A stretch of 64,000 bases of DNA from a virus (lineage: Duplodnaviria > Caudoviricetes), in IMG/VR virus record IMGVR_UViG_3300014590_000001, positions 1 through 64,000 of that record, one strand, 5' to 3'. Position 1 is the first letter of the stretch. Every line of letters begins with the position of its first letter. The translations under genes were made by a program, and so were the position numbers. Below are positions 1 to 64,000 of the stretch, in pieces. The notes beneath the pieces were generated by a model. The model had not been told where the DNA came from and searched no databases. It worked only from the letters and a program-made list of their open reading frames with translations.

Positions 1-2
1 CA

Positions 3-989
3 AACATTCGCTTTATTCGTAACGAATACTTCACGCATGATATCGACTTCCTCACAAGTGATTTCGCATTCATGGCGGGTGGTAGTGACGGCGACAAAGT
101 TACTTCCGATATGATGGCGCAAGCGTATCAAGATTACTTTGGTGATCCTGAAGAACAACGCATTACTCTGCTGGTGTCTGGTGGTCTTGATGATCATATC
201 GTTCACCGTGGAATGGTGCTGGCTGCGAACAATCACATTAACTGTCACGTCATTGGCGCTGTGCCGATGGAAGAACAGAGCGTTGCGAAAGCGATTCGCT
301 ATCGTCGTCAAACTCTGAACATTAATGCGCGTAACATGAGTCTTTACTCTCCGCACATTAAAGAGTTCGATGAAGATACTGGTCGTTATATTTGGGTGCC
401 GATTGTTGGTCAGGTTTGTGCTGCGTACTGCGCGACTGACAACAACCGTGGAACATGGTTTGCACCTGCTGGTATTACTGCTTCTGCTAACCTGCAAGTT
501 TACGGTTCCAACGCGCTCTACGATCAGGCTTCTCGCGATGCACTTGCGCGTGAACAGATCAACTACCTGCGCAAACTTCCTGAAAATTTGGGCGGCGGTT
601 ATGCAATTTGGGAAGCGTTCACTCTGTTGAATACTGACAGTGCTTTCCAGCAAGTGCCTATTCAACGAATGGTTGGTTACATTCTTGAAGTGGCGCAACG
701 TCAGGCGCGTACCGGACTGTTTGATCCAAACGATAGCGTGTTGCGTGATACGCTTGTCGCGAAGATTGAAAAGTTCTTAGAAGAAATTCGCTTAGGTCGC
801 GGTTTACGAACTGGCTCTACAGGTTCTGCTGGCTATAAAGTTGTGTGTGATGAAACAAACAACACGAATCAAACAATTGAGAATGGCGATCTGATTATTG
901 ATATCGTTCTCGATCCAACTCGTATGACTCGTCGTTTGATTTATCGCTTCAACATCAATCCGAAAGGCAGCACTTCAACCGTGATTTAA
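3..989 (+). CDS. Tail sheath protein, paralog 1 (5'-truncated by window edge)
   Basis: Frame is open from base 3. Sheath C-terminal motifs WFAPAG, QIN, IW...TL, 'LFDPND...L', 'YKVVCDETNNT...IENGDLIIDI..DP'; clearly paralogous to 29007..30692. Confidence 0.9.
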   Translation, partial: NIRFIRNEYFTHDIDFLTSDFAFMAGGSDGDKVTSDMMAQAYQDYFGDPEEQRITLLVSGGLDDHIVHRGMVLAANNHINCHVIGAVPMEEQSVAKAIRYRRQTLNINARNMSLYSPHIKEFDEDTGRYIWVPIVGQVCAAYCATDNNRGTWFAPAGITASANLQVYGSNALYDQASRDALAREQINYLRKLPENLGGGYAIWEAFTLLNTDSAFQQVPIQRMVGYILEVAQRQARTGLFDPNDSVLRDTLVAKIEKFLEEIRLGRGLRTGSTGSAGYKVVCDETNNTNQTIENGDLIIDIVLDPTRMTRRLIYRFNINPKGSTSTVI

Positions 990-1010
990 TGCTTCTTCTG
1001 GAGAAGACTC

Positions 1011-1637
1011 ATGGAATTAAAGTTAGAGAAGTTTATTAATAACGTCGAACTTCTTACGAACATCCATAGTCAGAATAAAAACCCAATTCTCTTCCGCCTA
1101 CCGGTGGAAGGGAGTTCTCTCGGTTTGGTTTTCTTCTGCGGATATTCGGTTCCTCGTTATGTTGTGCTTCCGGAAAATGCGGTGCGGATTGATTTCAATC
1201 CTGAATCCGAAACTTTCAGAAGCGCTTTCAAACGCACATCGCATGACAGTACGAATCCCGATAACGATGTTTGGGAAGAACTGTATTTTTATGACGATGC
1301 AATGGAAGAACAGCATTATTCTGATGCTGATATCGGAATTATTTCTGACATGCTTCCTCCTGTCGCAACTGTTCTCACGCACGGCGTTGGATATCTTTCT
1401 TATCCTGAAGCTGAAGCGCGTGTGGTGCAAGACGGCGACGTTACACTGACTGATGCTCGTCCTCCGCTTGATCATACGCATCCGGAAACGCCAGCCAGTT
1501 TGTTCAGCGTCAATAAATCTTCCGGTGCCGAAAGCATTCCAGTACAAGATCAGGCTTCTCCGAAAGTTGGTCAAATTCTGGTGTTTGAAAATGACACGGT
1601 GACATGGCGCAAACTGAAAGAAGGGGAACTGTCGTGA
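1011..1637 (+). CDS. Virion structural/fibre-associated protein (DARxPxxHxH family)
   Basis: GGAG RBS; shares 'DxNPxS..F..RTSH..W.E' and 'DARPPLDHTHPE' motifs with the next two genes. Confidence 0.6.
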   Translation: MELKLEKFINNVELLTNIHSQNKNPILFRLPVEGSSLGLVFFCGYSVPRYVVLPENAVRIDFNPESETFRSAFKRTSHDSTNPDNDVWEELYFYDDAMEEQHYSDADIGIISDMLPPVATVLTHGVGYLSYPEAEARVVQDGDVTLTDARPPLDHTHPETPASLFSVNKSSGAESIPVQDQASPKVGQILVFENDTVTWRKLKEGELS

Positions 1638-2281
1638 CAACTAATCTGCTTCCTACTTTCAATCAGATCATTTCTGCTTTACTCGCCGTTACGGAATTTG
1701 AAACAAATCATCTGACGCAAGTTATTCGTCAAGTGAATCCAGTTTTGAATACCAGTGCGAGTTTTGTCGTTTCTGCAACTGAGCCGACTGATATTCCTCT
1801 GCCGCTGAACGTTGTTTGGCTGTGCATGGATACTTCTAAAAAGTTTTATCGCACGTTGCTTACGCGTACTGCGAAAACTCCTGCTAATGGTTTCGATCAT
1901 ACGTGGGTAGAAGTAAAAGAAATCGCTTCGCTGTGGGCACCGCAATATTACGCGCAAGAAGATCTGCCAAGCAGTACCGCTCTGCCGCTTGCAACGAAAG
2001 ATGATTATGGCGTAGCTCGTATCACTACGAAAGCTGTTGCTGAAGATCGTCCTACGTTTGTTTCAGTTTCAGATCCTCGCAATACCGACGCACGTAAACC
2101 GAAAGCGCACACGCATCCGGAAAAACCTGCTAAGGAATTGAAGCACTCAACTGGTAAGATTAATGTTGATGCTACCAAAGGAACTGCGGGAACAACGTTC
2201 GTTGCCGATAGCGCGTCAGTTGCCAAATACGCATCGATCGATGCTTCTGATCTGTTGGAGGCAAATAATGGCAACAACTAA
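1634..2281 (+). CDS. Virion structural/fibre-associated protein (DARxPxxHxH family)
   Basis: GTG start in a GTGA overlap with the upstream stop; 'ATKDDYGVARI', 'SDPRNTDARKPKAHTHPE'. Confidence 0.6.
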   Translation: MTTNLLPTFNQIISALLAVTEFETNHLTQVIRQVNPVLNTSASFVVSATEPTDIPLPLNVVWLCMDTSKKFYRTLLTRTAKTPANGFDHTWVEVKEIASLWAPQYYAQEDLPSSTALPLATKDDYGVARITTKAVAEDRPTFVSVSDPRNTDARKPKAHTHPEKPAKELKHSTGKINVDATKGTAGTTFVADSASVAKYASIDASDLLEANNGNN

Positions 2282-5200
2282 TATTCTGGATTACGCGAAG
2301 AAGTATATTCAGCTTGCGCGTACTCGTGGCCTCACTCCACGAAATCCAGTGACGTTCGAATTTAAACCGTATCCAAACAATCAGAAAGATGTTTATCAGG
2401 TTGTTGTAAGTTATACGGAACCTTCGTTTGCTGATAAGCCGTACAACCTTTTGTGGATTGATGGGAACCCTGCTTCTCCTAAATTCCAAAGAGTATTGCT
2501 TCGTACTTCTCACACGTCTGATGGTGTTTATCGCGGAACGTGGCAAGAGATTACGGACTATGCGAATCTTTATAAGTCTTCGCAATTTTTCCGTTTCGTT
2601 GTGGAGAACGCTTCTGACTTAGGGATCGATCCTGGCCAGTTGAATACTCCGCTGGCTTCGACGGCGCGAATCGGTAAAGTTATTTTAAAAGATAATCACG
2701 CTTCGTCTGTTGCTGTCAGTGATAGCGATCCGCGAATGAGTGATCCCCGCGATCCGACTGCACATGATCATGACGATTATCCGCGCACGAAAATTCGAAT
2801 CAATAGCAAAGATTACGCACAAGTGGATAGTTCCATCACTCCTGTGGCTGGCGCTGTGCTTGCCATTGTGGGTCGTGATCCTGTGGATTCACATAAGTTT
2901 ATCGGAGAGTGGCGCAAGCCAAGTCTGGACAACGTTGACTGGACTTCTCCAAAACTTTTAAATCTGCGCATTAGTCTCCCAGGCAATGCAAGTTATATGA
3001 GCGACAACGCAAGTATCAAACTTGTTGCAACTGCTGAATGGGAAAACAATGTTGTTCAGAATCCGGCTGGCGTTATTTGGTCGATTGAAGAAAACGTTGT
3101 AGGCGTGACGATGGCGGCAGACGGAACTGTTACTGCTCCGGATTTGGGCGCAGACATTGTTCTGAAAGTTACGGCGAAACTGAAAGATCCAGTGTACGGC
3201 AACATTGTTGTAGGCACTTACGATCTGCATATTCGCAACGTGTTTATTCCGGACGACGAAATTGTTTCGATTAATATCGTCGGTAAAGATTCTCTGTTCT
3301 TCCGTGAACGCGATACTTATGCGGTTTACGCGACGTTCAAGAAAGGCGGTCTGACTGCAATCTCTCCGGATAACTTTGTTGTTGATCGTCCGACTGCTCT
3401 CATTCTTACTGGAATGGTTGGTGAAGCTGCTCGCATTAACGCTGACACTGTTGCAACTCTTACGGCGACGTATGATTTCAACGGCAACACTTACACTGCA
3501 TCGAAACAAGTTACAGTGAAAGCGCAGCGTATGACTGAACTGCAAATCACTGGCGCGTCGTCGATTAACAGTCAAGGTGAAGCGAGTTATACTTTCTTTG
3601 TTATCTGGTCGAACGGCGATAAAGAACAAGTTACTCCGGACTTCTTCCAAGCGGTTCCTTCTACGTACACTGTTATCAGTGGAAATAAAGTTACTGCGAA
3701 GAAAGAAGAAACTGCGAACCGTCAGGTAGAACTTCAGGCAGGTTTCACTTCCGCGACAAACAATCAGTTTATCGACGCGAAGAAAACAATCACGATTGTG
3801 AAAGAGTCTGCTGCTGAATTCCTCACTGATTTCATTATTCAAGGTGCTGATACGATCATCGAAGGTCGTTCTTCTGCCTATCGCTTCCTTGCGATTATGA
3901 ATACTGGAACAAACCGCACGGTCGATCCGGATACGTTCAAAAGTTCAAACGTTGCTGTTGCTTACATCGTTAATAAAACGGTGAACGCTGGTCAGGTTAA
4001 TGCGGATACTGTTGTGACTCTTACTGCAACGTTTACGTATGACGGAATCACGCGCACGGCGACGAAAGATATTACCGTGATTAATGTAGTGCCAACTGTT
4101 GCGCTTAGTAAAATCGAAATTCTCGGTGAAGACGAAGTTCAGCAAAGCACTCAACATGATTACACGGTGTTGGCGACTTACACTGATGGTCATACTCTGC
4201 AAATTCAGGCAGACGAATTTAAAATGACTACCGTAACTCCTTATGCGAGTTTCGATGGAACTTCAGGACGCTTAACTGTTGGCGCTCTGGATATTCCAAG
4301 TTTGAGTCTGGTTCTCTCTGCAACGTATACGGAAAACGGTGTAACTAAATCTGCATCGAAAACTGTTGTTGCGAAAGGAAACCCGCCTACGAAAGTGCGT
4401 ATCGAAATTGTTGGCCCTTCAACGATTGACGAGAAAACAACTGGTAACTTCACCGCGCATTATTTAATGAGTGATAACAGCACTCAGCCAATCACTAATC
4501 TTCAGTGGTTGATTCTGCAAGGTGGAACTTACGCAACTATTGATCAGACTGGATTGATGACTGCGAAAGAAGTTACTCAGGATCAAACTGTTCTGCTTCG
4601 CGCAAGTGATGGAACTTTGAATAGTCAGGCAAGCGTGATCATTCGTAACGTCGCAGATATTCTTCCGGAAAGTCTGACGATTAACGGTGCTACCGATGTT
4701 GTTGGTGGTGTTGATGCGCCGTATGCCGCTGTTGCGTTGTTCACGGATGCAACCTCCAAAGATGTTTCGAAAGATGCAACGTGGAGTGTTTCCGTTGTGA
4801 GTGGTGCGACTGTTCCTTCAATCGACAAAAACGGAATGCTGACAACTACTGTTGTTTCTTCTCCGTCTGTTGTGAAGATCACTGCGGTGTACAAACTGGA
4901 AAGCGCTGTCGTTACTGCAACTCGTAACGTTAACGTTTTACCTGCTGACGTTCCGACTGCGTATGGCCCTCGTTATGGCACACACGCAAAAGTTATGAGC
5001 GCTGCTGGATACGATAAAGCATTCTTTGAATCGCTGAAAACGAATCTGACAGAAACCGGAAAACAGATCCTGAATATTCCTGCTGGTTCTTCTACTGAAG
5101 CAAACGGATTGTTCTGGTATGTTGCGTGGCCTGCAAAACTCGCTTACGGTTACTTCCGTGATCCGACAAGCGGCTTCGCTGGTTCGTGGGATGGTGCGAT

Positions 5201-5357
5201 GGAATTCGGTGACTTCAACTTTGTTGGTGCTGCTGAAATTTCAATTGATGGTGTGTTGTATTACATCTATCGTGCTGACTTCCCGTTCGGTGCGCAGTAC
5301 AGCTTTAGTTTCGAACTGACCTACGGATCTACTTCGTCACTGTCAGGTATGCCGTAA
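2268..5357 (+). CDS. Large Ig-like (Big_2-type) repeat fibre/virion protein
   Basis: ATG 2268 after GGAGG; N-terminal 'SDPRMSDPRDPTAHDH' module, then about seven beta-rich repeats 'I.G...I.E....Y...A.Y.DG...VT'. Confidence 0.75.
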   Translation: MATTNILDYAKKYIQLARTRGLTPRNPVTFEFKPYPNNQKDVYQVVVSYTEPSFADKPYNLLWIDGNPASPKFQRVLLRTSHTSDGVYRGTWQEITDYANLYKSSQFFRFVVENASDLGIDPGQLNTPLASTARIGKVILKDNHASSVAVSDSDPRMSDPRDPTAHDHDDYPRTKIRINSKDYAQVDSSITPVAGAVLAIVGRDPVDSHKFIGEWRKPSLDNVDWTSPKLLNLRISLPGNASYMSDNASIKLVATAEWENNVVQNPAGVIWSIEENVVGVTMAADGTVTAPDLGADIVLKVTAKLKDPVYGNIVVGTYDLHIRNVFIPDDEIVSINIVGKDSLFFRERDTYAVYATFKKGGLTAISPDNFVVDRPTALILTGMVGEAARINADTVATLTATYDFNGNTYTASKQVTVKAQRMTELQITGASSINSQGEASYTFFVIWSNGDKEQVTPDFFQAVPSTYTVISGNKVTAKKEETANRQVELQAGFTSATNNQFIDAKKTITIVKESAAEFLTDFIIQGADTIIEGRSSAYRFLAIMNTGTNRTVDPDTFKSSNVAVAYIVNKTVNAGQVNADTVVTLTATFTYDGITRTATKDITVINVVPTVALSKIEILGEDEVQQSTQHDYTVLATYTDGHTLQIQADEFKMTTVTPYASFDGTSGRLTVGALDIPSLSLVLSATYTENGVTKSASKTVVAKGNPPTKVRIEIVGPSTIDEKTTGNFTAHYLMSDNSTQPITNLQWLILQGGTYATIDQTGLMTAKEVTQDQTVLLRASDGTLNSQASVIIRNVADILPESLTINGATDVVGGVDAPYAAVALFTDATSKDVSKDATWSVSVVSGATVPSIDKNGMLTTTVVSSPSVVKITAVYKLESAVVTATRNVNVLPADVPTAYGPRYGTHAKVMSAAGYDKAFFESLKTNLTETGKQILNIPAGSSTEANGLFWYVAWPAKLAYGYFRDPTSGFAGSWDGAMEFGDFNFVGAAEISIDGVLYYIYRADFPFGAQYSFSFELTYGSTSSLSGMP

Positions 5358-5374
5358 AATAAAAGGAGAAAGTG

Positions 5375-6139
5375 ATGCCGGTAATGTTAACTTCGTTTCT
5401 ATTACCGTCTAACTCTGCTCTGCCATTCCTCCTTCAAGATATTCACTTGAAGGGGGGATTGCGTTGCGTGAAAGCTGTAACTGATCGTGATGCAATTCCT
5501 ACTGGCGCACGTTCTGCGGGTATGATGGTTTGGGTGTCTGCTGACAAACAAATGTATCAACTCGCAGACGATTTAACTACATGGGAAGACGCGAAGTTAG
5601 GAAACAATTTAGTTTTCAAAAGTCCTCTCAAAGTTACACAAAATCAGAATAACGAACAGGAAGTGAGTCTCGAAGATTCGCAACTTATTCCGAAAGCTGG
5701 TGAAGTGGGATTAGTTTTAACTGCGGGTGCAAACAACACTTTGGTGTGGTCAAATCTCGGCGGTTCTGCTGGTCAAGGTGCGCGAGTAAATGTGGAGTAT
5801 GAAGCTCAAGATTTCATTCCTCCAGGTGAAAATCTTAATTTCACTATGGATATGGCGAAAACTTGTATGCTGTTGGTTGTGGAATTAAACGCGTTCGATA
5901 TTGAATTGCAATTCCACCAAACAGAAGATCGAAATGATCGAAACCCATACGTGTTCCGCTCAACTGTTGATTTCTTGAAAGACGATGGCGTGATGATAGA
6001 AGATGAAACTCTGGTAAAACATCGTCGTTTCGCGTTTCTGTCAGTTGAGGATGGTGTGACTCATTACGGTGTTATGCGTAATTTGGGATCGTCACCTGCT
6101 CAACCAAAAGTTTCTGTAACTTACTTAGTGCTGGAGTAA
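5375..6139 (+). CDS. Putative fibre/virion structural protein
   Basis: AGGAG RBS; 'LKGG...V..V.DRDAIP..R..GM.VWV' segment typical of phage fibre proteins. Confidence 0.55.
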   Translation: MPVMLTSFLLPSNSALPFLLQDIHLKGGLRCVKAVTDRDAIPTGARSAGMMVWVSADKQMYQLADDLTTWEDAKLGNNLVFKSPLKVTQNQNNEQEVSLEDSQLIPKAGEVGLVLTAGANNTLVWSNLGGSAGQGARVNVEYEAQDFIPPGENLNFTMDMAKTCMLLVVELNAFDIELQFHQTEDRNDRNPYVFRSTVDFLKDDGVMIEDETLVKHRRFAFLSVEDGVTHYGVMRNLGSSPAQPKVSVTYLVLE

Positions 6140-6142
6140 TTC

Positions 6143-7117
6143 ATGACTTATACAAAAGGTCAAAACATTGTAGGGCTTGAGAATCTCGTCCGAAAACTCG
6201 CTGCCTCAATGGTAACTGCTGGCTTTACTGTTGTTGCTGTTGATGGTGCTGCGGGATCGAATATCACTTCCACTGCGAAGAAAATTGTTCTGTCTCCAAA
6301 TGACACAATCGACTCTCTGTATGAAAACCAGAAGTGGTCTGTGATTCTTTCTGCGAGCGACGCAGACAAAACTATGGCGATGAATGTGTTGCCGTCCAGC
6401 CAACTTAATGCGACAACTTTCGAAGCTGTAATGCGTAACGCAACTGCTGAAGTTGGTCGTCTTGCGGTTGATGGTCTGGAATCAAACTACTTCATCGATC
6501 TTGCGAAAGATTGGAAAATTGACGCTGCTGCCGATTTCGCTGCGTATCCGTTCTCTTACGATCTCGCAATTTCCGATCACGGCTTCTCTCTTCAGGTTAA
6601 CGCTGAAGGTCTGGACAACACTGGCACCGCGTTTAGTTGGGCTGTTGTTCAGCGTGGCGTTGTTGCTGAAACTGGCGAAGTAGATCCAAACTCTCCGCTG
6701 TTTGCGATTTATTCTATCGGTGGCGGTCAGGCTGGAAATCCTGATACTCTGAATGAAAAATCAATTCAGCGTTTCACCGTAATTGAGCGCGATATCAATG
6801 CGGCAACTGCACCGATCAGCGCAGTGGTTCCTTCTCCTGATGGAATTCCTGTTATCAATCCGTTGCAGCAAGTTATGATCGCTGAAGGTAACAAGGCAAT
6901 CGTGCTGTTCCCTCATATGATCAACACGCACCGCTATCTGTATCATATCGTTCTTGATATGCTGGGTTACACTTCGGCTGACGTTATTTCTGCGGCATCG
7001 AATGTTGATGTTTCTCCGGCATCCATCAAGACTACGTATCGCGCAATGAATGCAAACGGAAAAGATAACCGTGGTATGCGTATTCTTTTCCCAATCGCTG
7101 AAGTTGTAGCACCTTAA
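6143..7117 (+). CDS. Putative tail fibre/hair protein, paralog A
   Basis: Shares 'ISDHG', 'IQRFTV.E.D.NA', 'VINPLQQV', 'DMLGY.SADVIS', 'GMRI' with 7135..8286. Confidence 0.6.
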   Translation: MTYTKGQNIVGLENLVRKLAASMVTAGFTVVAVDGAAGSNITSTAKKIVLSPNDTIDSLYENQKWSVILSASDADKTMAMNVLPSSQLNATTFEAVMRNATAEVGRLAVDGLESNYFIDLAKDWKIDAAADFAAYPFSYDLAISDHGFSLQVNAEGLDNTGTAFSWAVVQRGVVAETGEVDPNSPLFAIYSIGGGQAGNPDTLNEKSIQRFTVIERDINAATAPISAVVPSPDGIPVINPLQQVMIAEGNKAIVLFPHMINTHRYLYHIVLDMLGYTSADVISAASNVDVSPASIKTTYRAMNANGKDNRGMRILFPIAEVVAP

Positions 7118-7134
7118 TAAAGAGGAACTTTTAA

Positions 7135-8286
7135 ATGGGCAAGTTCATTAAAAAATCTGGTTACGTAAATAACCAAACTATGTGGAAAGATATCGTTAGC
7201 GATCTGATTGCGAACGGTTTCAACATGGTAAGCGCAAACGGAACTGTCGGCTCTACTGTTCCTTCTGTTGCACTGAATAGTTTTGTTCTGGAGGCAAGTA
7301 ACGCAGTCGATCCGCTGGCTGGCGTTTCTGGCACTCAGCGCTGGCGTATCGCTGGTCAGATTGCACCTCTGTCTACCCGACTGAACGTTGCAACTCCTGA
7401 TCAGATCACCGATACCGGAACCGTTTCTAAAATCGGTCAAAACGTTGTTAGCAATACCGCGTATCCGCAATATTCCGGCGCAATCGGCAAACGCCGCTTG
7501 ACTGCTCTGCCGAACCAGATCGCACAAGACGGCGACAAAAATACCGCACACGAAACTTATTTCTGGCATCGCGGTATTCCTAACCCGGCTGCGCAGAATG
7601 GTGTACCTGCTTATGCTGGCACCATGACTTTCGATGATGCAGATCCTGATTCGCTGATCTTCACCGATCCATCTTCTACGCCGATGACTTATCATCTGTC
7701 GATTTCCGATCACGGCGTGGCACTTCACATTTACGTTGAAGGTAGCGATGATTACGGTTGCCGTCAGGCGTGGCTGTGCATTCAACGTGCGATCAACAAA
7801 GATGGTTCTGTTGTTACTGACGGTAAAGCTCCACTGTTCTGTATCTGGTCTGTGAACGGCGGCGGTAGCGATGACGCAAACAAACTGATCGCTGATGGTA
7901 TTCAGCGTTTCACTGTTCGCGAGAAAGACGTGAACGCGCCGACAAAACCAGTGTCTGCTGTTCAGCACTCTGCGGATGCGTTTGCGGTTATCAACCCGCT
8001 TCAGCAAGTTGCTTTCTCTGAAGACAACAAGTTTGATTTCCGTCTGCCGCAAGGTTTCAACTCACATCGTTATTCTTATCCGTATGAGATCGACATGTTG
8101 GGTTACTCTTCTGCTGACGTAATTTCAAACGGCGTTGCAATCGACGTACAGGTTTATAACGAAGAGGATAAAACCGATCCGCAAAACCCTGTGCCGAAGA
8201 AACGTAACTATGCGGCGCTGTCTGCAAACAGTCCTAAGAACACCGGTATGCGTATCTTCCTGCTGGCTGCTGGTGGCGGCGTTTAA
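7135..8286 (+). CDS. Putative tail fibre/hair protein, paralog B (probably abundant)
   Basis: GAGG RBS, codon usage like the capsid gene, followed by a terminator; paralog of 6143..7117. Confidence 0.6.
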   Translation: MGKFIKKSGYVNNQTMWKDIVSDLIANGFNMVSANGTVGSTVPSVALNSFVLEASNAVDPLAGVSGTQRWRIAGQIAPLSTRLNVATPDQITDTGTVSKIGQNVVSNTAYPQYSGAIGKRRLTALPNQIAQDGDKNTAHETYFWHRGIPNPAAQNGVPAYAGTMTFDDADPDSLIFTDPSSTPMTYHLSISDHGVALHIYVEGSDDYGCRQAWLCIQRAINKDGSVVTDGKAPLFCIWSVNGGGSDDANKLIADGIQRFTVREKDVNAPTKPVSAVQHSADAFAVINPLQQVAFSEDNKFDFRLPQGFNSHRYSYPYEIDMLGYSSADVISNGVAIDVQVYNEEDKTDPQNPVPKKRNYAALSANSPKNTGMRIFLLAAGGGV

Positions 8287-8301
8287 TTTCGCGAAAAATT
8301 C

Positions 8302-8325
8302 GTGGGGCTTCGTGCCCCACTTTTT
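8302..8325 (+). terminator. Rho-independent terminator
   Basis: GTGGGGC-ttcgt-GCCCCAC followed by TTTTT. Confidence 0.85.
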
Positions 8326-8349
8326 GTTTCTCTCGCTTGAGGTACAAAA

Positions 8350-11300
8350 ATGGCGCTCAATATTCAGAAAATTGTTTCAAGCAATGCAACTGAATCTTGG
8401 TCGAACGCGATTCACATTAAGCGGTATCCTTCCGGCACATTAAAATTTCTTGTTGTCGGTGGAAAGTTTGAAAACAATTCGGATCAGATTAGTGTCGTTG
8501 CTGATGCGTTTGGCATGTATAACTTTACGGTTACTGCCGACGTTCCAACGAAACAGTATCGTTCCAGACAGGTAACGGTTTATTACGATTACGCTGGACA
8601 GTGGACACTGTTGCAAGAAGCGTCACGTATTGTTCAGGCAACTGTGCAAAAAACTGTTACGCCTAAAGCGTTGATGAATGGTTTCGACGCACTATATAAA
8701 GCTGATGCAATTGATCCGGAATTCGGTGAAGCTGTAATTGCTTTTGGTGCGACTGAATTAACGCCAGCGGCAATGGATGCGCTGACTCCGAAAACTCTTT
8801 CAAGCGTCACGCTTAACGCTGCGGCCTTTGATTATAAAAATCCTGTGTGGTTCGTCGCTGATAAGGCGGCAAGAAAAGTTCACCTTTTCAATAACCCTGC
8901 GGATTCTGCAAGCCTGATTCGCTATCAAACAATTTCGCAAGAATTTGCTGATGCGTTTGCATATTACTCTCCGGCTACTCACCGCCGAACCGTTGCTATA
9001 TTTGGTTCGAACGGAACGATTAGTTGGTACAACGTTCGAATGGAAAAACAGCCGGACGTTGTATTGCCTTATCGCATTATGCGCGTTGTATTGCTTAAAG
9101 CAACTGGCGCATTTGATCCGCTGTTTGCCGTTATCGACACTGACGGAAAGATTCACAAACTTGATTCTAACTTTACTGAAGTTAGCGTTAAGTCTGACGA
9201 GTTTTATGTTAACTGTCATGACACTCTCGACGCGTACATCACTCGCGATGGTCGTTTAGTTGGAACTGATGTAGCGGCGGTATATAACGATCCTTCGCAT
9301 TTCTTCTATGCGTTCGCTCCTGGGACTGAAGACGCTTATTCTTTTAATCGCAACACTAATAAACTTTGGCGTTGGCCGATTAAAACTACTGTCGGCAGTT
9401 TGATGCTTGGCGATCCGGATGAAAAAAGACTGCGTTATCCAACAACGTTCACGAATCCGGTAACTGCTTCACTGCTTTACACTGCGGGTAGCGATACTAC
9501 AGGTCGAAGAAGTTTTGTTGATCGCACTACAGCGACAATTGAAAATTCTTCGCGCAACTGGTCTTACTTGAGTTTAATGAGTAACGGCGCGACAACGCAA
9601 CTTTATGGTTACGTTGCACGTCCGACAACAACATTAACTCACACGTATGTTCCAACTTACGGCGCAACACTTCCAGCATACGATCAGGCGCTGGGCAAAA
9701 CTGTTGTGTTCACGTTCACGGCAAACTTTGACGACACTGACGATCTGTTGCCGATTACGTTACCTGATGGGATCGTGTGGACTGCGAAAGTTGGCGGCAA
9801 GGATGTTACGAACGTTAAAAACGGCGACGTGGTTACTGTTACTGCATCGCATGGATATTTAACGTCGCAGCCGTTCCCATTCAGCGTAGGCCGTTCAACT
9901 GGTCTTGTTGAAATTGTTCCAGATCCGTACCCCGATCCGTTCACGTTCGAAACAATTTATGACGTACCGGATTATAGCTGGCAACAAACTGAAACGAAAA
10001 CTCTGACAGGCATTAACCAACGATTAGAGTTTAGTGTTCTGATTGATGGCGAAGTTCATGATGACCGTGTTGAAGTTTACGTGAATGGAGTTCTGACTCC
10101 TGCGCCTGTGTTCATGTACAACGGCGATAAGTTCTATCTGAAAGTTCATCACGGATATAACATCACGAACATCAAAGTGTTCGCAGGGGAATACGAAACT
10201 GAATATGGAATCTTCACGGTTTCCGAAACAGAATTCGCTCCGGTTCCAAACCGTGCGTATGCTGAAATCAACAAAGAGTATCGCACTGTAACACTTACCA
10301 ACGATGGATTGACGGCGCTCGCGCTTACGATTGATTCTGCTGAAGGTGAGTTTGTTCAGGGCGGTAAAGAAGTAACGCTCGAAGTTGGTCAGTCAACGTA
10401 TTTGAAGTTTACTCCTACTGAAACAAACAAGAAATATCAGATTAAGTTTGGTAGTTCTCGTTATAAATATACGTGGGATATTTGGACGCACGACACATGG
10501 CTTGATGATCAACCTGCAACTGTCTATTCAAATGGCATGGTTGCTAAGGAAAGTGATTCACTTCATTTTGATGCGATACCAGAAAACTTCCTTACTGATA
10601 TTCGCATTCCTGCTGGCATTTTATTTAGCGTCGATGGAACAGACGTTGAAGCGGAGTTAGACTCTCGCGGCGTGTATATGAATAGTTTCATGCTGCTGGA
10701 TGTTTCGTGTGATTCTGTTTTAAAAATGGAATCTTACCCTTCGCACCAGCAACCGAAAGTTTTGGAATTTAGTCTCGCAAAAGTTTCATGGCTGCATGAT
10801 TTCGCTGGCACTGTTACCTATAGTTCCGGTAAAGATTCGCGCCCTACAAGTTTCGCACAAGATGCTCCGAAAGTTTGGTTTGAAAGTCGCGAAACAAATT
10901 ACTCTATTGCGCAGTACGAAAGTTTCAAAGTTGGCGCAACTGATTTCAGTACGCATATGGAATCCATTGAGCATAGCAGTATGCCAACATGGTTCAATCC
11001 ATTTGCATTCGTTGCTGCACTTGTTGCGCCTGTTTCTTTTGATCGTGAATTCGATTACGCATTTGAATCGGTAACGAACGAACTGAAACAAACGCACGAG
11101 GAATGGTATCTGTTTGCCGAAACGCTGATGGATATGCCTGAACTTGAGTTAGGATTTGAATCGCGCATTGGCCTTAAAGATGGTTTTGTTTTCGAACGAG
11201 CCTACGATATTGCTGAAGATACGTTCTCAAGTTCTGTTGATACTGAAACAACGAAAGTTATTCTCGACATTGCGCCGTTGTCTCCACGTCCTGTAAATTG

Positions 11301-12312
11301 GAATGTGGTAGAAGATAAAACTCCGGTGCTGCCGAAAGTTGTTTTAGGAATTGAAACTCCTAAATCCGAAACAGCGAATCCATCTTTCGTTGCAAATCCG
11401 GATAAGGCAAAAGCAAATCCTGCTGAACCTTCGGCTGTTGTTGCTGCGGATGTTTATGATCATGGAACGGATCATAAATGGTTCCGGTTGGGTGAGTATG
11501 TGGATTACTTCGCATTTGAAGCTGCCGATACTGACACCTATAACTTCAACGCACCTGATCGTACTGCTGTTGCGTGGTATGTGCAAATCATTCCGTCAAG
11601 TCATCACATGATGGATTGGGCGAAACAGGATTACGATCCGTATAAGATTGATATGAACACGGTACGCTATGTTCGTTACATGCGACCGATTGCAGAGTAT
11701 GAAATCGCGGTGCCTCGTTGGTTCGATATTAAAGACCAGTACCAGATTAGTCCGACTGCTGACTTTATTTTCGCTCCGATTACGTATAAGTATTTGAGTA
11801 GCGCGAAGCACACTGAAACATTAACTGTTCATCCTGTTGGTACGCATGTTGAGCAAAAAGTTGGTGGTGATGTTTATAAATCTCCGACTGCTGTTCGTCG
11901 TGTTGTTCCGGCTGCCGTGTATATCAATGATTCAGAGTACGAACCGCGTAACGATGCTGCGGCATACAAATACGCAATGAATACCGCTGATTTAATTTCG
12001 AAACAAGTTATCATCACTGGCGATTATGTGCCTCGTAAACTTGATGCGAATCCGTATCCAGTTGAGCGTATGAAAGTCACGATGTTTGTTCCGGAAACGG
12101 ATTACGGTGAACCTGATCCGCTCAAGAAAGGTTATTTCGCGACCGAACTTGAAGCGCTTCAGAATGCAGTTAACGTCTGGAATAAAACTCCGGATGAAAT
12201 TTTTGCAATTCAACAAACCGATGGATCATGGACGTGGGCTATCAGTATTCCTTGCGGGGAATATTGTGGCGACTTCGGTTGTGACACTCGCGGCTATCTC
12301 GCAGGTGGTTAA
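8350..12312 (+). CDS. Large (1320 aa) virion structural/fibre protein
   Basis: GAGG RBS; beta-rich, 'PDPYPDPFTF' repeat boundary, Cys cluster at C-terminus; structural-gene context. Confidence 0.55.
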   Translation: MALNIQKIVSSNATESWSNAIHIKRYPSGTLKFLVVGGKFENNSDQISVVADAFGMYNFTVTADVPTKQYRSRQVTVYYDYAGQWTLLQEASRIVQATVQKTVTPKALMNGFDALYKADAIDPEFGEAVIAFGATELTPAAMDALTPKTLSSVTLNAAAFDYKNPVWFVADKAARKVHLFNNPADSASLIRYQTISQEFADAFAYYSPATHRRTVAIFGSNGTISWYNVRMEKQPDVVLPYRIMRVVLLKATGAFDPLFAVIDTDGKIHKLDSNFTEVSVKSDEFYVNCHDTLDAYITRDGRLVGTDVAAVYNDPSHFFYAFAPGTEDAYSFNRNTNKLWRWPIKTTVGSLMLGDPDEKRLRYPTTFTNPVTASLLYTAGSDTTGRRSFVDRTTATIENSSRNWSYLSLMSNGATTQLYGYVARPTTTLTHTYVPTYGATLPAYDQALGKTVVFTFTANFDDTDDLLPITLPDGIVWTAKVGGKDVTNVKNGDVVTVTASHGYLTSQPFPFSVGRSTGLVEIVPDPYPDPFTFETIYDVPDYSWQQTETKTLTGINQRLEFSVLIDGEVHDDRVEVYVNGVLTPAPVFMYNGDKFYLKVHHGYNITNIKVFAGEYETEYGIFTVSETEFAPVPNRAYAEINKEYRTVTLTNDGLTALALTIDSAEGEFVQGGKEVTLEVGQSTYLKFTPTETNKKYQIKFGSSRYKYTWDIWTHDTWLDDQPATVYSNGMVAKESDSLHFDAIPENFLTDIRIPAGILFSVDGTDVEAELDSRGVYMNSFMLLDVSCDSVLKMESYPSHQQPKVLEFSLAKVSWLHDFAGTVTYSSGKDSRPTSFAQDAPKVWFESRETNYSIAQYESFKVGATDFSTHMESIEHSSMPTWFNPFAFVAALVAPVSFDREFDYAFESVTNELKQTHEEWYLFAETLMDMPELELGFESRIGLKDGFVFERAYDIAEDTFSSSVDTETTKVILDIAPLSPRPVNWNVVEDKTPVLPKVVLGIETPKSETANPSFVANPDKAKANPAEPSAVVAADVYDHGTDHKWFRLGEYVDYFAFEAADTDTYNFNAPDRTAVAWYVQIIPSSHHMMDWAKQDYDPYKIDMNTVRYVRYMRPIAEYEIAVPRWFDIKDQYQISPTADFIFAPITYKYLSSAKHTETLTVHPVGTHVEQKVGGDVYKSPTAVRRVVPAAVYINDSEYEPRNDAAAYKYAMNTADLISKQVIITGDYVPRKLDANPYPVERMKVTMFVPETDYGEPDPLKKGYFATELEALQNAVNVWNKTPDEIFAIQQTDGSWTWAISIPCGEYCGDFGCDTRGYLAGG

Positions 12313-12336
12313 ATAGAACTAGGAACAAGGAAGTTC

Positions 12337-12343
12337 CTAATTT
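12337..12343 (+). promoter_or_regulatory. Candidate late promoter core CTAATTT
   Basis: The same motif sits 30-45 nt upstream of start codons at 23412, 28963, 41810, 48288, 56181 and 60686. Confidence 0.55.
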
Positions 12344-12372
12344 ATTTCTATCACCTATAACGGAGAATAAGA

Positions 12373-14325
12373 ATGCTCTCTCAATCTGCAACCTACGAAG
12401 AAGCCATTCGTGACTTCAACTGGTTTAAATATACAGGGCAACGCGGGAAAGAAGTTTCAGAACGAACTCATAAGCGCATGATTCGTGATGGCGATATTTT
12501 TGGTATCAAGTCACTCAAAAGCGGTTCACGTTTCACTCTGATTTTCCCTGATATGCCTCACATCAATTTCCCGCTGGATCGCAAGAACGGAAACAGTATT
12601 CTGGAGAAAGCTACGAAACTTCGTAAACTTCCGGATATTGCGCAGCGTGAAGGACGTGCGAAAGCGCGTGGCATTAAAACTACCGAACGTCAATTGCAGC
12701 GTAAGAATTTTGATGCTGCTCGATTCGCACCAAGCAAGATTCCAAACGAATATAAAAACGGTATTGAATTTAGCAACTATCAATGGCGTATCGTTCCAGA
12801 GTTGACGCTCACAATCACGCATACTAAAGGGCGTGAAGTCCTGAAGAAAAATGCGATGATCGGTATGCGCTATTTGCGTGATGCAAAAGGCGGTGTAGTC
12901 ATTAACGAGAAGGGAATGTATTTAAAACTTTCTCCTGAAAACTACGACAAGCTGGTTACTGAAACTTTGGTTATGCCGATTCAAGATTGGCCTAACGGAA
13001 GTATTACAGACGAAGACGTTAAGGCATATCGTGCCGACGCTAAGAGAGCAAAACACGTTTCACAAGTTGAAGCGCGTGAGGCTGCTCGTCTGGAAAAACG
13101 TGCTGAGAAATTGGCACAAGAAATGACTCTGCGCGAAACTAAACGTGCGGCGAAAGAAAATGCTCGTGCTGAACAAGAACGCTTTGATGATATGAAAGAT
13201 AAAATCAAACGCGGCGAAATGGAAGCACCGAAAGCGAAAGCATATGATCCGGAAGACCAAGCGATTCCTACGGTTCGTCTGCGTAGCCAGATTAAATCTA
13301 TTCTTGCAGAAGAAGAATTGCTGGAAGATGAAGAGGAAGATCTGGACGCACAAATCGCGATGGAAGAAATGGATGAAGACGCCAAGTTTGACGACATGTT
13401 TGATCGCCTGTCTGATATTCTTGTTGCTCGTCCGTTCGCGTCTGACAACGTTGGCATTGATTCTGTAGTCGGTTCGCTGTTTGGTGAAGGTGACGACTCC
13501 GCTGATATCGAGAAAGGCGATTTCGATCTTTCCGATGTTGAGGAAGAAGATGACGACGAAGAGGAAGAAGAAACTCCGAAACCTTCTAAAGTTCGCGCCA
13601 AGAAAGATAAAGAAGCTGCGCCAGAAGCTGAAGAGGAAGATTCTGAAGAGGAAGAGGAAGATCCAGAAGCTGAAGAGGAAGAGGAAGATCCAGACGCTGA
13701 AGAAGAGGAAGAAGATCCGGAAGAGGAAGAAGATTCGGAAGAGGAAGAAGATTCGGAAGAGGAAGAGGAAGATCCAGAAGCTGAAGAGGATTCTGAAGAC
13801 GAAGAAGAGGATTCTGAAGACGAAGACGAGGAAGAGGAAGATCCGGAAGCTGAAGAAGACGAAGAAGATTCGGAAGAAGAAGATCCCGAAGCTGACGAGG
13901 ATTCCGAGGATGCAGTAGATGAAAATGATTCGTCAGAAGATGATGACGAAGATGTTCTCAATGCTGAACAAGAGGCGGCAAAAATTGCTAAGAAGAAAGC
14001 TGAGGAAAATAAAGGTACGCCAGAGAAACTGGCAGATCCTGAGCCGGGCGATGTTGTTGTCTTCAAAGCAGACGAAAAACTTAAACGCAAGTGGCTTGTC
14101 CTGAAAGAATCCGCTCACAAATCTTCTGACAGCATTATCATTTACACGCTGTTCGATATTACGAATAGTCCGGATGAAGTTCGTCAGGTTCGTATCAACA
14201 AAGCACGTAAGCAAAGCCTGTTCGATATTGCTGAACACGTTGAAGATATGAAACCTGCTCTGTTCTCTCGCGTCTATGATATGGCCGAAGAGTTCGACGT
14301 TAACAAGGAGCCTATCGTAAGCTAA
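12373..14325 (+). CDS. Probable internal head protein with long Asp/Glu tract
   Basis: GGAG RBS; starts MLSQSA (S-x-S); 'WFKYTG...DGDIFG' module; coiled coil; long acidic low-complexity region. Confidence 0.55.
   Translation: MLSQSATYEEAIRDFNWFKYTGQRGKEVSERTHKRMIRDGDIFGIKSLKSGSRFTLIFPDMPHINFPLDRKNGNSILEKATKLRKLPDIAQREGRAKARGIKTTERQLQRKNFDAARFAPSKIPNEYKNGIEFSNYQWRIVPELTLTITHTKGREVLKKNAMIGMRYLRDAKGGVVINEKGMYLKLSPENYDKLVTETLVMPIQDWPNGSITDEDVKAYRADAKRAKHVSQVEAREAARLEKRAEKLAQEMTLRETKRAAKENARAEQERFDDMKDKIKRGEMEAPKAKAYDPEDQAIPTVRLRSQIKSILAEEELLEDEEEDLDAQIAMEEMDEDAKFDDMFDRLSDILVARPFASDNVGIDSVVGSLFGEGDDSADIEKGDFDLSDVEEEDDDEEEEETPKPSKVRAKKDKEAAPEAEEEDSEEEEEDPEAEEEEEDPDAEEEEEDPEEEEDSEEEEDSEEEEEDPEAEEDSEDEEEDSEDEDEEEEDPEAEEDEEDSEEEDPEADEDSEDAVDENDSSEDDDEDVLNAEQEAAKIAKKKAEENKGTPEKLADPEPGDVVVFKADEKLKRKWLVLKESAHKSSDSIIIYTLFDITNSPDEVRQVRINKARKQSLFDIAEHVEDMKPALFSRVYDMAEEFDVNKEPIVS
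13621..13910 (+). repeat. Degenerate tandem coding repeat (GAAGAGGAAGA-T[C/T]C..., EEEED[P/S]E[A])
   Basis: Units such as ccagaagctgaagaggaagaggaagat and gattcggaagaggaagaa are visibly repeated. Confidence 0.85.
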
Positions 14326-15167
14326 TGGAAACTTTATTTCACTTCACAAAAACATATCATGCTGCTGATATCATCAAACAGAATAAATTTGTTCTGTCGA
14401 TGGCTGAAGCGGCTGAGTCTGATTTGGCGATTAACAAAGGTAAATTGTTTTATCTTTCGCTGACTCGTACTCGCAACAATGCGTTTGCAAATAAAGAGCA
14501 TGGAGTGATGTTTGAAATGGATGGGAGGGCGCTGTCCTCTCGCTTCAAACTCACGCAAGTTGATTATTGGGGCGACCCGAAATATTCCGAAGCTGAAGAA
14601 CGTTTAGTTTCGGATAAACCAACTATCCCTGCGTCACCTTTCATTGTTGCGGTTCACGTAAACTTAGGCCGTAATGACGATGGCAAATATCTGCGCGAAT
14701 TGATCATTGGATGTAAGCGTCGCAAGATTACTGTGTTTGTTTACGATAACCTCAAAGACATGCTTTCAATGCAGAAGTCTCGCCGTCTGTCTCTTGATGA
14801 TCCACGGCTGCAAGCGAAATCAAAAATCATTCGCGGCGGTTATATTCCTCGCGCACGAAAAGATTATGTGCTGCCGTGGCTGGTACTGCTTCACGCGGTT
14901 GTTCAGAAGAAAGTTCCTCAAGTTATGAAACTGAAGAACGCCGATGTGGATTATGTTTTTGATCGTGTGCGTAGAACGTATGGCGATCAGCGTAACCTCG
15001 CAGAGATTGCTTCTGGACTGCGCTCTGATATTGCCAACTCGCGAAACTTTGACCGTAGCGAGAAACGTTCACGTACTCCTGCTGCATTGATGATGTTGGC
15101 GAAACAGCAAGGCATTACGATTGCAGGAATCCCCCGTTTTATTTACGAGGCGATTAAAGATCTATGA
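14325..15167 (+). CDS. ADP-ribosyltransferase-fold-like protein (HxT / SxT / ExE), paralog A
   Basis: LFHFT...YLSLTRTR...VMFEMD...SEAEERL motif order of the ART fold; C-terminal helical region. Confidence 0.5.
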   Translation: METLFHFTKTYHAADIIKQNKFVLSMAEAAESDLAINKGKLFYLSLTRTRNNAFANKEHGVMFEMDGRALSSRFKLTQVDYWGDPKYSEAEERLVSDKPTIPASPFIVAVHVNLGRNDDGKYLRELIIGCKRRKITVFVYDNLKDMLSMQKSRRLSLDDPRLQAKSKIIRGGYIPRARKDYVLPWLVLLHAVVQKKVPQVMKLKNADVDYVFDRVRRTYGDQRNLAEIASGLRSDIANSRNFDRSEKRSRTPAALMMLAKQQGITIAGIPRFIYEAIKDL

Positions 15168-16084
15168 ATGTACTTTATCACTTTACGTCTGCGCAATTTG
15201 CTGCGCAGATTGTTCGTGATGGAAAGTTTCATTTAACGATGGCGGTAGGCAATGAGACAGAAGAACGGTTTGCAAAAGGTAAGCTGTTCTTCCTTTCCAC
15301 CACAAGAACGCGCAGTAATATTTTCGCCACGCGCACTAAAGGCGGTTCCGAAGTAATGTTTGTTTTGGATGCGGATAAATTGCGTAGCCGAAACAAAATG
15401 GTGCCTGTGAACTATTGGGATGACAATCAGAAACATTCTGAAGCGGAAGAACGTATTATCAGCGACAAATCAACTCTGTCTCTTGATTGCGTTATTGCCG
15501 TCCACTGCAACACGGGCATAAACGACGAGGCACGAATCAAAAGCAACGGAATGTTTTTACGTGCGCTGGCTGTTCAGTGTATGAAAAAGAATATTCCTAT
15601 CTACGCATACGGCAAGAAGAAAGATATGCTCACGATGTTACCGTCTAAGCGGATTGGTCTGCTGAATGATGCAACGCGTGAAATGCAGGGGAAAGTTGTT
15701 GCGCCTGTCGATACTCGTCCTGACTTTATCAAACAGATTGAGAAAGAACAGAAAGATCGTGACGCGCAGGATATGACTCCGTTCCTGATTATTCTTCATG
15801 CCGCACTGCGTAGAAATTTTGATGGGCTGGCAACATATTCAAAAGTTTCAGACGTGCAAAAGTATTTCGCAATGTTCTCAAATCTGAATGGATTCAAAGC
15901 TCGCGAAACTTTGCTATCTGAAATGTCACGCCGTTTAATGAATGCGCGATACCACGGTGGTGTTGGATCTAATCAGCTCAAAATTGCAGAAGCCTTTGTG
16001 CAATTGCTGAAAAGAAATCACCTCACATTCAATGAAGTTCCAAAGTTTGTGGCAAATCGTATCGCTGAAACTGTAAATGTTTAA
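15164..16084 (+). CDS. ADP-ribosyltransferase-fold-like protein, paralog B
   Basis: LYHFT...FLSTTRTR...VMFVLD...SEAEERI; ATGA overlap with paralog A. Confidence 0.5.
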   Translation: MNVLYHFTSAQFAAQIVRDGKFHLTMAVGNETEERFAKGKLFFLSTTRTRSNIFATRTKGGSEVMFVLDADKLRSRNKMVPVNYWDDNQKHSEAEERIISDKSTLSLDCVIAVHCNTGINDEARIKSNGMFLRALAVQCMKKNIPIYAYGKKKDMLTMLPSKRIGLLNDATREMQGKVVAPVDTRPDFIKQIEKEQKDRDAQDMTPFLIILHAALRRNFDGLATYSKVSDVQKYFAMFSNLNGFKARETLLSEMSRRLMNARYHGGVGSNQLKIAEAFVQLLKRNHLTFNEVPKFVANRIAETVNV

Positions 16085-16108
16085 CATCATTTGCAGAAGG
16101 ATATTTTC

Positions 16109-18112
16109 ATGACTGGATTACACCGTATTATGCTTGACGATGAAAACGTGAAAAGTGAAAGTGCTTCGATCAGTTTAAAACGTCTTGCAAAGAATCCTCT
16201 GAAAGTTATGGAAACGCTGAATCTAACGCAAGCGAAGAAACTCGTTAATGCGTTAGACGATGCTTACGACGAGGGCGATGCTCTTGTTGACGATTCCATT
16301 TACGACACGATTCGCGATTACATTTCTGAACGCTGGCCTAAGTCTACGCTGGCGAAAAAGATTGGTTCACACGACGATAGCGATGTTAAGTTGCCTGTTC
16401 CAATGGCAAGCCTCAATCAACTGAAACTTTCGTCGCCGTCACTTGCCAAACATCTGGCGAATGGTAACAGCAAAATCATTAGTGATAAGCTGGACGGTCA
16501 AAGTATCGAACTGGTCTACGAAAAAGGAATTCCTGTTCAGGCGTTTACTCGCGGTGACAGCACGAACGGCAAAGACGTTACGCGCCATTTGTCCTCGTTT
16601 AATATTCCGAAAAAGATTCCAACGAAAGAACGTTTCATTGTTCGTTGTGAAGCATTAATCAGCCAGAAGAAATTTATGGCAACGCTTCATAAAGATGCTC
16701 CGGGCGATTATGAATATACTTCTGCGCGTCCTGCCTCCGTTGGTCTGATGCGTCGTTTCGAATCGCCACCTGAAATCAAACATATCGATCTGGTCTGTTT
16801 CGGTATCATTGGCGGCGCTGCATCAAAGAAAAAGAAAAGCGATCAATTCAAACTGCTGAAGCAATACGGGTTCACTGTGGTTCGCCACTTTGGGCCTTTC
16901 GACGATCTTACTGAGCAACAATTGGTAACGATGATCGAAGAACGTATGCGCAAATCAAAGTATGAACTTGATGGCCTCGTAGTGTCTGACAACATTCCTT
17001 CACCTGCATCCACATCAAGCAATCCTAAACACGAATTCAAATTCAAAATGAATACGAGTGCGGATAGCGTTATTACAACGGTGAAAGATATTGTTTATCA
17101 GGAAACAAAATACGGTGTGCTTGCGCCTGTCGTTATTGTTGAACCTGTTGTTGTTCCCGGCGGCATTACGATCAACCGTGCGAATGGTCACAACGGTTTC
17201 TATATCGAACACGGATATTTGAAACCTACGGGCAAGAATAAAGCGCCACACGAAAAGCGTCCGTTAGGTATTGGTGCGAAAGTTAAGCTGGTGCGCAGTA
17301 ATAAAGTTATTCCTTATATTCAGGAAATCGTTAGACCTGCGAAGAAAGCAAAACTTCCGGACGTACCGTATAAAATGGTTGGCGTTGAATTTCAGGCGAA
17401 GAAAAAGTCTGCTACTGCTGATGCGAAACTTCTTGAGAGTTTCATGACGGCGGCAGGTTATTCTAATGCTGGCGAAAGTTCTGCGATGCTGCTGATGGAA
17501 AGCGGTATCAAAGATCCGAAAGCGCTTATTCTTTGCGGTCTGCCTACGCTGCGTAGTATTCTTGGTGATGCTCGCGGTAAAGATATTGCAAAGCACAACA
17601 AAGCGTTGCTTGCTGGCGTTGAATTGAATGTGTGGATGAAAGCAACGGCTCCTTATTTTATGCGCGGTGCAAATACTTCGTTTGATAAAGTTGTCGATGC
17701 GATTCCAAACATTCAGCAAATTCTTCGTCGCGGCGCGTCTGCGGATCTGTCTGCGCTGATTGGTAACATTCACGGAATTAAATCACTGGCACCGAAGATT
17801 GCTTCAGCCTGTGTATCCGCGTATGACCTTGCTCAAGAGATTGGCATTAAGTTGAAAGCGCCGAAGAAAGTTGTTGTGAAAAGTTCCAAACTGAACGGTG
17901 TTAATGTTGCGTTCACTGGTGTGCGTGACGCAGATCTAAAAGCGAAGATTCTTGAGTTAGGCGGTACGGCTAGTGATAGCATGAAAGCTGATACAACGGT
18001 TCTGATTGCAAAAGATCCTGGGTCTGGAAGTTCCAAAGTTCAGAAAGCAATGGACAAAGGAATTCCGATTTACACCATTGATGAATTTAAAAAGAAATAC
18101 AAGGTGACGTGA
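16109..18112 (+). CDS. ligA: NAD+-dependent DNA ligase
   Basis: Domain Ia 'AYDEGDALVDDSIYD', 'PMASL', KLDG adenylation motif, 'TRGD..GKDVT', 'YELDGLV', C-terminal BRCT 'AFTG...LGG....LIA...SSKVQKA..GI.I'. Start placed at the ATG after AAGGA. Confidence 0.95.
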   Translation: MTGLHRIMLDDENVKSESASISLKRLAKNPLKVMETLNLTQAKKLVNALDDAYDEGDALVDDSIYDTIRDYISERWPKSTLAKKIGSHDDSDVKLPVPMASLNQLKLSSPSLAKHLANGNSKIISDKLDGQSIELVYEKGIPVQAFTRGDSTNGKDVTRHLSSFNIPKKIPTKERFIVRCEALISQKKFMATLHKDAPGDYEYTSARPASVGLMRRFESPPEIKHIDLVCFGIIGGAASKKKKSDQFKLLKQYGFTVVRHFGPFDDLTEQQLVTMIEERMRKSKYELDGLVVSDNIPSPASTSSNPKHEFKFKMNTSADSVITTVKDIVYQETKYGVLAPVVIVEPVVVPGGITINRANGHNGFYIEHGYLKPTGKNKAPHEKRPLGIGAKVKLVRSNKVIPYIQEIVRPAKKAKLPDVPYKMVGVEFQAKKKSATADAKLLESFMTAAGYSNAGESSAMLLMESGIKDPKALILCGLPTLRSILGDARGKDIAKHNKALLAGVELNVWMKATAPYFMRGANTSFDKVVDAIPNIQQILRRGASADLSALIGNIHGIKSLAPKIASACVSAYDLAQEIGIKLKAPKKVVVKSSKLNGVNVAFTGVRDADLKAKILELGGTASDSMKADTTVLIAKDPGSGSSKVQKAMDKGIPIYTIDEFKKKYKVT

Positions 18113-19026
18113 TGATTTCAAAACCGTGTGTTGTAGACTTCTGGCGTAACGATGTGCCAGTAGCTCCTCCACTCACGCTTGAGACTCCGAACAACGTTGT
18201 GTTTGAAATTCCGCTGCGCTCTATCATCATTCAGGGCGCTCGCGATTTTGAAACTTCAGAATCTCCATCGCAAGGGATTCTCGACAAAGTTCCTGCTCAA
18301 CGTGGTTGGCGACTAACTCCGATCATCGTCAGTGAGCCGACGCATGGCCGCGTGTGGCTTTCGGCAGATAAAGAAACGTTGCTGTATAAACCTCTCGCTG
18401 GTTTCGTCGGGCAAGATTGCTTTGCCTATGCCGTGACAAATGGTTATCAGCAATCCGTAGTAAACAATATCACGATCAATTGTCGTCGTGGTTACGATTA
18501 CTCTCTGAATGTTTTCCGTCGCAATGCTGCGCGTACTCAACACCGCATGGTTGTGGCACCTGCGTTTAACTTTGCTGACTCTGGATTGCCTACCGTTTAT
18601 CTGCTCGAAGCCAAATGGTATTACAACCAATATGATGCTGTTGCCGATGGAAAGATTACGCGCATTAAAAAGAAACGTACTCTGATTGGCAACACAACAT
18701 GGAACCAAAGTTTTTACGATCAGGTTCGTGCGTTCGCTCCAACAATTCTAAACAGTGGGTTAACGCAAACGGTGAATACGTATTTCGATGATACGTTGCC
18801 GTCAGGTCTGCTGGAAGATACCGCGCAAGTATTCAAGCCACAAGGTTTAGCTGGTGATGTGGAAATTGAATTAAAACTTTATACTGAAACAAAAGAAACT
18901 CCGCTTCTCACCGATATCCACAAAACACTCACGCAAGTTGATCTCAACAAATTCATTGAAATCAAATTCTCTGTACGTGAGCGTTATGGAATTCGCTGGA
19001 CGGAATCTGGCAACATTCAAATCTAA
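18112..19026 (+). CDS. Ig-like (Big_9/cadherin-like) domain virion protein
   Basis: 'IVSEPTHGRV.....LLYKP..GFVGQDCFAYAVTNG' matches the Big_9-type signature. Confidence 0.65.
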   Translation: MISKPCVVDFWRNDVPVAPPLTLETPNNVVFEIPLRSIIIQGARDFETSESPSQGILDKVPAQRGWRLTPIIVSEPTHGRVWLSADKETLLYKPLAGFVGQDCFAYAVTNGYQQSVVNNITINCRRGYDYSLNVFRRNAARTQHRMVVAPAFNFADSGLPTVYLLEAKWYYNQYDAVADGKITRIKKKRTLIGNTTWNQSFYDQVRAFAPTILNSGLTQTVNTYFDDTLPSGLLEDTAQVFKPQGLAGDVEIELKLYTETKETPLLTDIHKTLTQVDLNKFIEIKFSVRERYGIRWTESGNIQI

Positions 19027-19035
19027 GGAAATTCT

Positions 19036-20118
19036 ATGCGTGTGTGCGTAGCTGCAATCTGTCGAAACGAAGAGAAGAACATTGAAGCGTTTCTTGAACA
19101 TGTGAAAGGCGCTGATGAAATCTCTATCGTTGATACAGGCAGCACCGATAATACTGTCCGGTTTATTGAGCGATTCGAACATCCTCGCATTCACTTTTGC
19201 TATGATATTAATGATGGCGTTCGTGATTTAGGTGGCTCGCGAAATCTTGCAGCACAACCTTTTGCAGATGATGATTTAATTGTGTGGCTGGATATTGACG
19301 AACGATTCTCTGATCCTAATTGGGTCGAATCGTTGAAGTCATTGCCTGTTGAACCTGATGCTATTCAGATTCAAATGGATAATCAGGGAAGCATTTACGA
19401 TCAAATGAAAGCGTATCGTAAAGGGCGTTTCCGCTGGCATTATCGTGCTCATGAAGTTTTGATGAACATTGATAATTATCCGGTGGTTGAGGCTCGCGCT
19501 GACTTCCACACATCGCATTTTCCTGACAACGAAAAGCCGCGAAACTATTTACCTGAACTCGCTGCTGACGTAATGGATATGCCACGTAACGAGCGCAGTG
19601 TGTTTTATTATGCGCGTGAACTTTGCTATCGCATTTATGAGTTTCAGGATATTGATTTATATCGCGAAGCAAAAGCAGAAGTTGAGAAACTTAATCGTAT
19701 TGCATATTGGGAAGATTACGTTTGCCTGATCAATACGGAATTAAGTTGTGCGGCGTACATGATGGGTGATATGCCGACTGCAATTAGTGCTTCTCACCGC
19801 GCTATTTCTGCCCGTCCGGATCGTAGCGAAAGTTACGGAACGTTTGCTGATATACTCTGGCGCTCCGGTGACTACGTATTAGCGCTCGGAATTGCCCTTC
19901 AAGGAATTACAGCAAAAAATCAAACTCCTTTCCTTTTTGACTCCTCACAAAGTAATTTAGAACTGTGTTTGGATATAGCTTATAAGTCATGCCAACAACT
20001 TGGAATGATTGATAAGGCGCTTCATTATTTCGCGCAACTATGTTCTGTACGCGGTTTGGATGTGAATGAGTCTATCAAAACGTCTGGATTGCTGGAACAG
20101 TTGCAGAAATCTCAATAG
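19036..20118 (+). CDS. Glycosyltransferase family 2 with TPR-like C-terminus
   Basis: 'ICRNEEKNI..FL', 'IVDTGSTDNT', 'SRN.A', DxD in 'WLDIDE', 'HEVL'; helical TPR-like tail ('FYYAREL'). Confidence 0.9.
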   Translation: MRVCVAAICRNEEKNIEAFLEHVKGADEISIVDTGSTDNTVRFIERFEHPRIHFCYDINDGVRDLGGSRNLAAQPFADDDLIVWLDIDERFSDPNWVESLKSLPVEPDAIQIQMDNQGSIYDQMKAYRKGRFRWHYRAHEVLMNIDNYPVVEARADFHTSHFPDNEKPRNYLPELAADVMDMPRNERSVFYYARELCYRIYEFQDIDLYREAKAEVEKLNRIAYWEDYVCLINTELSCAAYMMGDMPTAISASHRAISARPDRSESYGTFADILWRSGDYVLALGIALQGITAKNQTPFLFDSSQSNLELCLDIAYKSCQQLGMIDKALHYFAQLCSVRGLDVNESIKTSGLLEQLQKSQ

Positions 20119-20126
20119 AGGTTTTT

Positions 20127-21032
20127 ATGCCACGAGTAAGCAGACGCTCTAATGTTGCCCGTAGGAATACGGGCATTTCAACTTCTTCGTCCGAAGAAAC
20201 CGTACAAAAACTTGAACAAAGTTTAAATCGCGGAAATACAATCAAACTCGAAAACTCTTTCGAACTGGCTGCGCAAAAGAAACTTGGAAAATCACTTTCC
20301 AAAGTTGAAATCGAAGGTCTTGCTCAACGTACTGCCGATCCTGCTGTTGCTGCGCGTTTGATGGCAACTATCTGCAATGCTTCTGAGAAAGAATCTTTCA
20401 TTGTTCTGGCACGTCTTGCGATTGGCCTGAGCACAAACTATTTGAATGCCGCTGGCGTAACTTCTCCTGCGCAACGTTCTGTTCTGCCTGTTGTGATTGG
20501 TTGCTTCTTCATGAATCGAATCATTGATGATGCTTCCGGAACACTGGCACAAATCAATGCGGTTGATGACGTTCCAATCTCTAACAAACTGGTTGCACTG
20601 TTTGAGAGTTATTGGAGTACGCTGGATCTGGATGAACTGAAAGAGAAAACTTCAGGCACTCCAAAGAAAGCTGAAGTAAACAAAGAAGAACAGAAAGAAA
20701 TCGTTTCTGAATCCTCACGCGTAACTTTCCGTACCCACAAACAAAAAGACATTTATTCAGGCGGCGAGAAAATTAGCTATCTGGTTTGTGTCGGCGGTGA
20801 AACCTGCGGTGTTATTCGTTGGGATAAAAAGCTCGGTGAACAAAATCCTAAAGGCAGTGGTTGGATTGCAACGCTGTTCCACGGATTCAACGAAGCTGCA
20901 TTCCGTAGCGGTCGTGGTGAAAATTCAAATGAACCGTACACTGCCGTACATCGCAACGAAGTTAAACTGCACAACCCGCAACGCTTATCGTTAGAACTTG
21001 CGAAAACGTGGGCGCGTTCTGCTCTGAGGTAA
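20127..21032 (+). CDS. Hypothetical, probable head protein
   Basis: GAGG RBS; S-x-S motifs (ISTSS, IVSESS) separate domains. Confidence 0.5.
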   Translation: MPRVSRRSNVARRNTGISTSSSEETVQKLEQSLNRGNTIKLENSFELAAQKKLGKSLSKVEIEGLAQRTADPAVAARLMATICNASEKESFIVLARLAIGLSTNYLNAAGVTSPAQRSVLPVVIGCFFMNRIIDDASGTLAQINAVDDVPISNKLVALFESYWSTLDLDELKEKTSGTPKKAEVNKEEQKEIVSESSRVTFRTHKQKDIYSGGEKISYLVCVGGETCGVIRWDKKLGEQNPKGSGWIATLFHGFNEAAFRSGRGENSNEPYTAVHRNEVKLHNPQRLSLELAKTWARSALR

Positions 21033-21035
21033 TCT

Positions 21036-21473
21036 ATGGCAACGTTTGAATTCCAATATAACATTGGCGATATTCTGCGTTTCAAATGGCAAACTGAACG
21101 TGCTGCTGATGGTTCGTGCTGCGGTGGAATTAGTCGCGGTACTGTCAAAGGCATTTTAATCGGTGAAGAGAAATCCGGTTACATGGTTGAAACTTGCAAC
21201 GGTTTAAAATACGTTGCGATGGATGATGTTTGCGAAGCCGTATACAGCACGAAAAGTTTCGATGTTATGTATCCTGGGCTTGAAGTTGAATATCGTCGGT
21301 TCGGTGATGATCGTCCTGACTGTTTCATCTACGGCAAAATCAGCACTGCACAAATTGATGGTTACGGTCGTTTGCAGTATTGGATTTATGACGAAGACGG
21401 ACAACGTTTCTGCGCACCTGAAGGAAAAGTTTTCTTAGTCAAATCCGACGAGAATTTAGAGCACTACAATTAA
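21036..21473 (+). CDS. Hypothetical protein with two SH3/KOW-like halves
   Basis: GAGG RBS; 'FQYNIGDILRF...GTVKGI' and a second similar beta-barrel-like half. Confidence 0.5.
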   Translation: MATFEFQYNIGDILRFKWQTERAADGSCCGGISRGTVKGILIGEEKSGYMVETCNGLKYVAMDDVCEAVYSTKSFDVMYPGLEVEYRRFGDDRPDCFIYGKISTAQIDGYGRLQYWIYDEDGQRFCAPEGKVFLVKSDENLEHYN

Positions 21474-21484
21474 AAGGAACTGTC

Positions 21485-22264
21485 ATGCCTGAGCATATTA
21501 AAAGCAGGTCGTTCGATTTGAGTTCAACCACGCATACTGGTATGACTGCAATCGATCTGCATAAAGAAGACGCATCGCGTCAAAGCAATAATATTCGCAT
21601 CGCTGGTTCGCGTGTTGGTTCCTCCAATGATCTTTCACTGGACATTAATACTTGGTTGCCGAAAGCTGCGGAGATTTATAACACGTCGAAAGATATTCGC
21701 GATTACATCATTGTTCCGGTTCCGGTGAACGTGACTGAATTGCCTAACACTAACGGCGACGGATTCTCAAAAGCTGAATGGCTGCGATTCAATCCGGATC
21801 AAGGTAAGCTGGCGTTCCAAACTTTCAAAGGTAAGCCAACGTTTATCGAACACGCAAACAAAGACTATACGAAAGCGCGTGGCATTATTTTTGATAGCCA
21901 TCTTTCGCCTCTGGTTGGTTTCCGTGGCGATCACGCTGTATTAAGTTTGCTGCTGGCGTTTGACCGTACACTGGAACCTGAGCGCTGCAAACGAATTCTT
22001 TCTGGTGAACTGAACACGTATTCTAAAGGTACAACTTATAAAGCATATGAGTGTAGTATCTGCGGTCGTTTAGTGACTCCGAAAGCTCGCAACTTCTGCG
22101 AACACACTGCGTTCAATGTTCCAACTAAATTGGATGCACGTTCTGGTCGCCTCGCATACAGAAACTGTTTGCTGTTGACCGGATTTGAATGTAGCTCTGT
22201 TGACGATCCTGCGTTTGCATGTGCTGCAACTGAAGTTAACCAACTGATGCAGATTAAACGCTAA
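21485..22264 (+). CDS. Prohead (maturation) protease, assemblin/HK97-like, with Zn-ribbon insert
   Basis: 'NGDGF', 'TFKGKPTFIEH' (His), 'ARGIIFDS', 'ILSGELNTYSKG' (Ser), 'ECSICG', 'FECSSVDDPA'; upstream of scaffold and capsid genes. Confidence 0.75.
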   Translation: MPEHIKSRSFDLSSTTHTGMTAIDLHKEDASRQSNNIRIAGSRVGSSNDLSLDINTWLPKAAEIYNTSKDIRDYIIVPVPVNVTELPNTNGDGFSKAEWLRFNPDQGKLAFQTFKGKPTFIEHANKDYTKARGIIFDSHLSPLVGFRGDHAVLSLLLAFDRTLEPERCKRILSGELNTYSKGTTYKAYECSICGRLVTPKARNFCEHTAFNVPTKLDARSGRLAYRNCLLLTGFECSSVDDPAFACAATEVNQLMQIKR

Positions 22265-23382
22265 TGAGAGAATTTACTTTCTATCGTTATTTAGGCGGCG
22301 AGCCGCTGAGAGCAAATGGTATTGAAGTTGTTACGCGTGATGTAATTGGACTTTGTTTTGGTACTGGCGTTGCTTATATTGCTAGTCCAAAACAAACGCA
22401 AGTCATTCCGGTAGCCTTAGAAATGGGCAAAAAGATTCAAGAAGATTCTCGCGAATTTACTGCAAATCCTGCGAAACTTTTTCCTGAAAACTTTAATTTC
22501 TCTATACCGGAAAACAGTGTTTCCGAAGCGCCGCCACCTATTCCGAAGAAGGAACCTGAAGCGCCAATTCCTGCGCCTACTGCATATCCTTCGCAAGTGA
22601 ATAAGAGCAACGTTCCGGCACCTGCTCCAGTTTCAAACGAGACTGAAGAAGTTGCAAATACACGTCGCGCTAAAGAGTATCAAGAAAAAGAGCATGTAGC
22701 GTATAAAGCGCTCAAGCCTTTGAAATATGCAGAAACGGTTTACGCTGGTGGAAGCATTAATAACTACGAACCGAAGAAACTTCAGAAGTGCGGGAAAGTT
22801 AAGTTAGAAGTTAAAAACTATGACGAATTCCTGAACCTCGGAATTAAAGGTTCGTCGTATAGTGCTCGTCCGGTTCCTGAAGCAATCATGAAAGATATTC
22901 AGGATAACGTAATGCCAGCCGTGGGATTAAAAGAACCGCTGCCGTTTAAACGTTTATACGTTGGCATGGGTTTAAGTAGCGATGGTTGTTATATCGTTAC
23001 TACTCGCGTATCTGGTGTTCTGTATGGCGTAATCGTATTAGACCCGAAACAGATTGTGAAACTGTTAGGTGGATTCAATAGTAAGAGTGTAGCGCATGTT
23101 ATTACGCATGAACTTGCACACTTCATTGATAATACGATGCTGCGTAATGTGGATCGAATGAAATTCAAAGCGGCAATCGCTGGTAAAGACATTCATCCAA
23201 TAAGGAACGTTGCCGCCGGAAAGAATACGATGGCAATGGAACATTTCGCTACACTTGCCGAACTGATGGTTTGGGGAGATAGTTTGCGAAAAGTTTATGT
23301 TCTGAATGGATACGAAGTCGTTGCAAAATACTTCGAAAATCGCTTCATTCCGGACGAAGATATTGAAAGCAGAAAGATTTAA
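22264..23382 (+). CDS. Zinc metalloprotease-like (HExxH) head protein
   Basis: 'VITHELAHFID' plus downstream 'EHFA'; Pro-rich linker; N-terminal 'FYRYLG...RDVIG' module. Confidence 0.65.
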   Translation: MREFTFYRYLGGEPLRANGIEVVTRDVIGLCFGTGVAYIASPKQTQVIPVALEMGKKIQEDSREFTANPAKLFPENFNFSIPENSVSEAPPPIPKKEPEAPIPAPTAYPSQVNKSNVPAPAPVSNETEEVANTRRAKEYQEKEHVAYKALKPLKYAETVYAGGSINNYEPKKLQKCGKVKLEVKNYDEFLNLGIKGSSYSARPVPEAIMKDIQDNVMPAVGLKEPLPFKRLYVGMGLSSDGCYIVTTRVSGVLYGVIVLDPKQIVKLLGGFNSKSVAHVITHELAHFIDNTMLRNVDRMKFKAAIAGKDIHPIRNVAAGKNTMAMEHFATLAELMVWGDSLRKVYVLNGYEVVAKYFENRFIPDEDIESRKI

Positions 23383-23456
23383 ATTTTCTTTCAAATTTTC
23401 CTGCAATCATTAATTTCAATGAGTCGATAACCGACTTATTCATAGAGGGTTTTACC

Positions 23457-25388
23457 ATGTCAAAAGCACTCCGTTTAGCGGGGATTGTTGCTGTCGGTGG
23501 TAGCCATGCTCAAGCAGTCGAAAACTTTCGCAGCACTGCAACTGGTGTGAACGCTATGTTCTACCAATCTGAGAGCGGTAACGTATACGCTTCTCAAAGC
23601 AATGTTGATCTTTTCGATCCGAAAGGCGGCAATACGCTGCTGGAAGAAAATGCTGAGTTGGTTGCACAGGCTGAATTCCAGTCAGAATCTTCCACTACTC
23701 CGGTGAAAGCAAACTATCATATCTGTCTCGATGGTTGTGGTTCACACATTGTCAGTGATAGCAGTGCGGAAATCACGCATTGCCCAAGCTGCTCTGCGAG
23801 TCTGGAAGAAATCACTGACGAGCGTATCGTTGACCATATGGAAAACGAAAACAAAGATGCCGTGTCCCGTTCTTCTGTTGTCGCTGTTGGCGCAACTATT
23901 GAAGAAGCACAAGCCGCTCTGACCAACGCGATCAAAACGCAGGACGTTGTTACTGCTCTGTCTAGCGCAACAAGTTTCATTGCGATTACAGACGGCGTGA
24001 AGTTTGACCCGTATAGCTCACTGGCAATCAGCGAATCTCGCTCCGGTAGCAACGAAATTTCTTCACTGTCTAACGGCGCTGATAAAATTGAAGCTCACGT
24101 TTATTCTTGCTCTGCAAGTTGTGAACTTCCATTCACTATCGCGACTGACGACGACACCGTTTTCTGCGCCCACTGTTCTTCTCCGCTGATCGATATCGAA
24201 TCGAATAGCAGTGATGAAGATGACGCGTCTGATATTCTCGACGAAGAAGAATTGGATGAAGACGAAGACTTCGATGAAGACGAAGACTTTGATTCCGAAT
24301 CCTCTTCCGAAGACGATGAAGAAGAAGACGAAGATGATTTCGACGACGAAGAAGATGACTTCGACGACGAAGAAATGGAAGACGACGAAGATTTCGAATC
24401 TGAATCTGGTGCCTCTGATGATGACGAGGAAGAGGAAGAAGATGACGAAGACTTCGACGAAGACGATGAAGATGATGACTTCGATGATGAAGATCTGGAC
24501 GAAGATGACTTCGACGACGAAGAAGATTCCGAAAGTTCTGTTAGCAGCGTAAGCAGCAATGCTGAACTGCAAGCCGAAGTTCGTTCATTCGATTCTCTGT
24601 CTGCCGCGATTGCCGAACACGGTAACTTAGATCCTAATCTGGTTTCCCTGTCGCGCACTAAAACCGGTCGCGTTCCATCTGTATTCCTGAACTATGACGG
24701 CGTACCTGTTGCCCGTTCTACGTTCTCAAGTTTCAGTGCTGCCGCTGGTGAAGATTCTGCGCGTCGTGTATTCGATGCAGAAGATTTCATTCGCGCCGTG
24801 AGCAAATCTGTTCACGCTGATGGCGTTGAAGCAACTTGCAAAAACTTCGGTTTCGAACCGTTTGTTATGCAACTGTCTGTAAGTAAGATGCTGACTGCTG
24901 AAGCTGATGCTCGTGTTGAAAGCGCTTCCTCTTCTGTTAACGGAACCGTTAGCGAATTGGTTGAAGCACATCGCGAACGTTTTGTTTCTGCGCTGTCAAC
25001 TGCAATGCTCGGCGTGTCTCGCAACTTCTGGCGTGATACTTCTAACCCGATTGTTGAGTCTCTTTGCTCAACTCTGCGCGGTGCTGGTGTTGCTGATCCG
25101 CGTCCTATTATCGAACGTGCTTTCATCAACAACGGCAAAGATTTCCTGCACGTCGCGCTGTCACACGCTGATGCGCTGATGTCAAAATCTGAAGTCGCGC
25201 AGAATGAAATTGCGGAAGCTGTCGCAGACTCTGCGGGCATCATTCGCAACGAAACCTCTGCTCCGAAAGTTCCTAGCGTATCTACTGATCGCGAAGATAA
25301 TTTGGAAGAAATCGAATCTGAAAGTTCTTCTAAAGGACAATCTGATTTCGACGCTCGTTTGGCTCGTCGTTTCGGTGTACGTCGCTAA
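23457..25388 (+). CDS. Prohead core/scaffold protein (Cys clusters, acidic tract, many S-E-S motifs)
   Basis: Lies between protease and capsid genes; CxxxC/CxxC pairs; ~110-aa D/E tract; basic C-terminal tip (RLARRFGVRR). Confidence 0.65.
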   Translation: MSKALRLAGIVAVGGSHAQAVENFRSTATGVNAMFYQSESGNVYASQSNVDLFDPKGGNTLLEENAELVAQAEFQSESSTTPVKANYHICLDGCGSHIVSDSSAEITHCPSCSASLEEITDERIVDHMENENKDAVSRSSVVAVGATIEEAQAALTNAIKTQDVVTALSSATSFIAITDGVKFDPYSSLAISESRSGSNEISSLSNGADKIEAHVYSCSASCELPFTIATDDDTVFCAHCSSPLIDIESNSSDEDDASDILDEEELDEDEDFDEDEDFDSESSSEDDEEEDEDDFDDEEDDFDDEEMEDDEDFESESGASDDDEEEEEDDEDFDEDDEDDDFDDEDLDEDDFDDEEDSESSVSSVSSNAELQAEVRSFDSLSAAIAEHGNLDPNLVSLSRTKTGRVPSVFLNYDGVPVARSTFSSFSAAAGEDSARRVFDAEDFIRAVSKSVHADGVEATCKNFGFEPFVMQLSVSKMLTAEADARVESASSSVNGTVSELVEAHRERFVSALSTAMLGVSRNFWRDTSNPIVESLCSTLRGAGVADPRPIIERAFINNGKDFLHVALSHADALMSKSEVAQNEIAEAVADSAGIIRNETSAPKVPSVSTDREDNLEEIESESSSKGQSDFDARLARRFGVRR

Positions 25389-25458
25389 TCGCGGCGTTTT
25401 CCAAAAACGATTATTGAACTGAAAAAAGTTCATTCAAAAATTTTCGGAGATTAAAATT

Positions 25459-26166
25459 ATGTTGTTTCAAATCGCAACTGATATCGTAATGACTCAGGAA
25501 GGTGATCTGCTGCCTGGCGTTGCAATCCATGAAGAAGGTGTAGCTCTGGTTTGGCACCGTGAGAACGGCAAAAACTATCTGAAACCGTCTGAAGGTAAAA
25601 ACGGCGAAGTGTTCGCAGGTTTCGCAATGTCTCGCAACATGCCGCCAGCGTTTCAGGTGTTCGTTGAAGAACTGACTATCGACGCAACTCTGTCCTACAC
25701 TCTGCGTCGTCTGCCTACCGCTGGTCAGTCACTGATCAAAATCGCTGGCGCAAAAGCTGACGCAACTGTTGGTGAAGACAATCCGGCTGACGCTGGTGAC
25801 GTTGTTATCAACGGCGCTGAACTGCTGTTCGCCGCTGCGGATATCGGTAAAAAAGTTTTCGTTCAGTACGCTTCTGAACTGACTGTTTCCGAAGCTCGCG
25901 CTATCACTGGTGATGCACCAATCGGCGGCCTGTCTGCAAACATTCGCCAGCGTATCAGCTACATCAAGCTGGGCAACGTTTCTACCAACATGATCGACGC
26001 TTCTGCTGACTGGTCTAACGATGCGGTTCTGAATCCTTCGCTGGGCGCTGGTGGTCTGCTGACTATCGGTGGTACTGGTACTCTGCTGAAAGGCGTTATC
26101 ATCAAGAAAGCTCCTGATGCAACGAACGGTTACGCAACCTTCGAACTGGCAACGCCGGGCGTGTAA
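25459..26166 (+). CDS. Capsid-associated (decoration/cement) protein
   Basis: Immediately upstream of the capsid gene; GGAG RBS; strongly biased high-expression codon usage. Confidence 0.6.
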   Translation: MLFQIATDIVMTQEGDLLPGVAIHEEGVALVWHRENGKNYLKPSEGKNGEVFAGFAMSRNMPPAFQVFVEELTIDATLSYTLRRLPTAGQSLIKIAGAKADATVGEDNPADAGDVVINGAELLFAAADIGKKVFVQYASELTVSEARAITGDAPIGGLSANIRQRISYIKLGNVSTNMIDASADWSNDAVLNPSLGAGGLLTIGGTGTLLKGVIIKKAPDATNGYATFELATPGV

Positions 26167-26219
26167 GAACACACCTCGCAATAAAACTTTAAACTGAAAA
26201 AGAATTTCTGGAGTTATAA

Positions 26220-27320
26220 ATGAAAAATCAACTGCGTGGTGCTAAAGTTGTTCTGCGTGACGGTAGCCCGTTGTCTGAACTGCGTATTGGCGGCGAACGT
26301 ATTCTGTCTGAATCCACTGGCGAAGTTAACGCCGTCAGTAAAAAAGATCTGGTACATCGTATTGGTCAGATGCTGAATCTGGCTGCAACTGGTGAACTTC
26401 AGGAAGTTTCTGAATCTCACGCCGGTATGACTCCGGATGAAATTCGCGAAGATAACCGTCGTCTGATCGAAGAAGCTGCTGCTGATGCTTCTGGTCAGAA
26501 GTGGGATTCTCTCGGCGCTTCAATCGTTGGTTCTATTGAAGACCGCGCTGAACGTCAGGGTCTGATGCGTCGTGTGTGTAAAGGTGCAACTGTTCGTCAG
26601 GGCGAAGTTCCTCGCGTCGAACTGAAAACTCACCAAGCGCAAGCTATCGTTGCGACTGGCCCAAGCGATTACGGTTATCGTCAACTGCGTGGACGCGTGT
26701 TTACTCCGGATGAATTCGAACTGAAATCTATCATCCGTGTTTCACGTATGGATCTGGAACAGATCAACGGCGACCTGCTGGATCGTGCGCAGCAAGATGG
26801 TCTGCAATCTATCATGGTTCAGGAAGACCGTCTGTGGAAAGAAGCTGCGGATCGTTCTGTCGGTATGGCAAACCCGCTGACCTACATCCACGGTGAACTG
26901 ACTCCGCGCCTGTTGTCCGTTCTGAAAAATCAAGTAAGTACCTGGCCAATTCCGGTAACTACCGCGATCATGGCTGCGGATTACTGGAACGATATTATCG
27001 GTAACGATCAATTCACTTCCGCGCTTGATCCGGTTTCCAAATATGAACTGATCACTACTGGCCGCCTCGGTACTCTGCTGGGTCTGGATCTGGTAACTGA
27101 CGGTTTCCGTGCGCCGGAACATCGCGTACTGAATGACGGCGAACTGTACGTTGTTGGTGATCAGGATTACCACGGCATGTACACCACTCGCGGCGGCACT
27201 CAGTCTCAGCCTACCTCTGGTGCAAATCAGGGTAACACTGATCGCGGCTGGTTACTGTCAAGCGTGTTCTCCTTCACTCTGGCGAACGTTCGCTCTGTCG
27301 CTAAAGCGCAGCGTAGCTAA
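26220..27320 (+). CDS. Major capsid protein (HK97 fold)
   Basis: GGAG RBS, highly biased codons, 366 aa; 'LLDRAQQDGLQSIMVQEDRLW' spine helix, 'GRLGTLLGL.LVTD', 'GELYVV'. Confidence 0.85.
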   Translation: MKNQLRGAKVVLRDGSPLSELRIGGERILSESTGEVNAVSKKDLVHRIGQMLNLAATGELQEVSESHAGMTPDEIREDNRRLIEEAAADASGQKWDSLGASIVGSIEDRAERQGLMRRVCKGATVRQGEVPRVELKTHQAQAIVATGPSDYGYRQLRGRVFTPDEFELKSIIRVSRMDLEQINGDLLDRAQQDGLQSIMVQEDRLWKEAADRSVGMANPLTYIHGELTPRLLSVLKNQVSTWPIPVTTAIMAADYWNDIIGNDQFTSALDPVSKYELITTGRLGTLLGLDLVTDGFRAPEHRVLNDGELYVVGDQDYHGMYTTRGGTQSQPTSGANQGNTDRGWLLSSVFSFTLANVRSVAKAQRS

Positions 27321-27361
27321 TGCGGAAAGTTTCGTAATTAATTTTGCGAAACTTTTTAAAA

Positions 27362-27392
27362 AGGGAATGCAAGAAATTGTGTTCCCTCTTTT
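27362..27392 (+). terminator. Probable terminator after the capsid gene
   Basis: AGGGAATGC...GTGTTCCCT followed by CTTTT. Confidence 0.6.
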
Positions 27393-27407
27393 ATCTAAGG
27401 AACTTTT

Positions 27408-27878
27408 ATGAAAACGTTGACAGGTTCCCTAGCTGCTCTCGCTATCGTTGCAGTACGTGAAGGTCAGTGGAATGACGTAGCTCGCCTTTTGGTGCAAGCT
27501 GCTAACTCTCCTGATTGCAGTGAATTTTTAACTTGCCAGTTAGCAGACAATGTTGAAGCAAGCACTTTAGTTGAAGTGTGTGCGAATCCATGTGAGTCTG
27601 TGAGCGCGGCGAGTTCTTCGCTTACTGATTCCGTGCTGGCGCTGTCTGCGGCTCTGGAAACAAATGCTTCTAAAGAGAAATCAAAAGAACTTTACGGTGA
27701 TGATGAATTCCATTCAATGTCTTTGGATGACGATTCAGAAGATCCAGAAGATGAAGATGATCTTCTTTTGGAAGACAGCGAACTTGACGATGTTGAGTTC
27801 GACGGCGAGGACGAAGAATCAAATGATGATGGTGAGTTTGAATCATCCTCTTCTGGTCTGCGCCTCCGCTTGAATTAA
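27408..27878 (+). CDS. Small acidic probable head protein
   Basis: AAGGA RBS; acidic C-half, S-x-S motifs, basic tip GLRLRLN. Confidence 0.55.
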   Translation: MKTLTGSLAALAIVAVREGQWNDVARLLVQAANSPDCSEFLTCQLADNVEASTLVEVCANPCESVSAASSSLTDSVLALSAALETNASKEKSKELYGDDEFHSMSLDDDSEDPEDEDDLLLEDSELDDVEFDGEDEESNDDGEFESSSSGLRLRLN

Positions 27879-27885
27879 TTAAACT

Positions 27886-27912
27886 AGGGAGGCCATTTGG
27901 CTTCCCTTTTTT
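27886..27912 (+). terminator. Rho-independent terminator
   Basis: AGGGAGGCC-attt-GGCTTCCCT followed by a T run. Confidence 0.85.
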
Positions 27913-27934
27913 GTTTCTGCTCAGGAATTTTTCT

Positions 27935-28603
27935 ATGAGTATTAATCAGATCGTAAAACAAAGTACGTCGCTTAAAGCTACGTTGTTCGGCATCCAACGA
28001 CAAATTCGCAGAGGCTTCGGCTTAACGCGTTTTGTTTTCAGTATGCACAACAACCCAAAGCAAGGCTTACGCGCACTGTTTGCACAAAGCACAAACTATC
28101 CTTACGGCTGGTTTAAAATAAATAACTTCGCTCTCAATCGTGAACTGATTGCTAACGCAAAAAACATCGGTCGATTTGGTTCCGGTTGGGCGATAGGAAA
28201 AGAACCAACAAACGCAATCGCAATTCGTAACTACTATCTGCCTGTTACGCTTTCCGGATCTCTGTACGTTAAGTTTTTGCACTTAGATCAGGCAATGCTG
28301 TTTAGTCAGCAATTGATGATTGCCAATGCTGTAGAAATGCTGGCGTTCGAACTTGAAATGCCAACAACGAAATGGACTGTTCGTTTTCTTATTGATGGCG
28401 ATAGTATTCCATTCCCTAACATCGAAGATCTTGATGAAGGGAGTACGCCAAGCAGTATGGAAATCGAAATTCCTTTCACCATTCAAACGAAGATTGGTTT
28501 CAATCTCGACACTGCGAAAATCAATAACTACGGTGAGATAACTGTTCGCACGGAAATCGACACTGGCGAAAAAGATTTTGTGCAAGAACCTGAAGAGGAA
28601 TAA
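27935..28603 (+). CDS. Putative tail completion/neck protein
   Basis: Between head and sheath genes; AGGA RBS; fold not recognised with certainty. Confidence 0.45.
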   Translation: MSINQIVKQSTSLKATLFGIQRQIRRGFGLTRFVFSMHNNPKQGLRALFAQSTNYPYGWFKINNFALNRELIANAKNIGRFGSGWAIGKEPTNAIAIRNYYLPVTLSGSLYVKFLHLDQAMLFSQQLMIANAVEMLAFELEMPTTKWTVRFLIDGDSIPFPNIEDLDEGSTPSSMEIEIPFTIQTKIGFNLDTAKINNYGEITVRTEIDTGEKDFVQEPEEE

Positions 28604-28604
28604 C

Positions 28605-28949
28605 ATGTTTACGAAAACTCGTTATCGTTCTTTGGAACGTACTCTCGTTGTTGATTCTCGTGTGCGTGAAGTTTCGCAAGAACATAACAGCGCGATTCGT
28701 TCACAAACTCATGCGGTTGGAATTCCTGAAGATGAAATCTTTAACTCGATTTCTGTTATTGTCGGGCCAAAAGGTTACGCGCTACCTGCAACGAAAGGTT
28801 TCTTGCATGTGGATACAGGTAATCCGCTGAAGATGCAAATCGGTGGAACGTTTATTGATATCAACGGTCAGTTACTTTTAACTGGTGCGCTTCCGGAAGT
28901 TGTTTTAGTTTCGGAAACTGAACAAAGAGTTCATGTGATTCAGTATTAA
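28605..28949 (+). CDS. Hypothetical virion protein
   Basis: GAGG RBS then ATG 28605; structural operon. Confidence 0.5.
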   Translation: MFTKTRYRSLERTLVVDSRVREVSQEHNSAIRSQTHAVGIPEDEIFNSISVIVGPKGYALPATKGFLHVDTGNPLKMQIGGTFIDINGQLLLTGALPEVVLVSETEQRVHVIQY

Positions 28950-29006
28950 TCGTTCTCTTACGCTAATTTTAAACAGTCAACGTTTTCACGCTGTTTGGAG
29001 ATAACA

Positions 29007-30692
29007 ATGCTGCTTCCTGACCATCCTAGTGCTGGCGTGTATACGATGGAAAATGACAGGTCGAATGTTACGACTCTGGCAACCAACGGATATTGCACAC
29101 TGGTGCTGCCATTCCCGAAAGGTGAAATTGGCAAAAATATGACTATCACTTCACAAGATGAAGTGGAAGAAAAACTCGGTAAAGCTACCGGACGTTATGC
29201 AAATAACGTTAACATCGCAAAACTTCTGATGACAAAAGCTCGTCGTCTGAACGTAACTCGCGTTGCACTTAATGCGAAGTTCGGCGGTGTTATGGCAACC
29301 ATGTTCAACAACCTTTCTACTTTCCGTCCGGTAAGCGATTCAGGATTTGACGATCCGATGCAAGTTGCTTTCCGTAGCGAAGATATCGGTCTGTTTTATT
29401 CGCTCTCTCAATATGAAGGTGCGAATGATATTTGGCTGACGATGCAACCTGACACTAACGATGCGTTAGGTATTAAATCGATCATTCGCGTTTACGAAGG
29501 TACGAATCTCACGCCTACTGAAACGTGGACAGTAACAAGTTTCTACTGGCGCGATGAAGCGGGTAATCAATTCTTCATTGAAGATGTGATCAACACTAGC
29601 TCGAAACTGATTCGCTTCCGTCTGAACGAAAACAACTACAAACTGATCGACGATCCAAAGTTTGTAGTGTTCAACGCAATCGCTGGTGGCCCGTACAATC
29701 CAGAAACTCCTACTGCAATCAACGGTCAGTTTGTTGGTGCAACTTCTGGTGATCTGATTGACGTAGAAAACCCTGACGAAACTATTGCGAACAACTCTCT
29801 GGCTGCTTTCATCGAAGGATGGAACAACTACGAAGATTGGGAACAAATCTCTGCTGGCATTCTGTGTTCTGGTGGTATTGAACATCCGGTGATTGCAAGC
29901 ACGATTAACCAACTCGCAAAAACTCGCATGGACTGTATCAGCACTGTCGGTATGCCTGTCAGTATGCAGAGTCGCGATGAAGCTGTTGCATATCGTCGTG
30001 GCATCAAAACTTTCATGGATGCAGAGTTCACTATCATTGATAGCTGGACAGCAATTACAAACAGTGACGTAAAAGCTCGCGATAACGCAAACGCGCGTGA
30101 CTATTATGTTCCTGCTTCTGTGTGCATGGCGTACTGTATGCTTAACACGGATCAGATTGCTCAGTGGTTAGCGCCGGGCGGTTTGAATCGCGGTAAGATC
30201 GATTTTGCTACTGATGTGCGTCACCGTTTTAAACTGAATGATCGCGATGTGCTGGTAGAAAACCAAATCAACCCGATTGCAGTATTTGAAGGTGAAGGGA
30301 TTTTCCTGTGGGGCGCAGACACTGCGATGACAACCAAATCGGCATTGAACGATATCGGTGTTCGTCGTCTGTTGGCAATGCTTCACGCTTCCGCTCGCGC
30401 AAACAATTTACGTGCGGTGTTCGAACCTAACGATGATGTGCTGAAACAAGCGCAGATTGCCGGAATGGAAAGTATTCTGGAACCAATTCGTTTAGGTCGC
30501 GGTTTGGATTGGTATCAGGTTGTTTGTGACTACACGAATAACACTACACAAGACGAAGCGCGTGGTGATCTGATCATTGATATCTTCCTTGATCCAACTC
30601 GCTACACCAAACGCATTCACGTTACTGCAATCGTTCCACCTGTGGGCGATATTCAGTATGCACTTGATCTGATTAGTCGCGGCGCAATCTAA
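29007..30692 (+). CDS. Tail sheath protein, paralog 2
   Basis: 'HPSAGVYTME.D', 'VTRV', 'WLAPGGLNRG', 'QINPI', 'WGA.T', 'IGVRRL', 'VFEPND', 'VVCD..NNT'; directly precedes the tube gene. Confidence 0.92.
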   Translation: MLLPDHPSAGVYTMENDRSNVTTLATNGYCTLVLPFPKGEIGKNMTITSQDEVEEKLGKATGRYANNVNIAKLLMTKARRLNVTRVALNAKFGGVMATMFNNLSTFRPVSDSGFDDPMQVAFRSEDIGLFYSLSQYEGANDIWLTMQPDTNDALGIKSIIRVYEGTNLTPTETWTVTSFYWRDEAGNQFFIEDVINTSSKLIRFRLNENNYKLIDDPKFVVFNAIAGGPYNPETPTAINGQFVGATSGDLIDVENPDETIANNSLAAFIEGWNNYEDWEQISAGILCSGGIEHPVIASTINQLAKTRMDCISTVGMPVSMQSRDEAVAYRRGIKTFMDAEFTIIDSWTAITNSDVKARDNANARDYYVPASVCMAYCMLNTDQIAQWLAPGGLNRGKIDFATDVRHRFKLNDRDVLVENQINPIAVFEGEGIFLWGADTAMTTKSALNDIGVRRLLAMLHASARANNLRAVFEPNDDVLKQAQIAGMESILEPIRLGRGLDWYQVVCDYTNNTTQDEARGDLIIDIFLDPTRYTKRIHVTAIVPPVGDIQYALDLISRGAI

Positions 30693-30703
30693 GGAGATTA
30701 GAA

Positions 30704-31219
30704 ATGCCAAAGGTAACTCTTACCGAATTTTCCAGTACGGGCGATCCGTTACTGGATGATAACTTTGAACTTCTGCTGAACGTTCCTGATGCAGTCGGCG
30801 GCACAAGCTACACAAGTATGCTGCGTATTCAGTGTAAAACTGGTGTGAAACCCGGCTCTACTCTGGAAGACATTATGAAAGAAGCGTTTGGTTTCCAGTT
30901 GAACTACGCTGGACGTAAAACGTTTACTCATAGTTTCTCTACGGAGTTCAACGAAAACGCAGAAATGGCTGTGTATAAGCCGCTGGAAAAATGGCATGAA
31001 ATGGTTCGTGCAACTGAAACTCAGTTGGGCGCAGTGAAATCCGAATACGCAACCAAAGCAATCTTCCGTATCTTTAAACAGGACGGCTCTATTGCTGGTG
31101 AGTATGAAATTTTCGGCGTGTGGCCTAAGCAGGTTCCGGATCTTAGTTTCAACGGCACGGCTCAGGCTATTCAGGTTTCTATTGAGTGGTCATTCGACTA
31201 CGTGAAACCGAAAGCGTAA
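30704..31219 (+). CDS. Tail tube protein (T4 gp19-like)
   Basis: Follows sheath; 'YAGRKTF', 'WHEMV', 'YEIFGVWP..V.DL.F', 'WSFDY'. Confidence 0.85.
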   Translation: MPKVTLTEFSSTGDPLLDDNFELLLNVPDAVGGTSYTSMLRIQCKTGVKPGSTLEDIMKEAFGFQLNYAGRKTFTHSFSTEFNENAEMAVYKPLEKWHEMVRATETQLGAVKSEYATKAIFRIFKQDGSIAGEYEIFGVWPKQVPDLSFNGTAQAIQVSIEWSFDYVKPKA

Positions 31220-31225
31220 ATAAGT

Positions 31226-31247
31226 TGGGGCGTAACTGCCCCACTTT
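31226..31247 (+). terminator. Terminator after the tube gene
   Basis: TGGGGC-gtaact-GCCCCA-CTTT. Confidence 0.7.
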
Positions 31248-31263
31248 GATTCGAGGTAACTGT

Positions 31264-31932
31264 ATGCTGTTTTTTGTGAGTGTGTCTGCTCCGCGTTTAC
31301 CGAAAATCAAAATCGAAGATTGTGATTGGTATCGTTTCGAAGGTGCTCGTAAAGTTGCAGTCGAGAACAAAGAATTCGAAGCTGATATTGAAGCAAAAGA
31401 TGTTTTTGGAACTTGCATCATCAAGAACAAAATCTATCTGCTTCACCGTGACGATCCAGATGTTGTTTTTCTTATCGACGCTAAAACTGCACGATCTCTG
31501 TTAGGCCGCTCGCGTCCGTTCAGTGGTAAAGTTAAAGGAATAAAAGTTAGTGGCAAGAAAGCTAACACTGCCGCACAACCGAAACTTCCTACTAAGCCGC
31601 GTGACGCAAAGCCTGAAGCGCGTATTTATGAAGTGGACGATTCTGTAGGCAAAGAAAACAAAAAGCTGACAGATAAAATCCGCACTGCGAAACTTTCTGG
31701 TGCTAATCGTCTGACGTTTATTGCTGGCGTTCCAATGCCAACAACTGAAACATATAATTACTATGATGCCACTGATACTTTTGCGCCGTTCGATGGACAG
31801 CCTAAAGAGAAGTGGGAAAAAGCGCTGGAAGATGCTGTGCTGAAAGTTATTCCGCAGGGCTATATAGTTGGTGCTGCCGTGATGAAAATTGACGGCGCTA
31901 TGCGTCCGTGTTTGATCGTCGTGGAGAAATAA
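31264..31932 (+). CDS. Hypothetical probable head protein
   Basis: GAGG RBS; starts MLFFVSVSA (S-x-S) then the 'WYRFEG...KDVFG' module. Confidence 0.5.
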   Translation: MLFFVSVSAPRLPKIKIEDCDWYRFEGARKVAVENKEFEADIEAKDVFGTCIIKNKIYLLHRDDPDVVFLIDAKTARSLLGRSRPFSGKVKGIKVSGKKANTAAQPKLPTKPRDAKPEARIYEVDDSVGKENKKLTDKIRTAKLSGANRLTFIAGVPMPTTETYNYYDATDTFAPFDGQPKEKWEKALEDAVLKVIPQGYIVGAAVMKIDGAMRPCLIVVEK

Positions 31933-31934
31933 TT

Positions 31935-32447
31935 ATGCCAGCGGTTACTCTTACAGAATTGCAAGATGCTGCCGCTCCTGGGCTTGCTGATCCGTTCACT
32001 ACAGAAAAATGGCGAATCGTTTCTCTTCCATCCATTCGAGGCGTGTCTCTCAGTCCTCTTGCGTGTGAAGAGATCGAATTGCCTTTTCCTGTTTTTACGG
32101 AGAAGTCGAAAGAAATTGCGAGTACGCAAATTCACTGGCCTCATGGAAGTAGCATTGACGGTTTCTCTTCTCAATGGGGAATCGACCAGAAAGCTGCTGT
32201 ATTAAAATATTTTCAAGCGTGGTCTGAATTAATTCAGAACCCGTACACTGGTGGATTCAATCTGCCGTCTGTTTATAAAAAGCGTTTGCAGGTTGCGTTG
32301 TTTGATATCAAAGGGCAAGTAATTGCCACCTCAGAAGTTCGTAACGTTTGGCCTATTGGCCCTCAGAGTTTGCAACTGAACGGTACAGGTGGACGAGGAA
32401 TGATATCAGTGCAATGGAAGTGTGACGCTCAACGTCTTTTGTTCTAA
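31935..32447 (+). CDS. Tube-like baseplate/tube initiator protein (T4 gp54-like)
   Basis: Paralog of the tube: MPAVTLTEL vs MPKVTLTEF, 'YFQAW', 'YKK', 'NVWP'. Confidence 0.7.
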   Translation: MPAVTLTELQDAAAPGLADPFTTEKWRIVSLPSIRGVSLSPLACEEIELPFPVFTEKSKEIASTQIHWPHGSSIDGFSSQWGIDQKAAVLKYFQAWSELIQNPYTGGFNLPSVYKKRLQVALFDIKGQVIATSEVRNVWPIGPQSLQLNGTGGRGMISVQWKCDAQRLLF

Positions 32448-32456
32448 AGGAAATCT

Positions 32457-33140
32457 ATGGAAATCATCACGCGCAGTCTCCCTTCTACCGGATGGAAATC
32501 TGGTTTGCCAGCTAGTTTTGATATGCGTCCTTTCGGCGGTAAAGAATCAATCTACATTGCCGAAGCAATCGAACAAAACAGTTTGGCACCGATTCTTCTC
32601 AAAGCACTTCCGAACGTGCTTTCAATTCCTATTGATATGCTTTCAATTCAGGATGCTTATGCGTTAGTGTTTCAGCAACGCATGATGATCGAAGACTCTC
32701 CTTTGAATGTTCCGTGGCTGTGCGTTCAACCGCTTTTTGAATTTGCGGATGGCGTGTTTCAGGAACCGCGCGATGATGAAATTCCATTAAATACTTTCCC
32801 GTGCGAATCGCATAACATCGGCACAATTTCAGAAGAAGCAGTTACGATCCTAACTCTTACTGCTGCCTCTGATGAATTCGATCTGCCTCGCATGATTAAC
32901 TACGAAGCTGCACACGAAAGTCGCTTCAACTGGTTTGTTGCGCATATGGGCGTTCACTTTGATCGCAACTACGCAATTTTAGAACAGCAAAAAGATTTGA
33001 AACTTTGGATGCGTTTAACGGAATGGGTAGCCGGTTGCGTTCACGGTATCCCTCGCGATATTACGCTTCATTGTCCAACGTGCCGACGCGAAAGCACTCG
33101 CACTTGGGAAATGCTGCCGAAGATTTTCGATAATGCTTGA
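32457..33140 (+). CDS. Baseplate hub/tail assembly chaperone (T4 gp26-like)
   Basis: 'LPS.G', 'MRPF..KE', 'L...D....F..R', C-terminal CPTC. Confidence 0.6.
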   Translation: MEIITRSLPSTGWKSGLPASFDMRPFGGKESIYIAEAIEQNSLAPILLKALPNVLSIPIDMLSIQDAYALVFQQRMMIEDSPLNVPWLCVQPLFEFADGVFQEPRDDEIPLNTFPCESHNIGTISEEAVTILTLTAASDEFDLPRMINYEAAHESRFNWFVAHMGVHFDRNYAILEQQKDLKLWMRLTEWVAGCVHGIPRDITLHCPTCRRESTRTWEMLPKIFDNA

Positions 33141-33978
33141 GATAGCGCTTCCTTCCGGACGTGTTGATGTGCGTATTGAAAAACAATTCACGGTTGATCA
33201 TATGCCGTCATTGTACAACGCGCAGAAATACGTCCTGCCAGAAATGTTTGTGAAGACTCTACAACATTTCGCGAACGTTGATTTAATGGATATGCTTTTA
33301 GAAGATTTCCGTTACTTCATCTTGATGTTTGAAAAAAGTAGTTGGCCTGAAAGTCACCGCATTTATGAATGGCGCTGCGTTATGCCATTCTATATTACAG
33401 GTCAAGGTGAACGAGTTTATGATCGACCTTTGCGCAGACGTTCGCGGGAAGTTGAATGCAATAAACTCAACACCGAAGAAGTTTCTCGCCAGCAAATCAA
33501 AGTTTATCCGTGGCGCAATATGCCTGAAGGTTTCAAACATCCTACAGTGCGCCGTTGGGTAGAACATTTTGAACTGGTGGATAAATACGGGAAGGATGCA
33601 GAGGCTGCAATCTGGATCGATAGCGATGCAGACTTAGAAACAACAATTCGAATGTCTTCGCTTTCTGATTTGCGCCGTGCGAAAAAACTTTCATTTCGTA
33701 TTTGTGAAATGGAAACTAAATTCAAGTGCAACCACTGCTTACGTCAGTACACTACTTTGCAGCCGATTGAAATACTCGGTCACTTGAGAACATACAGCGA
33801 TCAATCGTTGATGAATATGTCTCTTGATCTCGCCGCGTCGAATAAAATTTATTTCCCTGACGATGGTGCATTAATGAAACTTCTGTATTGGTACAGTTGC
33901 TACATTAAAGATCGAAATGCTGCGGAAGAAGAACGACGTAAGATCGCTGCGATACGAAGCAGGGGAGGACGACGTTAA
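33133..33978 (+). CDS. Second hub/tail assembly chaperone-like protein
   Basis: 'IALPSG', 'DMLLEDF.Y', 'KCNHC'; distant paralog of the previous gene. Confidence 0.5.
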   Translation: MLEIALPSGRVDVRIEKQFTVDHMPSLYNAQKYVLPEMFVKTLQHFANVDLMDMLLEDFRYFILMFEKSSWPESHRIYEWRCVMPFYITGQGERVYDRPLRRRSREVECNKLNTEEVSRQQIKVYPWRNMPEGFKHPTVRRWVEHFELVDKYGKDAEAAIWIDSDADLETTIRMSSLSDLRRAKKLSFRICEMETKFKCNHCLRQYTTLQPIEILGHLRTYSDQSLMNMSLDLAASNKIYFPDDGALMKLLYWYSCYIKDRNAAEEERRKIAAIRSRGGRR

Positions 33979-36689
33979 TGGACGCAACCATGCTTTCGGA
34001 CGAACAACTTTCTGCGCTTGAATTAATGATGACTCATGCAGATGAAGCTCATATTCTTGCGCAGGGTGCTCCGAAAAGAAAACGCAAACAAAAAACTCTT
34101 GCTGAAATGTTCCCTGATGGTTTCCATTACGAAGAGGAATACGTAGGTACAGGATCACGCGCTGCTAACAGAGAAATGAAAGCTCGCAAAGCTGAAAAAG
34201 CTGCGAAGCCTGATAATCGTGAAGTTGTTAAAGCGCTTGAAACTGCGTTCGCTGAACAGAGTGACGACAACGACAATATTGTTCGTTCTGTACGAGAAGG
34301 AACTGAAACAACTAAAGACGTTGCTAAAACATTGGCTGATTGGTTGAAGTGGTCGAAAGATCGTGCATTCCGTGAAGATCACAAAGCTGTTACGGAAGAC
34401 TCAATTAGCCCTCCAACTACACCACGCTCTCGCAGGGTAAATAGTGATGCTGCGGATGATGTTGATGATTCAAATGATTTCGAAGACGCGACTGATCGCA
34501 ACGGTCGGAGAACTCGTCGCCGTAGGAAAACTCGCGGTAGACCTCGCTCTCGCCTCCGTGCGCGAGTCAGAAAATTTGGACGAAGCAAGTTAGGAAAAAT
34601 TGCAGGACTTGCTGTATTGGCTGGCGCAGGTTTGGGATTTTCATCTTGGTTGAAAGATGATACCAGTGAGAATCTTGAAAAAGATTCCGATGAAGCGCCT
34701 GAAGTTTCTGAAACTGAAAACGTTAATGCTCCACAAGAGGCAAAAGAAACTGGAAGTGAAACCCCACGCGTTGCAAATACTGTTCCTCTAACTCCCGAAC
34801 AGCAACAAGCAAAAGAAGAATCGCAAGCTAAACAGGATGCTGCTTGGGATGTGGGAACAACTGGTGCTCTGTTGCTTGGTGGTGCGAAACGTATTCCGTT
34901 TGTTGGTGCTGCTGTTTCTGCTGCTGATGGAATATATCAGGCTAAGAAAATAAACGACGATGACACGTTAACGCCGGAAGAGAAAAAGAAAGCGCAAGTT
35001 ACGAACGGTGTAACTACTGCGGGATCTGCAACTGGTGCAACTGTTGGTGCGTGGGCTGGTGGCATTCTCGGTAGTATTGTTCCTGGGGCTGGTACTGCAA
35101 TTGGTGCGACTCTAGGCGGTTTGCTTGGCGGTTATCTTGGTGACAAAATAGGTGAATTTGTTGCAGAGAAAATCACTAACGAAACTGATAGCGCTGTCGA
35201 AGAAGATCGCAAACGTCGTGAGCAAGAAGATGCTAAAGCGGCATTGATTGATAACCCTGTTGCGTCAAAATATTCTGCGCCGATCTTTATGCCTCTCGCA
35301 CTTGGCGGTGCTAGTCCAACGGGTGCTGCTGCGGGATTCAATTATGGTTGGGGAGGTGGCGGCCCTGCTCGTTATCCTGGCCAAACTTCTCAACGTGCTA
35401 ACGATATCGCGAAGAAAGTTTTAAGTAGCGAAAAAATTGGCGGCGTGTCTGAACAGTTTGAATCTGGTGGTCGCGGCGTAGGAACTGTAAGTAGTGGCGC
35501 AGGTGATTACGGCGGCGTGAGTTACGGTAAACATCAACTTGCTTCTGCAAACGGAAGTATGGCGCAATTTCTTGCATCGCCTGAAGCGAAAAATGTTGCT
35601 GCTGATTTTAATGGATTAACCCCAGGCACTGCGCAATTCAACGAGCGTTACAGAGAAGTTGCTGGCACTCGTTCGAAAGAAATGGAAGACGCGCAATATC
35701 AATATCTGGTTCGTACACACTACGCGCCAACTGCGGAGAAACTTGAAAAGAATCTCGGCATTGATATGGATAAGAAAGGCCGTGCATTTAAAGAAATGGT
35801 TTACTCCACTTCTATGCAGTACGGCGGTAATGCTGCTTCGAAAATCCAACGTGCGCTTAATGGGAAAGACATTAACAGCATGACGGAAGAAGAAATGATT
35901 GAGGCCGTTCAGAAAGATAAGTATGCGAACGTGCAAAATGATTTCCGTAGCAGTAGCCCACAAGTACAGCAAGGCGTTGCTGCGCGTACTCTGAAGGAAA
36001 TGGAAGTTCTGCGTGAAGTTGCGAAGAACAACAAGGAACCGGAAACAAAACCTGTTGAGCAATCTCAGCCAAATGTTCCGCTCAATAACAGCGAAATGCT
36101 GGCAGTTAAAACTGAAGGGAAAGAAACAGAATATGTTATTCCTGAAGGTGCGCTTGCTAAACAGAAAGAAAAGCTCGATGCTGCTCTTACTCCGGAAAAA
36201 GCTCCTGTTGAGAAGTCGTTCGAGAAGAAAAGTGTTCCAGAGAAAGAAGCTGAACTTGCGGAACTTCGTGAGCAAAAAGATTTCATGGAACGCAAAGTTG
36301 CTTATATCAAAGCGCATCCGGAAATTACTCGCGCTGATGATAAAAAAGTTAACGAAATTATTCGCGAACAGAAACGTAGAGAAGCTGTTCCTGATGTTCA
36401 GTCTGTTGGCGGTGAAACTCCTGCTCGTTCAGAATCACTTGCAGTTAAAGAGCAAGCGGCTCCGAATATTGAACGCGTTAAACCTCTTGAAGAACTTCCT
36501 GCTCCTACTCAAGTTGAACAGGTTCAGACTGCGCAAAACACTTCGGAAAGTTCTGGCGGTGCTTCAATGCCGAAAGGATCTGCGCGAAGTGTTCCATCTT
36601 CGTCTGGTGGGAAAACTCCTTCACTCGATGATATTCCAGTTATTCTGGACGATCCGATGCTCAACATGATTAACATAGGGTACGTCTAA
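33978..36689 (+). CDS. Tape-measure-like/tail-associated protein with muramidase (VgrG3-like) domain
   Basis: Gly/Ala-rich hydrophobic segment (GAWAGGILGSIVPGAGTAIGATLGGLLGG); 'SEQFESGG...VSSG.GD.GGVSYGKHQ', 'STSMQYG' lysozyme-like motifs. Confidence 0.75.
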   Translation: MDATMLSDEQLSALELMMTHADEAHILAQGAPKRKRKQKTLAEMFPDGFHYEEEYVGTGSRAANREMKARKAEKAAKPDNREVVKALETAFAEQSDDNDNIVRSVREGTETTKDVAKTLADWLKWSKDRAFREDHKAVTEDSISPPTTPRSRRVNSDAADDVDDSNDFEDATDRNGRRTRRRRKTRGRPRSRLRARVRKFGRSKLGKIAGLAVLAGAGLGFSSWLKDDTSENLEKDSDEAPEVSETENVNAPQEAKETGSETPRVANTVPLTPEQQQAKEESQAKQDAAWDVGTTGALLLGGAKRIPFVGAAVSAADGIYQAKKINDDDTLTPEEKKKAQVTNGVTTAGSATGATVGAWAGGILGSIVPGAGTAIGATLGGLLGGYLGDKIGEFVAEKITNETDSAVEEDRKRREQEDAKAALIDNPVASKYSAPIFMPLALGGASPTGAAAGFNYGWGGGGPARYPGQTSQRANDIAKKVLSSEKIGGVSEQFESGGRGVGTVSSGAGDYGGVSYGKHQLASANGSMAQFLASPEAKNVAADFNGLTPGTAQFNERYREVAGTRSKEMEDAQYQYLVRTHYAPTAEKLEKNLGIDMDKKGRAFKEMVYSTSMQYGGNAASKIQRALNGKDINSMTEEEMIEAVQKDKYANVQNDFRSSSPQVQQGVAARTLKEMEVLREVAKNNKEPETKPVEQSQPNVPLNNSEMLAVKTEGKETEYVIPEGALAKQKEKLDAALTPEKAPVEKSFEKKSVPEKEAELAELREQKDFMERKVAYIKAHPEITRADDKKVNEIIREQKRREAVPDVQSVGGETPARSESLAVKEQAAPNIERVKPLEELPAPTQVEQVQTAQNTSESSGGASMPKGSARSVPSSSGGKTPSLDDIPVILDDPMLNMINIGYV

Positions 36690-37510
36690 TGGCTAACTAC
36701 TTAATGAAATCGGACGGGGCGGCTCCTGCTGCTCCGGCGGGAGGTTCCAGTAAGGAAAACTTTATTGATGTAGACAATATGTATAAATTGCGTCTATACA
36801 ATAAATCTGGTTCCATTAAATTTGAAGGTTATATTCCTCCTGATTTTTCTTTCGCTCTCAATTCAAACTGGACTGCGCCTTTTGAAAACACAACTTTGAA
36901 CAACATTGCTCAGGATGGTATTAAGCATGTGTGGAATGGTGTGGGTGCGAAAGGCGCACGGGCGGGTGACATTCTGCAATCGGGCATGACGATGGGCGGT
37001 GGATCAACTTTCATGAAAGCGCTGTCTGCTAGAAAGTGGGCTGGCCCAAGTTTCTTTGAGATTGATTTGCCAATCTTCGTCGATGCTTACACTGACACAA
37101 AAAAGGAAGTCATAGATAACATCATTGCACTTCTAAGTTTGTGTGCTCCTTCAGAAAAAGGCGGTTTGATTATTCCTCCTGGGCCAGCGCCAATTGATCA
37201 GGTTGCAAACTCTCTTATCGGAAGCGCAGGGCAGATTGTAAATGCTTCACCTGATTGGCTCGCGGGTAAATTGAAAGATATAGATTACGAGAAACTTGCG
37301 GTTGATGATGCTGAAAGTTTCATTGTTGAGATTGGTAACTTCTTTAAGATGACTCCTGCTATTATTGACAGCGTAAGCGCAAACTTTGATAACGTGTGGG
37401 AAGATGGCTCAGGAAACCCAATCTCTGTAGATTTCGTTTTACGTGTTTCGTCTTACTTCGCTGTAACGCGTGAGGATCTAAGAAAATGGTTCAAACAACC
37501 GGCGGCATAG
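36689..37510 (+). CDS. Baseplate/tube-initiator protein (gp48-like)
   Basis: After the tape measure; 'W.GP', 'VEIGNFF', 'IIDSVSANFD', 'GNPISVD'. Confidence 0.55.
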   Translation: MANYLMKSDGAAPAAPAGGSSKENFIDVDNMYKLRLYNKSGSIKFEGYIPPDFSFALNSNWTAPFENTTLNNIAQDGIKHVWNGVGAKGARAGDILQSGMTMGGGSTFMKALSARKWAGPSFFEIDLPIFVDAYTDTKKEVIDNIIALLSLCAPSEKGGLIIPPGPAPIDQVANSLIGSAGQIVNASPDWLAGKLKDIDYEKLAVDDAESFIVEIGNFFKMTPAIIDSVSANFDNVWEDGSGNPISVDFVLRVSSYFAVTREDLRKWFKQPAA

Positions 37511-37776
37511 ATAAGTTTGGTTTAGATCCTTTAACTCAACCGATTTTCGAAGATGTAGATAATTCCAATTCTGTAAATGTTTTAATAGATGCAGGTCTTG
37601 AGGGTAATCCTCAGATGGTATCGCATAAACAGTTTGGAACTAATGCGTACTGGCGGCATATTTTGATTGCGAATGGATTGTTTCATCCCAGCCAATTGCT
37701 TGCAGGAATGACGATTCAAATTCCTATCAAACGGCCTGTGCTGCCTACCAAGAAAATCAAGAGGACAACAATCTAA
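37486..37776 (+). CDS. LysM-like baseplate wedge protein (gp53/gpX-like)
   Basis: 'VSHKQFGTNAYWRHILIANGL..P..L.AG..IQIP'. Confidence 0.7.
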   Translation: MVQTTGGIDKFGLDPLTQPIFEDVDNSNSVNVLIDAGLEGNPQMVSHKQFGTNAYWRHILIANGLFHPSQLLAGMTIQIPIKRPVLPTKKIKRTTI

Positions 37777-38186
37777 TGCCAATCGTAAACGGAAAGATCA
37801 TTCGCGATAAGCCGAAGAAAAAGAAAGGTCTTATCGAAGAACAAAAAGAGAAAGCTACCAAACGCTTGCGCGACAAGGCTCTCGGTAAGAAAGAAAAGGA
37901 ACCGAAAAAAGTTTCGAAACTTCTCAAGGCAGAGAAAGAAGAGAAGCCTAAGAAAAAGAAATCCAAATCTAAGGATGAAGATTTCATTCGCACTGGCGAT
38001 AACTCTGGTCTGCGTATCGAACTTTCCGAATACAATGGCAAGCAAGTTGTTGCCGTCCGTAAACTGTACTGCACCAAAGCCGATCCGGAAATGAAGGTTG
38101 GCTCTGGTGGTTTCAACTTGCCTCAAGATAAGAAAGTTTTGAAAGCTCTTATCACGCAGTTGCAGGAAGTTTGCGATAGTTTGTAA
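37776..38186 (+). CDS. PC4/YdbC-like ssDNA-binding protein with Lys-rich N-terminal tail
   Basis: 'LRIELSEYNGKQVVAVRKLY....E.K.G..GFNL' PC4 signature. Confidence 0.65.
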   Translation: MPIVNGKIIRDKPKKKKGLIEEQKEKATKRLRDKALGKKEKEPKKVSKLLKAEKEEKPKKKKSKSKDEDFIRTGDNSGLRIELSEYNGKQVVAVRKLYCTKADPEMKVGSGGFNLPQDKKVLKALITQLQEVCDSL

Positions 38187-38193
38187 TTGCATG

Positions 38194-38217
38194 AGGCAGA
38201 TTAATTCTGCCTTTTTG
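38194..38217 (+). terminator. Rho-independent terminator
   Basis: AGGCAGA-ttaat-TCTGCCT followed by a T run. Confidence 0.8.
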
Positions 38218-38248
38218 CGTTTCTATCGGAATTTTGTAGGAGTCATTT

Positions 38249-40132
38249 ATGGCTGGCGATTCTATTGGCGGCATTCAGGGGCAAGGTTATCTTTCGTTGA
38301 TGATCGACGGCAAATCATTGCCTCCTTCTCCTGGGTTAGTTCGTTCCATTGATGTTTTGGAAAATACTTTTTCTGTTCCTGCTGCGGTAATGGTTTTTGC
38401 AGACAGAAACAATGCGCTGCGTGATAAGTTCGCTATCGTGGATGGAACTCAAATCACCATTACGATGGGCGCAACTTCTGAAAATTTAGATACCGTTACG
38501 TTCTCAACGATTGGCGTTCGCGAATTCGACGAGGGCGGTATGCGAATGCTGCGCGTTGTAGGATCAATCAACACTCCAAAATATTTGTATGACACGGCAG
38601 GTTTTTCTGTGCGCGGTACAAGTATTCAGGCGCTACAAAAAATTTGTGATCAGTGTGCGCTAACTTTGGATAGCAATGTCCAAACCGATGACAGTATGTT
38701 GTGGTTATCCGCAACTCAAAGCCCTAAACGTTTCTCCCACGAAATCGAACAGCATATGTGGATTAACGAAGAGGCGTTGCCGAAAGTTGTTGTGACTGCT
38801 GACCATCGAATGATCGTTCGTGATATTAACGAAGAACTCACGAAAGATCCGAAGTATGTTTTCTGCTTCAACGTACAACACGAAAAAGGTCAATTGCCTA
38901 TCACTGAATTTCGTCCGAAGTCTGTTAGCGGCGTAATGAATGGTGTGAGTAACTACGGTGATCGTTTACTGTGGACAAGCTCGGACGGCAAGACTAACGA
39001 ATTGAAGGGCGTAACGGTCAAAGGAAAAGATCCGTTAAACGTGAATAGTGATATTCGTGAAGGTATTGTTGGAACTCGTCAGGCATACGCTAGACCGACC
39101 AACGATATAAACCTGCACAAAAATTTCCAGCAAGCATATTACAACTGGAAGCGTCAAAACATGGCGTATACCGAAACCGCTCGCGCTCTGTATGTTGGCG
39201 GCGTTTCCGGAATTGATTTGCTTTCGTGCGTAGAAGTTAAATCGTGCTTCCCTATGCGCGATGGCGCAGGAAATATGGATTACAAAACTTCCGGTAACTG
39301 GATCGTCATTGGACGTACAAAGAGTTATCGCAACAACACGTATTGCGAAAGTTTCCTGCTCGCTCGTAACTTCACGCCAGTAAAAGGCGATACGAATATC
39401 GGCGGCGGCAAAAACATTCTGAACGTGCCAGTAAGTACCGTTGCAAATATCTTGCGCCCATTCCAGATTAACGGAAACATTACTCAGGCGCTCGATGGCA
39501 GTAGCATGATTGATAAGATTTTCACTAACCACGAACTGCGTCTGAACGTAATGATGGATCAGTTTAAAATGGATAGTGATATGTTCAGCTTCCCTGAACT
39601 CGCAGAAAAATATGGCGAGGGTGCTGATTTTCTTAATTCATTAATGCAAGAATTTAATATGGCGCGATTCCTTACTGGTATTTGTGACGGATTAAATCAA
39701 CTGCACAAACTGTCTATTAACATGGCGATTGACTTCGGGCCAACTATTCTTAGCGCTCTTGCGGGGCGTATGGATGCAATGGAAGGAATGCTCGGAGGAT
39801 TCACAAACGATATTAACAGACTGATTGCGAGCGGTGATATTCCCGATTACTACATGGGTGGCCCACAATTCTCTCAGAGTTGTGTAAGTAATAAACTGGA
39901 AGATTTGCAGCGCATGGTGAAAGATGAATTGCCTGATAAATGTTTGGATGCAAGTTCTATTTCTAAACTGTTTGGCCCTTCAACAAATCTTTCTCAACTG
40001 TTGCGTCAGACTGAAGAGAATCTGCGAAACCTTTTATGTAGCATGGGCGACGGCACCGTTGATGGCTCTAGTAAGTTCGGCGCACCTAACGGACAGAAAC
40101 TTTCAATGTATATGCCTGGGGTACAGTCATGA
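38249..40132 (+). CDS. Baseplate hub protein (gp27/VgrG/gpD-like) with helical C-terminal extension
   Basis: AGGAG RBS; precedes the spike gene; 'DYKTSGNWIVIG' hub-like C-terminal strand. Confidence 0.65.
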   Translation: MAGDSIGGIQGQGYLSLMIDGKSLPPSPGLVRSIDVLENTFSVPAAVMVFADRNNALRDKFAIVDGTQITITMGATSENLDTVTFSTIGVREFDEGGMRMLRVVGSINTPKYLYDTAGFSVRGTSIQALQKICDQCALTLDSNVQTDDSMLWLSATQSPKRFSHEIEQHMWINEEALPKVVVTADHRMIVRDINEELTKDPKYVFCFNVQHEKGQLPITEFRPKSVSGVMNGVSNYGDRLLWTSSDGKTNELKGVTVKGKDPLNVNSDIREGIVGTRQAYARPTNDINLHKNFQQAYYNWKRQNMAYTETARALYVGGVSGIDLLSCVEVKSCFPMRDGAGNMDYKTSGNWIVIGRTKSYRNNTYCESFLLARNFTPVKGDTNIGGGKNILNVPVSTVANILRPFQINGNITQALDGSSMIDKIFTNHELRLNVMMDQFKMDSDMFSFPELAEKYGEGADFLNSLMQEFNMARFLTGICDGLNQLHKLSINMAIDFGPTILSALAGRMDAMEGMLGGFTNDINRLIASGDIPDYYMGGPQFSQSCVSNKLEDLQRMVKDELPDKCLDASSISKLFGPSTNLSQLLRQTEENLRNLLCSMGDGTVDGSSKFGAPNGQKLSMYMPGVQS

Positions 40133-40914
40133 TGAATTTAAATGGTCATGTCGGAAAGAAAGGCATCGACCCAAATATGCGTTACGAAGGAATCGTTGTA
40201 GATAACGGCGATCCAAAACAGATAGGACAAGTTCGCGCACGTATCGCAGGAATCTTTGACGATATTGAAGACAAAGATTTGCCGTGGCTGCGTCCTAACA
40301 TGAAACAAATCGAAGGATGGAAAGGCGGTTCGGACGTTCACGCATTCGGATCTTTTGTTGTGCCTCAACATAATTCGAAAATCACGGTGAAGTTTGAAAC
40401 TGGTGATATGTACTCCGGCGAATACTTTAACGAAGCGCGTCCGACTGAAGCTGATATGTTGCCTGAAGCAAAGGTGAATTATCCTCACCGCATGGTGCAT
40501 CGTTTGAGTAGCGCAACGCAAATGATTATTGACCGCATGACAAAGGAATGTATTTTAATTCACGGCGGCGATTTCCATTTCGTTATTTTTGGTGACGTGA
40601 ACCAAACGATTGTAGGCAACCAACAATTAACGGTGACAGATTCCAAGTCGGATATTCCGGATTACATTCTCAACGATCCAGTTTTGTTGGCTCGCTCTCT
40701 GAAATCGGAACCGCGTAAACGCGTTAAGTTTGCTGGCGCTGCAAAAGGTAGTGCTGGCAATCAGTATACGCTGATTAAAGGAAACCAAACTGTTGAAGTT
40801 CGCGGAAATCGCTCTACAACAATTAAAGGCAATGACACGTTGAAAGTTACAGGTAGCGTTAAGCACGATGCAGGTAATTACAAAGTGAAAGCCGGACGAA
40901 TCGATCTCAACTAA
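40129..40914 (+). CDS. Baseplate central spike (gp5/gpV OB fold + beta helix)
   Basis: 'YEGIVVDN.DP...GQVRARI', 'LPW', 'VP..S.I.V.F..GD'; C-terminal 'IKGNQT.EV.GN' repeats ending IDLN. Confidence 0.85.
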   Translation: MMNLNGHVGKKGIDPNMRYEGIVVDNGDPKQIGQVRARIAGIFDDIEDKDLPWLRPNMKQIEGWKGGSDVHAFGSFVVPQHNSKITVKFETGDMYSGEYFNEARPTEADMLPEAKVNYPHRMVHRLSSATQMIIDRMTKECILIHGGDFHFVIFGDVNQTIVGNQQLTVTDSKSDIPDYILNDPVLLARSLKSEPRKRVKFAGAAKGSAGNQYTLIKGNQTVEVRGNRSTTIKGNDTLKVTGSVKHDAGNYKVKAGRIDLN

Positions 40915-40923
40915 GGAAGCATT

Positions 40924-41550
40924 ATGTACTTTGTTCGTAAACACGCTATGGTTATGTTTGTTGCACAAGCTCGTCTTCAAACAGTGAAAGCAGAAGTCAC
41001 TTTGAAAGGTGCGTCAGATATTGAGATCCATAATCTGTGGGCTGGCATTCAACAATCGCTGATCAATACTGTCTTCTCATTGCCTACTGAAGACGTGGAA
41101 AAAACAGGCGCATATATCGAAACAGATGCACACTCTTTCGTAAGCAACTGCGAAGTGAAGATTATTCCACGCGTCAAACGTCCGGAAAATGCTTCCTGCA
41201 TTTTGTGCTCTCTCGAAGAACATTTCAAAACTGATAAAGTTGATTTGGAATTCTTCGAAGAGAAAAATGATTTGGCGAATGAATACGGTCTGACATATTC
41301 AGCCAGTGTGTTCTGGATTGGCGCAGGTCGAATCCGTCCTAGCGTTCTGTATACCGACAAAGGCGAACTGGACAGGAAAACAATTCTTATCGGACGTGAA
41401 TCTGATATTAACGTGGTGTCCAACAATCATCCGGTGATCGCACATCGTTTCCCTGATGGGAATAACGCGAACGTACAAAACGATCAACTGTGCCGCAATA
41501 TGTTTGTGTTGGATAGCGGCATCGGGGAAACTGGCTATGCTTTTGATTAA
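40924..41550 (+). CDS. Hypothetical protein
   Basis: AAGGA RBS, operon-coupled. Confidence 0.5.
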   Translation: MYFVRKHAMVMFVAQARLQTVKAEVTLKGASDIEIHNLWAGIQQSLINTVFSLPTEDVEKTGAYIETDAHSFVSNCEVKIIPRVKRPENASCILCSLEEHFKTDKVDLEFFEEKNDLANEYGLTYSASVFWIGAGRIRPSVLYTDKGELDRKTILIGRESDINVVSNNHPVIAHRFPDGNNANVQNDQLCRNMFVLDSGIGETGYAFD

Positions 41551-41818
41551 AGTTTTCTGCTGCGAAGAAGTGACAGAAATCCATGCGCGGAATATCTTTG
41601 ATTTGGTTGTGCGTACCACGGCAGCAATGAATATCCCACACGGAAGCCACACACTTATTCTGCGTGGGAAGTTCGCAAATCAGGCAATCAAACAATTCGC
41701 GAAAGTTAACGTGAACTGGTCGCGCAAGAAAACGCGCACTAAGTACGGCGTTGCTATCGGAAAAGAAGTCGTTTCTGCTGGTGTGCAAATACTCTCTTGT
41801 CCGAACTCGCTAATTTGA
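41537..41818 (+). CDS. Hypothetical protein
   Basis: ATG 41537 after GGGGA, overlapping the previous stop. Confidence 0.45.
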   Translation: MLLIKVFCCEEVTEIHARNIFDLVVRTTAAMNIPHGSHTLILRGKFANQAIKQFAKVNVNWSRKKTRTKYGVAIGKEVVSAGVQILSCPNSLI

Positions 41819-41846
41819 TTAGGACAATTCGAATTAGGAGATAGTC

Positions 41847-42353
41847 ATGAAAACGTTTCCGGAAGTGTTTGGTTCAAACACTTTTGCTACTCAGATTGAG
41901 CCTAACTCGTTAGCGATTATGGTCGCGGCGGCAGGTTTCAATCTTACAGGCGCACGAAATATCATTGAAGATGCTCACCAATACAATGATAGCCGTGCTG
42001 CTATTATCGCTCAGTCATTCGCTGATTGTGCTAACTTCGTTCAGCGTTGCTATCGTCGTAATCCAAACGCACGTATCGAAATTCTTTCAACGTGTGAAGG
42101 TGGCGCTCCGTGTCATGCGGTTGTTGTAAGTCATTCAGGCGAAGTCATGTTTGACCCGAAAGCAAGTTCATTTGTTTATCGCATTGCCGATTACAAATAC
42201 GGATACGCATTCGGTGAATCAGTTGTTGATTTCGTTTCTGTTGGCAGATGCTCTCTTCGTGGCGCAGTCGATGAATTAACCAAAGCAGGTTTTTGGGTTG
42301 ATCGCGCTTGGGATTTGAAAGATCCAAAACCACGGGCGAACGATTATCTATGA
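41847..42353 (+). CDS. Hypothetical protein, possible papain/transglutaminase-like fold
   Basis: AGGAG RBS and CTAATTT upstream; 'DCANF'...'HAVV'...'MFDP' Cys-His-Asp order. Confidence 0.45.
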   Translation: MKTFPEVFGSNTFATQIEPNSLAIMVAAAGFNLTGARNIIEDAHQYNDSRAAIIAQSFADCANFVQRCYRRNPNARIEILSTCEGGAPCHAVVVSHSGEVMFDPKASSFVYRIADYKYGYAFGESVVDFVSVGRCSLRGAVDELTKAGFWVDRAWDLKDPKPRANDYL

Positions 42354-42802
42354 AAGTTTATCTCACTTTGGACGAGGGCGACGGGCGCAAGCCTCGCAAA
42401 CAAAGTGGCGTTATTCCATATCGCTGGACTGATGAAGGTGAATTGGAAATTTGCATGATTCGCACTAAACACGCAAAGAATTGGGGATTGCCGAAAGGCG
42501 GTAAAGAACCTGATTTATCTTTGGAAGCGTCTGCTCTTAAAGAGGCGATGGAAGAAGCTGGTTTGCGTGGTGTCCCAGGCAAAAAAGTTGCGAAGATGGA
42601 ATACGTTAAAGGCAGTACCGGACGATTGCAGAAAGTTACGTGGTTCCTGATGGAAGTGCGTGAAGAACTTTCGAATTATCTGGAAGTGCATCAACGTGAA
42701 CGCCGTTGGTTTACCGCTGAAAAAGCGCTCAAGAAAATTGATCGCGATTGGAAACCAATTCTCGAAGCCGCAATCAAGAAACTTGAGAACGGTGCGACGT
42801 AA
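42350..42802 (+). CDS. Nudix hydrolase (Ap6A/Ap4A-like subfamily)
   Basis: 'SGVIPYR', 'WGLPKGG.E.......A.KEAMEEAG' Nudix box, 'RERRWF'. Confidence 0.9.
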   Translation: MKVYLTLDEGDGRKPRKQSGVIPYRWTDEGELEICMIRTKHAKNWGLPKGGKEPDLSLEASALKEAMEEAGLRGVPGKKVAKMEYVKGSTGRLQKVTWFLMEVREELSNYLEVHQRERRWFTAEKALKKIDRDWKPILEAAIKKLENGAT

Positions 42803-42815
42803 AAGAAGAATCCGT

Positions 42816-43277
42816 ATGCCGTCGGTTGAATTCGTAAGTTTATCTCGTGGAGAGACAACTAAGTTTTTAACGGATGCAATCGTCGGCTACTGGATTGAGA
42901 AGGGATACAGCAACCATGTTGAGTTTGGATTAATCAAGCATGGAAATTTACGCGCTGATGTTTGGTCACTGAATACGAAATGCCAAACAGTTATCTCGGA
43001 GGTTAAAAGTAGTTGGGCTGACTTTTCTTCGGATAAGAAATGGCATAATTACTTTGAGTATAGTCATAAATTTTATTTCGTTATTTCTGAACGTTTGTTT
43101 GAAACTCATGGTGATAGGATTCAGTTACGAATCAAAGGAAGCGGCGCAGGTATTATCGTGGTTAGCCCGATGGGAAATGCGAAAGTTCGAAAGAACGCTG
43201 TAGCCAGAGAAGCCTCAAACAAAACCCTTTCCCGTCTTCTAATCCATGCTGCGTGGCGTGGTGGTAAATTCAGGTAA
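42816..43277 (+). CDS. MmcB-like PD-(D/E)xK DNA repair endonuclease
   Basis: 'RADV', 'EVKSSWADFSSDKKW..Y..Y...FYF', 'GAGII'. Confidence 0.8.
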   Translation: MPSVEFVSLSRGETTKFLTDAIVGYWIEKGYSNHVEFGLIKHGNLRADVWSLNTKCQTVISEVKSSWADFSSDKKWHNYFEYSHKFYFVISERLFETHGDRIQLRIKGSGAGIIVVSPMGNAKVRKNAVAREASNKTLSRLLIHAAWRGGKFR

Positions 43278-43281
43278 TAGA

Positions 43282-43875
43282 ATGAAAAAATATATCGTCC
43301 TCGAAGGGAATGAAGGTGTGGGAAAATCCACTACCGCCGAAATTTTAGAAGCGTCTTTGCGTCTTCGTGATCAAAACGTAATTCGTGTGCGCGAACCTGG
43401 GGCAACTCCGCTCGCTGAAAAACTTCGCGACATTGCACTGCACGATAAAAATCCTCGTTCGCCGCTTACGGAAATGATGATCTTCCTTGCAGCAAGAAGT
43501 TCACTGATGGATTTTCTTTCAGAATGTCAGGCAGATATTGCTATCTCTGATCGCGCATGGCCTTCGACTTACGCACTGCAAGTTAAAGATGATAAAACGC
43601 AAGTGTTGTTTGATCGCACGGTGAATCTTCTGCGCCCCGATGTTCAGGTAGTTACTATTCTGCTTACCTGCACTTACGAAACTTATATTGCCCGTCGTGG
43701 CGATAAGCGCGAAGGTAGCGACAACATTGAAGCGCGTATGGTTGATGCTGAAACCTATGAAATGTATCAGGATCGTTATCGCAATCTTCCAGGCGGTTAT
43801 GATTTAGTTCTCAGCACTGACGATACAACTCCAACCGAAATTGTCGGGGAGATTTTGAAATGGCTCTCAGCATAA
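43282..43875 (+). CDS. tmk: Thymidylate kinase
   Basis: 'IVLEG.EGVGKST', 'REPG', 'FLAAR', 'SDR..PST.A.Q', 'RPD'. Confidence 0.92.
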   Translation: MKKYIVLEGNEGVGKSTTAEILEASLRLRDQNVIRVREPGATPLAEKLRDIALHDKNPRSPLTEMMIFLAARSSLMDFLSECQADIAISDRAWPSTYALQVKDDKTQVLFDRTVNLLRPDVQVVTILLTCTYETYIARRGDKREGSDNIEARMVDAETYEMYQDRYRNLPGGYDLVLSTDDTTPTEIVGEILKWLSA

Positions 43876-44300
43876 AATATTTCGGAAAGCTCACGAAAGA
43901 ACAGCAACAAAAAATTCTGGATAAGATCGAATCCGATAACGCCCACATCCCGCAATTCAGTGAGAAGTTTCGCACGATGGCGATGTTCTCTGTAAAAGAA
44001 GCAATGAAGCAGCGCTCTGTAGATCTTTTTAACTTTGATAGCCGTGGCAGACACATGGCGGTCGGTTACAAAATTCTGGTGCGCAACAATCACTTCTATG
44101 CGGAACCGTGGGTGTGGGTTGTTAAGGATGCTGATAAAAATATTGGCATTGAGATAACAACTCTCGATCCGGAAAGTCTGTATTTCGGAACTTTCATCCC
44201 AAACAAACTCTTCCAAGTTTACGGCGCAAACGCATACAACGTTATGCTCGGTAATCTTCGTCTATTGCAGCAACATTCGATGCGCAGAATTTCTATATAA
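43860..44300 (+). CDS. Hypothetical protein
   Basis: GGGAG RBS, overlaps the tmk stop. Confidence 0.5.
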   Translation: MALSIKYFGKLTKEQQQKILDKIESDNAHIPQFSEKFRTMAMFSVKEAMKQRSVDLFNFDSRGRHMAVGYKILVRNNHFYAEPWVWVVKDADKNIGIEITTLDPESLYFGTFIPNKLFQVYGANAYNVMLGNLRLLQQHSMRRISI

Positions 44301-44309
44301 GGAACTGTC

Positions 44310-46091
44310 ATGCCACTTCTTCCTAAACAATCTCGAATGATTTCGGATCTCGGAATTTTTCCGCGCTCGATTTCAAAAGTCGGTAATCATTTTATCGGAC
44401 ACAACAATCGCGCTGCCTATGTTTGGCACAAAGGCGATATTCAGGAAATTTGTCCGGGCGATATTGTCCACCACGAAAGTCTTAGCGCTTCAGTTGTTGA
44501 GCGTATTTCCGGCCTGAATTTTGCTGGCACTCGCGACGACAATAAAGCCGTGTTCATGTCTGTGAGTAACAGTCTCCATCTTGATCTGGTTCCTGAAAAA
44601 CAAGAATCCATTTCATACGATATGCAGACTGCTCTGCTTGCTGCGCAAGAGTATGCAAAGAACAATCAACGCATTCACGATATTCTGGATATGTGTTCAG
44701 AAAGTGCTGCGCCAAAGTATCTGAAGTACACCGGAAAGAAACTTGCTGTTGATGACGCTTCCGATGAATACGATCTGGAACTGGAGAAAGGCGACTTAAT
44801 CAAGCTGACCTATCTCAACAAAGACCGTTACGATCTGCGCCTGAAAGACAGTCCTCGCATTCAGTTTATTGTTCGCGGTCATGAAATTGCGCAGAACATT
44901 ATGGGTGCGCTGGAATTCACTGCGCCGTTCGGTCAAATCTCCGATCAGAAAACAAATAAGTTCGAATACGTTGGCGAAATCAGCAAGAAACTTCTCGCGC
45001 CAAATATTGCGAAAGGCACTGTTATTCTTATGTCGCGTAAGAAACATTACTTCGCACATAACCTCGCTGTGCCAATTGAAAGCTGGATGAATTCACAAAC
45101 TCTTCGCGAAGTTATGAATAGCATTAAAGCAGGTAAAGAGCCTGTGAGCTATGTGAAAGGTAAAGCGATCAAAACAAGCGCGAAGATTGCGCCGATGGGT
45201 CAGGCAGAACCTCTGCCGAAACTGGCTAATCCGAAAAAACTTTCGAGCGCAGGACAGCCGCGAAACGTTGCAACTGTTTACGGTGCATTCTTCCCTGTGT
45301 CGTCCAGTACGCCGAATCGTAGCCGTGTTGTTTTTGCTGACTCGATGGCAAAACTTCAGACGTTAGTGCGTGATATTATTTCGACGTACACTACTCCGGT
45401 AGACTACAGCCTGTTCACCACGTTAAGCACTGACGAAAACTATAAAGCTGCATCAAAGAATAAAGTTGTTATCAAAACAACTCCAATTCTTGCCAGCACG
45501 TATCACGTTACGCAGACAGTTAAAATGGCTCCTGCCGTGCTGCATCCAACTTTCGTTGAACCGAAAACTGGTGTGCGTCCTATCGACTTCCCTGTGTATG
45601 AAGGACAAGAGCAAAAGGTTATCGAATTCTTCCGTCGTCAAATCGAAGAAGGTTTCTTTAACACTGGCGTTCGTTTAGCACATCCGCAACCGGACACTGG
45701 AATTCGTTTTAGCGCTCCGCAGATTGATGACGTTATTTACGATCAGATTATCGGTGTTGCTCGTCGCATTACTTCTTTCTTGCTGCATGAAGGTGTGCCT
45801 TTGAAGAAAGGCGGCGTATCGTTAGCGCGTGGTAAGAAAGCCGCAGAGATTCGTTTTAATCTGCCACCTGTTACGGGCGAACAGAAAGCAAGTATCGAAA
45901 AACTTGTTTCGGATTACCCAACTCTGAATGCTCCTATCTATGAGACAATCAGACCGAAACAGCCAACGGTAGAAATTCTCAGTGTTTCTATCCACACTGG
46001 TAAAGTTACTGCTCGTGCGCAGCGTGGCCCAAGTCTGTTCGGCAATCCGTTCGAAGTTCTTTATTCGAATGTTAAGCGAAAAAATTTCTAA
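44310..46091 (+). CDS. Probable internal head protein with S-x-S-rich N-terminal region
   Basis: AAGGA RBS; ESLSA, MSVSN, ESISY, CSESA in the first ~135 aa, then the 'YLKYTG...EKGDLI' module. Confidence 0.55.
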   Translation: MPLLPKQSRMISDLGIFPRSISKVGNHFIGHNNRAAYVWHKGDIQEICPGDIVHHESLSASVVERISGLNFAGTRDDNKAVFMSVSNSLHLDLVPEKQESISYDMQTALLAAQEYAKNNQRIHDILDMCSESAAPKYLKYTGKKLAVDDASDEYDLELEKGDLIKLTYLNKDRYDLRLKDSPRIQFIVRGHEIAQNIMGALEFTAPFGQISDQKTNKFEYVGEISKKLLAPNIAKGTVILMSRKKHYFAHNLAVPIESWMNSQTLREVMNSIKAGKEPVSYVKGKAIKTSAKIAPMGQAEPLPKLANPKKLSSAGQPRNVATVYGAFFPVSSSTPNRSRVVFADSMAKLQTLVRDIISTYTTPVDYSLFTTLSTDENYKAASKNKVVIKTTPILASTYHVTQTVKMAPAVLHPTFVEPKTGVRPIDFPVYEGQEQKVIEFFRRQIEEGFFNTGVRLAHPQPDTGIRFSAPQIDDVIYDQIIGVARRITSFLLHEGVPLKKGGVSLARGKKAAEIRFNLPPVTGEQKASIEKLVSDYPTLNAPIYETIRPKQPTVEILSVSIHTGKVTARAQRGPSLFGNPFEVLYSNVKRKNF

Positions 46092-46095
46092 GTAA

Positions 46096-46107
46096 ATCTG
46101 TAAATAG
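46096..46107 (+). promoter_or_regulatory. Candidate promoter motif ATCTGTAAATAG
   Basis: Identical 12-mer at 47795-47806, each at the head of a structured non-coding block; ATCTGTAAAG variants at 46205 and 46649. Confidence 0.5.
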
Positions 46108-47330
46108 TAATTATAGGTAGAGCGGAAATTCTATGACTTCTTGTTTCCGTTCTACCATAGAACCCTAGCCAGTTGGATATAAAAACTTTCTGTGAAGAAA
46201 CGATATCTGTAAAGTGGGTAATAACACTGGCAGCCATTCCATGTATAAGGCTCACAAGCCGCTTCCTACCTACAGGGGAATGAGTTAATGCAATCCACCT
46301 CGCTCTGGCGATGCGTTAACTGTTAGCTGACAGCGCGAAAGAATGCCGTTTAAACTTACACTTTCACTGTGAGTTTAAACGGGGAATCTTTCAGAACTCC
46401 CTGTCAATATGACGACAAAGTTTGCAAATGTCTTGCTGCATTTTTCATAAACTATTTTCTACTCTAGCGGATTCGTAACGGGAAGTAGTTTAGCGAACTT
46501 TGGGAATACGATTTAGTGAGTAACATAACATCCGCAGAATGAAGATAGACCCGCCTTAGTCTAGGCTTCGTTCCCTAGTTTGTTTAGACCTGATTCAGTG
46601 GGGAAACGGGAAACGAACTTTGTATAGATTCCGTATAATCATTTTGAAATCTGTAAAGTGATTATACTGGATCACTGTGCTGTTCCGGTGTTCCGGTGGT
46701 GTTGTAGTTGTCGTTCATATCTGCGCCATTGTGTTGTGCTGACTAGCGGTTGGCGAAAGCACTTCACTTAAAGTTTTAAACATTCGCTGAAGTTATCGGT
46801 GTCTCAACCCCCGCAGACCGTGGATAGATTCCTGTTCAGAAAATTTATTTTTAGTTCTCGGATAAATTTTCCCAGCAGCCCTTGCTAGGCCACGTAGAGT
46901 AAGTAGTTTCAAACCTATTTGAAGTTGGGAACGGGGAAACGAAAACTCTTTAGTCAAAAGCTCTTACTGTTGCATGGCTTCTGTCAAAACAAAATCAGAT
47001 CTTCAATTCCATTATTGGATTCGAGTATCCCTAAGCGGTGACTTCCGTATTCGAATCTTGTTAGTAGGAAGTTTAAATGTGGGTGCCTTTAGGTTCCATA
47101 GGATACCGTTCACGGTAAACAAATAACAGCCGCAGACCAAAGATCATGACTGCAATTTATGTTCTCCATAGCATAACTTTTGCGATACTCCTATGAGGCT
47201 TTGTTTTGAAACTTTTTAGACCTGCTTCAGTTGGGAATCGGGAAGAAGTTTCAAATTGTCGGACGAGATTGGAAAGACAACTCGTATTACGTTTTCCTCT
47301 CACATTAGCGTAATACGGGATGACACCAAT
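46108..47330 (+). ncRNA. Large structured non-coding RNA/leader containing three tandem pseudoknotted units
   Basis: 1.25 kb with no credible ORF in a gene-dense genome; many long stems whose mismatches are G.U on the + strand; conserved CTA(A)GCGG, CCGCAGA, AGGC, A[G/A]ACCT and GT[T/G]GGGAA(N)CGGG repeated three times. Confidence 0.7.
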
Positions 47331-47343
47331 TTGAGGAAACATC

Positions 47344-47601
47344 ATGTCGGGAAAAGATTTGGAATTTCCAAAAGGCGCACAAGGCGTAGTGCGCAAAGTA
47401 AATCCATTGACAACGTTCTTCATGCCTGAACGTTATCGTGATAACCCAGCGAAAGCTAAAGTTGCAGCGCAGTTTCAAACTCTCGCGTATGCTCTTGACC
47501 GCGATATTGAAGACAGCGCAGAAAAGAGTACAGCGATTCGCAAACTGATTGAAGCGCAAGATTGTATTTTCCGCGCAATCGATCTTAATCCTGATTTCTA
47601 A
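47344..47601 (+). CDS. Acb2/Tad1-like helical-hairpin protein (candidate immune-signal sponge)
   Basis: GAGGAAA RBS; 85 aa; 'P..FF....','F..LA..L','EKSTAIRKLIEAQDC..RAI...PDF' resembles the Acb2-family C-terminal helix (recalled, not searched). Confidence 0.6.
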   Translation: MSGKDLEFPKGAQGVVRKVNPLTTFFMPERYRDNPAKAKVAAQFQTLAYALDRDIEDSAEKSTAIRKLIEAQDCIFRAIDLNPDF

Positions 47602-47602
47602 A

Positions 47603-47776
47603 ATGCGCGAACCGCTCGAATATATTGATGTTGTAGTTGATACTGAGCGTATGAACGAGGCAATTAAATCTCCTTCATATAGTTTTCCACGAAGTTTAAC
47701 TCGCGAAGAAGTTTTGCAGTTTCTCGATGGACGAGCGCCTGTAAAAATTCTTACGCAGGAGAATAAAAATGCGTGA
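47603..47776 (+). CDS. Small hypothetical protein (57 aa)
   Basis: ATG one base after the previous stop; MREPLEYIDVVVDTERMNEAIKSPSYSFPRSLTREEVLQFL. Confidence 0.55.
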   Translation: MREPLEYIDVVVDTERMNEAIKSPSYSFPRSLTREEVLQFLDGRAPVKILTQENKNA

Positions 47777-47806
47777 TTGGTTTTACGGCGGTTAATCTGT
47801 AAATAG

Positions 47807-48277
47807 AATTTGTGGTAACACAAATAGGCATAAGGAACTCTGAGAGTGAAAGAACTCTATCTTCTTATGTCGCTACTGATGTGCTTGTGGCAAGCGAGTA
47901 GATCAGGCATTGTAAAACAATGTGCGAGCACACCGGAAACGCTCGCGTCCAGCACTGCCGTGGTGTACGGCTATGCGCACGTTCGGGGGATGTGGGACAG
48001 CGACAAACACTTGCCAAGATGAAAATTTAAATTTGATTGCGGTACTGGCGGGTAACTCCGCTTATTCGGACAAGCAAAATTTCAGACGTGAGATTTTGTG
48101 CCGCCTCCAAATGGCGCGGCGATTCTGTCGGATGCAACACGGCGAACAACTGCTTTTCTTTGCCCAAGCTATATACCGATTGCTGCGCCGTTATTCTATA
48201 GGCTGCGCGTCAAACCTTTTAAAATCCGCATGAAAAATTTGATACGAAAACGGGTGGCCTTTGTGCTGCCCGTTTTT
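47807..48277 (+). ncRNA. Second structured non-coding RNA (~470 nt)
   Basis: Starts right after ATCTGTAAATAG, ends in a terminator; near-continuous series of hairpins; overlapping ORFs lack an RBS. Confidence 0.65.
48247..48277 (+). terminator. Rho-independent terminator
   Basis: AAAACGGGTGGC-ctttgt-GCTGCCCGTTTTT. Confidence 0.85.
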
Positions 48278-48317
48278 GTTTCTGCCACTAATTTAACCAA
48301 TAAGAAAGGAGAATAAA

Positions 48318-48608
48318 ATGGGCAAACCTGTCATTCGATTGGGCGCTGATTTAACTACAGGTCACAACGGTTATCCTCCGGTAGTGGCAACTGGCGCAAG
48401 TGGGAATGTTTTTGTGAATGGTAAGGGCGTTGTTCGTACTGGCGATCCTTATCAACCGCATAAAAAGAAAAAGAAACCGTCACACATAGGTCACGCTATT
48501 GGCGGTGCAACTGTATTCGTGAATGGTAAACCTGCACAACGCGCAGGTGATGCAAATGATTGTGGCGATACTGCTTCAAACGGATCGCAAAACGTAGGAT
48601 TTGGCTGA
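48318..48608 (+). CDS. PAAR-domain spike tip protein
   Basis: 'TTGH..YPP', 'NVFVNGK.VVR.GD....H', 'VFVNGKPAQR.GD...CG'. Confidence 0.92.
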   Translation: MGKPVIRLGADLTTGHNGYPPVVATGASGNVFVNGKGVVRTGDPYQPHKKKKKPSHIGHAIGGATVFVNGKPAQRAGDANDCGDTASNGSQNVGFG

Positions 48609-49021
48609 TGGCAATTATCTCTAAACGTGTTGATGTGCCAGCTAACGAAGCTGTCTATTCAGATATCAGTATGGATATCAAAATGGAATTGCGTGATACC
48701 GTTCAGGATATGGATGCTATCACTCAAAAGATTTTATTTATAATCGGCACTCGCAAAGGCTCCCGCAAATATCGTGAGAAGTTTGGCTCGGACGTGTATA
48801 GAGATTTATTCGAACCTTTCGACGATAGCACCGCAGGATGGATTGAGACTCATATTACGAACGCATTGGAAGATGTTGATAACGGTCTGACTGCCGATGT
48901 GACAGACGTTAAAGTATCCGTGTATCGTTCCGTGAATCAAACGTATGAGTGTTCTGTTATGTGGAAAGTTCCAAAACTTCTCGAAAAGAACTCCGTTAAT
49001 TTCGCCTTGAGGCCATTATGA
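48608..49021 (+). CDS. Baseplate wedge gp25/gpW-like protein
   Basis: 'YSDI', 'I..I..IIGTRKG.R..R..FGS.V...LFEP.D'. Confidence 0.85.
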   Translation: MAIISKRVDVPANEAVYSDISMDIKMELRDTVQDMDAITQKILFIIGTRKGSRKYREKFGSDVYRDLFEPFDDSTAGWIETHITNALEDVDNGLTADVTDVKVSVYRSVNQTYECSVMWKVPKLLEKNSVNFALRPL

Positions 49022-50481
49022 CAATTCTTAATACTTTCACGACACACGAAGAATTTGCGCAGGATATTTTGCGCCGTCTTGCAGATTCGACTTATTGGAC
49101 GGATCAGCAAGTCAGTAGCATGACCAGTTTGCTTGCGGATGCGCTCGGTGATTTGGGTATCACTAACAGCACCGCAACGTTGATTGCTGCGCGTGAAGCA
49201 TTTATTCGTTTGGCGCGTCGCACAAGTTCTATTTATGCTGGCGCTCGTTTTCTCGGTGTGGATATTCAGCGTAAATCTTACGGCACTGTAACCGCACGAA
49301 TCACAAATACAGGCCGCAACAAAATCACGTTGGATAAGTTCGAACCTATCAGCGTCGGATCTTATAGCGGTCTGTTGGGTGAGATTACTCAGTGGGAAGC
49401 AGGTGAAACGAAAGAAGTTAGTGTGATCATTGGTACGCGTTTTAAATTCACGAAGTACCTGACTGAAACCGAAGATTACATGACTGTAGATCTCGGCACT
49501 GACAATTTCGAAATCACCGACGATCTGGAAGTGTGGTTAGAAACTCCTACAGGCCAAAAGATTGTTTACGAACGTTTCGACAAATGTTTGTTTGAGGCGT
49601 ATGAGAATCAAAACATCTTCCTCGATATCACAAAAGATGATGGCGATGTAATGATTCAGTTTGGCGGCGAACGCTGGGGATCTATTCCACCTCTCGGATA
49701 TACTCTCAACGTTGCGGCAACTCGCGCATTAGGTGCAACCGTTAACACGGATTCAGTCGGTTTCAAAGTTGCTTCTGTTAACTACGGCGTGTTGCAAGGC
49801 AAAACAATTTCAAGTATTTCCGGCGCGTCTGATGAACCATCACCAGACTACTACAGAAAGTTTGCGCCTGTTCTCGGACGTGCGAAAGGTAAACTAATCC
49901 GCCACGACGAATGGAAAGCTGCTATCAGTTTGTATCCTGACGTTGCTGATGTTGTGATTATGTCGCAGCGTGATATTGCTCCAAACGATAAGGAATGGAT
50001 GGGCGTTATTCGCGTTTGTGTTTTACCAAAAAATACTTCTACGTGGGGCGGCATTAATCCTTCGCCTGTCTCTGCGCAGTGGAATAAATTCTTAGCATGG
50101 ATCAACGACAAGTATCGTTCTGAACTTGAAATCCAAACGTGGAATCCGGATAAACTCGCAGCCGATGTTATTATCGAAGTTGCGTTGTTTGCTGATGCTC
50201 CTGGAACTCGCCAATCAAACACCGATAAACTTTCTGCCGCAGTAATGAAACTTTTCGAGCGCAAATCTGGTTCTCTCGGTAAACGTCTTGCCTTGTCGGA
50301 TATTATCGACGCTGTAAAATATGACCACACCGATCCGGACGAACCTGTTAAGCGCACCGAAGTGGATTATCTGAATGTGCTTAGTCCGGTGCAAGATTTA
50401 ATCCCTAACAGCAAACTGGAATACGTTGCTCTGCGTAACTTGCAAATCAACGTGACGTACAGCGAAAGGAATATGTCATGA
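49018..50481 (+). CDS. Baseplate wedge gp6/gpJ-like protein
   Basis: 'REAF..LA.R.SS...A..LG', 'IQFG...G..P', 'ISGA.DE....YR..AP'. Confidence 0.85.
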   Translation: MTILNTFTTHEEFAQDILRRLADSTYWTDQQVSSMTSLLADALGDLGITNSTATLIAAREAFIRLARRTSSIYAGARFLGVDIQRKSYGTVTARITNTGRNKITLDKFEPISVGSYSGLLGEITQWEAGETKEVSVIIGTRFKFTKYLTETEDYMTVDLGTDNFEITDDLEVWLETPTGQKIVYERFDKCLFEAYENQNIFLDITKDDGDVMIQFGGERWGSIPPLGYTLNVAATRALGATVNTDSVGFKVASVNYGVLQGKTISSISGASDEPSPDYYRKFAPVLGRAKGKLIRHDEWKAAISLYPDVADVVIMSQRDIAPNDKEWMGVIRVCVLPKNTSTWGGINPSPVSAQWNKFLAWINDKYRSELEIQTWNPDKLAADVIIEVALFADAPGTRQSNTDKLSAAVMKLFERKSGSLGKRLALSDIIDAVKYDHTDPDEPVKRTEVDYLNVLSPVQDLIPNSKLEYVALRNLQINVTYSERNMS

Positions 50482-53400
50482 AGTCACAAACTTCTGATTT
50501 CTTCTTAGACTTTATTCAGGACAATCCGGCGCTTGGTGAATTGTTTGATATCATTGGTCAGCACAATGATGATCTCAACATTTCTACTATTCAGCAATTG
50601 GTTGATTTGCGCCGCGTAGATAAAAACAGCACAACGGAAGTGCTGGAAGAAAGTGCTCAACAATTGGGTATCAACGTAACGCGTGATATCATGAGTTTCC
50701 GTAGCGAAGTATTCAAAAAGATTTTTGATACGCTTCCGGAATACAGCGAAGTCAGCGGTACAAAAGATTGGTCTAAATATGTTGCGATGATTCTCGGTGC
50801 AAACTTCGAAAGTTATCGTCTGTATACTAATGACTATCAAAGTTTCGTTCCTACTCCGCTTGGAACAATGATCAAAGACGGCGGCAGTTGGTACAAAACA
50901 ACCCACGTCGATCTTGAAGTGGATGCGCACCTGATTAATAGCGGCCTTGACCTGACAATCACTCGCGAAAGTAAAGCGGATATTGTCGCTGCGCTGATTA
51001 ACGTCGGTATGACTGAAACAGAAGCCGAAACATGGCACCTGAATCATATCGGTTTTGATCCGGTCAACATCGATCCTTATCAGAAAGCTGCACGTAACGT
51101 CATGTTCTTCCGTCGTACTGCTCAACTGTTTTATCAGTGGGCACCGATTGAAGAAGTGTTGCACGGCGTGTACACAACAATCAACATTGCCGCAGAAATT
51201 TATTGTGGCGCTCATGCTGTTGTTGAAAACGTTCGCCGCAGTTATGTAGGTAAGCCTCTCGTCGAACAACTGCAATTTATTCAGCCTGATTTTATTCACG
51301 GCGGCGAAGAGATTACTTTCGGCGTGAATGTGATGTACAGCGACGGCAGCGCAATCACCGAAGAAGTTTACGTTGAAGACCATGAAATGATTGAAAGCCG
51401 CAACGGAAATAAAGTTGTGTTCCGTGAGCCTATGGCAATCAGCACGATTGATCTTACTGTAACGTACAACGAAACTTCTCAGACAATCAGTGTGCGATTG
51501 TTTCCTCTCGGCATTGAACCCGATCCGGATGAAATCGAAATTGCTGTTAAAACTCTTTACGGCAATAGCAGTTCGCAAATCACTGTTTACGGTTTGTATG
51601 CCAACGGACAGAGGCGAGATATTACTGCGAGCGGTTCACTGATTATGGAATCAACTCTCGGATCGTTTAATGGTTCGCGTTTGGTTCTGCCTTATGTTCC
51701 GGCTGATACTGAAATCGTTATCGGCGCAAAATATCAGGGCATCTTCGACCACACTGACCATCGAAATTTCGTGGTGAAGAAAAGTGAAATGGAACTTATT
51801 CCAGTTTCAATTAGTATCACAACGCCTGACACAATCGAACAGGGAACGGATACGGAATTACGCGCATTCGTAACTTACAACGATGATACAAGTCGCTTGG
51901 TTGACCCGCAGTATTTGAGCACCAGTGAACATACTGATATCGTAGAAAACATGTTGCGCAGTGATATTCTGCGACAAGATTTTCTTTCTTCAGTTGCCGC
52001 GCAGTTTACGGATAACGGCGCTACGGTAAGCACTACCAAAACAATTAAGTTTTTAGCTCCTGCAACGAAACTTGCTGATTTGAATATCGTGTTGCCGTCT
52101 GTAATTCAGGAGAATGATAACGTTCAGCCAAAAGCAGTTGCGCTTTACGTGAAAGCAGATGCGACTCAAGATCAAATTGATAATCGTGATCCGACTGTCA
52201 TAGTTGAAGAAATTGAAGTTCAAGCGGAGTGGACAAGTTCTGCCGATCCTAGCGCTGGCGTACTCAACATTGTTGATATGAGTCGTGAAACAGGAAAGTT
52301 TGTTGCACCGCTTATTAATGATGGGTACGAAACTTTCTCTATCAATGCCGGAATCGCTGAAGGTAGCACTATCAAAACCTTCTCAAAGATTTTCGATATC
52401 TACAGCACGATTTATGTACCTCGCATTCTTAATCTGCTGTCTGCTGGAAAACTTAATTCCGGTCAGTCGATGAATCTTCCGGTTTCGTGTGAGTGGAATA
52501 CAAAGCAAGTTGCTTATGCTGACGTGAAGATTTCAGTAGAATTTATTCCCTCTCCTTCGGCTCAAGCTGAAGCCTACAAGCGTATTGTAGCCTTGCAGGA
52601 AGAAGCGATTAAGAACGGTCAAGACCCTACTCAATTTGATCCGCACAATCCGGATTATAAACGATGGGTAACTCTGAATGTTACTGACAGTGCTCAGTCC
52701 ATTGAAGATCCGTTCAATGAAGTTACGGCAAAAATGAAGCAACTGTATTTCAGAGGTGACTTGCATGGAAGTGCAAAACTCACAATTGAATATACGTATG
52801 GAAACACTACGATTGAAGACACTCGCGAAATTGTTTTGATTCCAATTCGCAGTCTGGTGAGTAGCGTTGAAATTGAATGCTATGATGTGCTGTTTGAAAA
52901 GTCGCGTACCTTTGCCCGTCTATTTGCAACTTACGAGGACGGATCTCAAGAATATGTTCAGGCTGCAAACTGGTCGGCATCGTGGCCAGGACAAGACGAA
53001 GACGATTATGAACAAATCAAGTTTATGCCGTCTACGTACAGCGGTATGAATGTTGTTGAAATTCTTGAAGGGAAAACTCCAACAACGTTTGCTCAATTCA
53101 AGGCGATGGAAGCTGCAAAACTTCCAATGCTGATTAACATCGGCTCGCTCAACGAATTAAACACAACGTTCTTTGATGGCGCTATTGTTCAGGTCAACAA
53201 GTTGGAAGTTGACAGCTACGCAAGTTTGAATGCTCGGTTCTATCGTACCGAAACTTCTCTGCCTGTTATGCTGCGTATTCCCGATCCGCAAAGTATCAAT
53301 ACGATTCTTTCTGCTCGTATTGATGGATCAACCTCTATCAGTGCTGAAGTTCAATCCGAATCGTATGCGCTCGTATGTACTTTTGAAATGCCTGGGGTTG

Positions 53401-55001
53401 TTCGCAACATGGACGGCACCTACGGAAATATTCCAAAGACAACTTACGATGCAGAAATGACGTGTGATTGGTTTATTACGGATCATTACACGTTGGACAT
53501 TACAAACAATCAACGCACTCTCATTCCATCCAATACTCCTGTTGCAGTCATTGATGCTGAAGGTGATTTAACTCCTTCTCAAAACGCCAACACTGCTGTA
53601 AGAATTCGCGCTCGTTATCAATGTGATGGCTATAGTATCGAAAGATTCTTGCTGGTGTATATCACGAAAGCGAACACGTATCTTTTGTCGATGGGAATTA
53701 CAGGACAGGAAGATGTGTGGGATGTTCCAGAGCGAAATCCAACTTTGGAATATAAAAACGGACAGTGGTACATTCCTTATGGCTATCGCGTCAATTTAAA
53801 TACGGGCGAAGAAATTGTTGGGAATGAAGGTACTTGGATTATCGGTGACGATACCGATGTTGAAGCAGTTTCAATTGATAGCCCTTCTGGACATTTAACC
53901 ATTGGTAGTGGTCAGTTGTCGGACGGTAAGATTCGTATTGATTGCGAGTTCGTAAAAATCAATCCTGAATCCGCGCAGAACGAAACGATTCGTGCATCAC
54001 GCGTTATCAATATGAAAAGCTCACGTACAATCGAAGTAGCAGAAGTTTCTGCTCCTGCGGAAACGTTTACTCCAAACAATAAGTACCAGTTGCTTGTGGA
54101 GTATATTCGCAGAAGTGGCGCGAAAGGTACAAACGTTTCTCCTGATGCAAGTAGCGTAAACTTTTCATGGACGATCATTAAATCCTCGCCTGGGTTTAGT
54201 GTAGATTCAAAAGGAGTATTTACTTTCGCACCTGCTGATGACATTCAGAACGTTACTGTTCGCTGTACTCTGCGTGAGCAACGCACGGTGATTGAGCGTG
54301 ATATTGATCTGACTTGTTTGAAAATTGGATATCCGCAAGATCTCACTCTCACTGGTTTCTCTAACGTTCGCGACGATAGTAAATTCCAGTTGAAAGCGTT
54401 GCTCGGACGTTCAGGAACTTTCAACAAAGAAGATGTGAGCGCGTTAGCTTTATGGCAAGTGACGAATGATCGAGGCGACACTATTGATGTTCAGGGTGTT
54501 AGTGTTGATCAGCGTGGAAACGTTACAATCGGTTCTCTGTTAGTAGATACAAAGTTTGGCATTCGCTGCACCTATATCGAAAACAAAGTTCGACTGTCTC
54601 AGATTCAATATATCACTGCGCACAGTAGCTATCCGTATTACGGCACCGCTCCATTTGGTATTGCTAACCTTGCACAAGCGGAACAAAATCTTACTGCACG
54701 TCTGCGAAGTAATGTTGGCGGCACGTTTGTATTTTCTCCGCGCACAAATGAGTACGGATATTTTATGAGTCCTGCTCGTTATGGATCTGCGCAGTTCGGC
54801 GCTGCTTCAGATTCGCAGGGGCAAGTGAATACTGCATGGAAAGGAATGGATGGCGCTCGCTGGCCTGTAACTGGCAGCGATGGAAAAACTGGCCCTCTTT
54901 CTCTTCAGAAAGTTTACGACAATGTGACTGAAACTTTATATCTGTATCGATCTAACGAACGTGCTTTCGGCTCGGCAGTTATGACGGTGCGGTATTCATA
55001 A
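50478..55001 (+). CDS. Baseplate wedge gp7/gpI-like protein fused to an Ig-like repeat array
   Basis: Follows gp6-like; N-terminal 'A.QLG', 'SGT', 'WYKTTHV', 'FYQWAPI'; then Ig-like repeats and a C-terminal domain shared with 2268..5357. Confidence 0.7.
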   Translation: MKSQTSDFFLDFIQDNPALGELFDIIGQHNDDLNISTIQQLVDLRRVDKNSTTEVLEESAQQLGINVTRDIMSFRSEVFKKIFDTLPEYSEVSGTKDWSKYVAMILGANFESYRLYTNDYQSFVPTPLGTMIKDGGSWYKTTHVDLEVDAHLINSGLDLTITRESKADIVAALINVGMTETEAETWHLNHIGFDPVNIDPYQKAARNVMFFRRTAQLFYQWAPIEEVLHGVYTTINIAAEIYCGAHAVVENVRRSYVGKPLVEQLQFIQPDFIHGGEEITFGVNVMYSDGSAITEEVYVEDHEMIESRNGNKVVFREPMAISTIDLTVTYNETSQTISVRLFPLGIEPDPDEIEIAVKTLYGNSSSQITVYGLYANGQRRDITASGSLIMESTLGSFNGSRLVLPYVPADTEIVIGAKYQGIFDHTDHRNFVVKKSEMELIPVSISITTPDTIEQGTDTELRAFVTYNDDTSRLVDPQYLSTSEHTDIVENMLRSDILRQDFLSSVAAQFTDNGATVSTTKTIKFLAPATKLADLNIVLPSVIQENDNVQPKAVALYVKADATQDQIDNRDPTVIVEEIEVQAEWTSSADPSAGVLNIVDMSRETGKFVAPLINDGYETFSINAGIAEGSTIKTFSKIFDIYSTIYVPRILNLLSAGKLNSGQSMNLPVSCEWNTKQVAYADVKISVEFIPSPSAQAEAYKRIVALQEEAIKNGQDPTQFDPHNPDYKRWVTLNVTDSAQSIEDPFNEVTAKMKQLYFRGDLHGSAKLTIEYTYGNTTIEDTREIVLIPIRSLVSSVEIECYDVLFEKSRTFARLFATYEDGSQEYVQAANWSASWPGQDEDDYEQIKFMPSTYSGMNVVEILEGKTPTTFAQFKAMEAAKLPMLINIGSLNELNTTFFDGAIVQVNKLEVDSYASLNARFYRTETSLPVMLRIPDPQSINTILSARIDGSTSISAEVQSESYALVCTFEMPGVVRNMDGTYGNIPKTTYDAEMTCDWFITDHYTLDITNNQRTLIPSNTPVAVIDAEGDLTPSQNANTAVRIRARYQCDGYSIERFLLVYITKANTYLLSMGITGQEDVWDVPERNPTLEYKNGQWYIPYGYRVNLNTGEEIVGNEGTWIIGDDTDVEAVSIDSPSGHLTIGSGQLSDGKIRIDCEFVKINPESAQNETIRASRVINMKSSRTIEVAEVSAPAETFTPNNKYQLLVEYIRRSGAKGTNVSPDASSVNFSWTIIKSSPGFSVDSKGVFTFAPADDIQNVTVRCTLREQRTVIERDIDLTCLKIGYPQDLTLTGFSNVRDDSKFQLKALLGRSGTFNKEDVSALALWQVTNDRGDTIDVQGVSVDQRGNVTIGSLLVDTKFGIRCTYIENKVRLSQIQYITAHSSYPYYGTAPFGIANLAQAEQNLTARLRSNVGGTFVFSPRTNEYGYFMSPARYGSAQFGAASDSQGQVNTAWKGMDGARWPVTGSDGKTGPLSLQKVYDNVTETLYLYRSNERAFGSAVMTVRYS

Positions 55002-55006
55002 ATTGC

Positions 55007-55030
55007 GGCGGGCTTCGGCTCGCCCTATTA
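55007..55030 (+). terminator. Hairpin/weak terminator
   Basis: GGCGGGC-ttcg-GCTCGCC (UUCG loop), poor U tract. Confidence 0.5.
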
Positions 55031-55040
55031 GGAGACACGT

Positions 55041-56123
55041 ATGAAATTTGTGGCACCTAATGCTGTCCCTCGGCTGAAAAGAAATTTTGCTTCAGCATTA
55101 GATCGAATGTTTTTCTTTGATGACCAAACTGATCAAAGCGAACTCAATATAAACAACTGGCATGAATTGTTTCCTAAAGTTCGCGCAGGTAGTTACAAGT
55201 TTGAAAGTGGTGTTTGGAAAACTGGACAAGTTCAAGGCCAGTACAATTCATCAAAATATTATCCTGCAAACTTAGGCAAGTTGCCTGATATGACCAGCAC
55301 TGCGAGTTGGTCTACTGAAAGCTACAGTAACGTTTCTATTCCAGTTTCAAAACCTAACGATATGTTGGATTTTCTGACATTCGATCCTGAATCGACCGAT
55401 CCTGTAAACAAGCCTTTAGGTCTTACGCCAAAGAAACTTTATAGTTGGGGAGGAAATGGATATTCCGCGCCTGATGGTAGAATTCTTTATGCAATGAAAC
55501 CTTTAAACAATTCCGGCGCTACAGCATTTGGTAAGTTGGAAACTCCGTTCTCGAAAACTAATATGAATTACACTTCAGGCGGTGGCTATAACAGTACGTG
55601 GAAAAACTATACCGGAAGATTTGGTGTAACGCGTGTTGTTCCGAAAACAGTGAATGGAAAAGCTGACGCGGATGTTACTTCGGCAGGTGTCACTTTATGG
55701 AACCAACTCGATCCAAACATAAGCTATATTCTTAGTGGTGCGGTTCCTGCAACGCTGATTATATTTGAACGTGTTGAGTTGTATAGTTTTCAGCAAATTT
55801 ATGCCGCAGGTTCTGGCGCTGGCACTCGTTATGATTATAACTACTATAACTTTCGAAATTTGCAAAGTGTTGTTGCGCCAGATAACACTACCTTCAATGA
55901 GGCAAATGCAAAAGCGATCTACTATCCCATTAATGGAACACCGGAAACTCCAAACATTACATGGGGCGCAATCTTAATGCAATGGATGAAAGAGCGCGTA
56001 TTTTTAAAACTGGATGAAAATGACATTGTTGGTAAGATAGCAACGCCTGGGACTAGCGCTCAGATTACGGCGCAGAAAACTTTTGTAGCTCCAGTCACTG
56101 ATCAACAAATCTTCTTGATGTAA
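55041..56123 (+). CDS. Hypothetical tail/baseplate-associated protein
   Basis: AGGAG RBS; flanked by hairpins; Asn/Tyr/Gly/Thr-rich. Confidence 0.5.
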   Translation: MKFVAPNAVPRLKRNFASALDRMFFFDDQTDQSELNINNWHELFPKVRAGSYKFESGVWKTGQVQGQYNSSKYYPANLGKLPDMTSTASWSTESYSNVSIPVSKPNDMLDFLTFDPESTDPVNKPLGLTPKKLYSWGGNGYSAPDGRILYAMKPLNNSGATAFGKLETPFSKTNMNYTSGGGYNSTWKNYTGRFGVTRVVPKTVNGKADADVTSAGVTLWNQLDPNISYILSGAVPATLIIFERVELYSFQQIYAAGSGAGTRYDYNYYNFRNLQSVVAPDNTTFNEANAKAIYYPINGTPETPNITWGAILMQWMKERVFLKLDENDIVGKIATPGTSAQITAQKTFVAPVTDQQIFLM

Positions 56124-56135
56124 AACGAAACTTTT

Positions 56136-56160
56136 GGGTGGCCTTTTGGCTGCCCTTTTT
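56136..56160 (+). terminator. Rho-independent terminator
   Basis: GGGTGGCC-tttt-GGCTGCCC-TTTTT. Confidence 0.85.
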
Positions 56161-56210
56161 CTTTTCTGTACTGCATAACACTAATTTTAAAGGACTAATC
56201 CAAAGGAGTA

Positions 56211-58538
56211 ATGAGAATGGCATCACAATCAATCTATGTTGATGCGCTTCGACTGACAACAATCGGTGAACAGGCCGTTGCTTCCGCGAACGCGGGTGGC
56301 ATCGTTGTAAAACCCATTGCTTTTAAGGTCGGTGATTTCACAGGCTCGCAGCCTAGCGCTACGCCGACGCAACTCTTAGGCAAAGAGCTTGCATCCGGTC
56401 AACTTTCTTTTGTTCAGATTCAAAGTGAAAACTCTGCACGTTTTGTTTTCGATGTTTCTATCGAATATAAAAACAATGAAGAGATTAAATCTGTTGGTGA
56501 AATTCTCATATTGCTCGAAGACGGACGCGCTTTCGGGCATGTTGTGCTTTCTAACCCAATTATGGTGGTTCCTAACAGTGCTGCGCGTATCAGTTTGCTT
56601 GTTCATATCAAACAAGACATTCAAAAAATTCTTGATGTGACGATGTATGACTACGCGACAATTCCTTCTGTTGCGACTCTCGCGAATCTTCCTTCTTCCA
56701 ACAATAACCAGTTCAATGCGATCAGCGTTTTAGATTTGCATGTGAACAGTGATGGAAGTAAAAGCCCAGGCACCGCATTCCGTTATGGCGCAGGTGGATA
56801 TAATTGGGGCTTCAGCGAACATGATCGCGTTTATGCAAAAGCACTCGGCGCAGATTTTATTAACGCGAATACTTTCAACACAAGTTTGAAACTTTCGCAG
56901 GATGAAATTGTAATCGTTCAAACTATTAGTGGCCCCGGCACTGGCGCGTGTCGTCACTATAAATATAAGAACGGACAATTAATCAATCAGGAAAAAGCAA
57001 TTCCGTTTATCAGTTCTGCAACTACAGTCGCAGTATGGAAACGAATTGTGAATCCAATTGTTCCGACTGCTGGTATTCCGTGGCCTGAAAACAGCGAAGT
57101 TCCTCCTGAATGGGCGCTGTTCCGTGGCGAAGATGGAAAACCTTATTGGGGGCCAATCGCAGGAGGCAATCGCCAAAGTACCGCAACGCTGTTTACTCCT
57201 CCGGGAAAACTTTTATTCAGTAGCGTTGTAACTACGGGAACAACTGACACACTCACTTATGCACTGTCAGATGAAATTGATAGCGCAACCGATTTACTTC
57301 TCGGCACAAGCGGCGTACTGCAACCGCGCACCGCATACGAAGTTCGCGGAAGAGAGTTAGGTCTGTCAGAATTTCTTCCTGCTGCAATGACTCTGGATGT
57401 GCGTCAATTCCGTTTGGAACCATCGCAAGGTCACGTTGTTCTGTTCGAAGTTTATGACTTTGTTGGCGACGGACAAACGAGTGAATTCAAGTTAGGAAAT
57501 CTTCCGGTTGAAAGCGTCGATCATATCTTTGCGGTAGTCGGAAATATCTGGCAACCAACAACCGTGTACAAACTGAATAACGGAAACCGTTTAAAGTTTG
57601 TTGATGCAATTCCTTCAGGTCAAAAAGTTTCGCTGTATGTTGCACGTCACGAAGAACGCGCAGGTTGGTCTTCGCGTATTCGCGTAGCAACTTTCAAACT
57701 GCCATTCGGTACAGATACTTTTGAACTTCCAATTACTCCGCTGAATAAAGCGCATGTGATTGCGAACTTAGGCGGCCTTGCTAGTCACTCAAGTGATTTC
57801 ACGTTAGTAGGCAGCACAGTTAAATTTAGTTCGAACGTTAAACAAGACACGTTGGTTGAATTCACCGTGTTTGAAAACGTTAAAAGTATCGGCAGCAAAG
57901 ACACGAATATCGAAGGTGTGATCGTTGATGTTATCGCTACACCAACGGGTTACATGTTTAAACGTCAAGGCATGACTGCATTGCATGTTCCGATGTTTAC
58001 TCCAGATATTCGCGCAGGAAAAGGAATCACAATCGAAGGTGTTTGGCCTTTCGTGAAGATTCATTCCGATGCAGCGATGGCTGAAGAAGATGATCCGAAA
58101 GCAATCTACAACATTCAGCAACGCGTTGAAGATAGCGAAGAGATTGTTATTACTCAGCGTATCTCTTTCAACAAAGGTGTGACGATTAGCGCAACCGCAG
58201 ATTTTCAGGCGCAGTTAGGGCCAGGATTTGCTGTAGCAGTTGGCAACGAACATATTGAATTTGTTCTTGCGTCGAAAACTCCTGGGACAGATGCACCGGA
58301 ATATGGGCGCGGCGTGAAAGGTACTGGTGCTGCTGGTTTGTCAGTAGTGAATCCAAACAGCACAGAATCAATTGCCTACGGTAACGCAAGCATCACGCAA
58401 ATGTACGATCTGATTCGTGATAATCATCCGGCGGGATATGTTGAAATCGTTGCGAAGATGCGTATCAGCAATGCGATGGTTGGTAACTATCCTTCGAAAC
58501 TTGTTGCGAATCTTTGCATTAAGGTGGAACCACGATGA
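56211..58538 (+). CDS. Tail fibre attachment/baseplate fibre protein
   Basis: 'LTTIGEQA...A..GG.....F.VGD' fibre N-terminus; repeated 'GDG.T..F.L....V..GV.Q.....Y' units. Confidence 0.7.
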   Translation: MRMASQSIYVDALRLTTIGEQAVASANAGGIVVKPIAFKVGDFTGSQPSATPTQLLGKELASGQLSFVQIQSENSARFVFDVSIEYKNNEEIKSVGEILILLEDGRAFGHVVLSNPIMVVPNSAARISLLVHIKQDIQKILDVTMYDYATIPSVATLANLPSSNNNQFNAISVLDLHVNSDGSKSPGTAFRYGAGGYNWGFSEHDRVYAKALGADFINANTFNTSLKLSQDEIVIVQTISGPGTGACRHYKYKNGQLINQEKAIPFISSATTVAVWKRIVNPIVPTAGIPWPENSEVPPEWALFRGEDGKPYWGPIAGGNRQSTATLFTPPGKLLFSSVVTTGTTDTLTYALSDEIDSATDLLLGTSGVLQPRTAYEVRGRELGLSEFLPAAMTLDVRQFRLEPSQGHVVLFEVYDFVGDGQTSEFKLGNLPVESVDHIFAVVGNIWQPTTVYKLNNGNRLKFVDAIPSGQKVSLYVARHEERAGWSSRIRVATFKLPFGTDTFELPITPLNKAHVIANLGGLASHSSDFTLVGSTVKFSSNVKQDTLVEFTVFENVKSIGSKDTNIEGVIVDVIATPTGYMFKRQGMTALHVPMFTPDIRAGKGITIEGVWPFVKIHSDAAMAEEDDPKAIYNIQQRVEDSEEIVITQRISFNKGVTISATADFQAQLGPGFAVAVGNEHIEFVLASKTPGTDAPEYGRGVKGTGAAGLSVVNPNSTESIAYGNASITQMYDLIRDNHPAGYVEIVAKMRISNAMVGNYPSKLVANLCIKVEPR

Positions 58539-59509
58539 CCGGACTTCTGCGATTAGATCAGGTTAAAACTTATGGCGATGAAGACGGAAAAGAACTTGTC
58601 GCCGGAGAAAATCTTTCTTTCGTAGATACGGATTCACTGAAGAACACTCAAATCGCTGACATAAAGTTTGATTCGAAAACTGGAATTTTAGTTATCATCA
58701 AACGCAATGGGAAGATCGTTAATATCTCTGGTCTTCCCACTGTTAGTTTATTGGGCGAAGGATTAACTGGCGGTAAAGGTGCCCCAGGAAAAGCAGGACG
58801 CGACGGAAGAAAAGGACGCGACGGATCAACTGGCCCTCGCGGAAATACTGGCGAGCGTGGAGTAAAAGGAAAACCCGGCCCCGATGGAGAAGATGGAGTT
58901 GATGGAGTTGATGGCGATGATGGTTATCGCGGCAACATCGGAAATCCTGGGCCGCAGGGGGCAACTGGTGCAACTGGTCCAACTGGCCCTGATGGTCCGG
59001 CGGGCGAAGATGGGCCAAGTTGTATTAGTGGTGCAACTGGTCCAACTGGCCCTGCACCAAATACACAAGTTGTTGTTCAAGGCGGATCTGTTCCGCCAAC
59101 ACAAAAAACAACTTTCGCTTGGTGTTTTCCAATCGCAACAACAAATCCAATTCCTGTTTTACCTTCCGTTCCTTCAATCAGTGCTTCTGTATCTAATATC
59201 GATCTTGTTGCAACACGCGTTGTTGCAGGTAATGATTTGTTTAATGTTCAGGCGTATTTGCCTGTTAACGTTCGAGGTGGTAGCGGAAACTACGCATACA
59301 AGTGGACGTTAAGTGCGATGGAAAGCACATCATTAAAAGGCGTGACAGACAGAATTGTTCAAGTTGTTTTTAACGGAAAAGTAGACCCAGGAAAAACACT
59401 TTCACTTGTTGCAACATTAACGTGCGTGATTACGGATATGGGGCAAAGTTCTCGTCCTACTGCAACGGTGAGATCTACAATTCGATTGACTGCACGTAAC
59501 CCTAAATAG
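58535..59509 (+). CDS. Collagen-like fibre protein 1 with C-terminal Ig-like domain
   Basis: Long Gly-X-Y run ([10 protein letters not shown]...[10 protein letters not shown]). Confidence 0.85.
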
Positions 59510-59519
59510 AGGAAAAGTT

Positions 59520-60152
59520 ATGCCACTTTTAAAAGTTGACGTTGGCATGATTGCTGCTCAAGGAGCTTCAGACAATACGCCTATCCGCGCAGGGCAAGGC
59601 GTTCTGCAAGTAAGTGCTGATGAATCTGGAGTTCCTTCAGAAATCACCGATGAATCTAGTTATGATGAAACTTCCGGAATTTTAACTTTACGTTTTGAAA
59701 ACGGAAGTTCTGTTTCAATAAAAGGTTTTCCAACTGCCTCAAGTATTCCTGCTGGACGACAAGGGCCACGCGGAGAAACTGGTGCTGATGGAAAAGATGG
59801 GCGCGATGGGCGCGATGGTGCGCAAGGTGGGATCGGTTGTACAGGGCCAGTAGGGCCAGATGGCGATGACGGAAACCCAGGAAAAGATGGACGCGATGGA
59901 AACCCAGGAATTCCTGGAGAAATCGGACCAACTGGCGCAACTGGACCAACTGGAAATCCGGGGCCAACTGGTGCAATGGGAAAACCGGGACCAACTGGTG
60001 CAACTGGAAAAACTGGACCAACTGGCCCGACTGGTCCAGAAGGCCCGTCAGGAAAACTTGCAATCGTTGTGAGTTCAACACAGCCAGCGGGAATGGCAGC
60101 GGGAACACTTTGGGTAAACCCTTCTATCGATCAAGCTGCAACGTGGCCGTAA
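59520..60152 (+). CDS. Collagen-like fibre protein 2
   Basis: Long Gly-X-Y run; C-terminal 'QP....GTLWV'. Confidence 0.85.
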
Positions 60153-60162
60153 GGAAAAGATC

Positions 60163-60651
60163 ATGGTACAAAAAGTTGATATTGATCTGATCAAAGCTGA
60201 TAGTTCTGGTCAGGTTATTTCTGAAGGTGGTTCTCTTGCAGTTAAAACTGTTGACGATAATTCACTGTCCGGAAATTTTGATCGTTTATCTGGTACACTC
60301 GTAATTAATATTCCGAACGTTGGAAAACTTCAAGTTTCTGGATTCACAACGGTAAACGATATCGGTTTAGGGCCACGCGGTGAAGAAGGTGAAGATGGTC
60401 GCGATGGTATCGACGGTTTATCTGGATCTGATGGTGGTCGTGGTGCTGATGGTTGTATTGGCCCTCGCGGTAACGAAGGTTTGCCTGGGAAAGTTGGTGT
60501 GCGTGGCCCTCGCGGCGCAATTGGCCCAACTGGAAATACGGGCAACACCGGCCCCGCAGGAAAAGATGGAGTGATGGCTGTATTTATTCAAGCCGTCGAT
60601 CCGGCGCTTGAAAGAGAGTTATTGCCGGGGACTATCTGGGTCCGGGCATAA
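60163..60651 (+). CDS. Collagen-like fibre protein 3
   Basis: Gly-X-Y run; C-terminal 'DP......PGTIWV'. Confidence 0.85.
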   Translation: MVQKVDIDLIKADSSGQVISEGGSLAVKTVDDNSLSGNFDRLSGTLVINIPNVGKLQVSGFTTVNDIGLGPRGEEGEDGRDGIDGLSGSDGGRGADGCIGPRGNEGLPGKVGVRGPRGAIGPTGNTGNTGPAGKDGVMAVFIQAVDPALERELLPGTIWVRA

Positions 60652-60660
60652 TTTATTTTT

Positions 60661-60711
60661 CTGGTACGGTTTGGGTTAATCTTAATAATTTTAACCCATA
60701 CTGTACTGGAG
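60661..60711 (+). promoter_or_regulatory. RBS-sequestering hairpin with promoter-like TAATTT in its loop
   Basis: 60661-70/60700-09 and 60672-79/60691-98 pair; the GGAG RBS at 60708-11 is partly in the stem. Confidence 0.6.
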
Positions 60712-60717
60712 AAATAT

Positions 60718-61590
60718 ATGAGACTACAAGCATCCGAAGCATTTGTTCGTGCGCAGAAGATTCGTTCCGATTGGGACAAAAAGAAATTCAAAACCAAAAC
60801 TGAACTGGCGAAGCACTATGAAATCTCTGTTCAATATGTGACAAAGATTTTAAATGGGCTTAAATGCAAAGACATTGCGCCGCCAAAAGGTAACTATAAG
60901 GATGTAGAATTGTTTGGTGTGCGATATGCGATTTATTCTGATGGTCGTGTTTGGTCGTACACCAAAAACTTTTTATTAACGTTTACTCGTCGCGCTGATG
61001 ATTATGCGCGTTTCTTTGTTGAGCGTGGCGACGGTACTCGTCAAAAGATTAAGGTTCATCAAATTGTTATGCAGTGTTTCGGCAAGCCCCGTCCTAAAGG
61101 TGCTACGCTGATTCGACATTTGGACGATGATCCGTACAATAACGATATTTCAAATCTTGCGTGGGGCAATGATAAGTCCAACATGCAGGACAAAATTCGA
61201 AATGAAAACGGAATGTATGGAGAATCTCTATCCACTGCAAAACTGAACCGCAGACAGGTGCGTGAGTTTATGTTGTCCTATGACGGTTCCTGCAAACTTC
61301 GAACTCATATTGATTCGTTTATTGAGAAACATGCGCTCAATATTTCAGTGCGTGTTATGCAGGGGATTGCGCGAGGACAAGGCTGGAAGTTTTTAAATCT
61401 ACCTGCAATAACTTGCGGAGAAAACAATACTGGATTCGAGTCTTTCATGATTAAATCCGTCCGTGAAAAGTTTAAGTCTCATGGAAAAGAATATGAATCT
61501 AAAAACGCTTTCGCAAAAGCAGTCGCGAAATCAATCGCAAAGAAAATCGGAAGACCTGTCTACTGGAAATCCGTCCTTGCTTGTTTGTGA
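60718..61590 (+). mobile_element. Free-standing HNH homing endonuclease with HTH-like DNA-binding domains
   Basis: 'YSDGRVWS', 'KVHQIV..CFG..P', 'IRHLDDDPYNN.ISNLAWG...NMQD'; N-terminal 'TELAKHYEIS..YV.KI..G'. Confidence 0.85.
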
Positions 61591-61603
61591 GGGGGATTAA
61601 TTT

Positions 61604-63619
61604 ATGGCACGTTTTCGCGTAAGAAATTTAGCGAACAACGGCTGGTACGATTGCGTTGACACGCCAATGTTTATTCGAACAAAGGATAAAACGTGGCAAC
61701 CATTAACCGCCGATATTTTTTCTGTTCGCGGATTGCATGGGAAACGCTGGTACGATATCGACGCCAATTATGATCCTGATTTCGATGATCCTTGTATTAA
61801 TCAGGAAGTCGGAAATTGTGGTGGTAGTCCAACTTCCACAACAAAAGGTTCTGGTACTGGTGACGGTTCGCGTGGCCCTAAATATGATCCGTTAAAAGGT
61901 TATCCTGCTGGTTATGATTTACCTGATGCAATGCGCACAGGTTTCGGCGTAGGAATCGGAAATGTTCCTCCAACTTCTCGCTACATAACGCGCCCAGGAA
62001 TTCGAACAATCGAAAGTTATGATCCTACTGGCCTTGCATCAAAAGCTGGTTTGGGAACATGGACTAACCCTAACGTTCCGTGGGCGAGTGTTCACGCTCG
62101 CGGAGCGCAAATCACCGAAACAATTTACGCAATTCCAAAACAAGAAGGTTATGTTGAAATAACTTTCGCAAGCTATCACGCGGATGGACTTAGCGTTGAC
62201 GTTTACTCTGAAGGTCTTAGAGTTGCATCAACGTGCGGTAAAGTTGGTGGTCGCGGTCGAATTAAATTCCTGAACGATCCTGAAGCTGATGATATGCGAA
62301 TCATGATTCGTGTTCGTACAACTCAAGGCGCAAACTGGAGTCTGCAAGTAATTCCTCCGAAACTTAATGCGACAAGTGACCGTGCAAACTTAGCGCTAGA
62401 TCTGCAAGCGTCATATGACGTTCTTACTTATCCAGATGTTATTATTCCGGATTACATTGGCACTCCAATTTTCCCTGCACCGTGTCACGCAACTGTTTGG
62501 CCTATCGCGAATCGAATTTTAGATAGCGATGCGTTTGAATATTATCACTACATTGGAAACAATGCTGGATGGACTTATTTGGACTTTACATCGTGGGATA
62601 ACTTAGATTACATCGAGGTTTATCACGCAGGTCGAAGAATTGCGGGAACACAAGAAGCGAAAACCGGACAAGGTTATTTGTATTTCTATTACGATCCAAC
62701 TGGAACAACAAACTACGATCTTATGGTTCGTGTTGTTGCGAAAGATTTCGGAAAGAATGCAAGTCTGAACAGTTTCTATTATTCGCTGTACTGCCCGAAC
62801 GAGCGTGGTGCGCGTGAATATCGCTTCCCTTGTCAATCTGATTGGACTGTTAGCGCAGGGCACCCAACTACAGAAGATAATTTTTCGTTAGGTATCCAGC
62901 CAGATCAACGAGCCGTTCTTGTTCAGGTTAACGCAGGAAGTTTTGACACGAAGTTTGAAGTGTTTGATGAAAACATGAATCTTCTGGATACAGAAAATCT
63001 TCTTGCCGGACAAACTGGCACACTGGAGTTCTGGAAAGAAACTACGCACACGTTGCGCTCGAATATTACAGTGCGAGCGACGAGCGGTATTGGTTGCGAT
63101 TGGTCTTATTTTGTTTGGTGTCCAATTCAGCCTCCGCACTTAAACGTGCAAGATTATTCTGTTCCGTATAACTGTTTGGCAATTGGTGATAGTCCTTCTG
63201 AAGCAAACTGGACAATGACTAAAGGTGTTCTGCGTTATTGGGGCAACGTTGACCACACAGTTAATTTGAATTTCCGTATCGCAACTGATGACGGAAACCG
63301 ATACACAGGTTCAGGAAAAGGTTCTGCGTTAACTCCTGCCGTTGCTGCTACTGGCGGTTACTTCCAGAAAACCAACGAAACAAAACACGGAGACTTGCAC
63401 GGAAACTTGGAATATGAGCCGTGGCCTACTTCAATCGGAAACCGTACAATTAAAAATGTTCAAACAACATTTACTTGGACAGGAACGATTTATCAAGCGT
63501 CATTAGTTCAGCTTCCTTCTGCTGCAAATGGATGGATTGGAGTCGTTCAAATTTATACTCCACAGGACGATGAACAATACGTTGATTTGCGAGTTAACGT
63601 AACAGTCACATACGGGTAA
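61604..63619 (+). CDS. Virion structural/fibre-associated protein with repeated beta-sandwich units
   Basis: Three similar units ('Y.E..F.S....D...VY..G.R.A.T....G.G...F..DP....MVRV'). Confidence 0.55.
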   Translation: MARFRVRNLANNGWYDCVDTPMFIRTKDKTWQPLTADIFSVRGLHGKRWYDIDANYDPDFDDPCINQEVGNCGGSPTSTTKGSGTGDGSRGPKYDPLKGYPAGYDLPDAMRTGFGVGIGNVPPTSRYITRPGIRTIESYDPTGLASKAGLGTWTNPNVPWASVHARGAQITETIYAIPKQEGYVEITFASYHADGLSVDVYSEGLRVASTCGKVGGRGRIKFLNDPEADDMRIMIRVRTTQGANWSLQVIPPKLNATSDRANLALDLQASYDVLTYPDVIIPDYIGTPIFPAPCHATVWPIANRILDSDAFEYYHYIGNNAGWTYLDFTSWDNLDYIEVYHAGRRIAGTQEAKTGQGYLYFYYDPTGTTNYDLMVRVVAKDFGKNASLNSFYYSLYCPNERGAREYRFPCQSDWTVSAGHPTTEDNFSLGIQPDQRAVLVQVNAGSFDTKFEVFDENMNLLDTENLLAGQTGTLEFWKETTHTLRSNITVRATSGIGCDWSYFVWCPIQPPHLNVQDYSVPYNCLAIGDSPSEANWTMTKGVLRYWGNVDHTVNLNFRIATDDGNRYTGSGKGSALTPAVAATGGYFQKTNETKHGDLHGNLEYEPWPTSIGNRTIKNVQTTFTWTGTIYQASLVQLPSAANGWIGVVQIYTPQDDEQYVDLRVNVTVTYG

Positions 63620-63627
63620 AAATAAAA

Positions 63628-64000
63628 ATGATCAAGCGGAGTTGTTTATATCTGCGAGGTCTTACTTTCGGGTATTCGGGTGGTGGTGGCCCCAATACCC
63701 GTAGTTGGGCTGACGCAAACATGCCAGAAGATCGCGGAACGATGACCGGAATTGCAATTGACGGACACGCTTCTGGATTTATTTGCGGCTATGGCGGCGC
63801 GTTCATGAATGGCGCGTTTCTTACTCCATATTCTTTTGATGTAAATCCTAATGGTGGTTGGTTAGGTGATTATTCAAAAGATAATGTGAACAGCATTACC
63901 GGAATGTTGCGTCAACTTCTCGTGATGATGGGAATGGGCGCAAACTTCACTCACGGAAAATCTATTCTGCTCATGAGTGATGGTGCGTCAGTAACAGATC
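63628..64000 (+). CDS. Hypothetical protein, 3'-truncated by window edge
   Basis: ATG at 63628, frame open to the end of the window; true start uncertain (no clear RBS). Confidence 0.45.
   Translation, partial: MIKRSCLYLRGLTFGYSGGGGPNTRSWADANMPEDRGTMTGIAIDGHASGFICGYGGAFMNGAFLTPYSFDVNPNGGWLGDYSKDNVNSITGMLRQLLVMMGMGANFTHGKSILLMSDGASVTD

Follow-up and report, generated by a model that had tools for sequence, protein, structure and literature searches.

A clade of jumbo phages of plant-associated enterobacteria carries among its late tail genes what is best explained as a conserved accessory island, in which a core of structured RNAs is combined with cargo genes and whose parts would act as an RNA decoy, a silenced mRNA and a sponge protein. 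The anatomical part of this explanation is very likely correct, the decoy mechanism taken by itself is possible but doubtful, and for the statement as a whole the chances are about even. In the window, as the whole 64-kb stretch of analysed DNA is called here, the island lies between a gene for a 593-aa KMPT-N protein and the PAAR/gp25 baseplate operon. The window is otherwise densely filled with plus-strand genes, and its two longest ORF-free stretches are found at this site (46092-47343, 1252 nt, and 47777-48317, 541 nt; the third-longest gap has about 296 nt), where they enclose ORFs of 85 aa (47344-47601) and 57 aa (47603-47776). This bears out the original prediction that the two longest non-coding stretches of the 64 kb flank two tiny genes, and both stretches indeed open with ATCTGTAAATAG (46096-46107 and 47795-47806). 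Also the layout that had been proposed, with a promoter, an RNA array, a structured leader, a small protein, the 57-aa ORF, a second promoter, an RNA and a terminator, is essentially right, and the RNAs in both stretches are real, structured and transcribed.

The upstream stretch consists of three RNA modules of about 300 nt, each of which closes with a covarying hairpin that has an AGACC bulge and an AGUGGG loop. The promoter-type box ATCTGTAAATAG at the island start (46096-46107, plus strand like all features described below), which is kept at this place in all relatives, is followed by a hairpin that is predicted to form between GGUAGAGCGGAAA and UUUCCGUUCUACC (46116-46156); at the matching place, phage JA29 has GGCAAGGCGG and CCGCCUUGUC, which is another sequence for the same hairpin. 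RNA unit 1 (46205-46623) begins with the box ATCTGTAAAGTG at 46205 and has its 5' box AACATCCGCAGA at 46527 and its terminal hairpin at 46577-46619. Module 2 (46649-46948) likewise begins with ATCTGTAAAGTG, at 46649, followed by the 5' box AACCCCCGCAGACC at 46806 and the terminal hairpin at 46902-46944, and module 3 (46949-47255) has the 5' box AACAGCCGCAGACC at 47125 and the terminal hairpin at 47209-47251. The additional promoter-type boxes at 46205 and 46649 had been overlooked originally. The modules fold into multiple helices, in which the 5' box AAC-NN-CCGC pairs with GYAGGAAGUU further upstream and AGGCUUUG is the pairing partner of CAAAGA. In module 3, 71 pairs are formed with 95% pairing and 14 compensatory pairs, compared to a shuffle mean of 7.7. 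In the terminal hairpin, 87.9% of the cells are paired (69.6% in shuffles), the covariation score is 0.515 (0.19 in shuffles), the AGACC bulge is invariant, the loop is of the AGUGGG type, and invariant U-G pairs fix the plus strand as the one that folds. The hairpin model R1 scores 45.6 bits in module 2 and 63.8 bits in module 3 and matches the island alone in the four whole genomes that were scanned. It found no copy in phage AD1, where a divergent Alexandra-type hairpin motif was recognised by eye, and this motif, too, matches only the island.

As far as can be judged from the sequences, the modules are non-coding, as they contain no conserved ORFs and have indels that are not multiples of three. 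A search of the 64-kb window with Rfam at gathering thresholds gave no match (riboswitches, ribozymes, GOLLD, ROOL, tmRNA, RNase P and 6S RNA included), at E up to 10 only chance-level matches far under the cut-offs were obtained for 45900-48500, and ARAGORN found no tRNA or tmRNA. The RNA modules are a new RNA family that has no Rfam counterpart. A blastn search of the island against genomes of E. coli, which is not the actual host genus, gave no match, and thus there is no DNA-level sign that an E. coli-like host RNA is mimicked.

The downstream stretch contains a highly structured transcript of about 476 nt (47810-48285) with a 5' domain, a 3' domain and a terminator, and its minimum free energy is -169 kcal/mol (z -4.48). 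In the 5' domain, 96.5% of the cells are paired, compared to 83.1% in shuffles, and 29 compensatory pairs compare to 12.4, with the pair counts biased upward by an alignment that was fitted to the structure model; slid controls paired in only 34-52% of the cells. The 3' domain has 2 compensatory pairs, its conservation being too high for a covariation signal. The transcript is 82-87% identical to that of JA phages, compared to 69-78% for the flanking genes. It ends with an intrinsic terminator (48246-48283), in which AAAACGGGUGGC and GCUGCCCGUUUU form a stem of 12-15 bp (by eye and in the MFE fold) with a 6-nt loop, followed by the U run UUUUUGUUU, and which thus is a G+C-rich stem-loop with a U run on the transcribed strand. 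Salmond-type relatives have this terminator without any change, and in the five Alexandraviruses examined it can still be recognised. Two other ORFs in this stretch, of 103 aa (47922-48233) and 72 aa (48098-48316), are spurious, with non-triplet indels and frames that are lost in relatives. Also an antisense RNA from minus-strand sites (48222-48193 and 47946-47924) was considered and rejected, since neither promoter nor terminator sites are more frequent on the minus strand than in shuffles (4 sigma-70-like promoter sites compared to 4.0 expected).

The original view of the downstream stretch as an RNA holds in that it is strongly folded and terminator-ended, but the stretch also carries a conserved hydrophobic ORF that had been overlooked. 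This ORF of 58 codons (47846-48022) has a GTG start, encodes a hydrophobic N-terminus and lies within the 5' domain. It has 50-64 codons and stays open in all 13 genomes checked, which represent four genera and include SNUABM_36 with an in-frame deletion of 15 nt, and a pN/pS of 0.58-0.81 indicates a weak constraint at the protein level. Its Shine-Dalgarno sequence AAGGA is located inside helix 1, in which 100% of the cells are paired, with 4 compensatory pairs; in phage AD1, this sequestering helix was seen by eye. The window and AD1 use different frames for a conserved hairpin within the ORF, and therefore the ORF might be open for RNA reasons alone. Pfam searches with six orthologous peptides at E up to 1 gave no Hok, holin or other family (ETRAMP, E 0.36, is a chance match), and the ESM Atlas gave no usable match for the 58-aa peptide. 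As the proposed mRNA of a membrane peptide, the downstream RNA would be silent in translation until an activating event occurs.

The boxes give a hint as to when the island is transcribed. In the window, ATCTGTAAA occurs four times, always within the island, compared to 0.92 expected copies, and none of 100 shuffles reached this number. The whole genome of 256.7 kb has 21 copies, and 11 of the 17 outside the island lie 34-56 nt 5' of an ORF on the same strand, among them genes for a primase, a clamp loader, a DprA-like protein and PolA. As the ATCTGTAAATAG box also heads these genes, it marks a replication-class promoter, and early or middle transcription of the island is therefore probable, despite its late-gene surroundings. 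The motif CTAATTT, which had been noted before structural genes, does hold as a positional pattern, with all five plus-strand copies 30-37 nt 5' of ORF starts (12373, 28995, 41847, 48318 and 56211), one of them at 48288-48294, 30 nt 5' of the PAAR gene (48318-48608), but not as an enriched word, with 6 copies in the window compared to 11.6 expected.

Assembled contigs, from which strand, true ends and reliable levels cannot be derived, suggest that the island RNAs are made in quantity. In the metatranscriptome run X18, the depth of the island contigs is 120-278, compared to 4-12 for contigs of flanking genes (10-50x). X1, the other of the two most informative runs, belongs to the same study, and that it is an RNA run is guessed in the run list. 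Besides one short contig inside the 593-aa gene (45833-46028), it consists almost entirely of pieces of the island. The island contigs of X1 begin 24-31 nt past the boxes and stop at module hairpins: one (46390-46625) stops at the terminal hairpin of unit 1, another (46677-47261) begins about 25 nt past the box at 46649, and that of the downstream transcript begins at 47819. The island RNAs look like they are among the most abundant transcripts of the region.

Salmondvirus, Yoloswagvirus, Rivsvirus and Alexandravirus all have the island at the same place, which is syntenic in 12 annotated or metagenomic relatives and one IMG/VR fragment; the 593-aa gene on its left flank occurs in 57 records, including biocontrol candidates against Erwinia and Dickeya. 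In IMG/VR, no loci related to the 593-aa protein were found, exact DNA patterns were found in JA genomes only, and a degenerate hairpin pattern detected Yoloswag, SNUABM_5 and one new fragment of 65 kb. This pattern also matched 20 bacterial contigs (14 of them Oscillospiraceae MAGs), which were rejected as homologues, as about 17 matches are expected by chance according to our own estimate from the information content of the pattern, and 13 of the 18 scored ones match the core only, without the closing stem (about 21 bits). The gene content of the island varies between genera, and only some lineages have small ORFs between the RNA parts, among them the acb2-like gene and the 57-aa ORF; these are cargo and do not belong to the core. 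The 57-aa ORF, which weakly matches phrog_17259, is present in L012, L013 and L017 but absent in JA29 and JA13, and it has likely homologues in Yoloswag (64 aa) and SNUABM_5 (55 aa). A micro-ORF of 8 codons (47769-47795; MRDWFYGG and stop) with the Shine-Dalgarno sequence AGGAGAA, which was overlooked originally, overlaps the next promoter box with its stop codon; it follows the consensus M(N/R)DWF(Y/F)(GG/DD) and stop in Salmond-, Yoloswag- and Rivs-type phages, with synonymous changes.

The function of the island RNAs can be proposed from their anatomy. The modules would be stable, abundant and trans-acting RNAs, and as multivalent protein-binding decoys or scaffolds they may be made during host takeover. 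The invariant single-stranded AGACC, the G-rich loop and the variable copy number fit such a multivalent binding.

Another possibility is that the modules regulate the membrane peptide as one long RNA that acts in cis or locally. The promoter, the modules, the ORF and the terminator would then be one ancestral unit, a tightly gated cassette for a toxin, holin or exclusion peptide that resembles a type I toxin mRNA and into which the other ORFs were inserted later. In the five Alexandraviruses, the canonical box, two modules, the ORF and the terminator follow each other without any intervening genes, the helix that sequesters the Shine-Dalgarno sequence is kept with compensatory changes in three genera, and the N-terminus of the peptide is hydrophobic in all 13 genomes. 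Moreover, the ATCTGTAAATAG box of the downstream transcript is deleted in L012 and L017, and the downstream RNA must therefore arise by read-through in these two relatives. However, in Salmond-type phages the modules are separated from the hydrophobic ORF by up to about 550 nt and 2-3 ORFs, mostly with an internal box, the X1 contigs stop at module hairpins, and the number of tandem modules varies from 1 to 3 among relatives without a change in the downstream RNA. On inspection there is also no conserved complementarity of the modules to the initiation region of the ORF, and a Pfam match, to Hok and holin families in particular, is missing. A cis-regulatory function is unlikely. As to pairing in general, inspection by eye found no conserved pairing of module loops with the downstream RNA. 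The modules and the ORF of Alexandraviruses lie on what seems to be a single transcription unit, which is compatible both with a leader that acts in cis and with an RNA that acts in trans.

A more far-reaching form of the decoy idea regards the modules as a new class of phage RNA effectors that are multivalent and strongly expressed in the replication phase. As decoys or scaffolds they would titrate a host RNA-binding protein or an immune sensor, or else they would form a higher-order RNA particle, in cooperation with the gated membrane peptide of the companion RNA. This is rather improbable, but if true, it would be an RNA-centred takeover or anti-defence device that spans at least four jumbo-phage genera.

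The original prediction saw the whole region as a single counter-defence module, whose RNAs would bind a second messenger of immunity or a defence protein, as sensors or as sponges, and/or regulate how an Acb2/Tad1-type sponge is expressed. The RNAs do adjoin the acb2-like gene in Salmond-, Yoloswag- and Rivs-type phages, this gene is preceded by a conserved two-hairpin leader, and a replication-class promoter would provide a timing that suits anti-defence genes. The leader (47256-47343) has the hairpins UUGUC/GACAA and CUCGUAUUACG/CGUAAUACGGG, followed by the Shine-Dalgarno sequence GAGGAA. Its proposed role as a switch stands in so far as both stems are conserved with compensatory changes, but the anti-Shine-Dalgarno loop UUUCCUC occurs only in the window and L017, and the switch was rejected for this lack of conservation. 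There is no match to any riboswitch or aptamer family, and the modules, with promoter boxes of their own and ends that are set by hairpins, are not simply a leader. The RNA island of the five Alexandraviruses has no acb2-like gene; a homologue is encoded at about 17-20 kb, some 65 kb away, and RNA and gene are thus not obligately linked, as the comparison of related phages had been expected to tell. The protein family is also found in Vibrio, Mycobacterium, Alteromonas and Rhodobacter phages, and in these phages outside the clade the island DNA has no match. The integrated module is therefore unsupported and, as an explanation, very unlikely, and judged by its distribution, the acb2-like gene looks like optional cargo rather than a partner of the RNAs.

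Whether the 85-aa protein (47344-47601) is a sponge is a separate question. The Acb2/Tad1-like assignment finds support in a predicted helical-hairpin protomer but stays below every sequence threshold tested: the Pfam family PF24729 (Acb2/Tad1 hairpin) gives 15.6 bits (E 0.019; 15.5 bits in a six-frame genome search), compared to a gathering score of 27 bits, and is weakly matched by 5 of 23 family members (best E 0.011). Neither phmmer nor a 23-sequence profile found Acb2 or Tad1 among PDB chains at E up to 10, hhalign gave a probability of 0.45% for T4 Vs.4 over 22 aligned columns of the C-terminal helix only, and NCBIfam gave chance matches only. The AF2 model (mean pLDDT 86.8) has two long antiparallel helices (35-54 and 59-81). 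Foldseek found no match for it in the PDB at E below 2, and the VIA-wide comparison found Acb2_43 (9PTQ_A) with Z 6.0 and an rmsd of 1.7 A over 53 residues (19% identity), at rank 31 amid many generic helical hairpins with Z 5.8-7.1, but with the lowest rmsd and equal-highest identity among the 50 listed matches. A three-copy prediction resulted in a symmetric dimer via residues 40-85 with a score of 0.74 (best control 0.12), at least 93% of the contacts agreeing between runs and a partner pLDDT of at least 75. The mark for self-association is reached by 20 of 30 solved homo-pairs and 1 of 23 single chains, counts that are only roughly valid here, since they stem from a two-copy calibration and the prediction used three copies and its own alignment. 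It is plausible that the protein belongs to the Acb2 family, and it probably is a helical-hairpin sponge of the Acb2 type that forms dimers or oligomers and would act independently of the RNAs.

That the stretches are no functional RNAs at all but decaying gene remnants at a recombination hot spot, or a DNA element for origin or packaging, is extremely unlikely: the genus-dependent gene content, the varying module number, a Yersinia phage record that is linearised within the island and the T4 origin oriF next to gene 25 would suit this, but helices are kept by compensatory and G-U changes that work in plus-strand RNA only, the downstream RNA is conserved above the flanking structural genes, a terminator and promoter boxes exist, contig depth in RNA libraries is high, and the terminal repeats of the window's record are located elsewhere, which together with the RNA-strand specificity of the structure led to the rejection of genome ends or an origin as the main reading.

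GenBank records of the clade show more than 2 kb within the late-gene cluster either as empty or with spurious 'hypothetical proteins', and in their place there are structured RNAs that are supported by covariation and have no Rfam family. To our knowledge, there are only a few large structured RNAs of phages, and the mechanism is known for none of them. As culturable phages (JA11, JA29, Yoloswag and Alexandra) and tractable hosts exist, the function is testable. The separation of the Acb2-like gene from the RNAs averts a wrong annotation as 'RNA plus sponge', and further unannotated genes could be flagged, namely the conserved and translationally masked membrane peptide (predicted) and the 8-codon micro-ORF.

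Known systems resemble the island in parts. ToxI, pseudo-ToxI and Racr RNAs, the precedent of the original prediction, are tandem RNA repeats carried by phages, but their repeats have 28-36 nt and mimic a host array, whereas the island units have about 300 nt, no cognate nuclease or Cas protein is implicated, and the island DNA has no similarity in E. coli. With hok/sok-like systems and holin mRNAs, the downstream transcript shares a single-helix hydrophobic peptide of 50-60 codons, a folded mRNA of about 470 nt, a sequestered Shine-Dalgarno sequence and, in three genera, a short upstream ORF; it differs in that there is no sequence or Pfam similarity, the minus-strand sigma-70-like site is at chance level and the protein constraint is weak. 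Acb2 proteins are anti-CBASS and anti-Thoeris sponges, such as T4 Vs.4, PaMx33 Acb2 (8H2J) and Acb2_43 (9PTQ) (bioRxiv 10.1101/2025.08.24.671296). The 85-aa protein is similarly small, has two long antiparallel helices and is predicted to self-associate through the hairpin, and its C-terminal motif ..EKS.A.RKL.EA....RA resembles TIAKTKLKEASMWACRA of T4 Vs.4; the differences lie in the PF24729 score, the hhalign probability and the VIA rank given above.

For the RNAs themselves, close examples are GOLLD and ROOL, ncRNAs of phages or prophages that are large and ornate, have no known function and are abundant during infection (PMC12286853). Also the island RNAs are phage-carried, have several hundred nt with many covarying helices and have no coding role, but they match no Rfam model, consist of tandem modules of about 300 nt in variable copy number and are confined to one clade of enterobacterial jumbo phages. 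Nor is there a sign that they form homo-oligomeric cages. The model for the decoy function would be the multivalent, protein-sponging sRNAs of the CsrB/RsmZ type, in which CsrA binds GGA motifs. Compared with theirs, the island units have ten times the size and a much more elaborate structure, and they expose AGACC and AGUGGG in place of GGA, so that the resemblance is in logic only, but in this logic the modules agree with CsrB and RsmZ in having repeated hairpin units with an invariant exposed motif, a variable copy number and a high abundance.

The IMG/VR record comprises 256,657 bp with direct terminal repeats, the window being its first 64 kb, and the nearest cultured relatives of the phage are the Dickeya solani jumbo phages JA11, JA13, JA29 and JA33 (Salmondvirus). 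All genes of the window lie on the plus strand and are closely packed, and, as originally predicted, two long non-coding stretches surround two tiny genes: no other stretch of the window without a credible ORF reaches the length of 46092-47343 or 47777-48317, and ORFs of 85 and 57 aa sit between these two. This island is flanked on the left by the gene of a 593-aa protein with a KMPT-N domain (44310-46091, plus strand) and on the right by a PAAR gene (48318-48608, plus strand) that is followed by gp25-like and wedge genes, and it is found at this site in Salmondvirus, Yoloswagvirus, Rivsvirus, Alexandravirus, fHe-Yen9-02 and one IMG/VR fragment. Neither the paper on the JA phages (PMC6143709) nor the literature searched describes it. 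The island is well supported as a new family, conserved across a jumbo-phage clade, in which tandem structured RNAs and a structured peptide mRNA are combined with replication-class promoter boxes. Other ORF-poor gaps of 400-600 nt are found in the genome outside the window (68696-69298, 104768-105202, 124438-124924, 129148-129611, 207249-207666). A conserved ORF of 40-42 aa (MTRL..L.RGEKP....PAKGPKIP...) lies between terminator and PAAR gene in Yoloswag (8286-8414), SNUABM_5 (8589-8714) and the Alexandraviruses AD1 (7595-7720) and 2910A (6290-6412), and is missing from the window and the JA phages.

The upstream stretch contains the repeat core UUUAGACCUGNUUCAGUGGGGAAACGGGAA at 46583, 46908 and 47215, and this core occurs twice in JA29 and once in JA13. 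The proposed terminal hairpin of the modules has a closing stem, an AGA bulge, CCUG/CGGG, an inner stem of 3-4 bp and the hexaloop AGUGGG. In a gapless alignment of 19 distinct copies from the window, JA phages, metagenome contigs, Yoloswag, pEa_SNUABM_5 and the Yersinia phage fHe-Yen9-02, 87.9% of the cells are paired (69.6% when shuffled), the covariation score is 0.515 (0.19 when shuffled, slid controls all far lower), and both-sided changes occur at every pair of the closing stem. An invariant U-G pair assigns the RNA to the plus strand. When whole genomes were scanned with a covariance model of the hairpin, matches were confined to the island, with three in the window genome and two each in Yoloswag, SNUABM_5 and fHe-Yen9-02, and there was no match in the whole AD1 genome. 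The fHe-Yen9-02 record (OR620964.1) is linearised within the island, and its two matches therefore lie one at each end (84-134 and 248492-248542). Modules of the Alexandraviruses have a divergent hairpin with the core AGUGAUGUUGGGCGA, the closing stems of which also covary, and whole-genome scans of AD1 and Alexandra found this form in the island only, except for one match with two mismatches elsewhere in Alexandra. The third module, aligned from six relatives, adopts a multi-helix fold of 71 pairs (95% paired; 14 compensatory pairs versus 7.7 in shuffles), in which an AAC-NN-CCGC box pairs with an upstream GYAGGAAGUU, and CAAAGA with AGGCUUUG. Comparison of the relatives revealed no conserved ORFs in the modules. 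A degenerate pattern of the hairpin core matches exactly in 14 contigs of Oscillospiraceae MAGs, mostly without the closing stem, which is probably a single conserved unrelated sequence met by chance. We favour the reading that the modules would be trans-acting RNAs, serving as a protein-binding decoy or scaffold.

The downstream RNA (47810-48285) is 82-87% identical to that of the JA phages, whereas the flanking structural genes reach 69-78%, its indels have lengths that are not multiples of three, it folds with an MFE of -169 kcal/mol (z -4.48), and it is closed by an intrinsic terminator. When searched with a model of its 5' domain, SNUABM_5 and Yoloswag each give a match over the full length, at 37 and 25 bits; in that alignment 96.5% of the cells pair, versus 83.1% when shuffled and 34-52% when slid, and 29 pairs show both-sided changes where 12.4 are expected, counts that are biased upward because the sequences were aligned by fitting them to the model. 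The 3' domain, which is absent from Alexandraviruses as judged by distance, is near-invariant in the available set, and covariation thus speaks neither for nor against its fold. On the minus strand, a sigma-70-like site (48222-48193) and a terminator-like hairpin (47946-47924) could produce an antisense transcript of roughly 270 nt that spans the 3' domain and the last part of the hydrophobic ORF; on the plus strand, the sequence opposite the -10 element is invariant among relatives, and the number of promoter-like sites on the minus strand is no different from chance.

That this second RNA is structured thus stands, but it had been regarded as non-coding, and its 5' domain holds an overlooked hydrophobic ORF (47846-48022, plus strand). 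None of the 13 genomes examined, which represent four genera, interrupts the ORF, its length is 47-64 codons, and one genome has an in-frame deletion of 15 nt. Its N-terminus is strongly hydrophobic in three genera (Kyte-Doolittle 2.85-3.29) and weaker in the window (1.74), and among the genomes checked the Shine-Dalgarno sequence is good in Yoloswag, AD1 and the window and weaker in SNUABM_5. The pN/pS values of 0.72, 0.58 and 0.81 in three groups, versus 0.83-1.85 out of frame, suggest a weak constraint at the protein level. A conserved hairpin in the ORF, GCCGUGGYGURCGGC, falls in one reading frame in the window and in another in AD1, so the RNA itself is at least in part under selection. 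Helix 1, which contains the Shine-Dalgarno sequence of the ORF, is paired in all sequences, with four compensatory pairs, and the downstream RNA is rather likely an mRNA whose translation is masked and which encodes a small membrane peptide. As the main rival to trans-acting modules, a cis-regulatory unit may gate this peptide.

Both ORF-free stretches begin with ATCTGTAAATAG, again as predicted. The window has four copies of the box ATCTGTAAA where 0.92 are expected, all of them within the island, and the genome has 21, the strand of which matches the local gene direction. Outside the island (199843, 214234, 228423, 244738 and 13 more sites), 11 of the 17 copies sit 34-56 nt 5' of a same-strand ORF, and these ORFs encode, among others, a DnaG-type primase, a clamp-loader subunit, a DprA/SLOG protein and a family A DNA polymerase (PolA). 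The box is probably the promoter of an early or middle class of replication genes in this clade, and if it is read this way, the island is a non-late transcription unit among late genes that would be transcribed early or in the middle phase. CTAATTT, which had been noticed before structural genes, is not over-represented as a 7-mer in the window, but all five plus-strand copies (12337, 28963, 41810, 48288, 56181) lie 30-37 nt 5' of structural-gene ORF starts, which makes the motif a candidate element of late promoters. In two close metagenomic relatives the TCTGTAAA box 5' of the downstream RNA is lost and the sequence reads GGTTAATTGAATTTG (L012, 4476-4500; L017, 680-705), and the downstream RNA must there come from read-through of the small ORFs.

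Transcription was assessed with Logan contigs from four RNA-type libraries, picked for containing the island and placed on 42000-52000; such contigs are strandless. In the metatranscriptome X18 the island contigs have depths of 149, 278 and 120 and those of flanking genes 4-12, levels that are rough. X1, from the same study and only guessed to be an RNA library, has island contigs at 46127-46348, 46390-46625, 46677-47261, 47388-47588 and 47819-48252, which start 24-31 nt 3' of boxes and end at module hairpins, contig ends being unreliable, and off the island a single short contig (45833-46028) in the 593-aa gene. A contig of the library X9 (46689-47136) carries Illumina adapter sequence on both ends.

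The original prediction had united the RNAs and a sponge gene in one module, and this ranks below both the decoy or scaffold and the cis-regulatory reading. The acb2-like gene does lie between modules and downstream RNA in Salmondvirus, Yoloswagvirus and Rivsvirus, with varying extra ORFs, but in five Alexandraviruses the island consists of promoter box, two modules, hydrophobic ORF and terminator, and their acb2-like homologue maps at about 17-20 kb, outside the island. RNA motifs and gene are thus unlinked there, which is half of what the prediction had named as speaking against itself. The conserved core therefore is the RNAs and the masked ORF, with the acb2-like gene as cargo, and we favour that the sponge-like protein would act separately from the RNAs.

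The leader of the 85-aa gene, predicted to be a switch, indeed has two hairpins that are conserved and show compensatory changes, but the loop complementary to the Shine-Dalgarno sequence is limited to the window and one close relative. Directly 5' of the acb2-like gene, Yoloswag (6985-7395) and SNUABM_5 (7031-7456) have an ORF of 136-141 aa with an 8-nt overlap and no Pfam match, which is absent from the window. The 57-aa ORF is kept in some relatives and lost from the JA phages. A micro-ORF of 8-10 codons, M(N/R)DWF(Y/F)(GG/DD)*, with a strong Shine-Dalgarno sequence (47769-47795 in the window, 5390-5416 in the relative L001, 7777-7803 in Yoloswag and 8089-8121 in SNUABM_5), is kept in three genera, where it differs by synonymous changes; its stop overlaps the promoter box of the downstream RNA, and its product may act as a leader peptide or in regulation.

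The 85-aa protein family (signature FF..HL...LA..L...LPDSAEKSAGLRKLLEAKDC.VRA, 24 diverse representatives) matches three PHROGs. Searching the PDB with the family profile found no Acb2 or Tad1 chain, and hhalign gave 0.45% probability for T4 Vs.4, with similar motifs in the C-terminal helix. AF2 models a confident helical hairpin, for which Foldseek found no match; VIA-wide, Acb2_43 (9PTQ) ranks 31st amid generic hairpins (Z 6.0), with the lowest rmsd of the list (1.7 A over 53 residues) and an equal-highest identity (19%). Modelled in three copies, the protein is predicted to pair as a symmetric dimer (score 0.74, best control 0.12; at least 93% contact agreement between runs, partner pLDDT at least 75). 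In the calibration, which differs from this job in using two copies, 20 of 30 solved homo-pairs and one of 23 single chains reach the mark. Of the predicted Acb2/Tad1-like sponge, the helical hairpin is modelled with confidence, the sequence searches stay below threshold, and the chances that the protein belongs to this family are about even. Acb2 protomers reportedly consist of two long antiparallel helices and assemble into hexamers (bioRxiv 10.1101/2025.08.24.671296); the 85-aa protein resembles them in its predicted helical hairpin, but scores 15.6 bits against the Pfam Acb2/Tad1 cut-off of 27.

Follow-up and report, generated by a model that had tools for sequence, protein, structure and literature searches.

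The window analysed here, a 64,000-nt stretch of a 256.6-kb giant phage genome, contains a 1.25-kb non-coding gap (46097–47343) with four tandem copies of a folded RNA module, designated U0, U1, U2 and U3. No ORF longer than 57 aa was found within the gap. The array is headed by a promoter-like motif and is followed on the same strand by small ORFs and then by PAAR and baseplate genes. Downstream of a phage promoter motif, the gap forms a single transcription unit that encodes four tandem modules of one RNA type, each of which folds independently. The coordinates of the features are shown in Table 1.

Table 1 Positions of the RNA modules, their helices and the flanking features in the window.
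Feature	Position	Strand	Details
Promoter-like motif TCTGTAAATA	46097–46106	+	head of array, after stop codon of 593-aa gene
5' hairpin	46116–46156	+	GGUAGAGCGGAAA / UUUCCGUUCUACC; precedes U0; read from sequence
U0, diverged fourth unit	46165–46392	+	
U0 P1 loop	46165–46180	+	CUA-GCCAG 46165–46172; extension GAUAU 46176–46180
U0 P2, 3' side	46203–46233	+	AUAUC 46203–46207; bulge 46208–46226; CUGGC-AG 46227–46233
U0 P3	46236–46281	+	AUUCC-A-UGUA...UACA-GG-GGAAU
U0 P4	46337–46392	+	GAAAGA/UCUUUC enclosing long P5 stem
U1	46447–46619	+	3' hairpin model 42.6 bits
U1 P1	46447–46459 with 46480–46492	+	
U1 P2	46464–46475 with 46509–46511 and 46530–46535	+	CUA-GCGGAU-UCG with CGA and AUCCGC; bulge 46512–46529
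U1 P3	46541–46569	+	GAAG-A-UAGAC...GUCUA-GG-CUUC
U1 P4	46577–46585 with 46611–46619	+	AGA 46586–46588
U1 P5	46589–46591 with 46608–46610	+	CCU with GGG; loop 46592–46607
Spacer hairpin	46633–46667	+	GUAUAAUCA / UGAUUAUAC, loop with UCUGUAAA; U1–U2 spacer
U2	46736–46940	+	3' hairpin model 36.1 bits
U2 P1	46736–46740 with 46758–46762	+	GUGCU/AGCAC
U2 P2	46743–46757 with 46783–46790 and 46811–46814	+	CUA-GCGG-UUGGCGAA with UUCGCUGA and CCGC; bulge 46791–46810
U2 P3	46820–46893	+	GUGG-A-UAG...CUA-GG-CCAC
U2 P4, AAA, P5	46906–46940	+	GUUUC/GAAAC; CCU/GGG
U3	47017–47255	+	3' hairpin model 39.8 bits
U3 P1	47017–47028 with 47047–47057	+	
U3 P2	47031–47046 with 47067–47072 and 47130–47133	+	CUAA-GCGG-UGACUUCC with GGAAGU and CCGC
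U3 bulge, two parts	47073–47084 and 47122–47129	+	hairpin region inserted between
U3 P3	47138–47203	+	CAAAG-A-UCAUG...UAUGA-GG-CUUUG
U3 P4, AGA, P5, loop	47205–47255	+	
Array-end hairpin	47268–47281	+	AUUG-GAAAGA-CAAC, GGAAAGA loop; 3' of last unit
Tail	47281–47343	+	hairpin CUCGUAUUACG/CGUAAUACGGG, then ACACCAAUUUGAGG

The genome has 8 copies of the promoter-like motif, compared with 1 of its reversed control, and five of the six copies read outside the array are located 25–45 nt ahead of a start codon. A further copy stands at the head of a second non-coding stretch, at 47796. The motif is retained in the relatives read, with the version ACTGTAAATA in fHe-Yen9-02. The hairpin that precedes U0 is replaced by a different one in JA13 and JA29. 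In JA13 the spacer hairpin is GUAUGUUCA/UGAAUAUAC, where one A-U pair has become U-A by a change in each strand and a second A-U pair has become G-U. An internal TCTGTAAAGTG at 46650, which may be a second promoter, is located in the loop of this conserved spacer hairpin. JA13, JA29, Yoloswag and fHe-Yen9-02 each have the hairpin with the GGAAAGA loop once, behind the last unit, on differing stems. The array end has no terminator of its own and continues directly into the ribosome-binding site of an 85-aa gene (47344–47601), which is contained in ACACCAAUUUGAGG of the tail; a terminator is located at 48248–48283, ahead of the PAAR gene. The upstream 593-aa protein was considered as a Ro60/TROVE-type RNA partner and rejected, its sole visible domain being KMPT-N.

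Each module consists, from 5' to 3', of the P1 hairpin, P2, P3 and a 3' hairpin formed by P4, an AGA bulge and the P5 hairpin. In the general plan, the P1 loop contains CUA-GCGG plus an extension. P2 is a long-range helix that joins the P1 loop to the complement of the extension and then, past a conserved 17–19 nt bulge (UUAAAGAGUGnAUnAAC), to CCGC-AG; an H-type pseudoknot results from P1 and P2 combined. P3 carries a conserved 1 × 2 internal loop with A opposite GG, and the 3-bp P5 closes a conserved loop containing GGG. The stems have diverged between modules, while the loops, bulge and junction nucleotides are kept. U0 is without the pseudoknot because the top of its P2 is a plain hairpin. 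The minimum-energy fold of U3 also contains P2, P3 and the 3' hairpin, and it is not unusually stable (z = −1.35).

A preliminary description of this DNA had reported three tandem copies of a pseudoknotted RNA motif. Every string that it listed was found at its position and the three units are real, but the total is four, with the diverged U0 (CUAGCCAG with CUGGCAG) upstream; all three units stand with revised limits (Table 1). The pairing of GCGG with CCGC was confirmed and proved to be described too short, as a further 3–8 bp form beyond the conserved bulge. The strings N5-GAT and AGGC, listed as separate elements, are present as the two strands of P3 around the A/GG internal loop. The units were also rightly said to be alike in little overall sequence, since global pairwise comparison gives them an identity equal to that of shuffled copies or only slightly higher.

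The signatures of the units are specific to the array. CCGCAGA-N5-GAT occurs three times in the 64-kb window versus 0.68 expected, and the looser CCGCAGR-N5-GAT three times in the whole genome, always on the + strand and within the array (reversed control, 0). The string GGGAA(N)CGGG was found three times, only in the array, with 0.29 expected and none in 100 shuffles. A covariance model of the 3' hairpin, searched against the whole genome, matched exactly the sites of U1, U2 and U3 (E values from 1e-8 to 1e-6, + strand).

The array is common to the sampled related giant phages of Erwinia, Dickeya and Yersinia, which belong to a clade of roughly 250-kb genomes, and the units always lie in the same syntenic gap behind the phage promoter motif. 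Applied to the loci of 12 relatives and to fHe-Yen9-02, the 3' hairpin model gave matches only in this gap and on the + strand. The copy number is about 2 to 4, with two units in JA13, three in JA29 and four in the present phage, and the ORF downstream of the array differs between genera. When IMG/VR was scanned with a pattern of the 3' hairpin loop, just two chance matches within a coding region were returned, and a search of IMG/VR for relatives by way of the 593-aa neighbour protein found none.

All helices covary across 13 related jumbo phages. When 23 units were aligned over the 3' hairpin, 76% of the cells were paired, compared with 40–48% when one strand was slid, and the covariation score was 0.577 versus 0.13–0.20; none of 500 shuffles was as good. 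P5 was 100% paired in this alignment, by CG, UA and UG. The full pseudoknotted model, assessed on 8 orthologues, was 87% paired (32–44% slid) with both sides changed in 25 of 44 pairs. No shuffle out of 500 was as good for four of the five whole-structure measures, while six were for further pair types. The duplex energies pointed the same way: each strand paired better with its own partner than across units in the P2 extension (−7.8 versus −5.1 kcal/mol), P1 (−14.9 versus −7.3 kcal/mol) and P3 (−10.4 versus −6.8 kcal/mol), and for each of these helices none of 10,000 permutations was as good. The core of the pseudoknot is swapped as GCGG/CCGC, GUGG/CCAC, GCAGG/CCUGC, GCUGG/CCAGC and GCCAG/CUGGC. 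The U0 extension covaries with that of JA13 (GAUAU/AUAUC versus GAUUC/GAAUC), and the U2 orthologue of JA29 has the compensatory change CGCGAA/UUCGCG. Two further pairings proposed by RNAalifold on the orthologues, a P1 extension sequestering GCGG and a GUCU/AGAC closure of the bulge, were rejected because the changes were one-sided only or the pairing was broken in Y3. This strong covariation among homologues upholds the earlier proposal of a + strand structured RNA with a pseudoknot, and the conserved loops on swapped stems were confirmed as well.

Eight of the 20 public runs containing the stretch are recorded as RNA. In agreement with transcription of the region, three studies have RNA libraries with contigs over U0, U1 and U2–U3, although contigs give neither strand, ends nor level and RNA libraries may contain DNA. 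One RNA-type library has unit-sized contigs (46127–46348, 46390–46625 and 46677–47261). Contigs of the seed run end near unit borders, and such contig ends are no evidence of processing. Two food-fermentation RNA runs had no contig on 44000–46612 or 47417–47818, and these uncovered parts are likewise no evidence of level.

The motif had been presented as an unrecognised family. A check of the units against the Rfam covariance models returned no family at threshold, and by score they are not members of any. The order of their elements nevertheless agrees with that of RF03044 (Proteo-phage-1) together with its unmodelled 3' extension. Proteo-phage-1 is a candidate sRNA motif from a survey (Weinberg et al., 2017; PMC5737381); its main text contains no discussion of the motif. 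The name was not found in the full-text literature searched, and jumbo and Erwinia phages are both absent from a paper on 10,000 phage structured RNAs. The best RF03044 score in the window and the whole genome was 16 bits, on U0, below the gathering cut-off of 42 bits, whereas genuine members score 65–79 bits. Even this alignment was discarded, as it is in the wrong register and places CUAGCCAG of U0 on the first hairpin of the Rfam model. The loci of 12 relatives gave no match at gathering, and the Alexandra gap gave none even with E relaxed to 10.

The first hairpin of RF03044 (GCCAGG...CCUGGA), 5' of the second, is missing in U1–U3, and U0 has the unrelated hairpin at 46116–46156 instead. 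The second hairpin (UAGCCGG loop) and its pairing 3' tail AAaAACaCCGGCAGCC are present in the units in variant form, namely CUAGCCAG with AAUAACACUGGCAGCC in U0 and CUA(A)GCGG with AAC-NN-CCGCAGA in U1–U3. This pairing in the units is supported by the own-partner energies and the compensatory swaps described above. RF03044 members pair UA-GCCGG in the P1 loop with AAC-N-CCGGC-AG and continue 3' with a P3 in which GG faces a single C or A, then P4-AGA-P5 with GGGG in the loop, then a GGAAAGAC hairpin; a terminator ends the RNA in most members read. This indicates that RF03044 covers just the 5' third of an RNA of roughly 250–300 nt in the late leader of lambdoid phages. The jumbo-phage array has this order, with apparent counterparts of P3 with the GG 1 × 2 internal loop, of the GGG(G) loop on P5 and of the GGAAAGAC-loop hairpin, and both RNAs are located at the head of late genes. 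The GGAAAGA loop, on other stems, also follows the Proteo-phage-1 module, and there CACCUAUUCAGG, which appears to resemble ACACCAAUUUGAGG of the array tail, leads into a terminator stem instead.

The two RNAs differ in several respects. The bulge is 17–19 nt with an AGUG block in the jumbo-phage units versus about 8 A-rich nt in Proteo-phage-1, and P5 has 3 bp and a 16–18 nt loop versus 6 bp and an 8-nt loop. Virulent jumbo phages carry two to four tandem modules per locus, whereas lambdoid (pro)phages carry one. A model of the extended Proteo-phage-1 RNA, searched against the window and the loci of 10 relatives, gave as its best relevant match a local one (E = 2.1) to the 3' hairpin of the last JA29 unit, and the jumbo-phage 3' hairpin model had no match in 40 Proteo-phage-1 loci. 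Scores thus did not demonstrate homology; with the same element order, the jumbo-phage module is probably an enlarged, multiplied relative of Proteo-phage-1. In the lambdoid loci checked, Proteo-phage-1 follows NinG and an unnamed protein and precedes holin, spanin or terminase. The unnamed protein fell near Q-antiterminator clusters in a language-model look-alike search, which is a lead only, and is probably a Q-like late regulator. Neither it nor the small protein beside Proteo-phage-1 has a homologue in the jumbo-phage genome or a match in Pfam, NCBIfam or PDB sequences.

As to function, our tentative preference, at well below even confidence, is for a stable RNA fold, present in several copies, that captures a host factor in trans and so acts as a decoy or sponge. 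Each module would be a stable folded particle, and its conserved unpaired surfaces would bind a factor that Pseudomonas-type and enterobacterial hosts have in common; the action would therefore be in trans and proportional to amount, and jumbo phages would raise the dose by placing 2–4 modules on one transcript. The variation in copy number among close relatives, the differing downstream ORFs, the lack of jumbo-phage homologues for the proteins beside the lambdoid RNA and the end of that RNA at its own terminator in most members read would all fit such dose action. The CsrB/RsmZ sponges and ToxI of Pectobacterium likewise have several binding modules per transcript and a copy number that varies between relatives; their units are simple hairpins or small pseudoknots of 20–40 nt, whereas those of the array are multi-domain folds of 170–240 nt. 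Neither GGA-hairpin periodicity nor a ToxN-like gene was seen beside the array. Against action in trans, no binding partner is known or predicted for the modules. A wider form of the idea, which we consider unlikely, is that the module represents a new functional RNA class shared by unrelated Proteobacteria phages, either a new self-processing ribozyme or a decoy neutralising a conserved host protein such as a nuclease or immune effector, with the 2–4-module array in jumbo phages and Proteo-phage-1 as its first recognised fragment. Within it, the decoy fits better than the ribozyme because the copy-number variation is dose-like.

Lacking its own terminator, the array leads directly into a ribosome-binding site, which makes a role in cis equally natural. 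The modules would then be a late-operon leader that acts on the transcribing polymerase (processive antitermination of the HK022 put RNA kind) or protects the downstream late mRNA from decay, which is conceivable though somewhat unlikely. The position of the array directly behind the promoter motif and ahead of the small ORFs, PAAR and baseplate genes on the same strand argues for it, as do the terminator placed farther downstream and the location of the lambdoid RNA, which follows the probable late regulator, precedes the lysis genes and in most members read ends in a terminator, as does the pR'-tR' leader ('6S') of lambda at the corresponding place. However, the lambdoid carriers are probably already equipped with a Q-like protein antiterminator (again, a lead only), it is not obvious what a cis element would gain from four diverged copies, and the downstream ORFs differ between genera. 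The array also departs from the lambda leader in being about 1.2 kb long with no terminator at its end, and that leader is not known to require a conserved RNA fold. HK022 putL and putR offer another likeness, being promoter-proximal phage leader RNA with a potential action on the host polymerase that needs no phage protein. They consist of two simple hairpins, about 70 nt long, and lie at early promoters; the array has no evident likeness to them in sequence or fold, which speaks against the cis leader.

Most structured RNAs with comparable conserved architecture have proved to work as ribozymes, to sense ligands or to partner major cell machinery. A ribozyme array, self-cleaving or processing in another way, that divides a long transcript into stable RNAs of unit length would agree with the clustering of invariant nucleotides in the junctions, the bulge and around the pseudoknot, as in small ribozymes, and with the unit-sized contigs in one RNA-type library. 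Such an array is nevertheless improbable: contig ends do not mark RNA ends, no conserved candidate cleavage dinucleotide was identified, and no Rfam ribozyme family, including the hammerhead, twister, twister-sister, pistol, hatchet and HDV-like models, matched at gathering or at E up to 10. The complex pseudoknotted fold with conserved unpaired nucleotides and the 5' leader position would also suit riboswitch aptamers in tandem that respond to a host metabolite or signal and thereby control the late genes, and tandem aptamers occur in other riboswitch classes. This is likewise improbable, however, as no expression platform overlaps single units, which follow one another without terminators or ribosome-binding sites, and the lambdoid terminator is set apart from the fold by a hairpin and a linker. 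Furthermore, the downstream genes are mutually unrelated and not metabolic, and the Rfam search gave no riboswitch, either at gathering or with E relaxed to 10. Where a long non-coding gap contains tandem repeats, these may serve as DNA sites, but it is very improbable that the array is a DNA-level repeat (an origin, packaging or recombination site) or a chance similarity, since G-U pairs and compensatory changes keep the stems paired on the + strand only and every model match is on that strand. The near-shuffled global identity of the units and their presence in RNA-library contigs also argue against it.

ARAGORN found no tRNA or tmRNA in the window, and the T4 stable RNAs C and D were rejected as relatives, as rnaC and rnaD have no signature elements of the units. 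The array adds a pseudoknotted RNA, large, multi-domain and strongly covarying, that Rfam does not contain as such, and it indicates that the Proteo-phage-1 motif is the front part of a longer late-leader RNA. The jumbo-phage units supply compensatory changes in support of the pseudoknot that are absent among Proteo-phage-1 members. Several relatives in the clade are cultured, hence testable, and the natural variation in copy number among JA13, JA29 and the present phage provides a ready experiment on the role of the RNA. GenBank records place several small 'hypothetical protein' genes over these RNAs, and such genes are probably spurious.

The gap between the gene of a 593-aa protein and an 85-aa ORF carries four tandem units of one pseudoknotted RNA, designated U0 to U3. 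The phage record has 256,657 bp with direct terminal repeats, and the window is its first 64 kb. No ORF longer than 57 aa is present within 46092–47343, and PAAR and baseplate genes come next after the 85-aa ORF on the same strand. No tRNA was detected in the window by ARAGORN. The preliminary description had reported three tandem copies; all three hold, and U0 is a fourth unit ahead of them. The sequence strings it listed were all found where it placed them. CCGCAGA-N5-GAT occurs 3 times in the window (0.68 expected), and the looser CCGCAGR-N5-GAT 3 times in the whole genome, every one on the plus strand and in the array. GGGAA(N)CGGG has 3 copies, in the array only (0 of 100 shuffles). The preliminary description had also correctly stated that the units share little overall sequence, as the global identity between them is no better than that of shuffled copies.

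Units of the window and twelve relatives were parsed by hand and have one architecture in common. The 5′ part consists of P1(5′), n..CUA, GCGG with a 3–8 nt extension, P1(3′), and a variable apical part, and the middle of the extension complement, the bulge UUAAA(G)AGUGnAUnAACnn, CCGC, and AG(R)nn. The P3 region (P3a-A-U..P3b hairpin..A-GG-P3a′-linker) and the 3′ hairpin (P4-A(G/A/U)A-P5 (CYY), a 16–18 nt loop (..AGU..KGGG..AC), P5′ (GRG)-P4′) follow. P2 is a 7–12 bp helix broken by a conserved asymmetric bulge, and the fold is an H-type pseudoknot because the 3′ strand of P1 sits inside P2. The contact between the loop GCGG and CCGC, seen before, is the inner end of P2. Likewise, the N5-GAT and AGGC elements are the two strands of one helix, P3, around a 1×2 internal loop with A opposite GG. 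In U0, P5 is a long stem and the top of P2 is a plain hairpin.

Positions of the features (window coordinates unless a record or locus is named)
Feature	Position	Remark
593-aa protein gene	44310–46091	
TCTGTAAATA copies, window	46097, 47796	
TCTGTAAATA copies, phage genome (G000)	121490, 138435, 194997, 209322, 244739, 252974	
U0	46165–46392 (+)	CUA-GCCAG paired with CUGGC-AG; bulge UGUAAAGUGGGUAAUAACA; P3 AUUCC-A-UGUA...UACA-GG-GGAAU; P4 helix also present
U1	46447–46619 (+)	
Spacer hairpin	46633–46667	Between U1 and U2; UCUGUAAA in loop
Contig starts, three RNA-type runs	46677–46708	Just 3′ of spacer hairpin
U2	46736–46940 (+)	
U3	47017–47255 (+)	
Single hairpin, GGAAAGA loop	47268–47281	After U3
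Second hairpin, then ACACCAAUUUGAGG		Downstream of GGAAAGA hairpin; ACACCAAUUUGAGG holds ribosome-binding site of 85-aa ORF
85-aa ORF	47344–47601	Directly after array
Second non-coding stretch	47796–48283	About 480 nt; headed by a TCTGTAAATA copy
RNA-library contigs on second stretch	47819–48252, 47992–48299, 48056–48228, 48000–48142	
Terminator AAACGGGUGGCC...GCUGCCCGUUUUUGUUUCU	48248–48283	Closes second stretch just before PAAR gene
Small genes annotated over the RNAs, other loci	L013 4656–4805; L014 4753–4914; L017 4265–4741; L012 5401–5541; L022 146–573; L023 2942–3085; L152 3265–3795	
Records with small genes over the RNAs		SNUABM17, SNUABM36, SNUABM22, SNUABM5, fHe-Yen9-02, Pseudomonas phage phiAH14a (gene p55)
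Proteo-phage-1 example	L058:1783–1932 (−)	Loci L026–L131

The structure proposed in the preliminary description is borne out by covariation. In an alignment of the 3′ hairpin from 23 units, 76.4% of the cells are paired against 40–48% with one strand slid, and the covariation score is 0.577 against 0.13–0.20 (0 of 500 shuffles as good). P5 is paired in 23/23 units by C-G, U-A, or U-G. The full pseudoknotted model, aligned for eight orthologous units, is 87.1% paired compared with 32–44% when slid, with two-sided changes in 25 of 44 pairs; 0 of 500 shuffles were as good on four of five whole-structure measures, and 6 of 500 for further pair types. P1 and P3 were found unaided by RNAalifold. For non-orthologous units, duplex energies were computed for strands paired with their own partners and, for comparison, with partners from other units. 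The values were −14.9 versus −7.3 kcal/mol for P1, −7.8 versus −5.1 kcal/mol for the P2 extension, and −10.4 versus −6.8 kcal/mol for P3 (0 of 10000 permutations as good in each case). The pseudoknot core is itself swapped. Most units have GCGG/CCGC; Yoloswag has GUGG/CCAC, Alexandra and SNUABM36 have GCAGG/CCUGC, SNUABM25 has GCUGG/CCAGC, and the U0 units of the window phage, JA13, and JA29 have GCCAG/CUGGC. P2, P3, and the 3′ hairpin also appear in the minimum-energy fold of U3, although its stability is not unusual (z = −1.35). It is covariation rather than energy that carries the structural case.

When the window's own genome was searched with R1, a covariance model of the 3′ hairpin, only the three array positions matched. 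R1 gave 23 matches in the relatives' loci, all on the plus strand and within the syntenic gap, and also matched fHe-Yen9-02, where the array spans the record start. U0 is accompanied by one unit in JA13, by two in JA29, and by three in the window phage; in Yoloswag, Y3, AD1, and the Alexandra group the copy number is two to three or more. The 593-aa protein matched 57 records in total. It is ~70% identical to its counterparts in Dickeya phages JA11, JA13, JA29, and JA33 (Salmondvirus) and ~40–46% identical to those in Yersinia phage fHe-Yen9-02 and the Erwinia/Dickeya jumbo phages Yoloswag, Y3, Alexandra, AD1, and the SNUABM series. The protein is conserved; its sole domain match is KMPT-N (residues 136–197), and it belongs to PHROG 32352, to which PHROG assigns no function.

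The preliminary description had recognised no family, and no Rfam 15 family was found at gathering score in the window or the twelve relatives' loci. The core logic, however, matches a catalogued motif without assigned function, Proteo-phage-1 (RF03044). With E up to 10, the sole relevant match was RF03044 on U0 (16 bits against a 42-bit cut-off), which is the best such match in the whole genome (E = 0.32). Genuine members were gathered by a pattern scan of IMG/VR, in which at least 120 contigs match, mostly of 20–60 kb; 7/7 members scored gave 65–79 bits. A member reads ...CACUG-au-UA-GCCGG-UAG-ua-CAGUG-CUA-cgg-AAAAACA-CCGGC-AG-CC in the 5′ part, then CGCGC-A-CCCUG...CAGGG-U-GG-CGCG-AGAC in the P3 part and ...CGGCG-AGA-CUGGUG-CAUUGGGG-UGCCAG-CGCUG...GUGGGAAGACAC...CACCUAUUCAGGGCCUC...GGGGCCUUUU in the 3′ part. 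The elements follow one another as they do in the jumbo-phage units: a P1 hairpin with a UA-GCCGG loop paired to AAC-N-CCGGC-AG, a P3 internal loop of one base (C or A) opposite GG, and P4-AGA-P5 with a GGGG loop. A GGAAAGAC-loop hairpin comes next, followed by an intrinsic terminator in most of the members read; the jumbo-phage arrays also have the GGAAAGA hairpin, once, at their end.

RF03044 belongs to a much larger RNA: the Rfam model covers only the first 82 nt of ~250–300 nt. The remainder (P3, P4-AGA-P5, the GGAAAGAC hairpin, and the terminator of most members read) is conserved and covarying. The extended structure is 89% paired in 22 members against 28–50% when slid (0 of 500 shuffles as good), with two-sided changes in 19 of 40 pairs. 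These members lack compensatory changes in the pseudoknot core, which is invariant among them, and such evidence comes instead from the jumbo-phage units. Scores do not demonstrate homology of the units to Proteo-phage-1. R2, a model of the extended RNA, gave only a local match with E = 2.1; it falls on the last JA29 unit, in its 3′ hairpin, and its alignment agrees with the proposed correspondence. R1 had no match in 40 Proteo-phage-1 loci. The units were thus not filed under RF03044 and are treated as an enlarged, multiplied relative or analogue of it. No description of a tandem array of such units in jumbo phages was found in the literature searched.

The lambdoid phages checked carry, in this order, NinB, NinG, an unnamed 190–270 aa protein, the RNA, and then holin, spanin, or terminase, which places the Proteo-phage-1 RNA at the position of the lambda pR′-tR′ late leader. 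A further small ORF sometimes joins the unnamed protein 5′ of the RNA, and tRNA genes or tRNA-like pieces are occasionally inserted ahead of the terminator. The unnamed protein had no match in Pfam, NCBIfam, or PDB sequences. A language-model look-alike search placed it near phage Q-antiterminator clusters (best 0.91, with the family in only 13% of the cluster), and kinship with Q antiterminators is a lead only. No homologue of this protein or of the small ORF's product was found in the window phage.

A phage promoter motif precedes the array, and late genes follow it. This recurrent, promoter-like motif, TCTGTAAATA, is located a few bases ahead of the array start; the genome holds 8 copies, compared with 1 for the reversed control. 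The motif lies 25–45 nt ahead of a start codon in 5 of 6 copies read elsewhere in the genome, often just past the stop of the previous gene. It bears an apparent resemblance to the T4 late promoter, TATAAATA. Part of the stretch is held by 20 public runs, 8 of them on record as RNA. RNA-library contigs from three studies (seed, wastewater, and food-fermentation) cover U0, U1, and U2-U3 without readable strand, ends, or level. They remove the objection that the region is not transcribed but do not prove transcription, since RNA libraries can contain DNA.

The array is thus a conserved multi-domain pseudoknotted RNA of tandem modules that is present in RNA-library contigs. As to function, we tentatively favour a reading in which each module would form a stable particle binding a conserved host factor in trans, in proportion to its amount. 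This is suggested by the dose-like difference in copy number between close relatives, and by the divergence of the copies' stems but not of their unpaired surfaces, as expected for independently selected modules. The main rival, a somewhat less likely one, is a cis-acting leader affecting elongation, termination, or mRNA stability, which fits the position of the array equally well. Three further points argue for the trans-acting particle: the ORFs downstream of the array bear no relation to one another across genera, most lambdoid versions read carry a terminator of their own, as an sRNA gene would, and the lambdoid and jumbo carriers have no phage protein in common. A processing ribozyme and a riboswitch, both akin to readings offered in the preliminary description, are each improbable, and a DNA-level element is very unlikely.

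The 85-aa ORF has a weak match to Pfam Acb2_Tad1_hairpin (E 0.019, 15.6 bits against a 27-bit cut-off) and also matches PHROGs of unassigned function; a role as an anti-defence sponge is unproven. Small "hypothetical protein" genes in GenBank overlap these RNAs, several on the opposite strand, and are probably spurious. The strong terminator of the second non-coding stretch is kept in Alexandra, AD1, Y3, and SNUABM25. JA13 and JA29 retain the spacer hairpin, in which both partners of one pair have changed.

Follow-up and report, generated by a model that had tools for sequence, protein, structure and literature searches.

A pseudoknotted RNA with a threaded small open reading frame upstream of the baseplate operon of Salmondvirus-like jumbo phages

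Organization of the locus

The window, a 64,000-nt stretch of DNA from a Salmondvirus-like jumbo phage, contains a region of approximately 470 nt (47807-48277) directly upstream of the PAAR gene, a position retained in every lineage examined. It is preceded by a mini-ORF encoding MRDWFYGG* (47769-47795, + strand), recognized from its sequence and conservation. The ATG of this mini-ORF overlaps the TGA of a 57-aa ORF (47603-47776) and its TAA abuts the motif TCTGTAAATAG (47796-47806, + strand). A peptide of the form M-x-DWF[YFW].. precedes the unit in JA29/JA13, Yoloswag, SNUABM_5, L022 and L077, and in L014 the mini-ORF is fused to the upstream ORF.

The motif was interpreted from its genome-wide distribution. 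The 256.7-kb genome contains 52 copies of [A/T]CTGTAAA, 20 of which are strictly intergenic (vs ~11% non-coding DNA), with about 9 more located at most 25 nt from an ORF end. Strictly intergenic copies typically lie 30-75 nt upstream of a co-oriented start codon, motif copies often follow a terminator, and JA13, L014, Yoloswag and L022 carry the motif at the same place. Judged by this distribution, TCTGTAAATAG belongs to a phage promoter class. A sigma-70 promoter (TTTACG-16-TAGAAT) was considered and rejected because in Yoloswag the -35-like hexamer is shifted out of register by 3 nt, while TCTGTAAA is fixed.

The region ends in an intrinsic terminator (48247-48277, + strand; stem 48250-58/48265-73 followed by a T run), which was present in both the minimum free energy (MFE) and consensus folds. 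It is conserved in every relative, across genera, with G-U/G-C swaps. Comparison of clades revealed a conserved spacer, GTTTCTGCCACTAATTTAACC, together with the Shine-Dalgarno (SD) sequence of the PAAR gene (48278-48317, + strand). The spacer is invariant in the Salmondvirus group and recognizable in all clades. Within it, the baseplate operon has a candidate late promoter, CTAATTTA (48288-95), as CTAATTT(A/T) also precedes other structural genes at 12337, 70231, 85375 and ~56185. The stretch from promoter motif to terminator is probably a single transcription unit, in which a 5' hairpin, a structured core with a small ORF and a variable structured 3' extension would follow one another.

Folding of the + strand and comparison with known RNA families

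The + strand of 47807-48277 had a folding energy of -167.4 kcal/mol (z -5.21), and none of 100 shuffles folded as well, in the comparison that the initial annotation had proposed. The z-score was -4.56 without the terminator and -1.27 for the - strand of the same stretch. Both the 5' part (z -4.7) and the 3' part (z -3.05) were significant for the + strand only. Among 36 coding control windows of the same phage (mean z -0.97, sd 1.43), one reached the level of the 5' part and two that of the 3' part.

Consensus folds were computed from the window, the Dickeya phages JA29 and JA13, and an IMG/VR relative. Nearly all stems listed in the initial annotation recurred in the single-sequence MFE and consensus folds. 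ATTTGTG/CACAAAT (47808-25), GGCATAAG/CTTATGTC (47827-71), CATTGT/ACAATG (47908-22), GCGAGC/GCTCGC (47924-46) and CAAAATTTC/GAGATTTTG (48075-98) were found in the sequence and in both kinds of fold. GTCC/GGAC (47947-98), enclosing GCCGT/ACGGC and CACGTTC/GGATGTG, and the longer-range TGCGG/CCGCA (48038/48226) were likewise present in MFE and consensus folds. One stem had to be reassigned. For the register CTACT/AGTAG (47873-47901), covariation favours CTGAT.../...ATCAG (47876-87/47895-906) with a 7-nt loop, TGGCAAG, and in JA13 and L014 a G-C pair of the corrected register has become A-U.

Rfam 15 gave no match at gathering thresholds anywhere in the window, in agreement with the earlier failure to recognize a known RNA. 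At E up to 10, 46000-48400 gave five chance-level matches, all to unrelated families. ARAGORN found no tRNA or tmRNA in 45500-49000, and the initial annotation had recognized none either. The Proteo-phage-1 model (RF03044) had a sole, weak match in the 256.7-kb genome, at 46163-46235 (16 bits, E 0.32), outside 47807-48277. This match and the upstream tandem modules (46092-47340) lie in the same RNA island as the unit, and the modules share its promoter motif class and abundant expression in metatranscriptome X17. Kinship between unit and modules was rejected, since the promoter motif is the only repeat common to both.

The initial annotation had also likened the region to the GOLLD (RF01998) and ROOL (RF03087) class. 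These RNAs are non-coding and 580-800 nt long. The unit resembles them in phage context, a length of several hundred nucleotides, many helices and a pseudoknot. However, its core is ~200 nt with an ORF and the remainder varies between lineages. The GOLLD, ROOL and Proteo-phage-1 models did not match, and with a conserved frame present we discarded this assignment.

A pseudoknotted core shared by several phage lineages

Positions 47827-48016 are the local version of a ~200-nt pseudoknotted fold located upstream of the PAAR/baseplate operon. This core fold is present in Salmondvirus-, Yoloswag- and Y3/Alexandra-type phages and in Yersinia jumbo phages. Immediately 5' of it, the MFE structure contains hairpin P0 (47808-47825, + strand), in which ATTTGTG and CACAAAT flank a GTAA loop. 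A hairpin of different sequence occupies this place in JA13, L014, Yoloswag, L022 and the Yersinia phage.

The core opens with hairpin P1 of the consensus fold (47827-47871, + strand; 47827-35 with 47863-71). P1 encloses the SD sequence AAGGA (47832-36) and is predicted to pair the first G of the GTG start (47846). Its 10 consensus pairs include 4 one-sided changes, with pairing kept in all. By prediction and comparison, P1 pairs the SD in 4 of 4 Salmondvirus-type sequences, and the Y3/Alexandra clade has an equivalent SD-sequestering hairpin, AGGAGCAAA/UUUGUUCUU.

A long-range helix, P-LR, appears in the MFE fold (47868-48005, + strand) and closes a multi-helix junction by pairing UGUCGCU (47868-74) with AGCGACA (47999-48005). 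The duplex was present in all 18 homologues tested. Both strands change between clades (e.g. GUGUCGUU/AACGACAC, UGUCGUUG/CAACGACA and GUCGCUCG/CGAGCGAC), and a covariance model built on Erwinia phages aligns the helix in register. P1 and P-LR, at full length, have 4 bases in common in the window (47868-71), so they cannot both form completely at once.

Within the junction, hairpin H1 (47876-47906, + strand; 47876-87 with 47895-906, loop UGGCAAG at 47888-94) corresponds to pairs 75-87/93-105 of the consensus fold, where 5 pairs are changed on both sides. It is followed, in MFE and consensus folds, by H2a (47907-13/47917-23) and H2b (GCGAGC 47924-29/GCUCGC 47941-46), which together span 47907-47946 (+ strand). 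H2b is GUGGCG/UGCCAC in L014 and has 3 compensatory pairs in the consensus fold, with different encoded residues. The branched helix H3 (47947-47998, + strand; GUCC/GGAC), also in both folds, carries H3a (GCCGU/ACGGC; GUCGC/GCGAC in L014) and H3b (CACGUUC/GGAUGUG). Its counterpart in the Y3/Alexandra clade has 10 compensatory pairs, and both are aligned in register by the covariance model.

The H1 loop was assigned a partner, CUUGCCA (48010-48016, + strand), by comparison of clades. The initial annotation had offered this pairing (TGGCAAG/CTTGCCA) as a long-range option, and other clades bear it out with a different complementary pair in the same two places. Neither strand varies among members of the Salmondvirus group. 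In the Y3/Alexandra clade and the Yersinia phage the H1 loop reads GCUUGG and the corresponding 3' segment CCAAGC, with 100% of cells paired in the Y3/Alexandra counterpart. In the proposed architecture, P1 would bury the ribosome-binding site (RBS), P-LR would close the junction of H1, H2a, H2b and H3, and the H1 loop would form a pseudoknot with the segment just 3' of the junction.

The Salmondvirus consensus fold contains 65 pairs, 12 of them compensatory. In the Y3/Alexandra clade, 92% of cells were paired across 74 pairs, vs 40-48% with partners slid. Compensatory pairs in this clade numbered 26, vs 1-9 when slid, a count that none of 500 shuffles reached. Covariance model R1, built only from Erwinia-phage and metagenome copies, found Yoloswag-type copies at E 1e-11 to 1e-15 and aligned 47830-48039 of the window in register (21 bits, E 7e-8 for the 266-nt stretch searched). 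The core was recovered by R1 only when 47780-48045 was searched alone. Over the whole window R1 aligned the terminator side (48128-48282), because a 215-nt insert splits the unit.

A small open reading frame runs through the core

The initial annotation had taken all 470 nt as non-coding. The 5' 215 nt instead hold a conserved ORF with an RBS (47846-48022, + strand; 58 aa, GTG start, TGA stop), and only ~225 nt (48023-48245) are truly non-coding. Homologous frames of 47-78 aa are open in 19 of 19 relatives checked. The encoded peptide has an N-terminal hydrophobic segment and a C-terminal AHVRGMWD. The best hydropathy over 17 N-terminal residues is 1.8-3.0 in every homologue but the window's own, which starts with GTG and ranks lowest in the family (KD 1.19); the Erwinia-phage copies start with ATG. 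Four or five phage lineages retain the frame, its start and the hydrophobic N-terminus.

Searches with the peptide gave no protein family. Pfam and NCBIfam scans of 14 family members returned nothing relevant, PHROGs had no match for the window's own peptide and the protein atlas had no usable match for it. A search of 5.8 billion proteins recovered 20 relatives only, all from related phage contigs and none functionally named. In two relatives the ORF is annotated as a hypothetical protein (YOLOSWAG_108 and pEaSNUABM5_00115).

Substitutions in the ORF are spread evenly over codon positions, without third-position bias, and dN/dS is 0.3-1.5 (vs 0.03-0.17 for PAAR). A dN/dS near 1 is equally expected of an untranslated frame. 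Synonymous sites change 2-8 times slower than in the adjacent PAAR gene: dS between the window and JA29 is 0.27 in the ORF and 0.90 in PAAR, and between SNUABM_22 and Alexandra 0.21 and 1.74. Read with the compensatory pairs, these slow synonymous sites and dN/dS values indicate selection mainly at the RNA level. Our data suggest that what is kept is the fold plus translatability, with the peptide sequence probably drifting almost neutrally.

This pattern would also suit a purely non-coding structured RNA, with a frame that is never translated and stays open through structural constraint and shared ancestry. The weak hydrophobicity of the window's peptide and its lack of a protein family match point the same way, as does the replacement of AHVRGMW (three lineages) by H[SL][LH]R[VA]* elsewhere, a frame change over the same conserved nucleotides. 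We nevertheless regard this explanation as unlikely. Across the 19 sequences, from at least four strongly diverged lineages, frame 0 contains no stops vs 95 in the other two frames (62 and 33). In nearly all homologues a start codon lies at the equivalent place and is preceded, at 6-10 nt, by an SD-like motif. The hydrophobic N-terminus persists though nucleotides differ between clades, and indels in the frame either measure 15 nt or are groups of single bases that add up to 3. The initial annotation held that conservation of a frame instead of pairing would count against an RNA; in the homologues both are conserved.

An ordinary small protein gene with incidental structure is the converse possibility. 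Two hypothetical-protein annotations and one coding control window with a comparable z-score speak for it, but covariation (26 compensatory pairs in one clade, 12 in another, helices conserved while residues change) and substitution patterns (suppressed dS, dN/dS near 1) already contradict it, and we give it almost no credence. We therefore read the unit as a probable folded messenger, or an RNA with a dual purpose, that belongs to a new family and is unlikely to be purely non-coding. On the frame evidence, the ORF is probably translated.

A lineage-specific 3' domain

Downstream of the ORF, 48023-48245 forms a structured non-coding domain specific to the lineage (z -3.05 on the + strand, -0.44 on the - strand). 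It is closed by 48027-34/48235-42 and UGCGG/CCGCA (48038-42/48226-30), and the consensus fold of 3 phages retains nearly every pair. No reading frame in this domain survives the 1-, 2-, 4- and 7-nt indels of JA13. A 103-aa GTG frame (47922-48233) and other 3'-domain frames were rejected as unconserved, with stops in JA29 and frameshifts in JA13.

L014, the Yoloswag-type phages and the Yersinia phage carry other sequence in place of this domain, and the Y3/Alexandra type lacks it. Corresponding domains of other lineages had z-scores of -3.0 (L014), -3.1 (Yoloswag), -1.7 (SNUABM_5) and +0.6 (Yersinia phage). The 3' domains are therefore not uniformly structured across lineages.

Expression in metatranscriptomes

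Expression was assessed from assembled contigs of a relative, which carry no strand, ends or per-base depth. Runs X1-X20 indicate that environmental relatives are numerous. In metatranscriptome X17, a 93%-identical relative is represented by a 120x contig over 47268-48144, vs 4-6x and 5.3x for flanking genes, or ~20-fold more RNA over the region. Depth falls from 120x to 5.3x between 48144 and 48247. The contig also spans the upstream Acb2-like gene and cannot delimit a discrete 470-nt species. The independence claimed by the initial annotation has partial support: the unit has a promoter motif to itself, but in a close relative an RNA contig is continuous from upstream genes into the unit. 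Contigs from X6 and X7 start at 47992 and 47995, cover only the 3' domain, at depth 2-7, and give a weak hint of a processed 3' fragment. The X6 contig extends 22 nt beyond the terminator, X7 has no cover over 47214-47920 and the X17 contig ends at 48144, limits that are readable neither as RNA ends nor as absence.

The flagged ~470 bases are a real RNA, abundantly made and intricately folded, that carries start and stop signals of its own. The structured RNA described by the initial annotation lies on the + strand with a promoter-like motif and an intrinsic terminator, and is conserved, expressed and outside the catalogued RNA families.

The X6 contig bears on whether the unit is a cis-acting leader or attenuator of the baseplate operon, in which translation of the small ORF would remodel the fold and set terminator readthrough into PAAR and downstream genes. 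Its run of 22 nt past the terminator would fit such a role, as would the unit's constant place directly upstream of PAAR and the Y3/Alexandra-type stop codon ~35 nt from the terminator. However, RNA depth falls ~20-fold across the terminator and no alternative anti-terminator pairing was seen. Moreover, a conserved CTAATTT(A) lies between terminator and PAAR and also precedes other structural genes, suggesting that the baseplate operon has its own promoter. The spacer between ORF and terminator is 150-225 nt of unrelated sequence in Salmondvirus- and Yoloswag-type phages and ~255 nt in the Yersinia phage, and this lineage-variable spacing uncouples the two. We consider a leader function highly improbable.

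Comparison with type I toxin mRNAs and dual-function RNAs

We favour reading the unit as a translationally gated small-peptide mRNA or a dual-function RNA. It would be a stable, abundant mRNA for a small membrane-active peptide, on which ribosomes could start only once P1 opens; translation would then unwind the whole fold. The 3' ~225 nt would be an accessory, lineage-specific non-coding domain. By analogy, such a gated design may be likened to type I toxin mRNAs and to dual-function RNAs such as RNAIII.

Type I toxin mRNAs include those of hok/sok, tisB/istR, fst and txpA/ratA. Like them, the unit encodes a small peptide (<60 aa in the window; 47-78 aa across the family) with an N-terminal hydrophobic helix (hydropathy 1.8-3.0, window 1.19). 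It is likewise a compact, highly structured RNA in the 300-500 nt range with its own promoter and terminator. The RBS appears sequestered by local pairing, by prediction and comparison, and in the model long-range pairing closes the coding region. In contrast to these mRNAs, the unit has no sequence relation to toxin families and no antitoxin RNA was found. It also resides in a lytic jumbo phage beside baseplate genes, with a peptide that evolves almost neutrally.

A genuine type I toxin-antitoxin-like module would combine a membrane-damaging toxin, a silent structured mRNA and an RNA antitoxin, which could be antisense or come from the upstream RNA array. Such systems are defined in PMC2887945, and the unit fits that definition in its small hydrophobic peptide, its SD buried in a hairpin and its compact, long-lived-looking, abundant mRNA with a promoter and terminator of its own. 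Against this, the peptide matched no known toxin family in Pfam, NCBIfam (Hok, Ldr, Ibs, TisB, Fst or similar models), PHROGs or the protein atlas, and no antitoxin sRNA family was matched in Rfam. The - strand of the unit carries no phage promoter motif, and its sigma-70-like and terminator-like sites are no commoner than in shuffles. The best complementary 14-mers elsewhere in the genome fall inside coding regions and look chance-like, and a toxin-antitoxin module has no obvious rationale in a strictly lytic jumbo phage. We judge such a module improbable. Three perfect 14-nt complementarities to the + strand (80398, 185925 and 228806; ~0.5 expected by chance) were examined as trans targets and taken as chance; all are within coding regions, one on the non-transcribed strand.

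Dual-function RNAs include S. aureus RNAIII/delta-haemolysin and SgrS/SgrT. The unit resembles this group as a multi-hairpin RNA of ~200-500 nt that encodes a small peptide in one part, with structured non-coding domains 3' of the ORF and high abundance. In dual-function RNAs the ORF takes up a small, separate part, whereas that of the unit is threaded through the whole conserved fold. The sequences show constraint on the frame as well as on the fold; translation and a role for the RNA itself are both putative. B. subtilis SR1/SR1P is a further dual-function RNA (PMC8501984).

More tentatively, and with considerable doubt, the unit may belong to a novel phage RNA class whose selected entity is a pseudoknotted multi-helix fold and whose threaded ORF serves as a translation-operated switch or co-product. 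It would then lie at the 3' end of an RNA island with abundant expression (tandem modules, Acb2-like gene and unit), driven by non-late promoters within the tail-gene clusters of jumbo phages of Erwinia, Dickeya and Yersinia, and might act in host takeover or counter-defence. Should the peptide be membrane-active and its translation fold-gated, a lytic phage would carry a type-I-toxin-like or RNAIII-like device, offering a direct handle on phage timing of a host-membrane event. Should the RNA act on its own, the unit would represent a conserved RNA family not described before.

The unit offers a clear natural example of an ORF whose evolution is dominated by RNA structure rather than protein sequence, with synonymous sites that change more slowly than those of the essential PAAR gene beside it. 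Such ORFs mislead gene finders and non-coding RNA finders alike. Jumbo phages of the plant-pathogen hosts Erwinia and Dickeya are under development for biocontrol, and all deposited genomes examined leave the 2-kb island blank or annotate it piecemeal. Taken with the upstream modules, the unit was the most abundant phage RNA seen in one environmental metatranscriptome.

Folding of the unit

Every stem that the initial annotation had named in the unit (47807-48277, + strand) was present in the sequence, and almost all also occurred in the minimum-energy fold. The predicted advantage over shuffled sequence was borne out on the + strand (-167.4 kcal/mol, z -5.21, with 0 of 100 shuffles as good). 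The - strand gave z -1.27, an asymmetry expected where G-U pairs matter. Without the terminator (47807-48245) z was -4.56, and the 5' part (47807-48022) and 3' part (48023-48245) scored -4.7 and -3.05, the - strand being weak or near zero for each; the terminator is thus not the sole source of the fold signal. Among 36 control windows of 216 nt, taken from this phage's long genes, mean z was -0.97 (sd 1.43); one reached -4.7 and two reached -3.05. The thermodynamic signal is strong but not unique, so the case depends on comparison between phages.

The core fold, on the + strand, opens with hairpin P0 (47808-47825). Helix P1 (47827-47835 with 47863-47871) encloses the Shine-Dalgarno (SD) sequence at 47832-47836, and its inner stem reaches the GTG start codon. 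The long-range helix P-LR (47868-47874 with 47999-48005) formed in 18 of 18 sequences tested, both strands varying between clades. As the full P1 and P-LR share four bases in the window, alternative conformations are possible. Further helices are H1 (47876-47887 with 47895-47906), H2a (47907-47923), H2b (47924-47946) and H3 (47947-47950 with 47995-47998), the last bearing H3a and H3b. The H1 loop (47888-47894) pairs with 48010-48016 as a pseudoknot. This long-range pairing, suggested originally from the window, gained support from other lineages: UGGCAAG/CUUGCCA in the window is replaced by the complementary partners GCUUGG/CCAAGC in the Y3/Alexandra clade and the Yersinia phage.

Selection on the RNA

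The jumbo-phage record comprises 256,657 bp with terminal repeats, of which the window covers the first 64 kb. Its closest deposited relatives are Dickeya phages JA29, JA11, JA13 and JA33 (Salmondvirus). Remoter ones are Erwinia phages Y3, Alexandra, Yoloswag and the pEa_SNUABM series, Dickeya phage AD1 and Yersinia phage fHe-Yen9-02.

Within the Salmondvirus group (here the window, JA29, JA13 and relative L014), we found 65 consensus pairs and 12 compensatory pairs; the Yoloswag group had 15 compensatory pairs. The Y3/Alexandra clade (10 sequences) yielded 74 pairs including the pseudoknot, with 92.2% of cells paired, compared with 40-48% when partners were slid by 1-3 columns. Two-sided changes affected 26 of these pairs; sliding the partners left 1-9, and none of 500 shuffles had as many. 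A covariance model built from Y3/Alexandra sequences only matched Yoloswag-type copies at E 1e-11 to 1e-15. When 47780-48045 was searched alone, the model aligned 47830-48039 (21.3 bits, E 7e-8 for that stretch) with P1, P-LR, H3, H3a and H3b in register.

A 58-aa ORF lies within the core fold (GTG 47846 to TGA 48022, by translation of the region). Its differences between the window and JA29 were spread evenly over codon positions (13/8/14), compared with 14/15/38 in the adjacent PAAR gene. For the same phage pairs, dN/dS was 0.3-1.5 in the ORF and 0.03-0.17 in PAAR, and synonymous divergence was 2-8 times lower in the ORF (0.27 vs 0.90, 0.17 vs 0.86 and 0.21 vs 1.74). Between the window and L014, the encoded residues differ where helices H2b (GCGAGC/GCUCGC vs GUGGCG/UGCCAC) and H3a (GCCGU/ACGGC vs GUCGC/GCGAC) are kept. 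The C-terminus reads AHVRGMW in three lineages and H[SL][LH]R[VA]-stop in others, a switch also seen between the near relatives P0005 and P0007 and caused by reading the same conserved nucleotides in another frame. Judged by these comparisons, the conserved entity is the RNA, not the peptide sequence. An ordinary gene is highly improbable beside this pattern of substitution.

A small ORF inside the RNA

When the four Salmondvirus sequences were combined into a profile, it picked up small CDSs already annotated in Yoloswag and SNUABM_5. Each of the relatives examined, among them IMG/VR, JGI and Logan contigs and the Yersinia phage, had a counterpart ORF of 47-78 aa. The frame was open in 19 of 19 sequences, with 62 and 33 stops in the other two frames. 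Indels kept the frame (15 nt, or three single bases totalling three). An AGGAG/AAGGA-like motif stood 6-10 nt upstream of the start codon at the equivalent position in nearly all homologues. The 17 N-terminal residues were strongly hydrophobic, with Kyte-Doolittle values of 1.8-3.0, in all homologues except the window's copy (1.19). No family was found for the peptide in Pfam, PHROG or NCBIfam, and its relatives among 5.8 billion proteins formed only 20 clusters, all from related phages and none with a functional name.

The initial annotation had set conservation of pairing against that of a reading frame. Pairing is indeed kept, through compensatory pairs, but so is the frame. Both layers of constraint are real: strong selection on the RNA fold, and a frame kept translatable. 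A pure noncoding RNA would agree with the selection on pairing and leave the open frame aside; we consider it possible but doubtful. Most of the evidence is explained by a stable, structured mRNA whose translation is gated and which encodes a small hydrophobic peptide; a dual-function RNA is an equivalent description. This reading draws on the fold, frame, motif classes and abundance that the data establish. The ORF would be translated under gating by P1, the peptide may act at the membrane, and the RNA could have an activity of its own. A type I toxin-like module, which would share the small hydrophobic peptide, is unlikely.

A variable 3' domain

Attached to this gated mRNA or dual-function RNA would be a variable noncoding 3' domain. 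No conserved reading frame was found in 48023-48245 among the relatives compared; a 103-aa GTG frame was rejected because of stops in JA29 and indels of 1, 2, 4 and 7 nt in JA13. Across three Salmondvirus sequences, almost all of the ~70 predicted pairs were kept, with 2 compensatory, about 14 one-sided compatible and about 5 broken. At 48028, JA13, L014 and two environmental relatives carry C instead of T, which makes a U-G pair in the closing helix C-G; L014 has a different ~150-nt segment inside this same helix. Other sequence occupies the site in Yoloswag-type phages (155-190 nt) and the Yersinia phage (~255 nt). Y3/Alexandra-type phages have no 3' domain, their ORF stop lying about 35 nt from the terminator. 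The lineages' inserts differ in folding: some reach z about -3, on the + strand only, and others do not fold well. We read the domain as a fast-changing accessory, and the site between pseudoknot and terminator as probably permissive.

Genomic setting and regulatory motifs

The + strand carries every long gene of the window. The unit has a 57-aa ORF (47603-47776) on its upstream side and the PAAR spike-tip gene (48318-48608; PF05488) on its downstream side; the interval between them bears no annotated feature in JA29, JA13 or JA11. The mini-ORF MRDWFYGG* (47769-47795) overlaps the 57-aa ORF stop and ends at the promoter motif. Its core DWF[YFW] is common to Salmondvirus- and Yoloswag-type phages, even in relative L077, which lacks the promoter motif. 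Since the peptide forms the upstream protein's C-terminus in L014, it may be a frameshift product, coupled mini-gene or leader peptide.

The promoter-class motif TCTGTAAATAG (47796-47806, +) belongs to the class [A/T]CTGTAAA. Of its 52 genomic copies, 20 are strictly intergenic, compared with 11% non-coding DNA, and about 9 more are no further than 25 nt from an ORF end. Strictly intergenic copies typically precede a start codon on the same strand by 30-75 nt, and a copy often comes after a terminator. The 64-kb structural-gene block has just four outside ORFs (46097, 46206, 46650 and 47796), all in the RNA island (a gene-free RNA array, an Acb2-like gene and the unit), so the island's promoter class is not used by the surrounding tail genes. 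The hairpin downstream of the motif is kept in the window and relatives while its sequence varies.

The terminator (48247-48277) is kept across genera with G-U/G-C swaps, and a conserved GTTTCTG...CTAATTTA element follows it. A near-identical hairpin, GGGTGGCC-loop-GGCTGCCC, occurs in two terminators of the window (48252-48276 and 56140-56165) and in Erwinia phages of other genera. In this phage group, CTAATTT(A/T) is a candidate late promoter; it lies 25-40 nt upstream of structural-gene start codons (12337, 48288 and about 56185 in the window; 70231 and 85375 in the genome), twice directly after a terminator. Because it precedes PAAR and other structural genes, the baseplate operon likely has its own promoter, the unit being a separate cassette. 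An attenuator of that operon, for which the unit's terminator would be suitably placed upstream of PAAR, is accordingly rated very unlikely.

Some relatives carry an extra ~40-aa ORF (MTRL[ST][ED]LAK..) between terminator and PAAR (L008 6787-6915; L010 7089-7214; L022; L074 about 868-990), which the window lacks. Upstream of the island, a 593-aa protein (44310-46091) has a KMPT-N domain (PF20294, E 2e-12; PHROG 32352), and the order of its gene, the island and PAAR is kept in 57 phage records. For the 85-aa ORF at 47344-47601, the Acb2/Tad1 hairpin domain (PF24729) scored below threshold (E 0.019); PHROGs 5120 and 1761, both of unknown function, also matched.

Expression of the RNA island

Parts of the stretch were found in 20 public runs. 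In the seed metatranscriptome X17, which holds a relative about 93% identical, depth was 149x over 46100-46634, 278x over 46783-47242 and 120x over 47268-48144, against 4-6x for the upstream gene and 5.3x over 48247-48655; these values describe assembled contigs of the relative, without strand or RNA ends. Contaminating DNA can hardly explain this contrast, which fits strong island transcription followed by termination before PAAR. The discrete ~470-nt transcript proposed earlier remains putative: RNA is abundant over the unit (120x), but the contig is continuous with the upstream ORFs and ends at 48144. Its span takes in the 57-aa ORF and the Acb2-like ORF too, so transcription has probably continued into the unit from promoters upstream. 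The X17 relative has 32 nt at the 5' end of the 85-aa ORF (47339-47370) swapped for 74 other letters. The promoter motif is the only feature that the unit shares with the upstream gap (46092-47340). The gene-free array there (46100-47242) was more abundant in X17 than any other part of the island, and its first contig begins at 46100, within the first TCTGTAAATAG motif.
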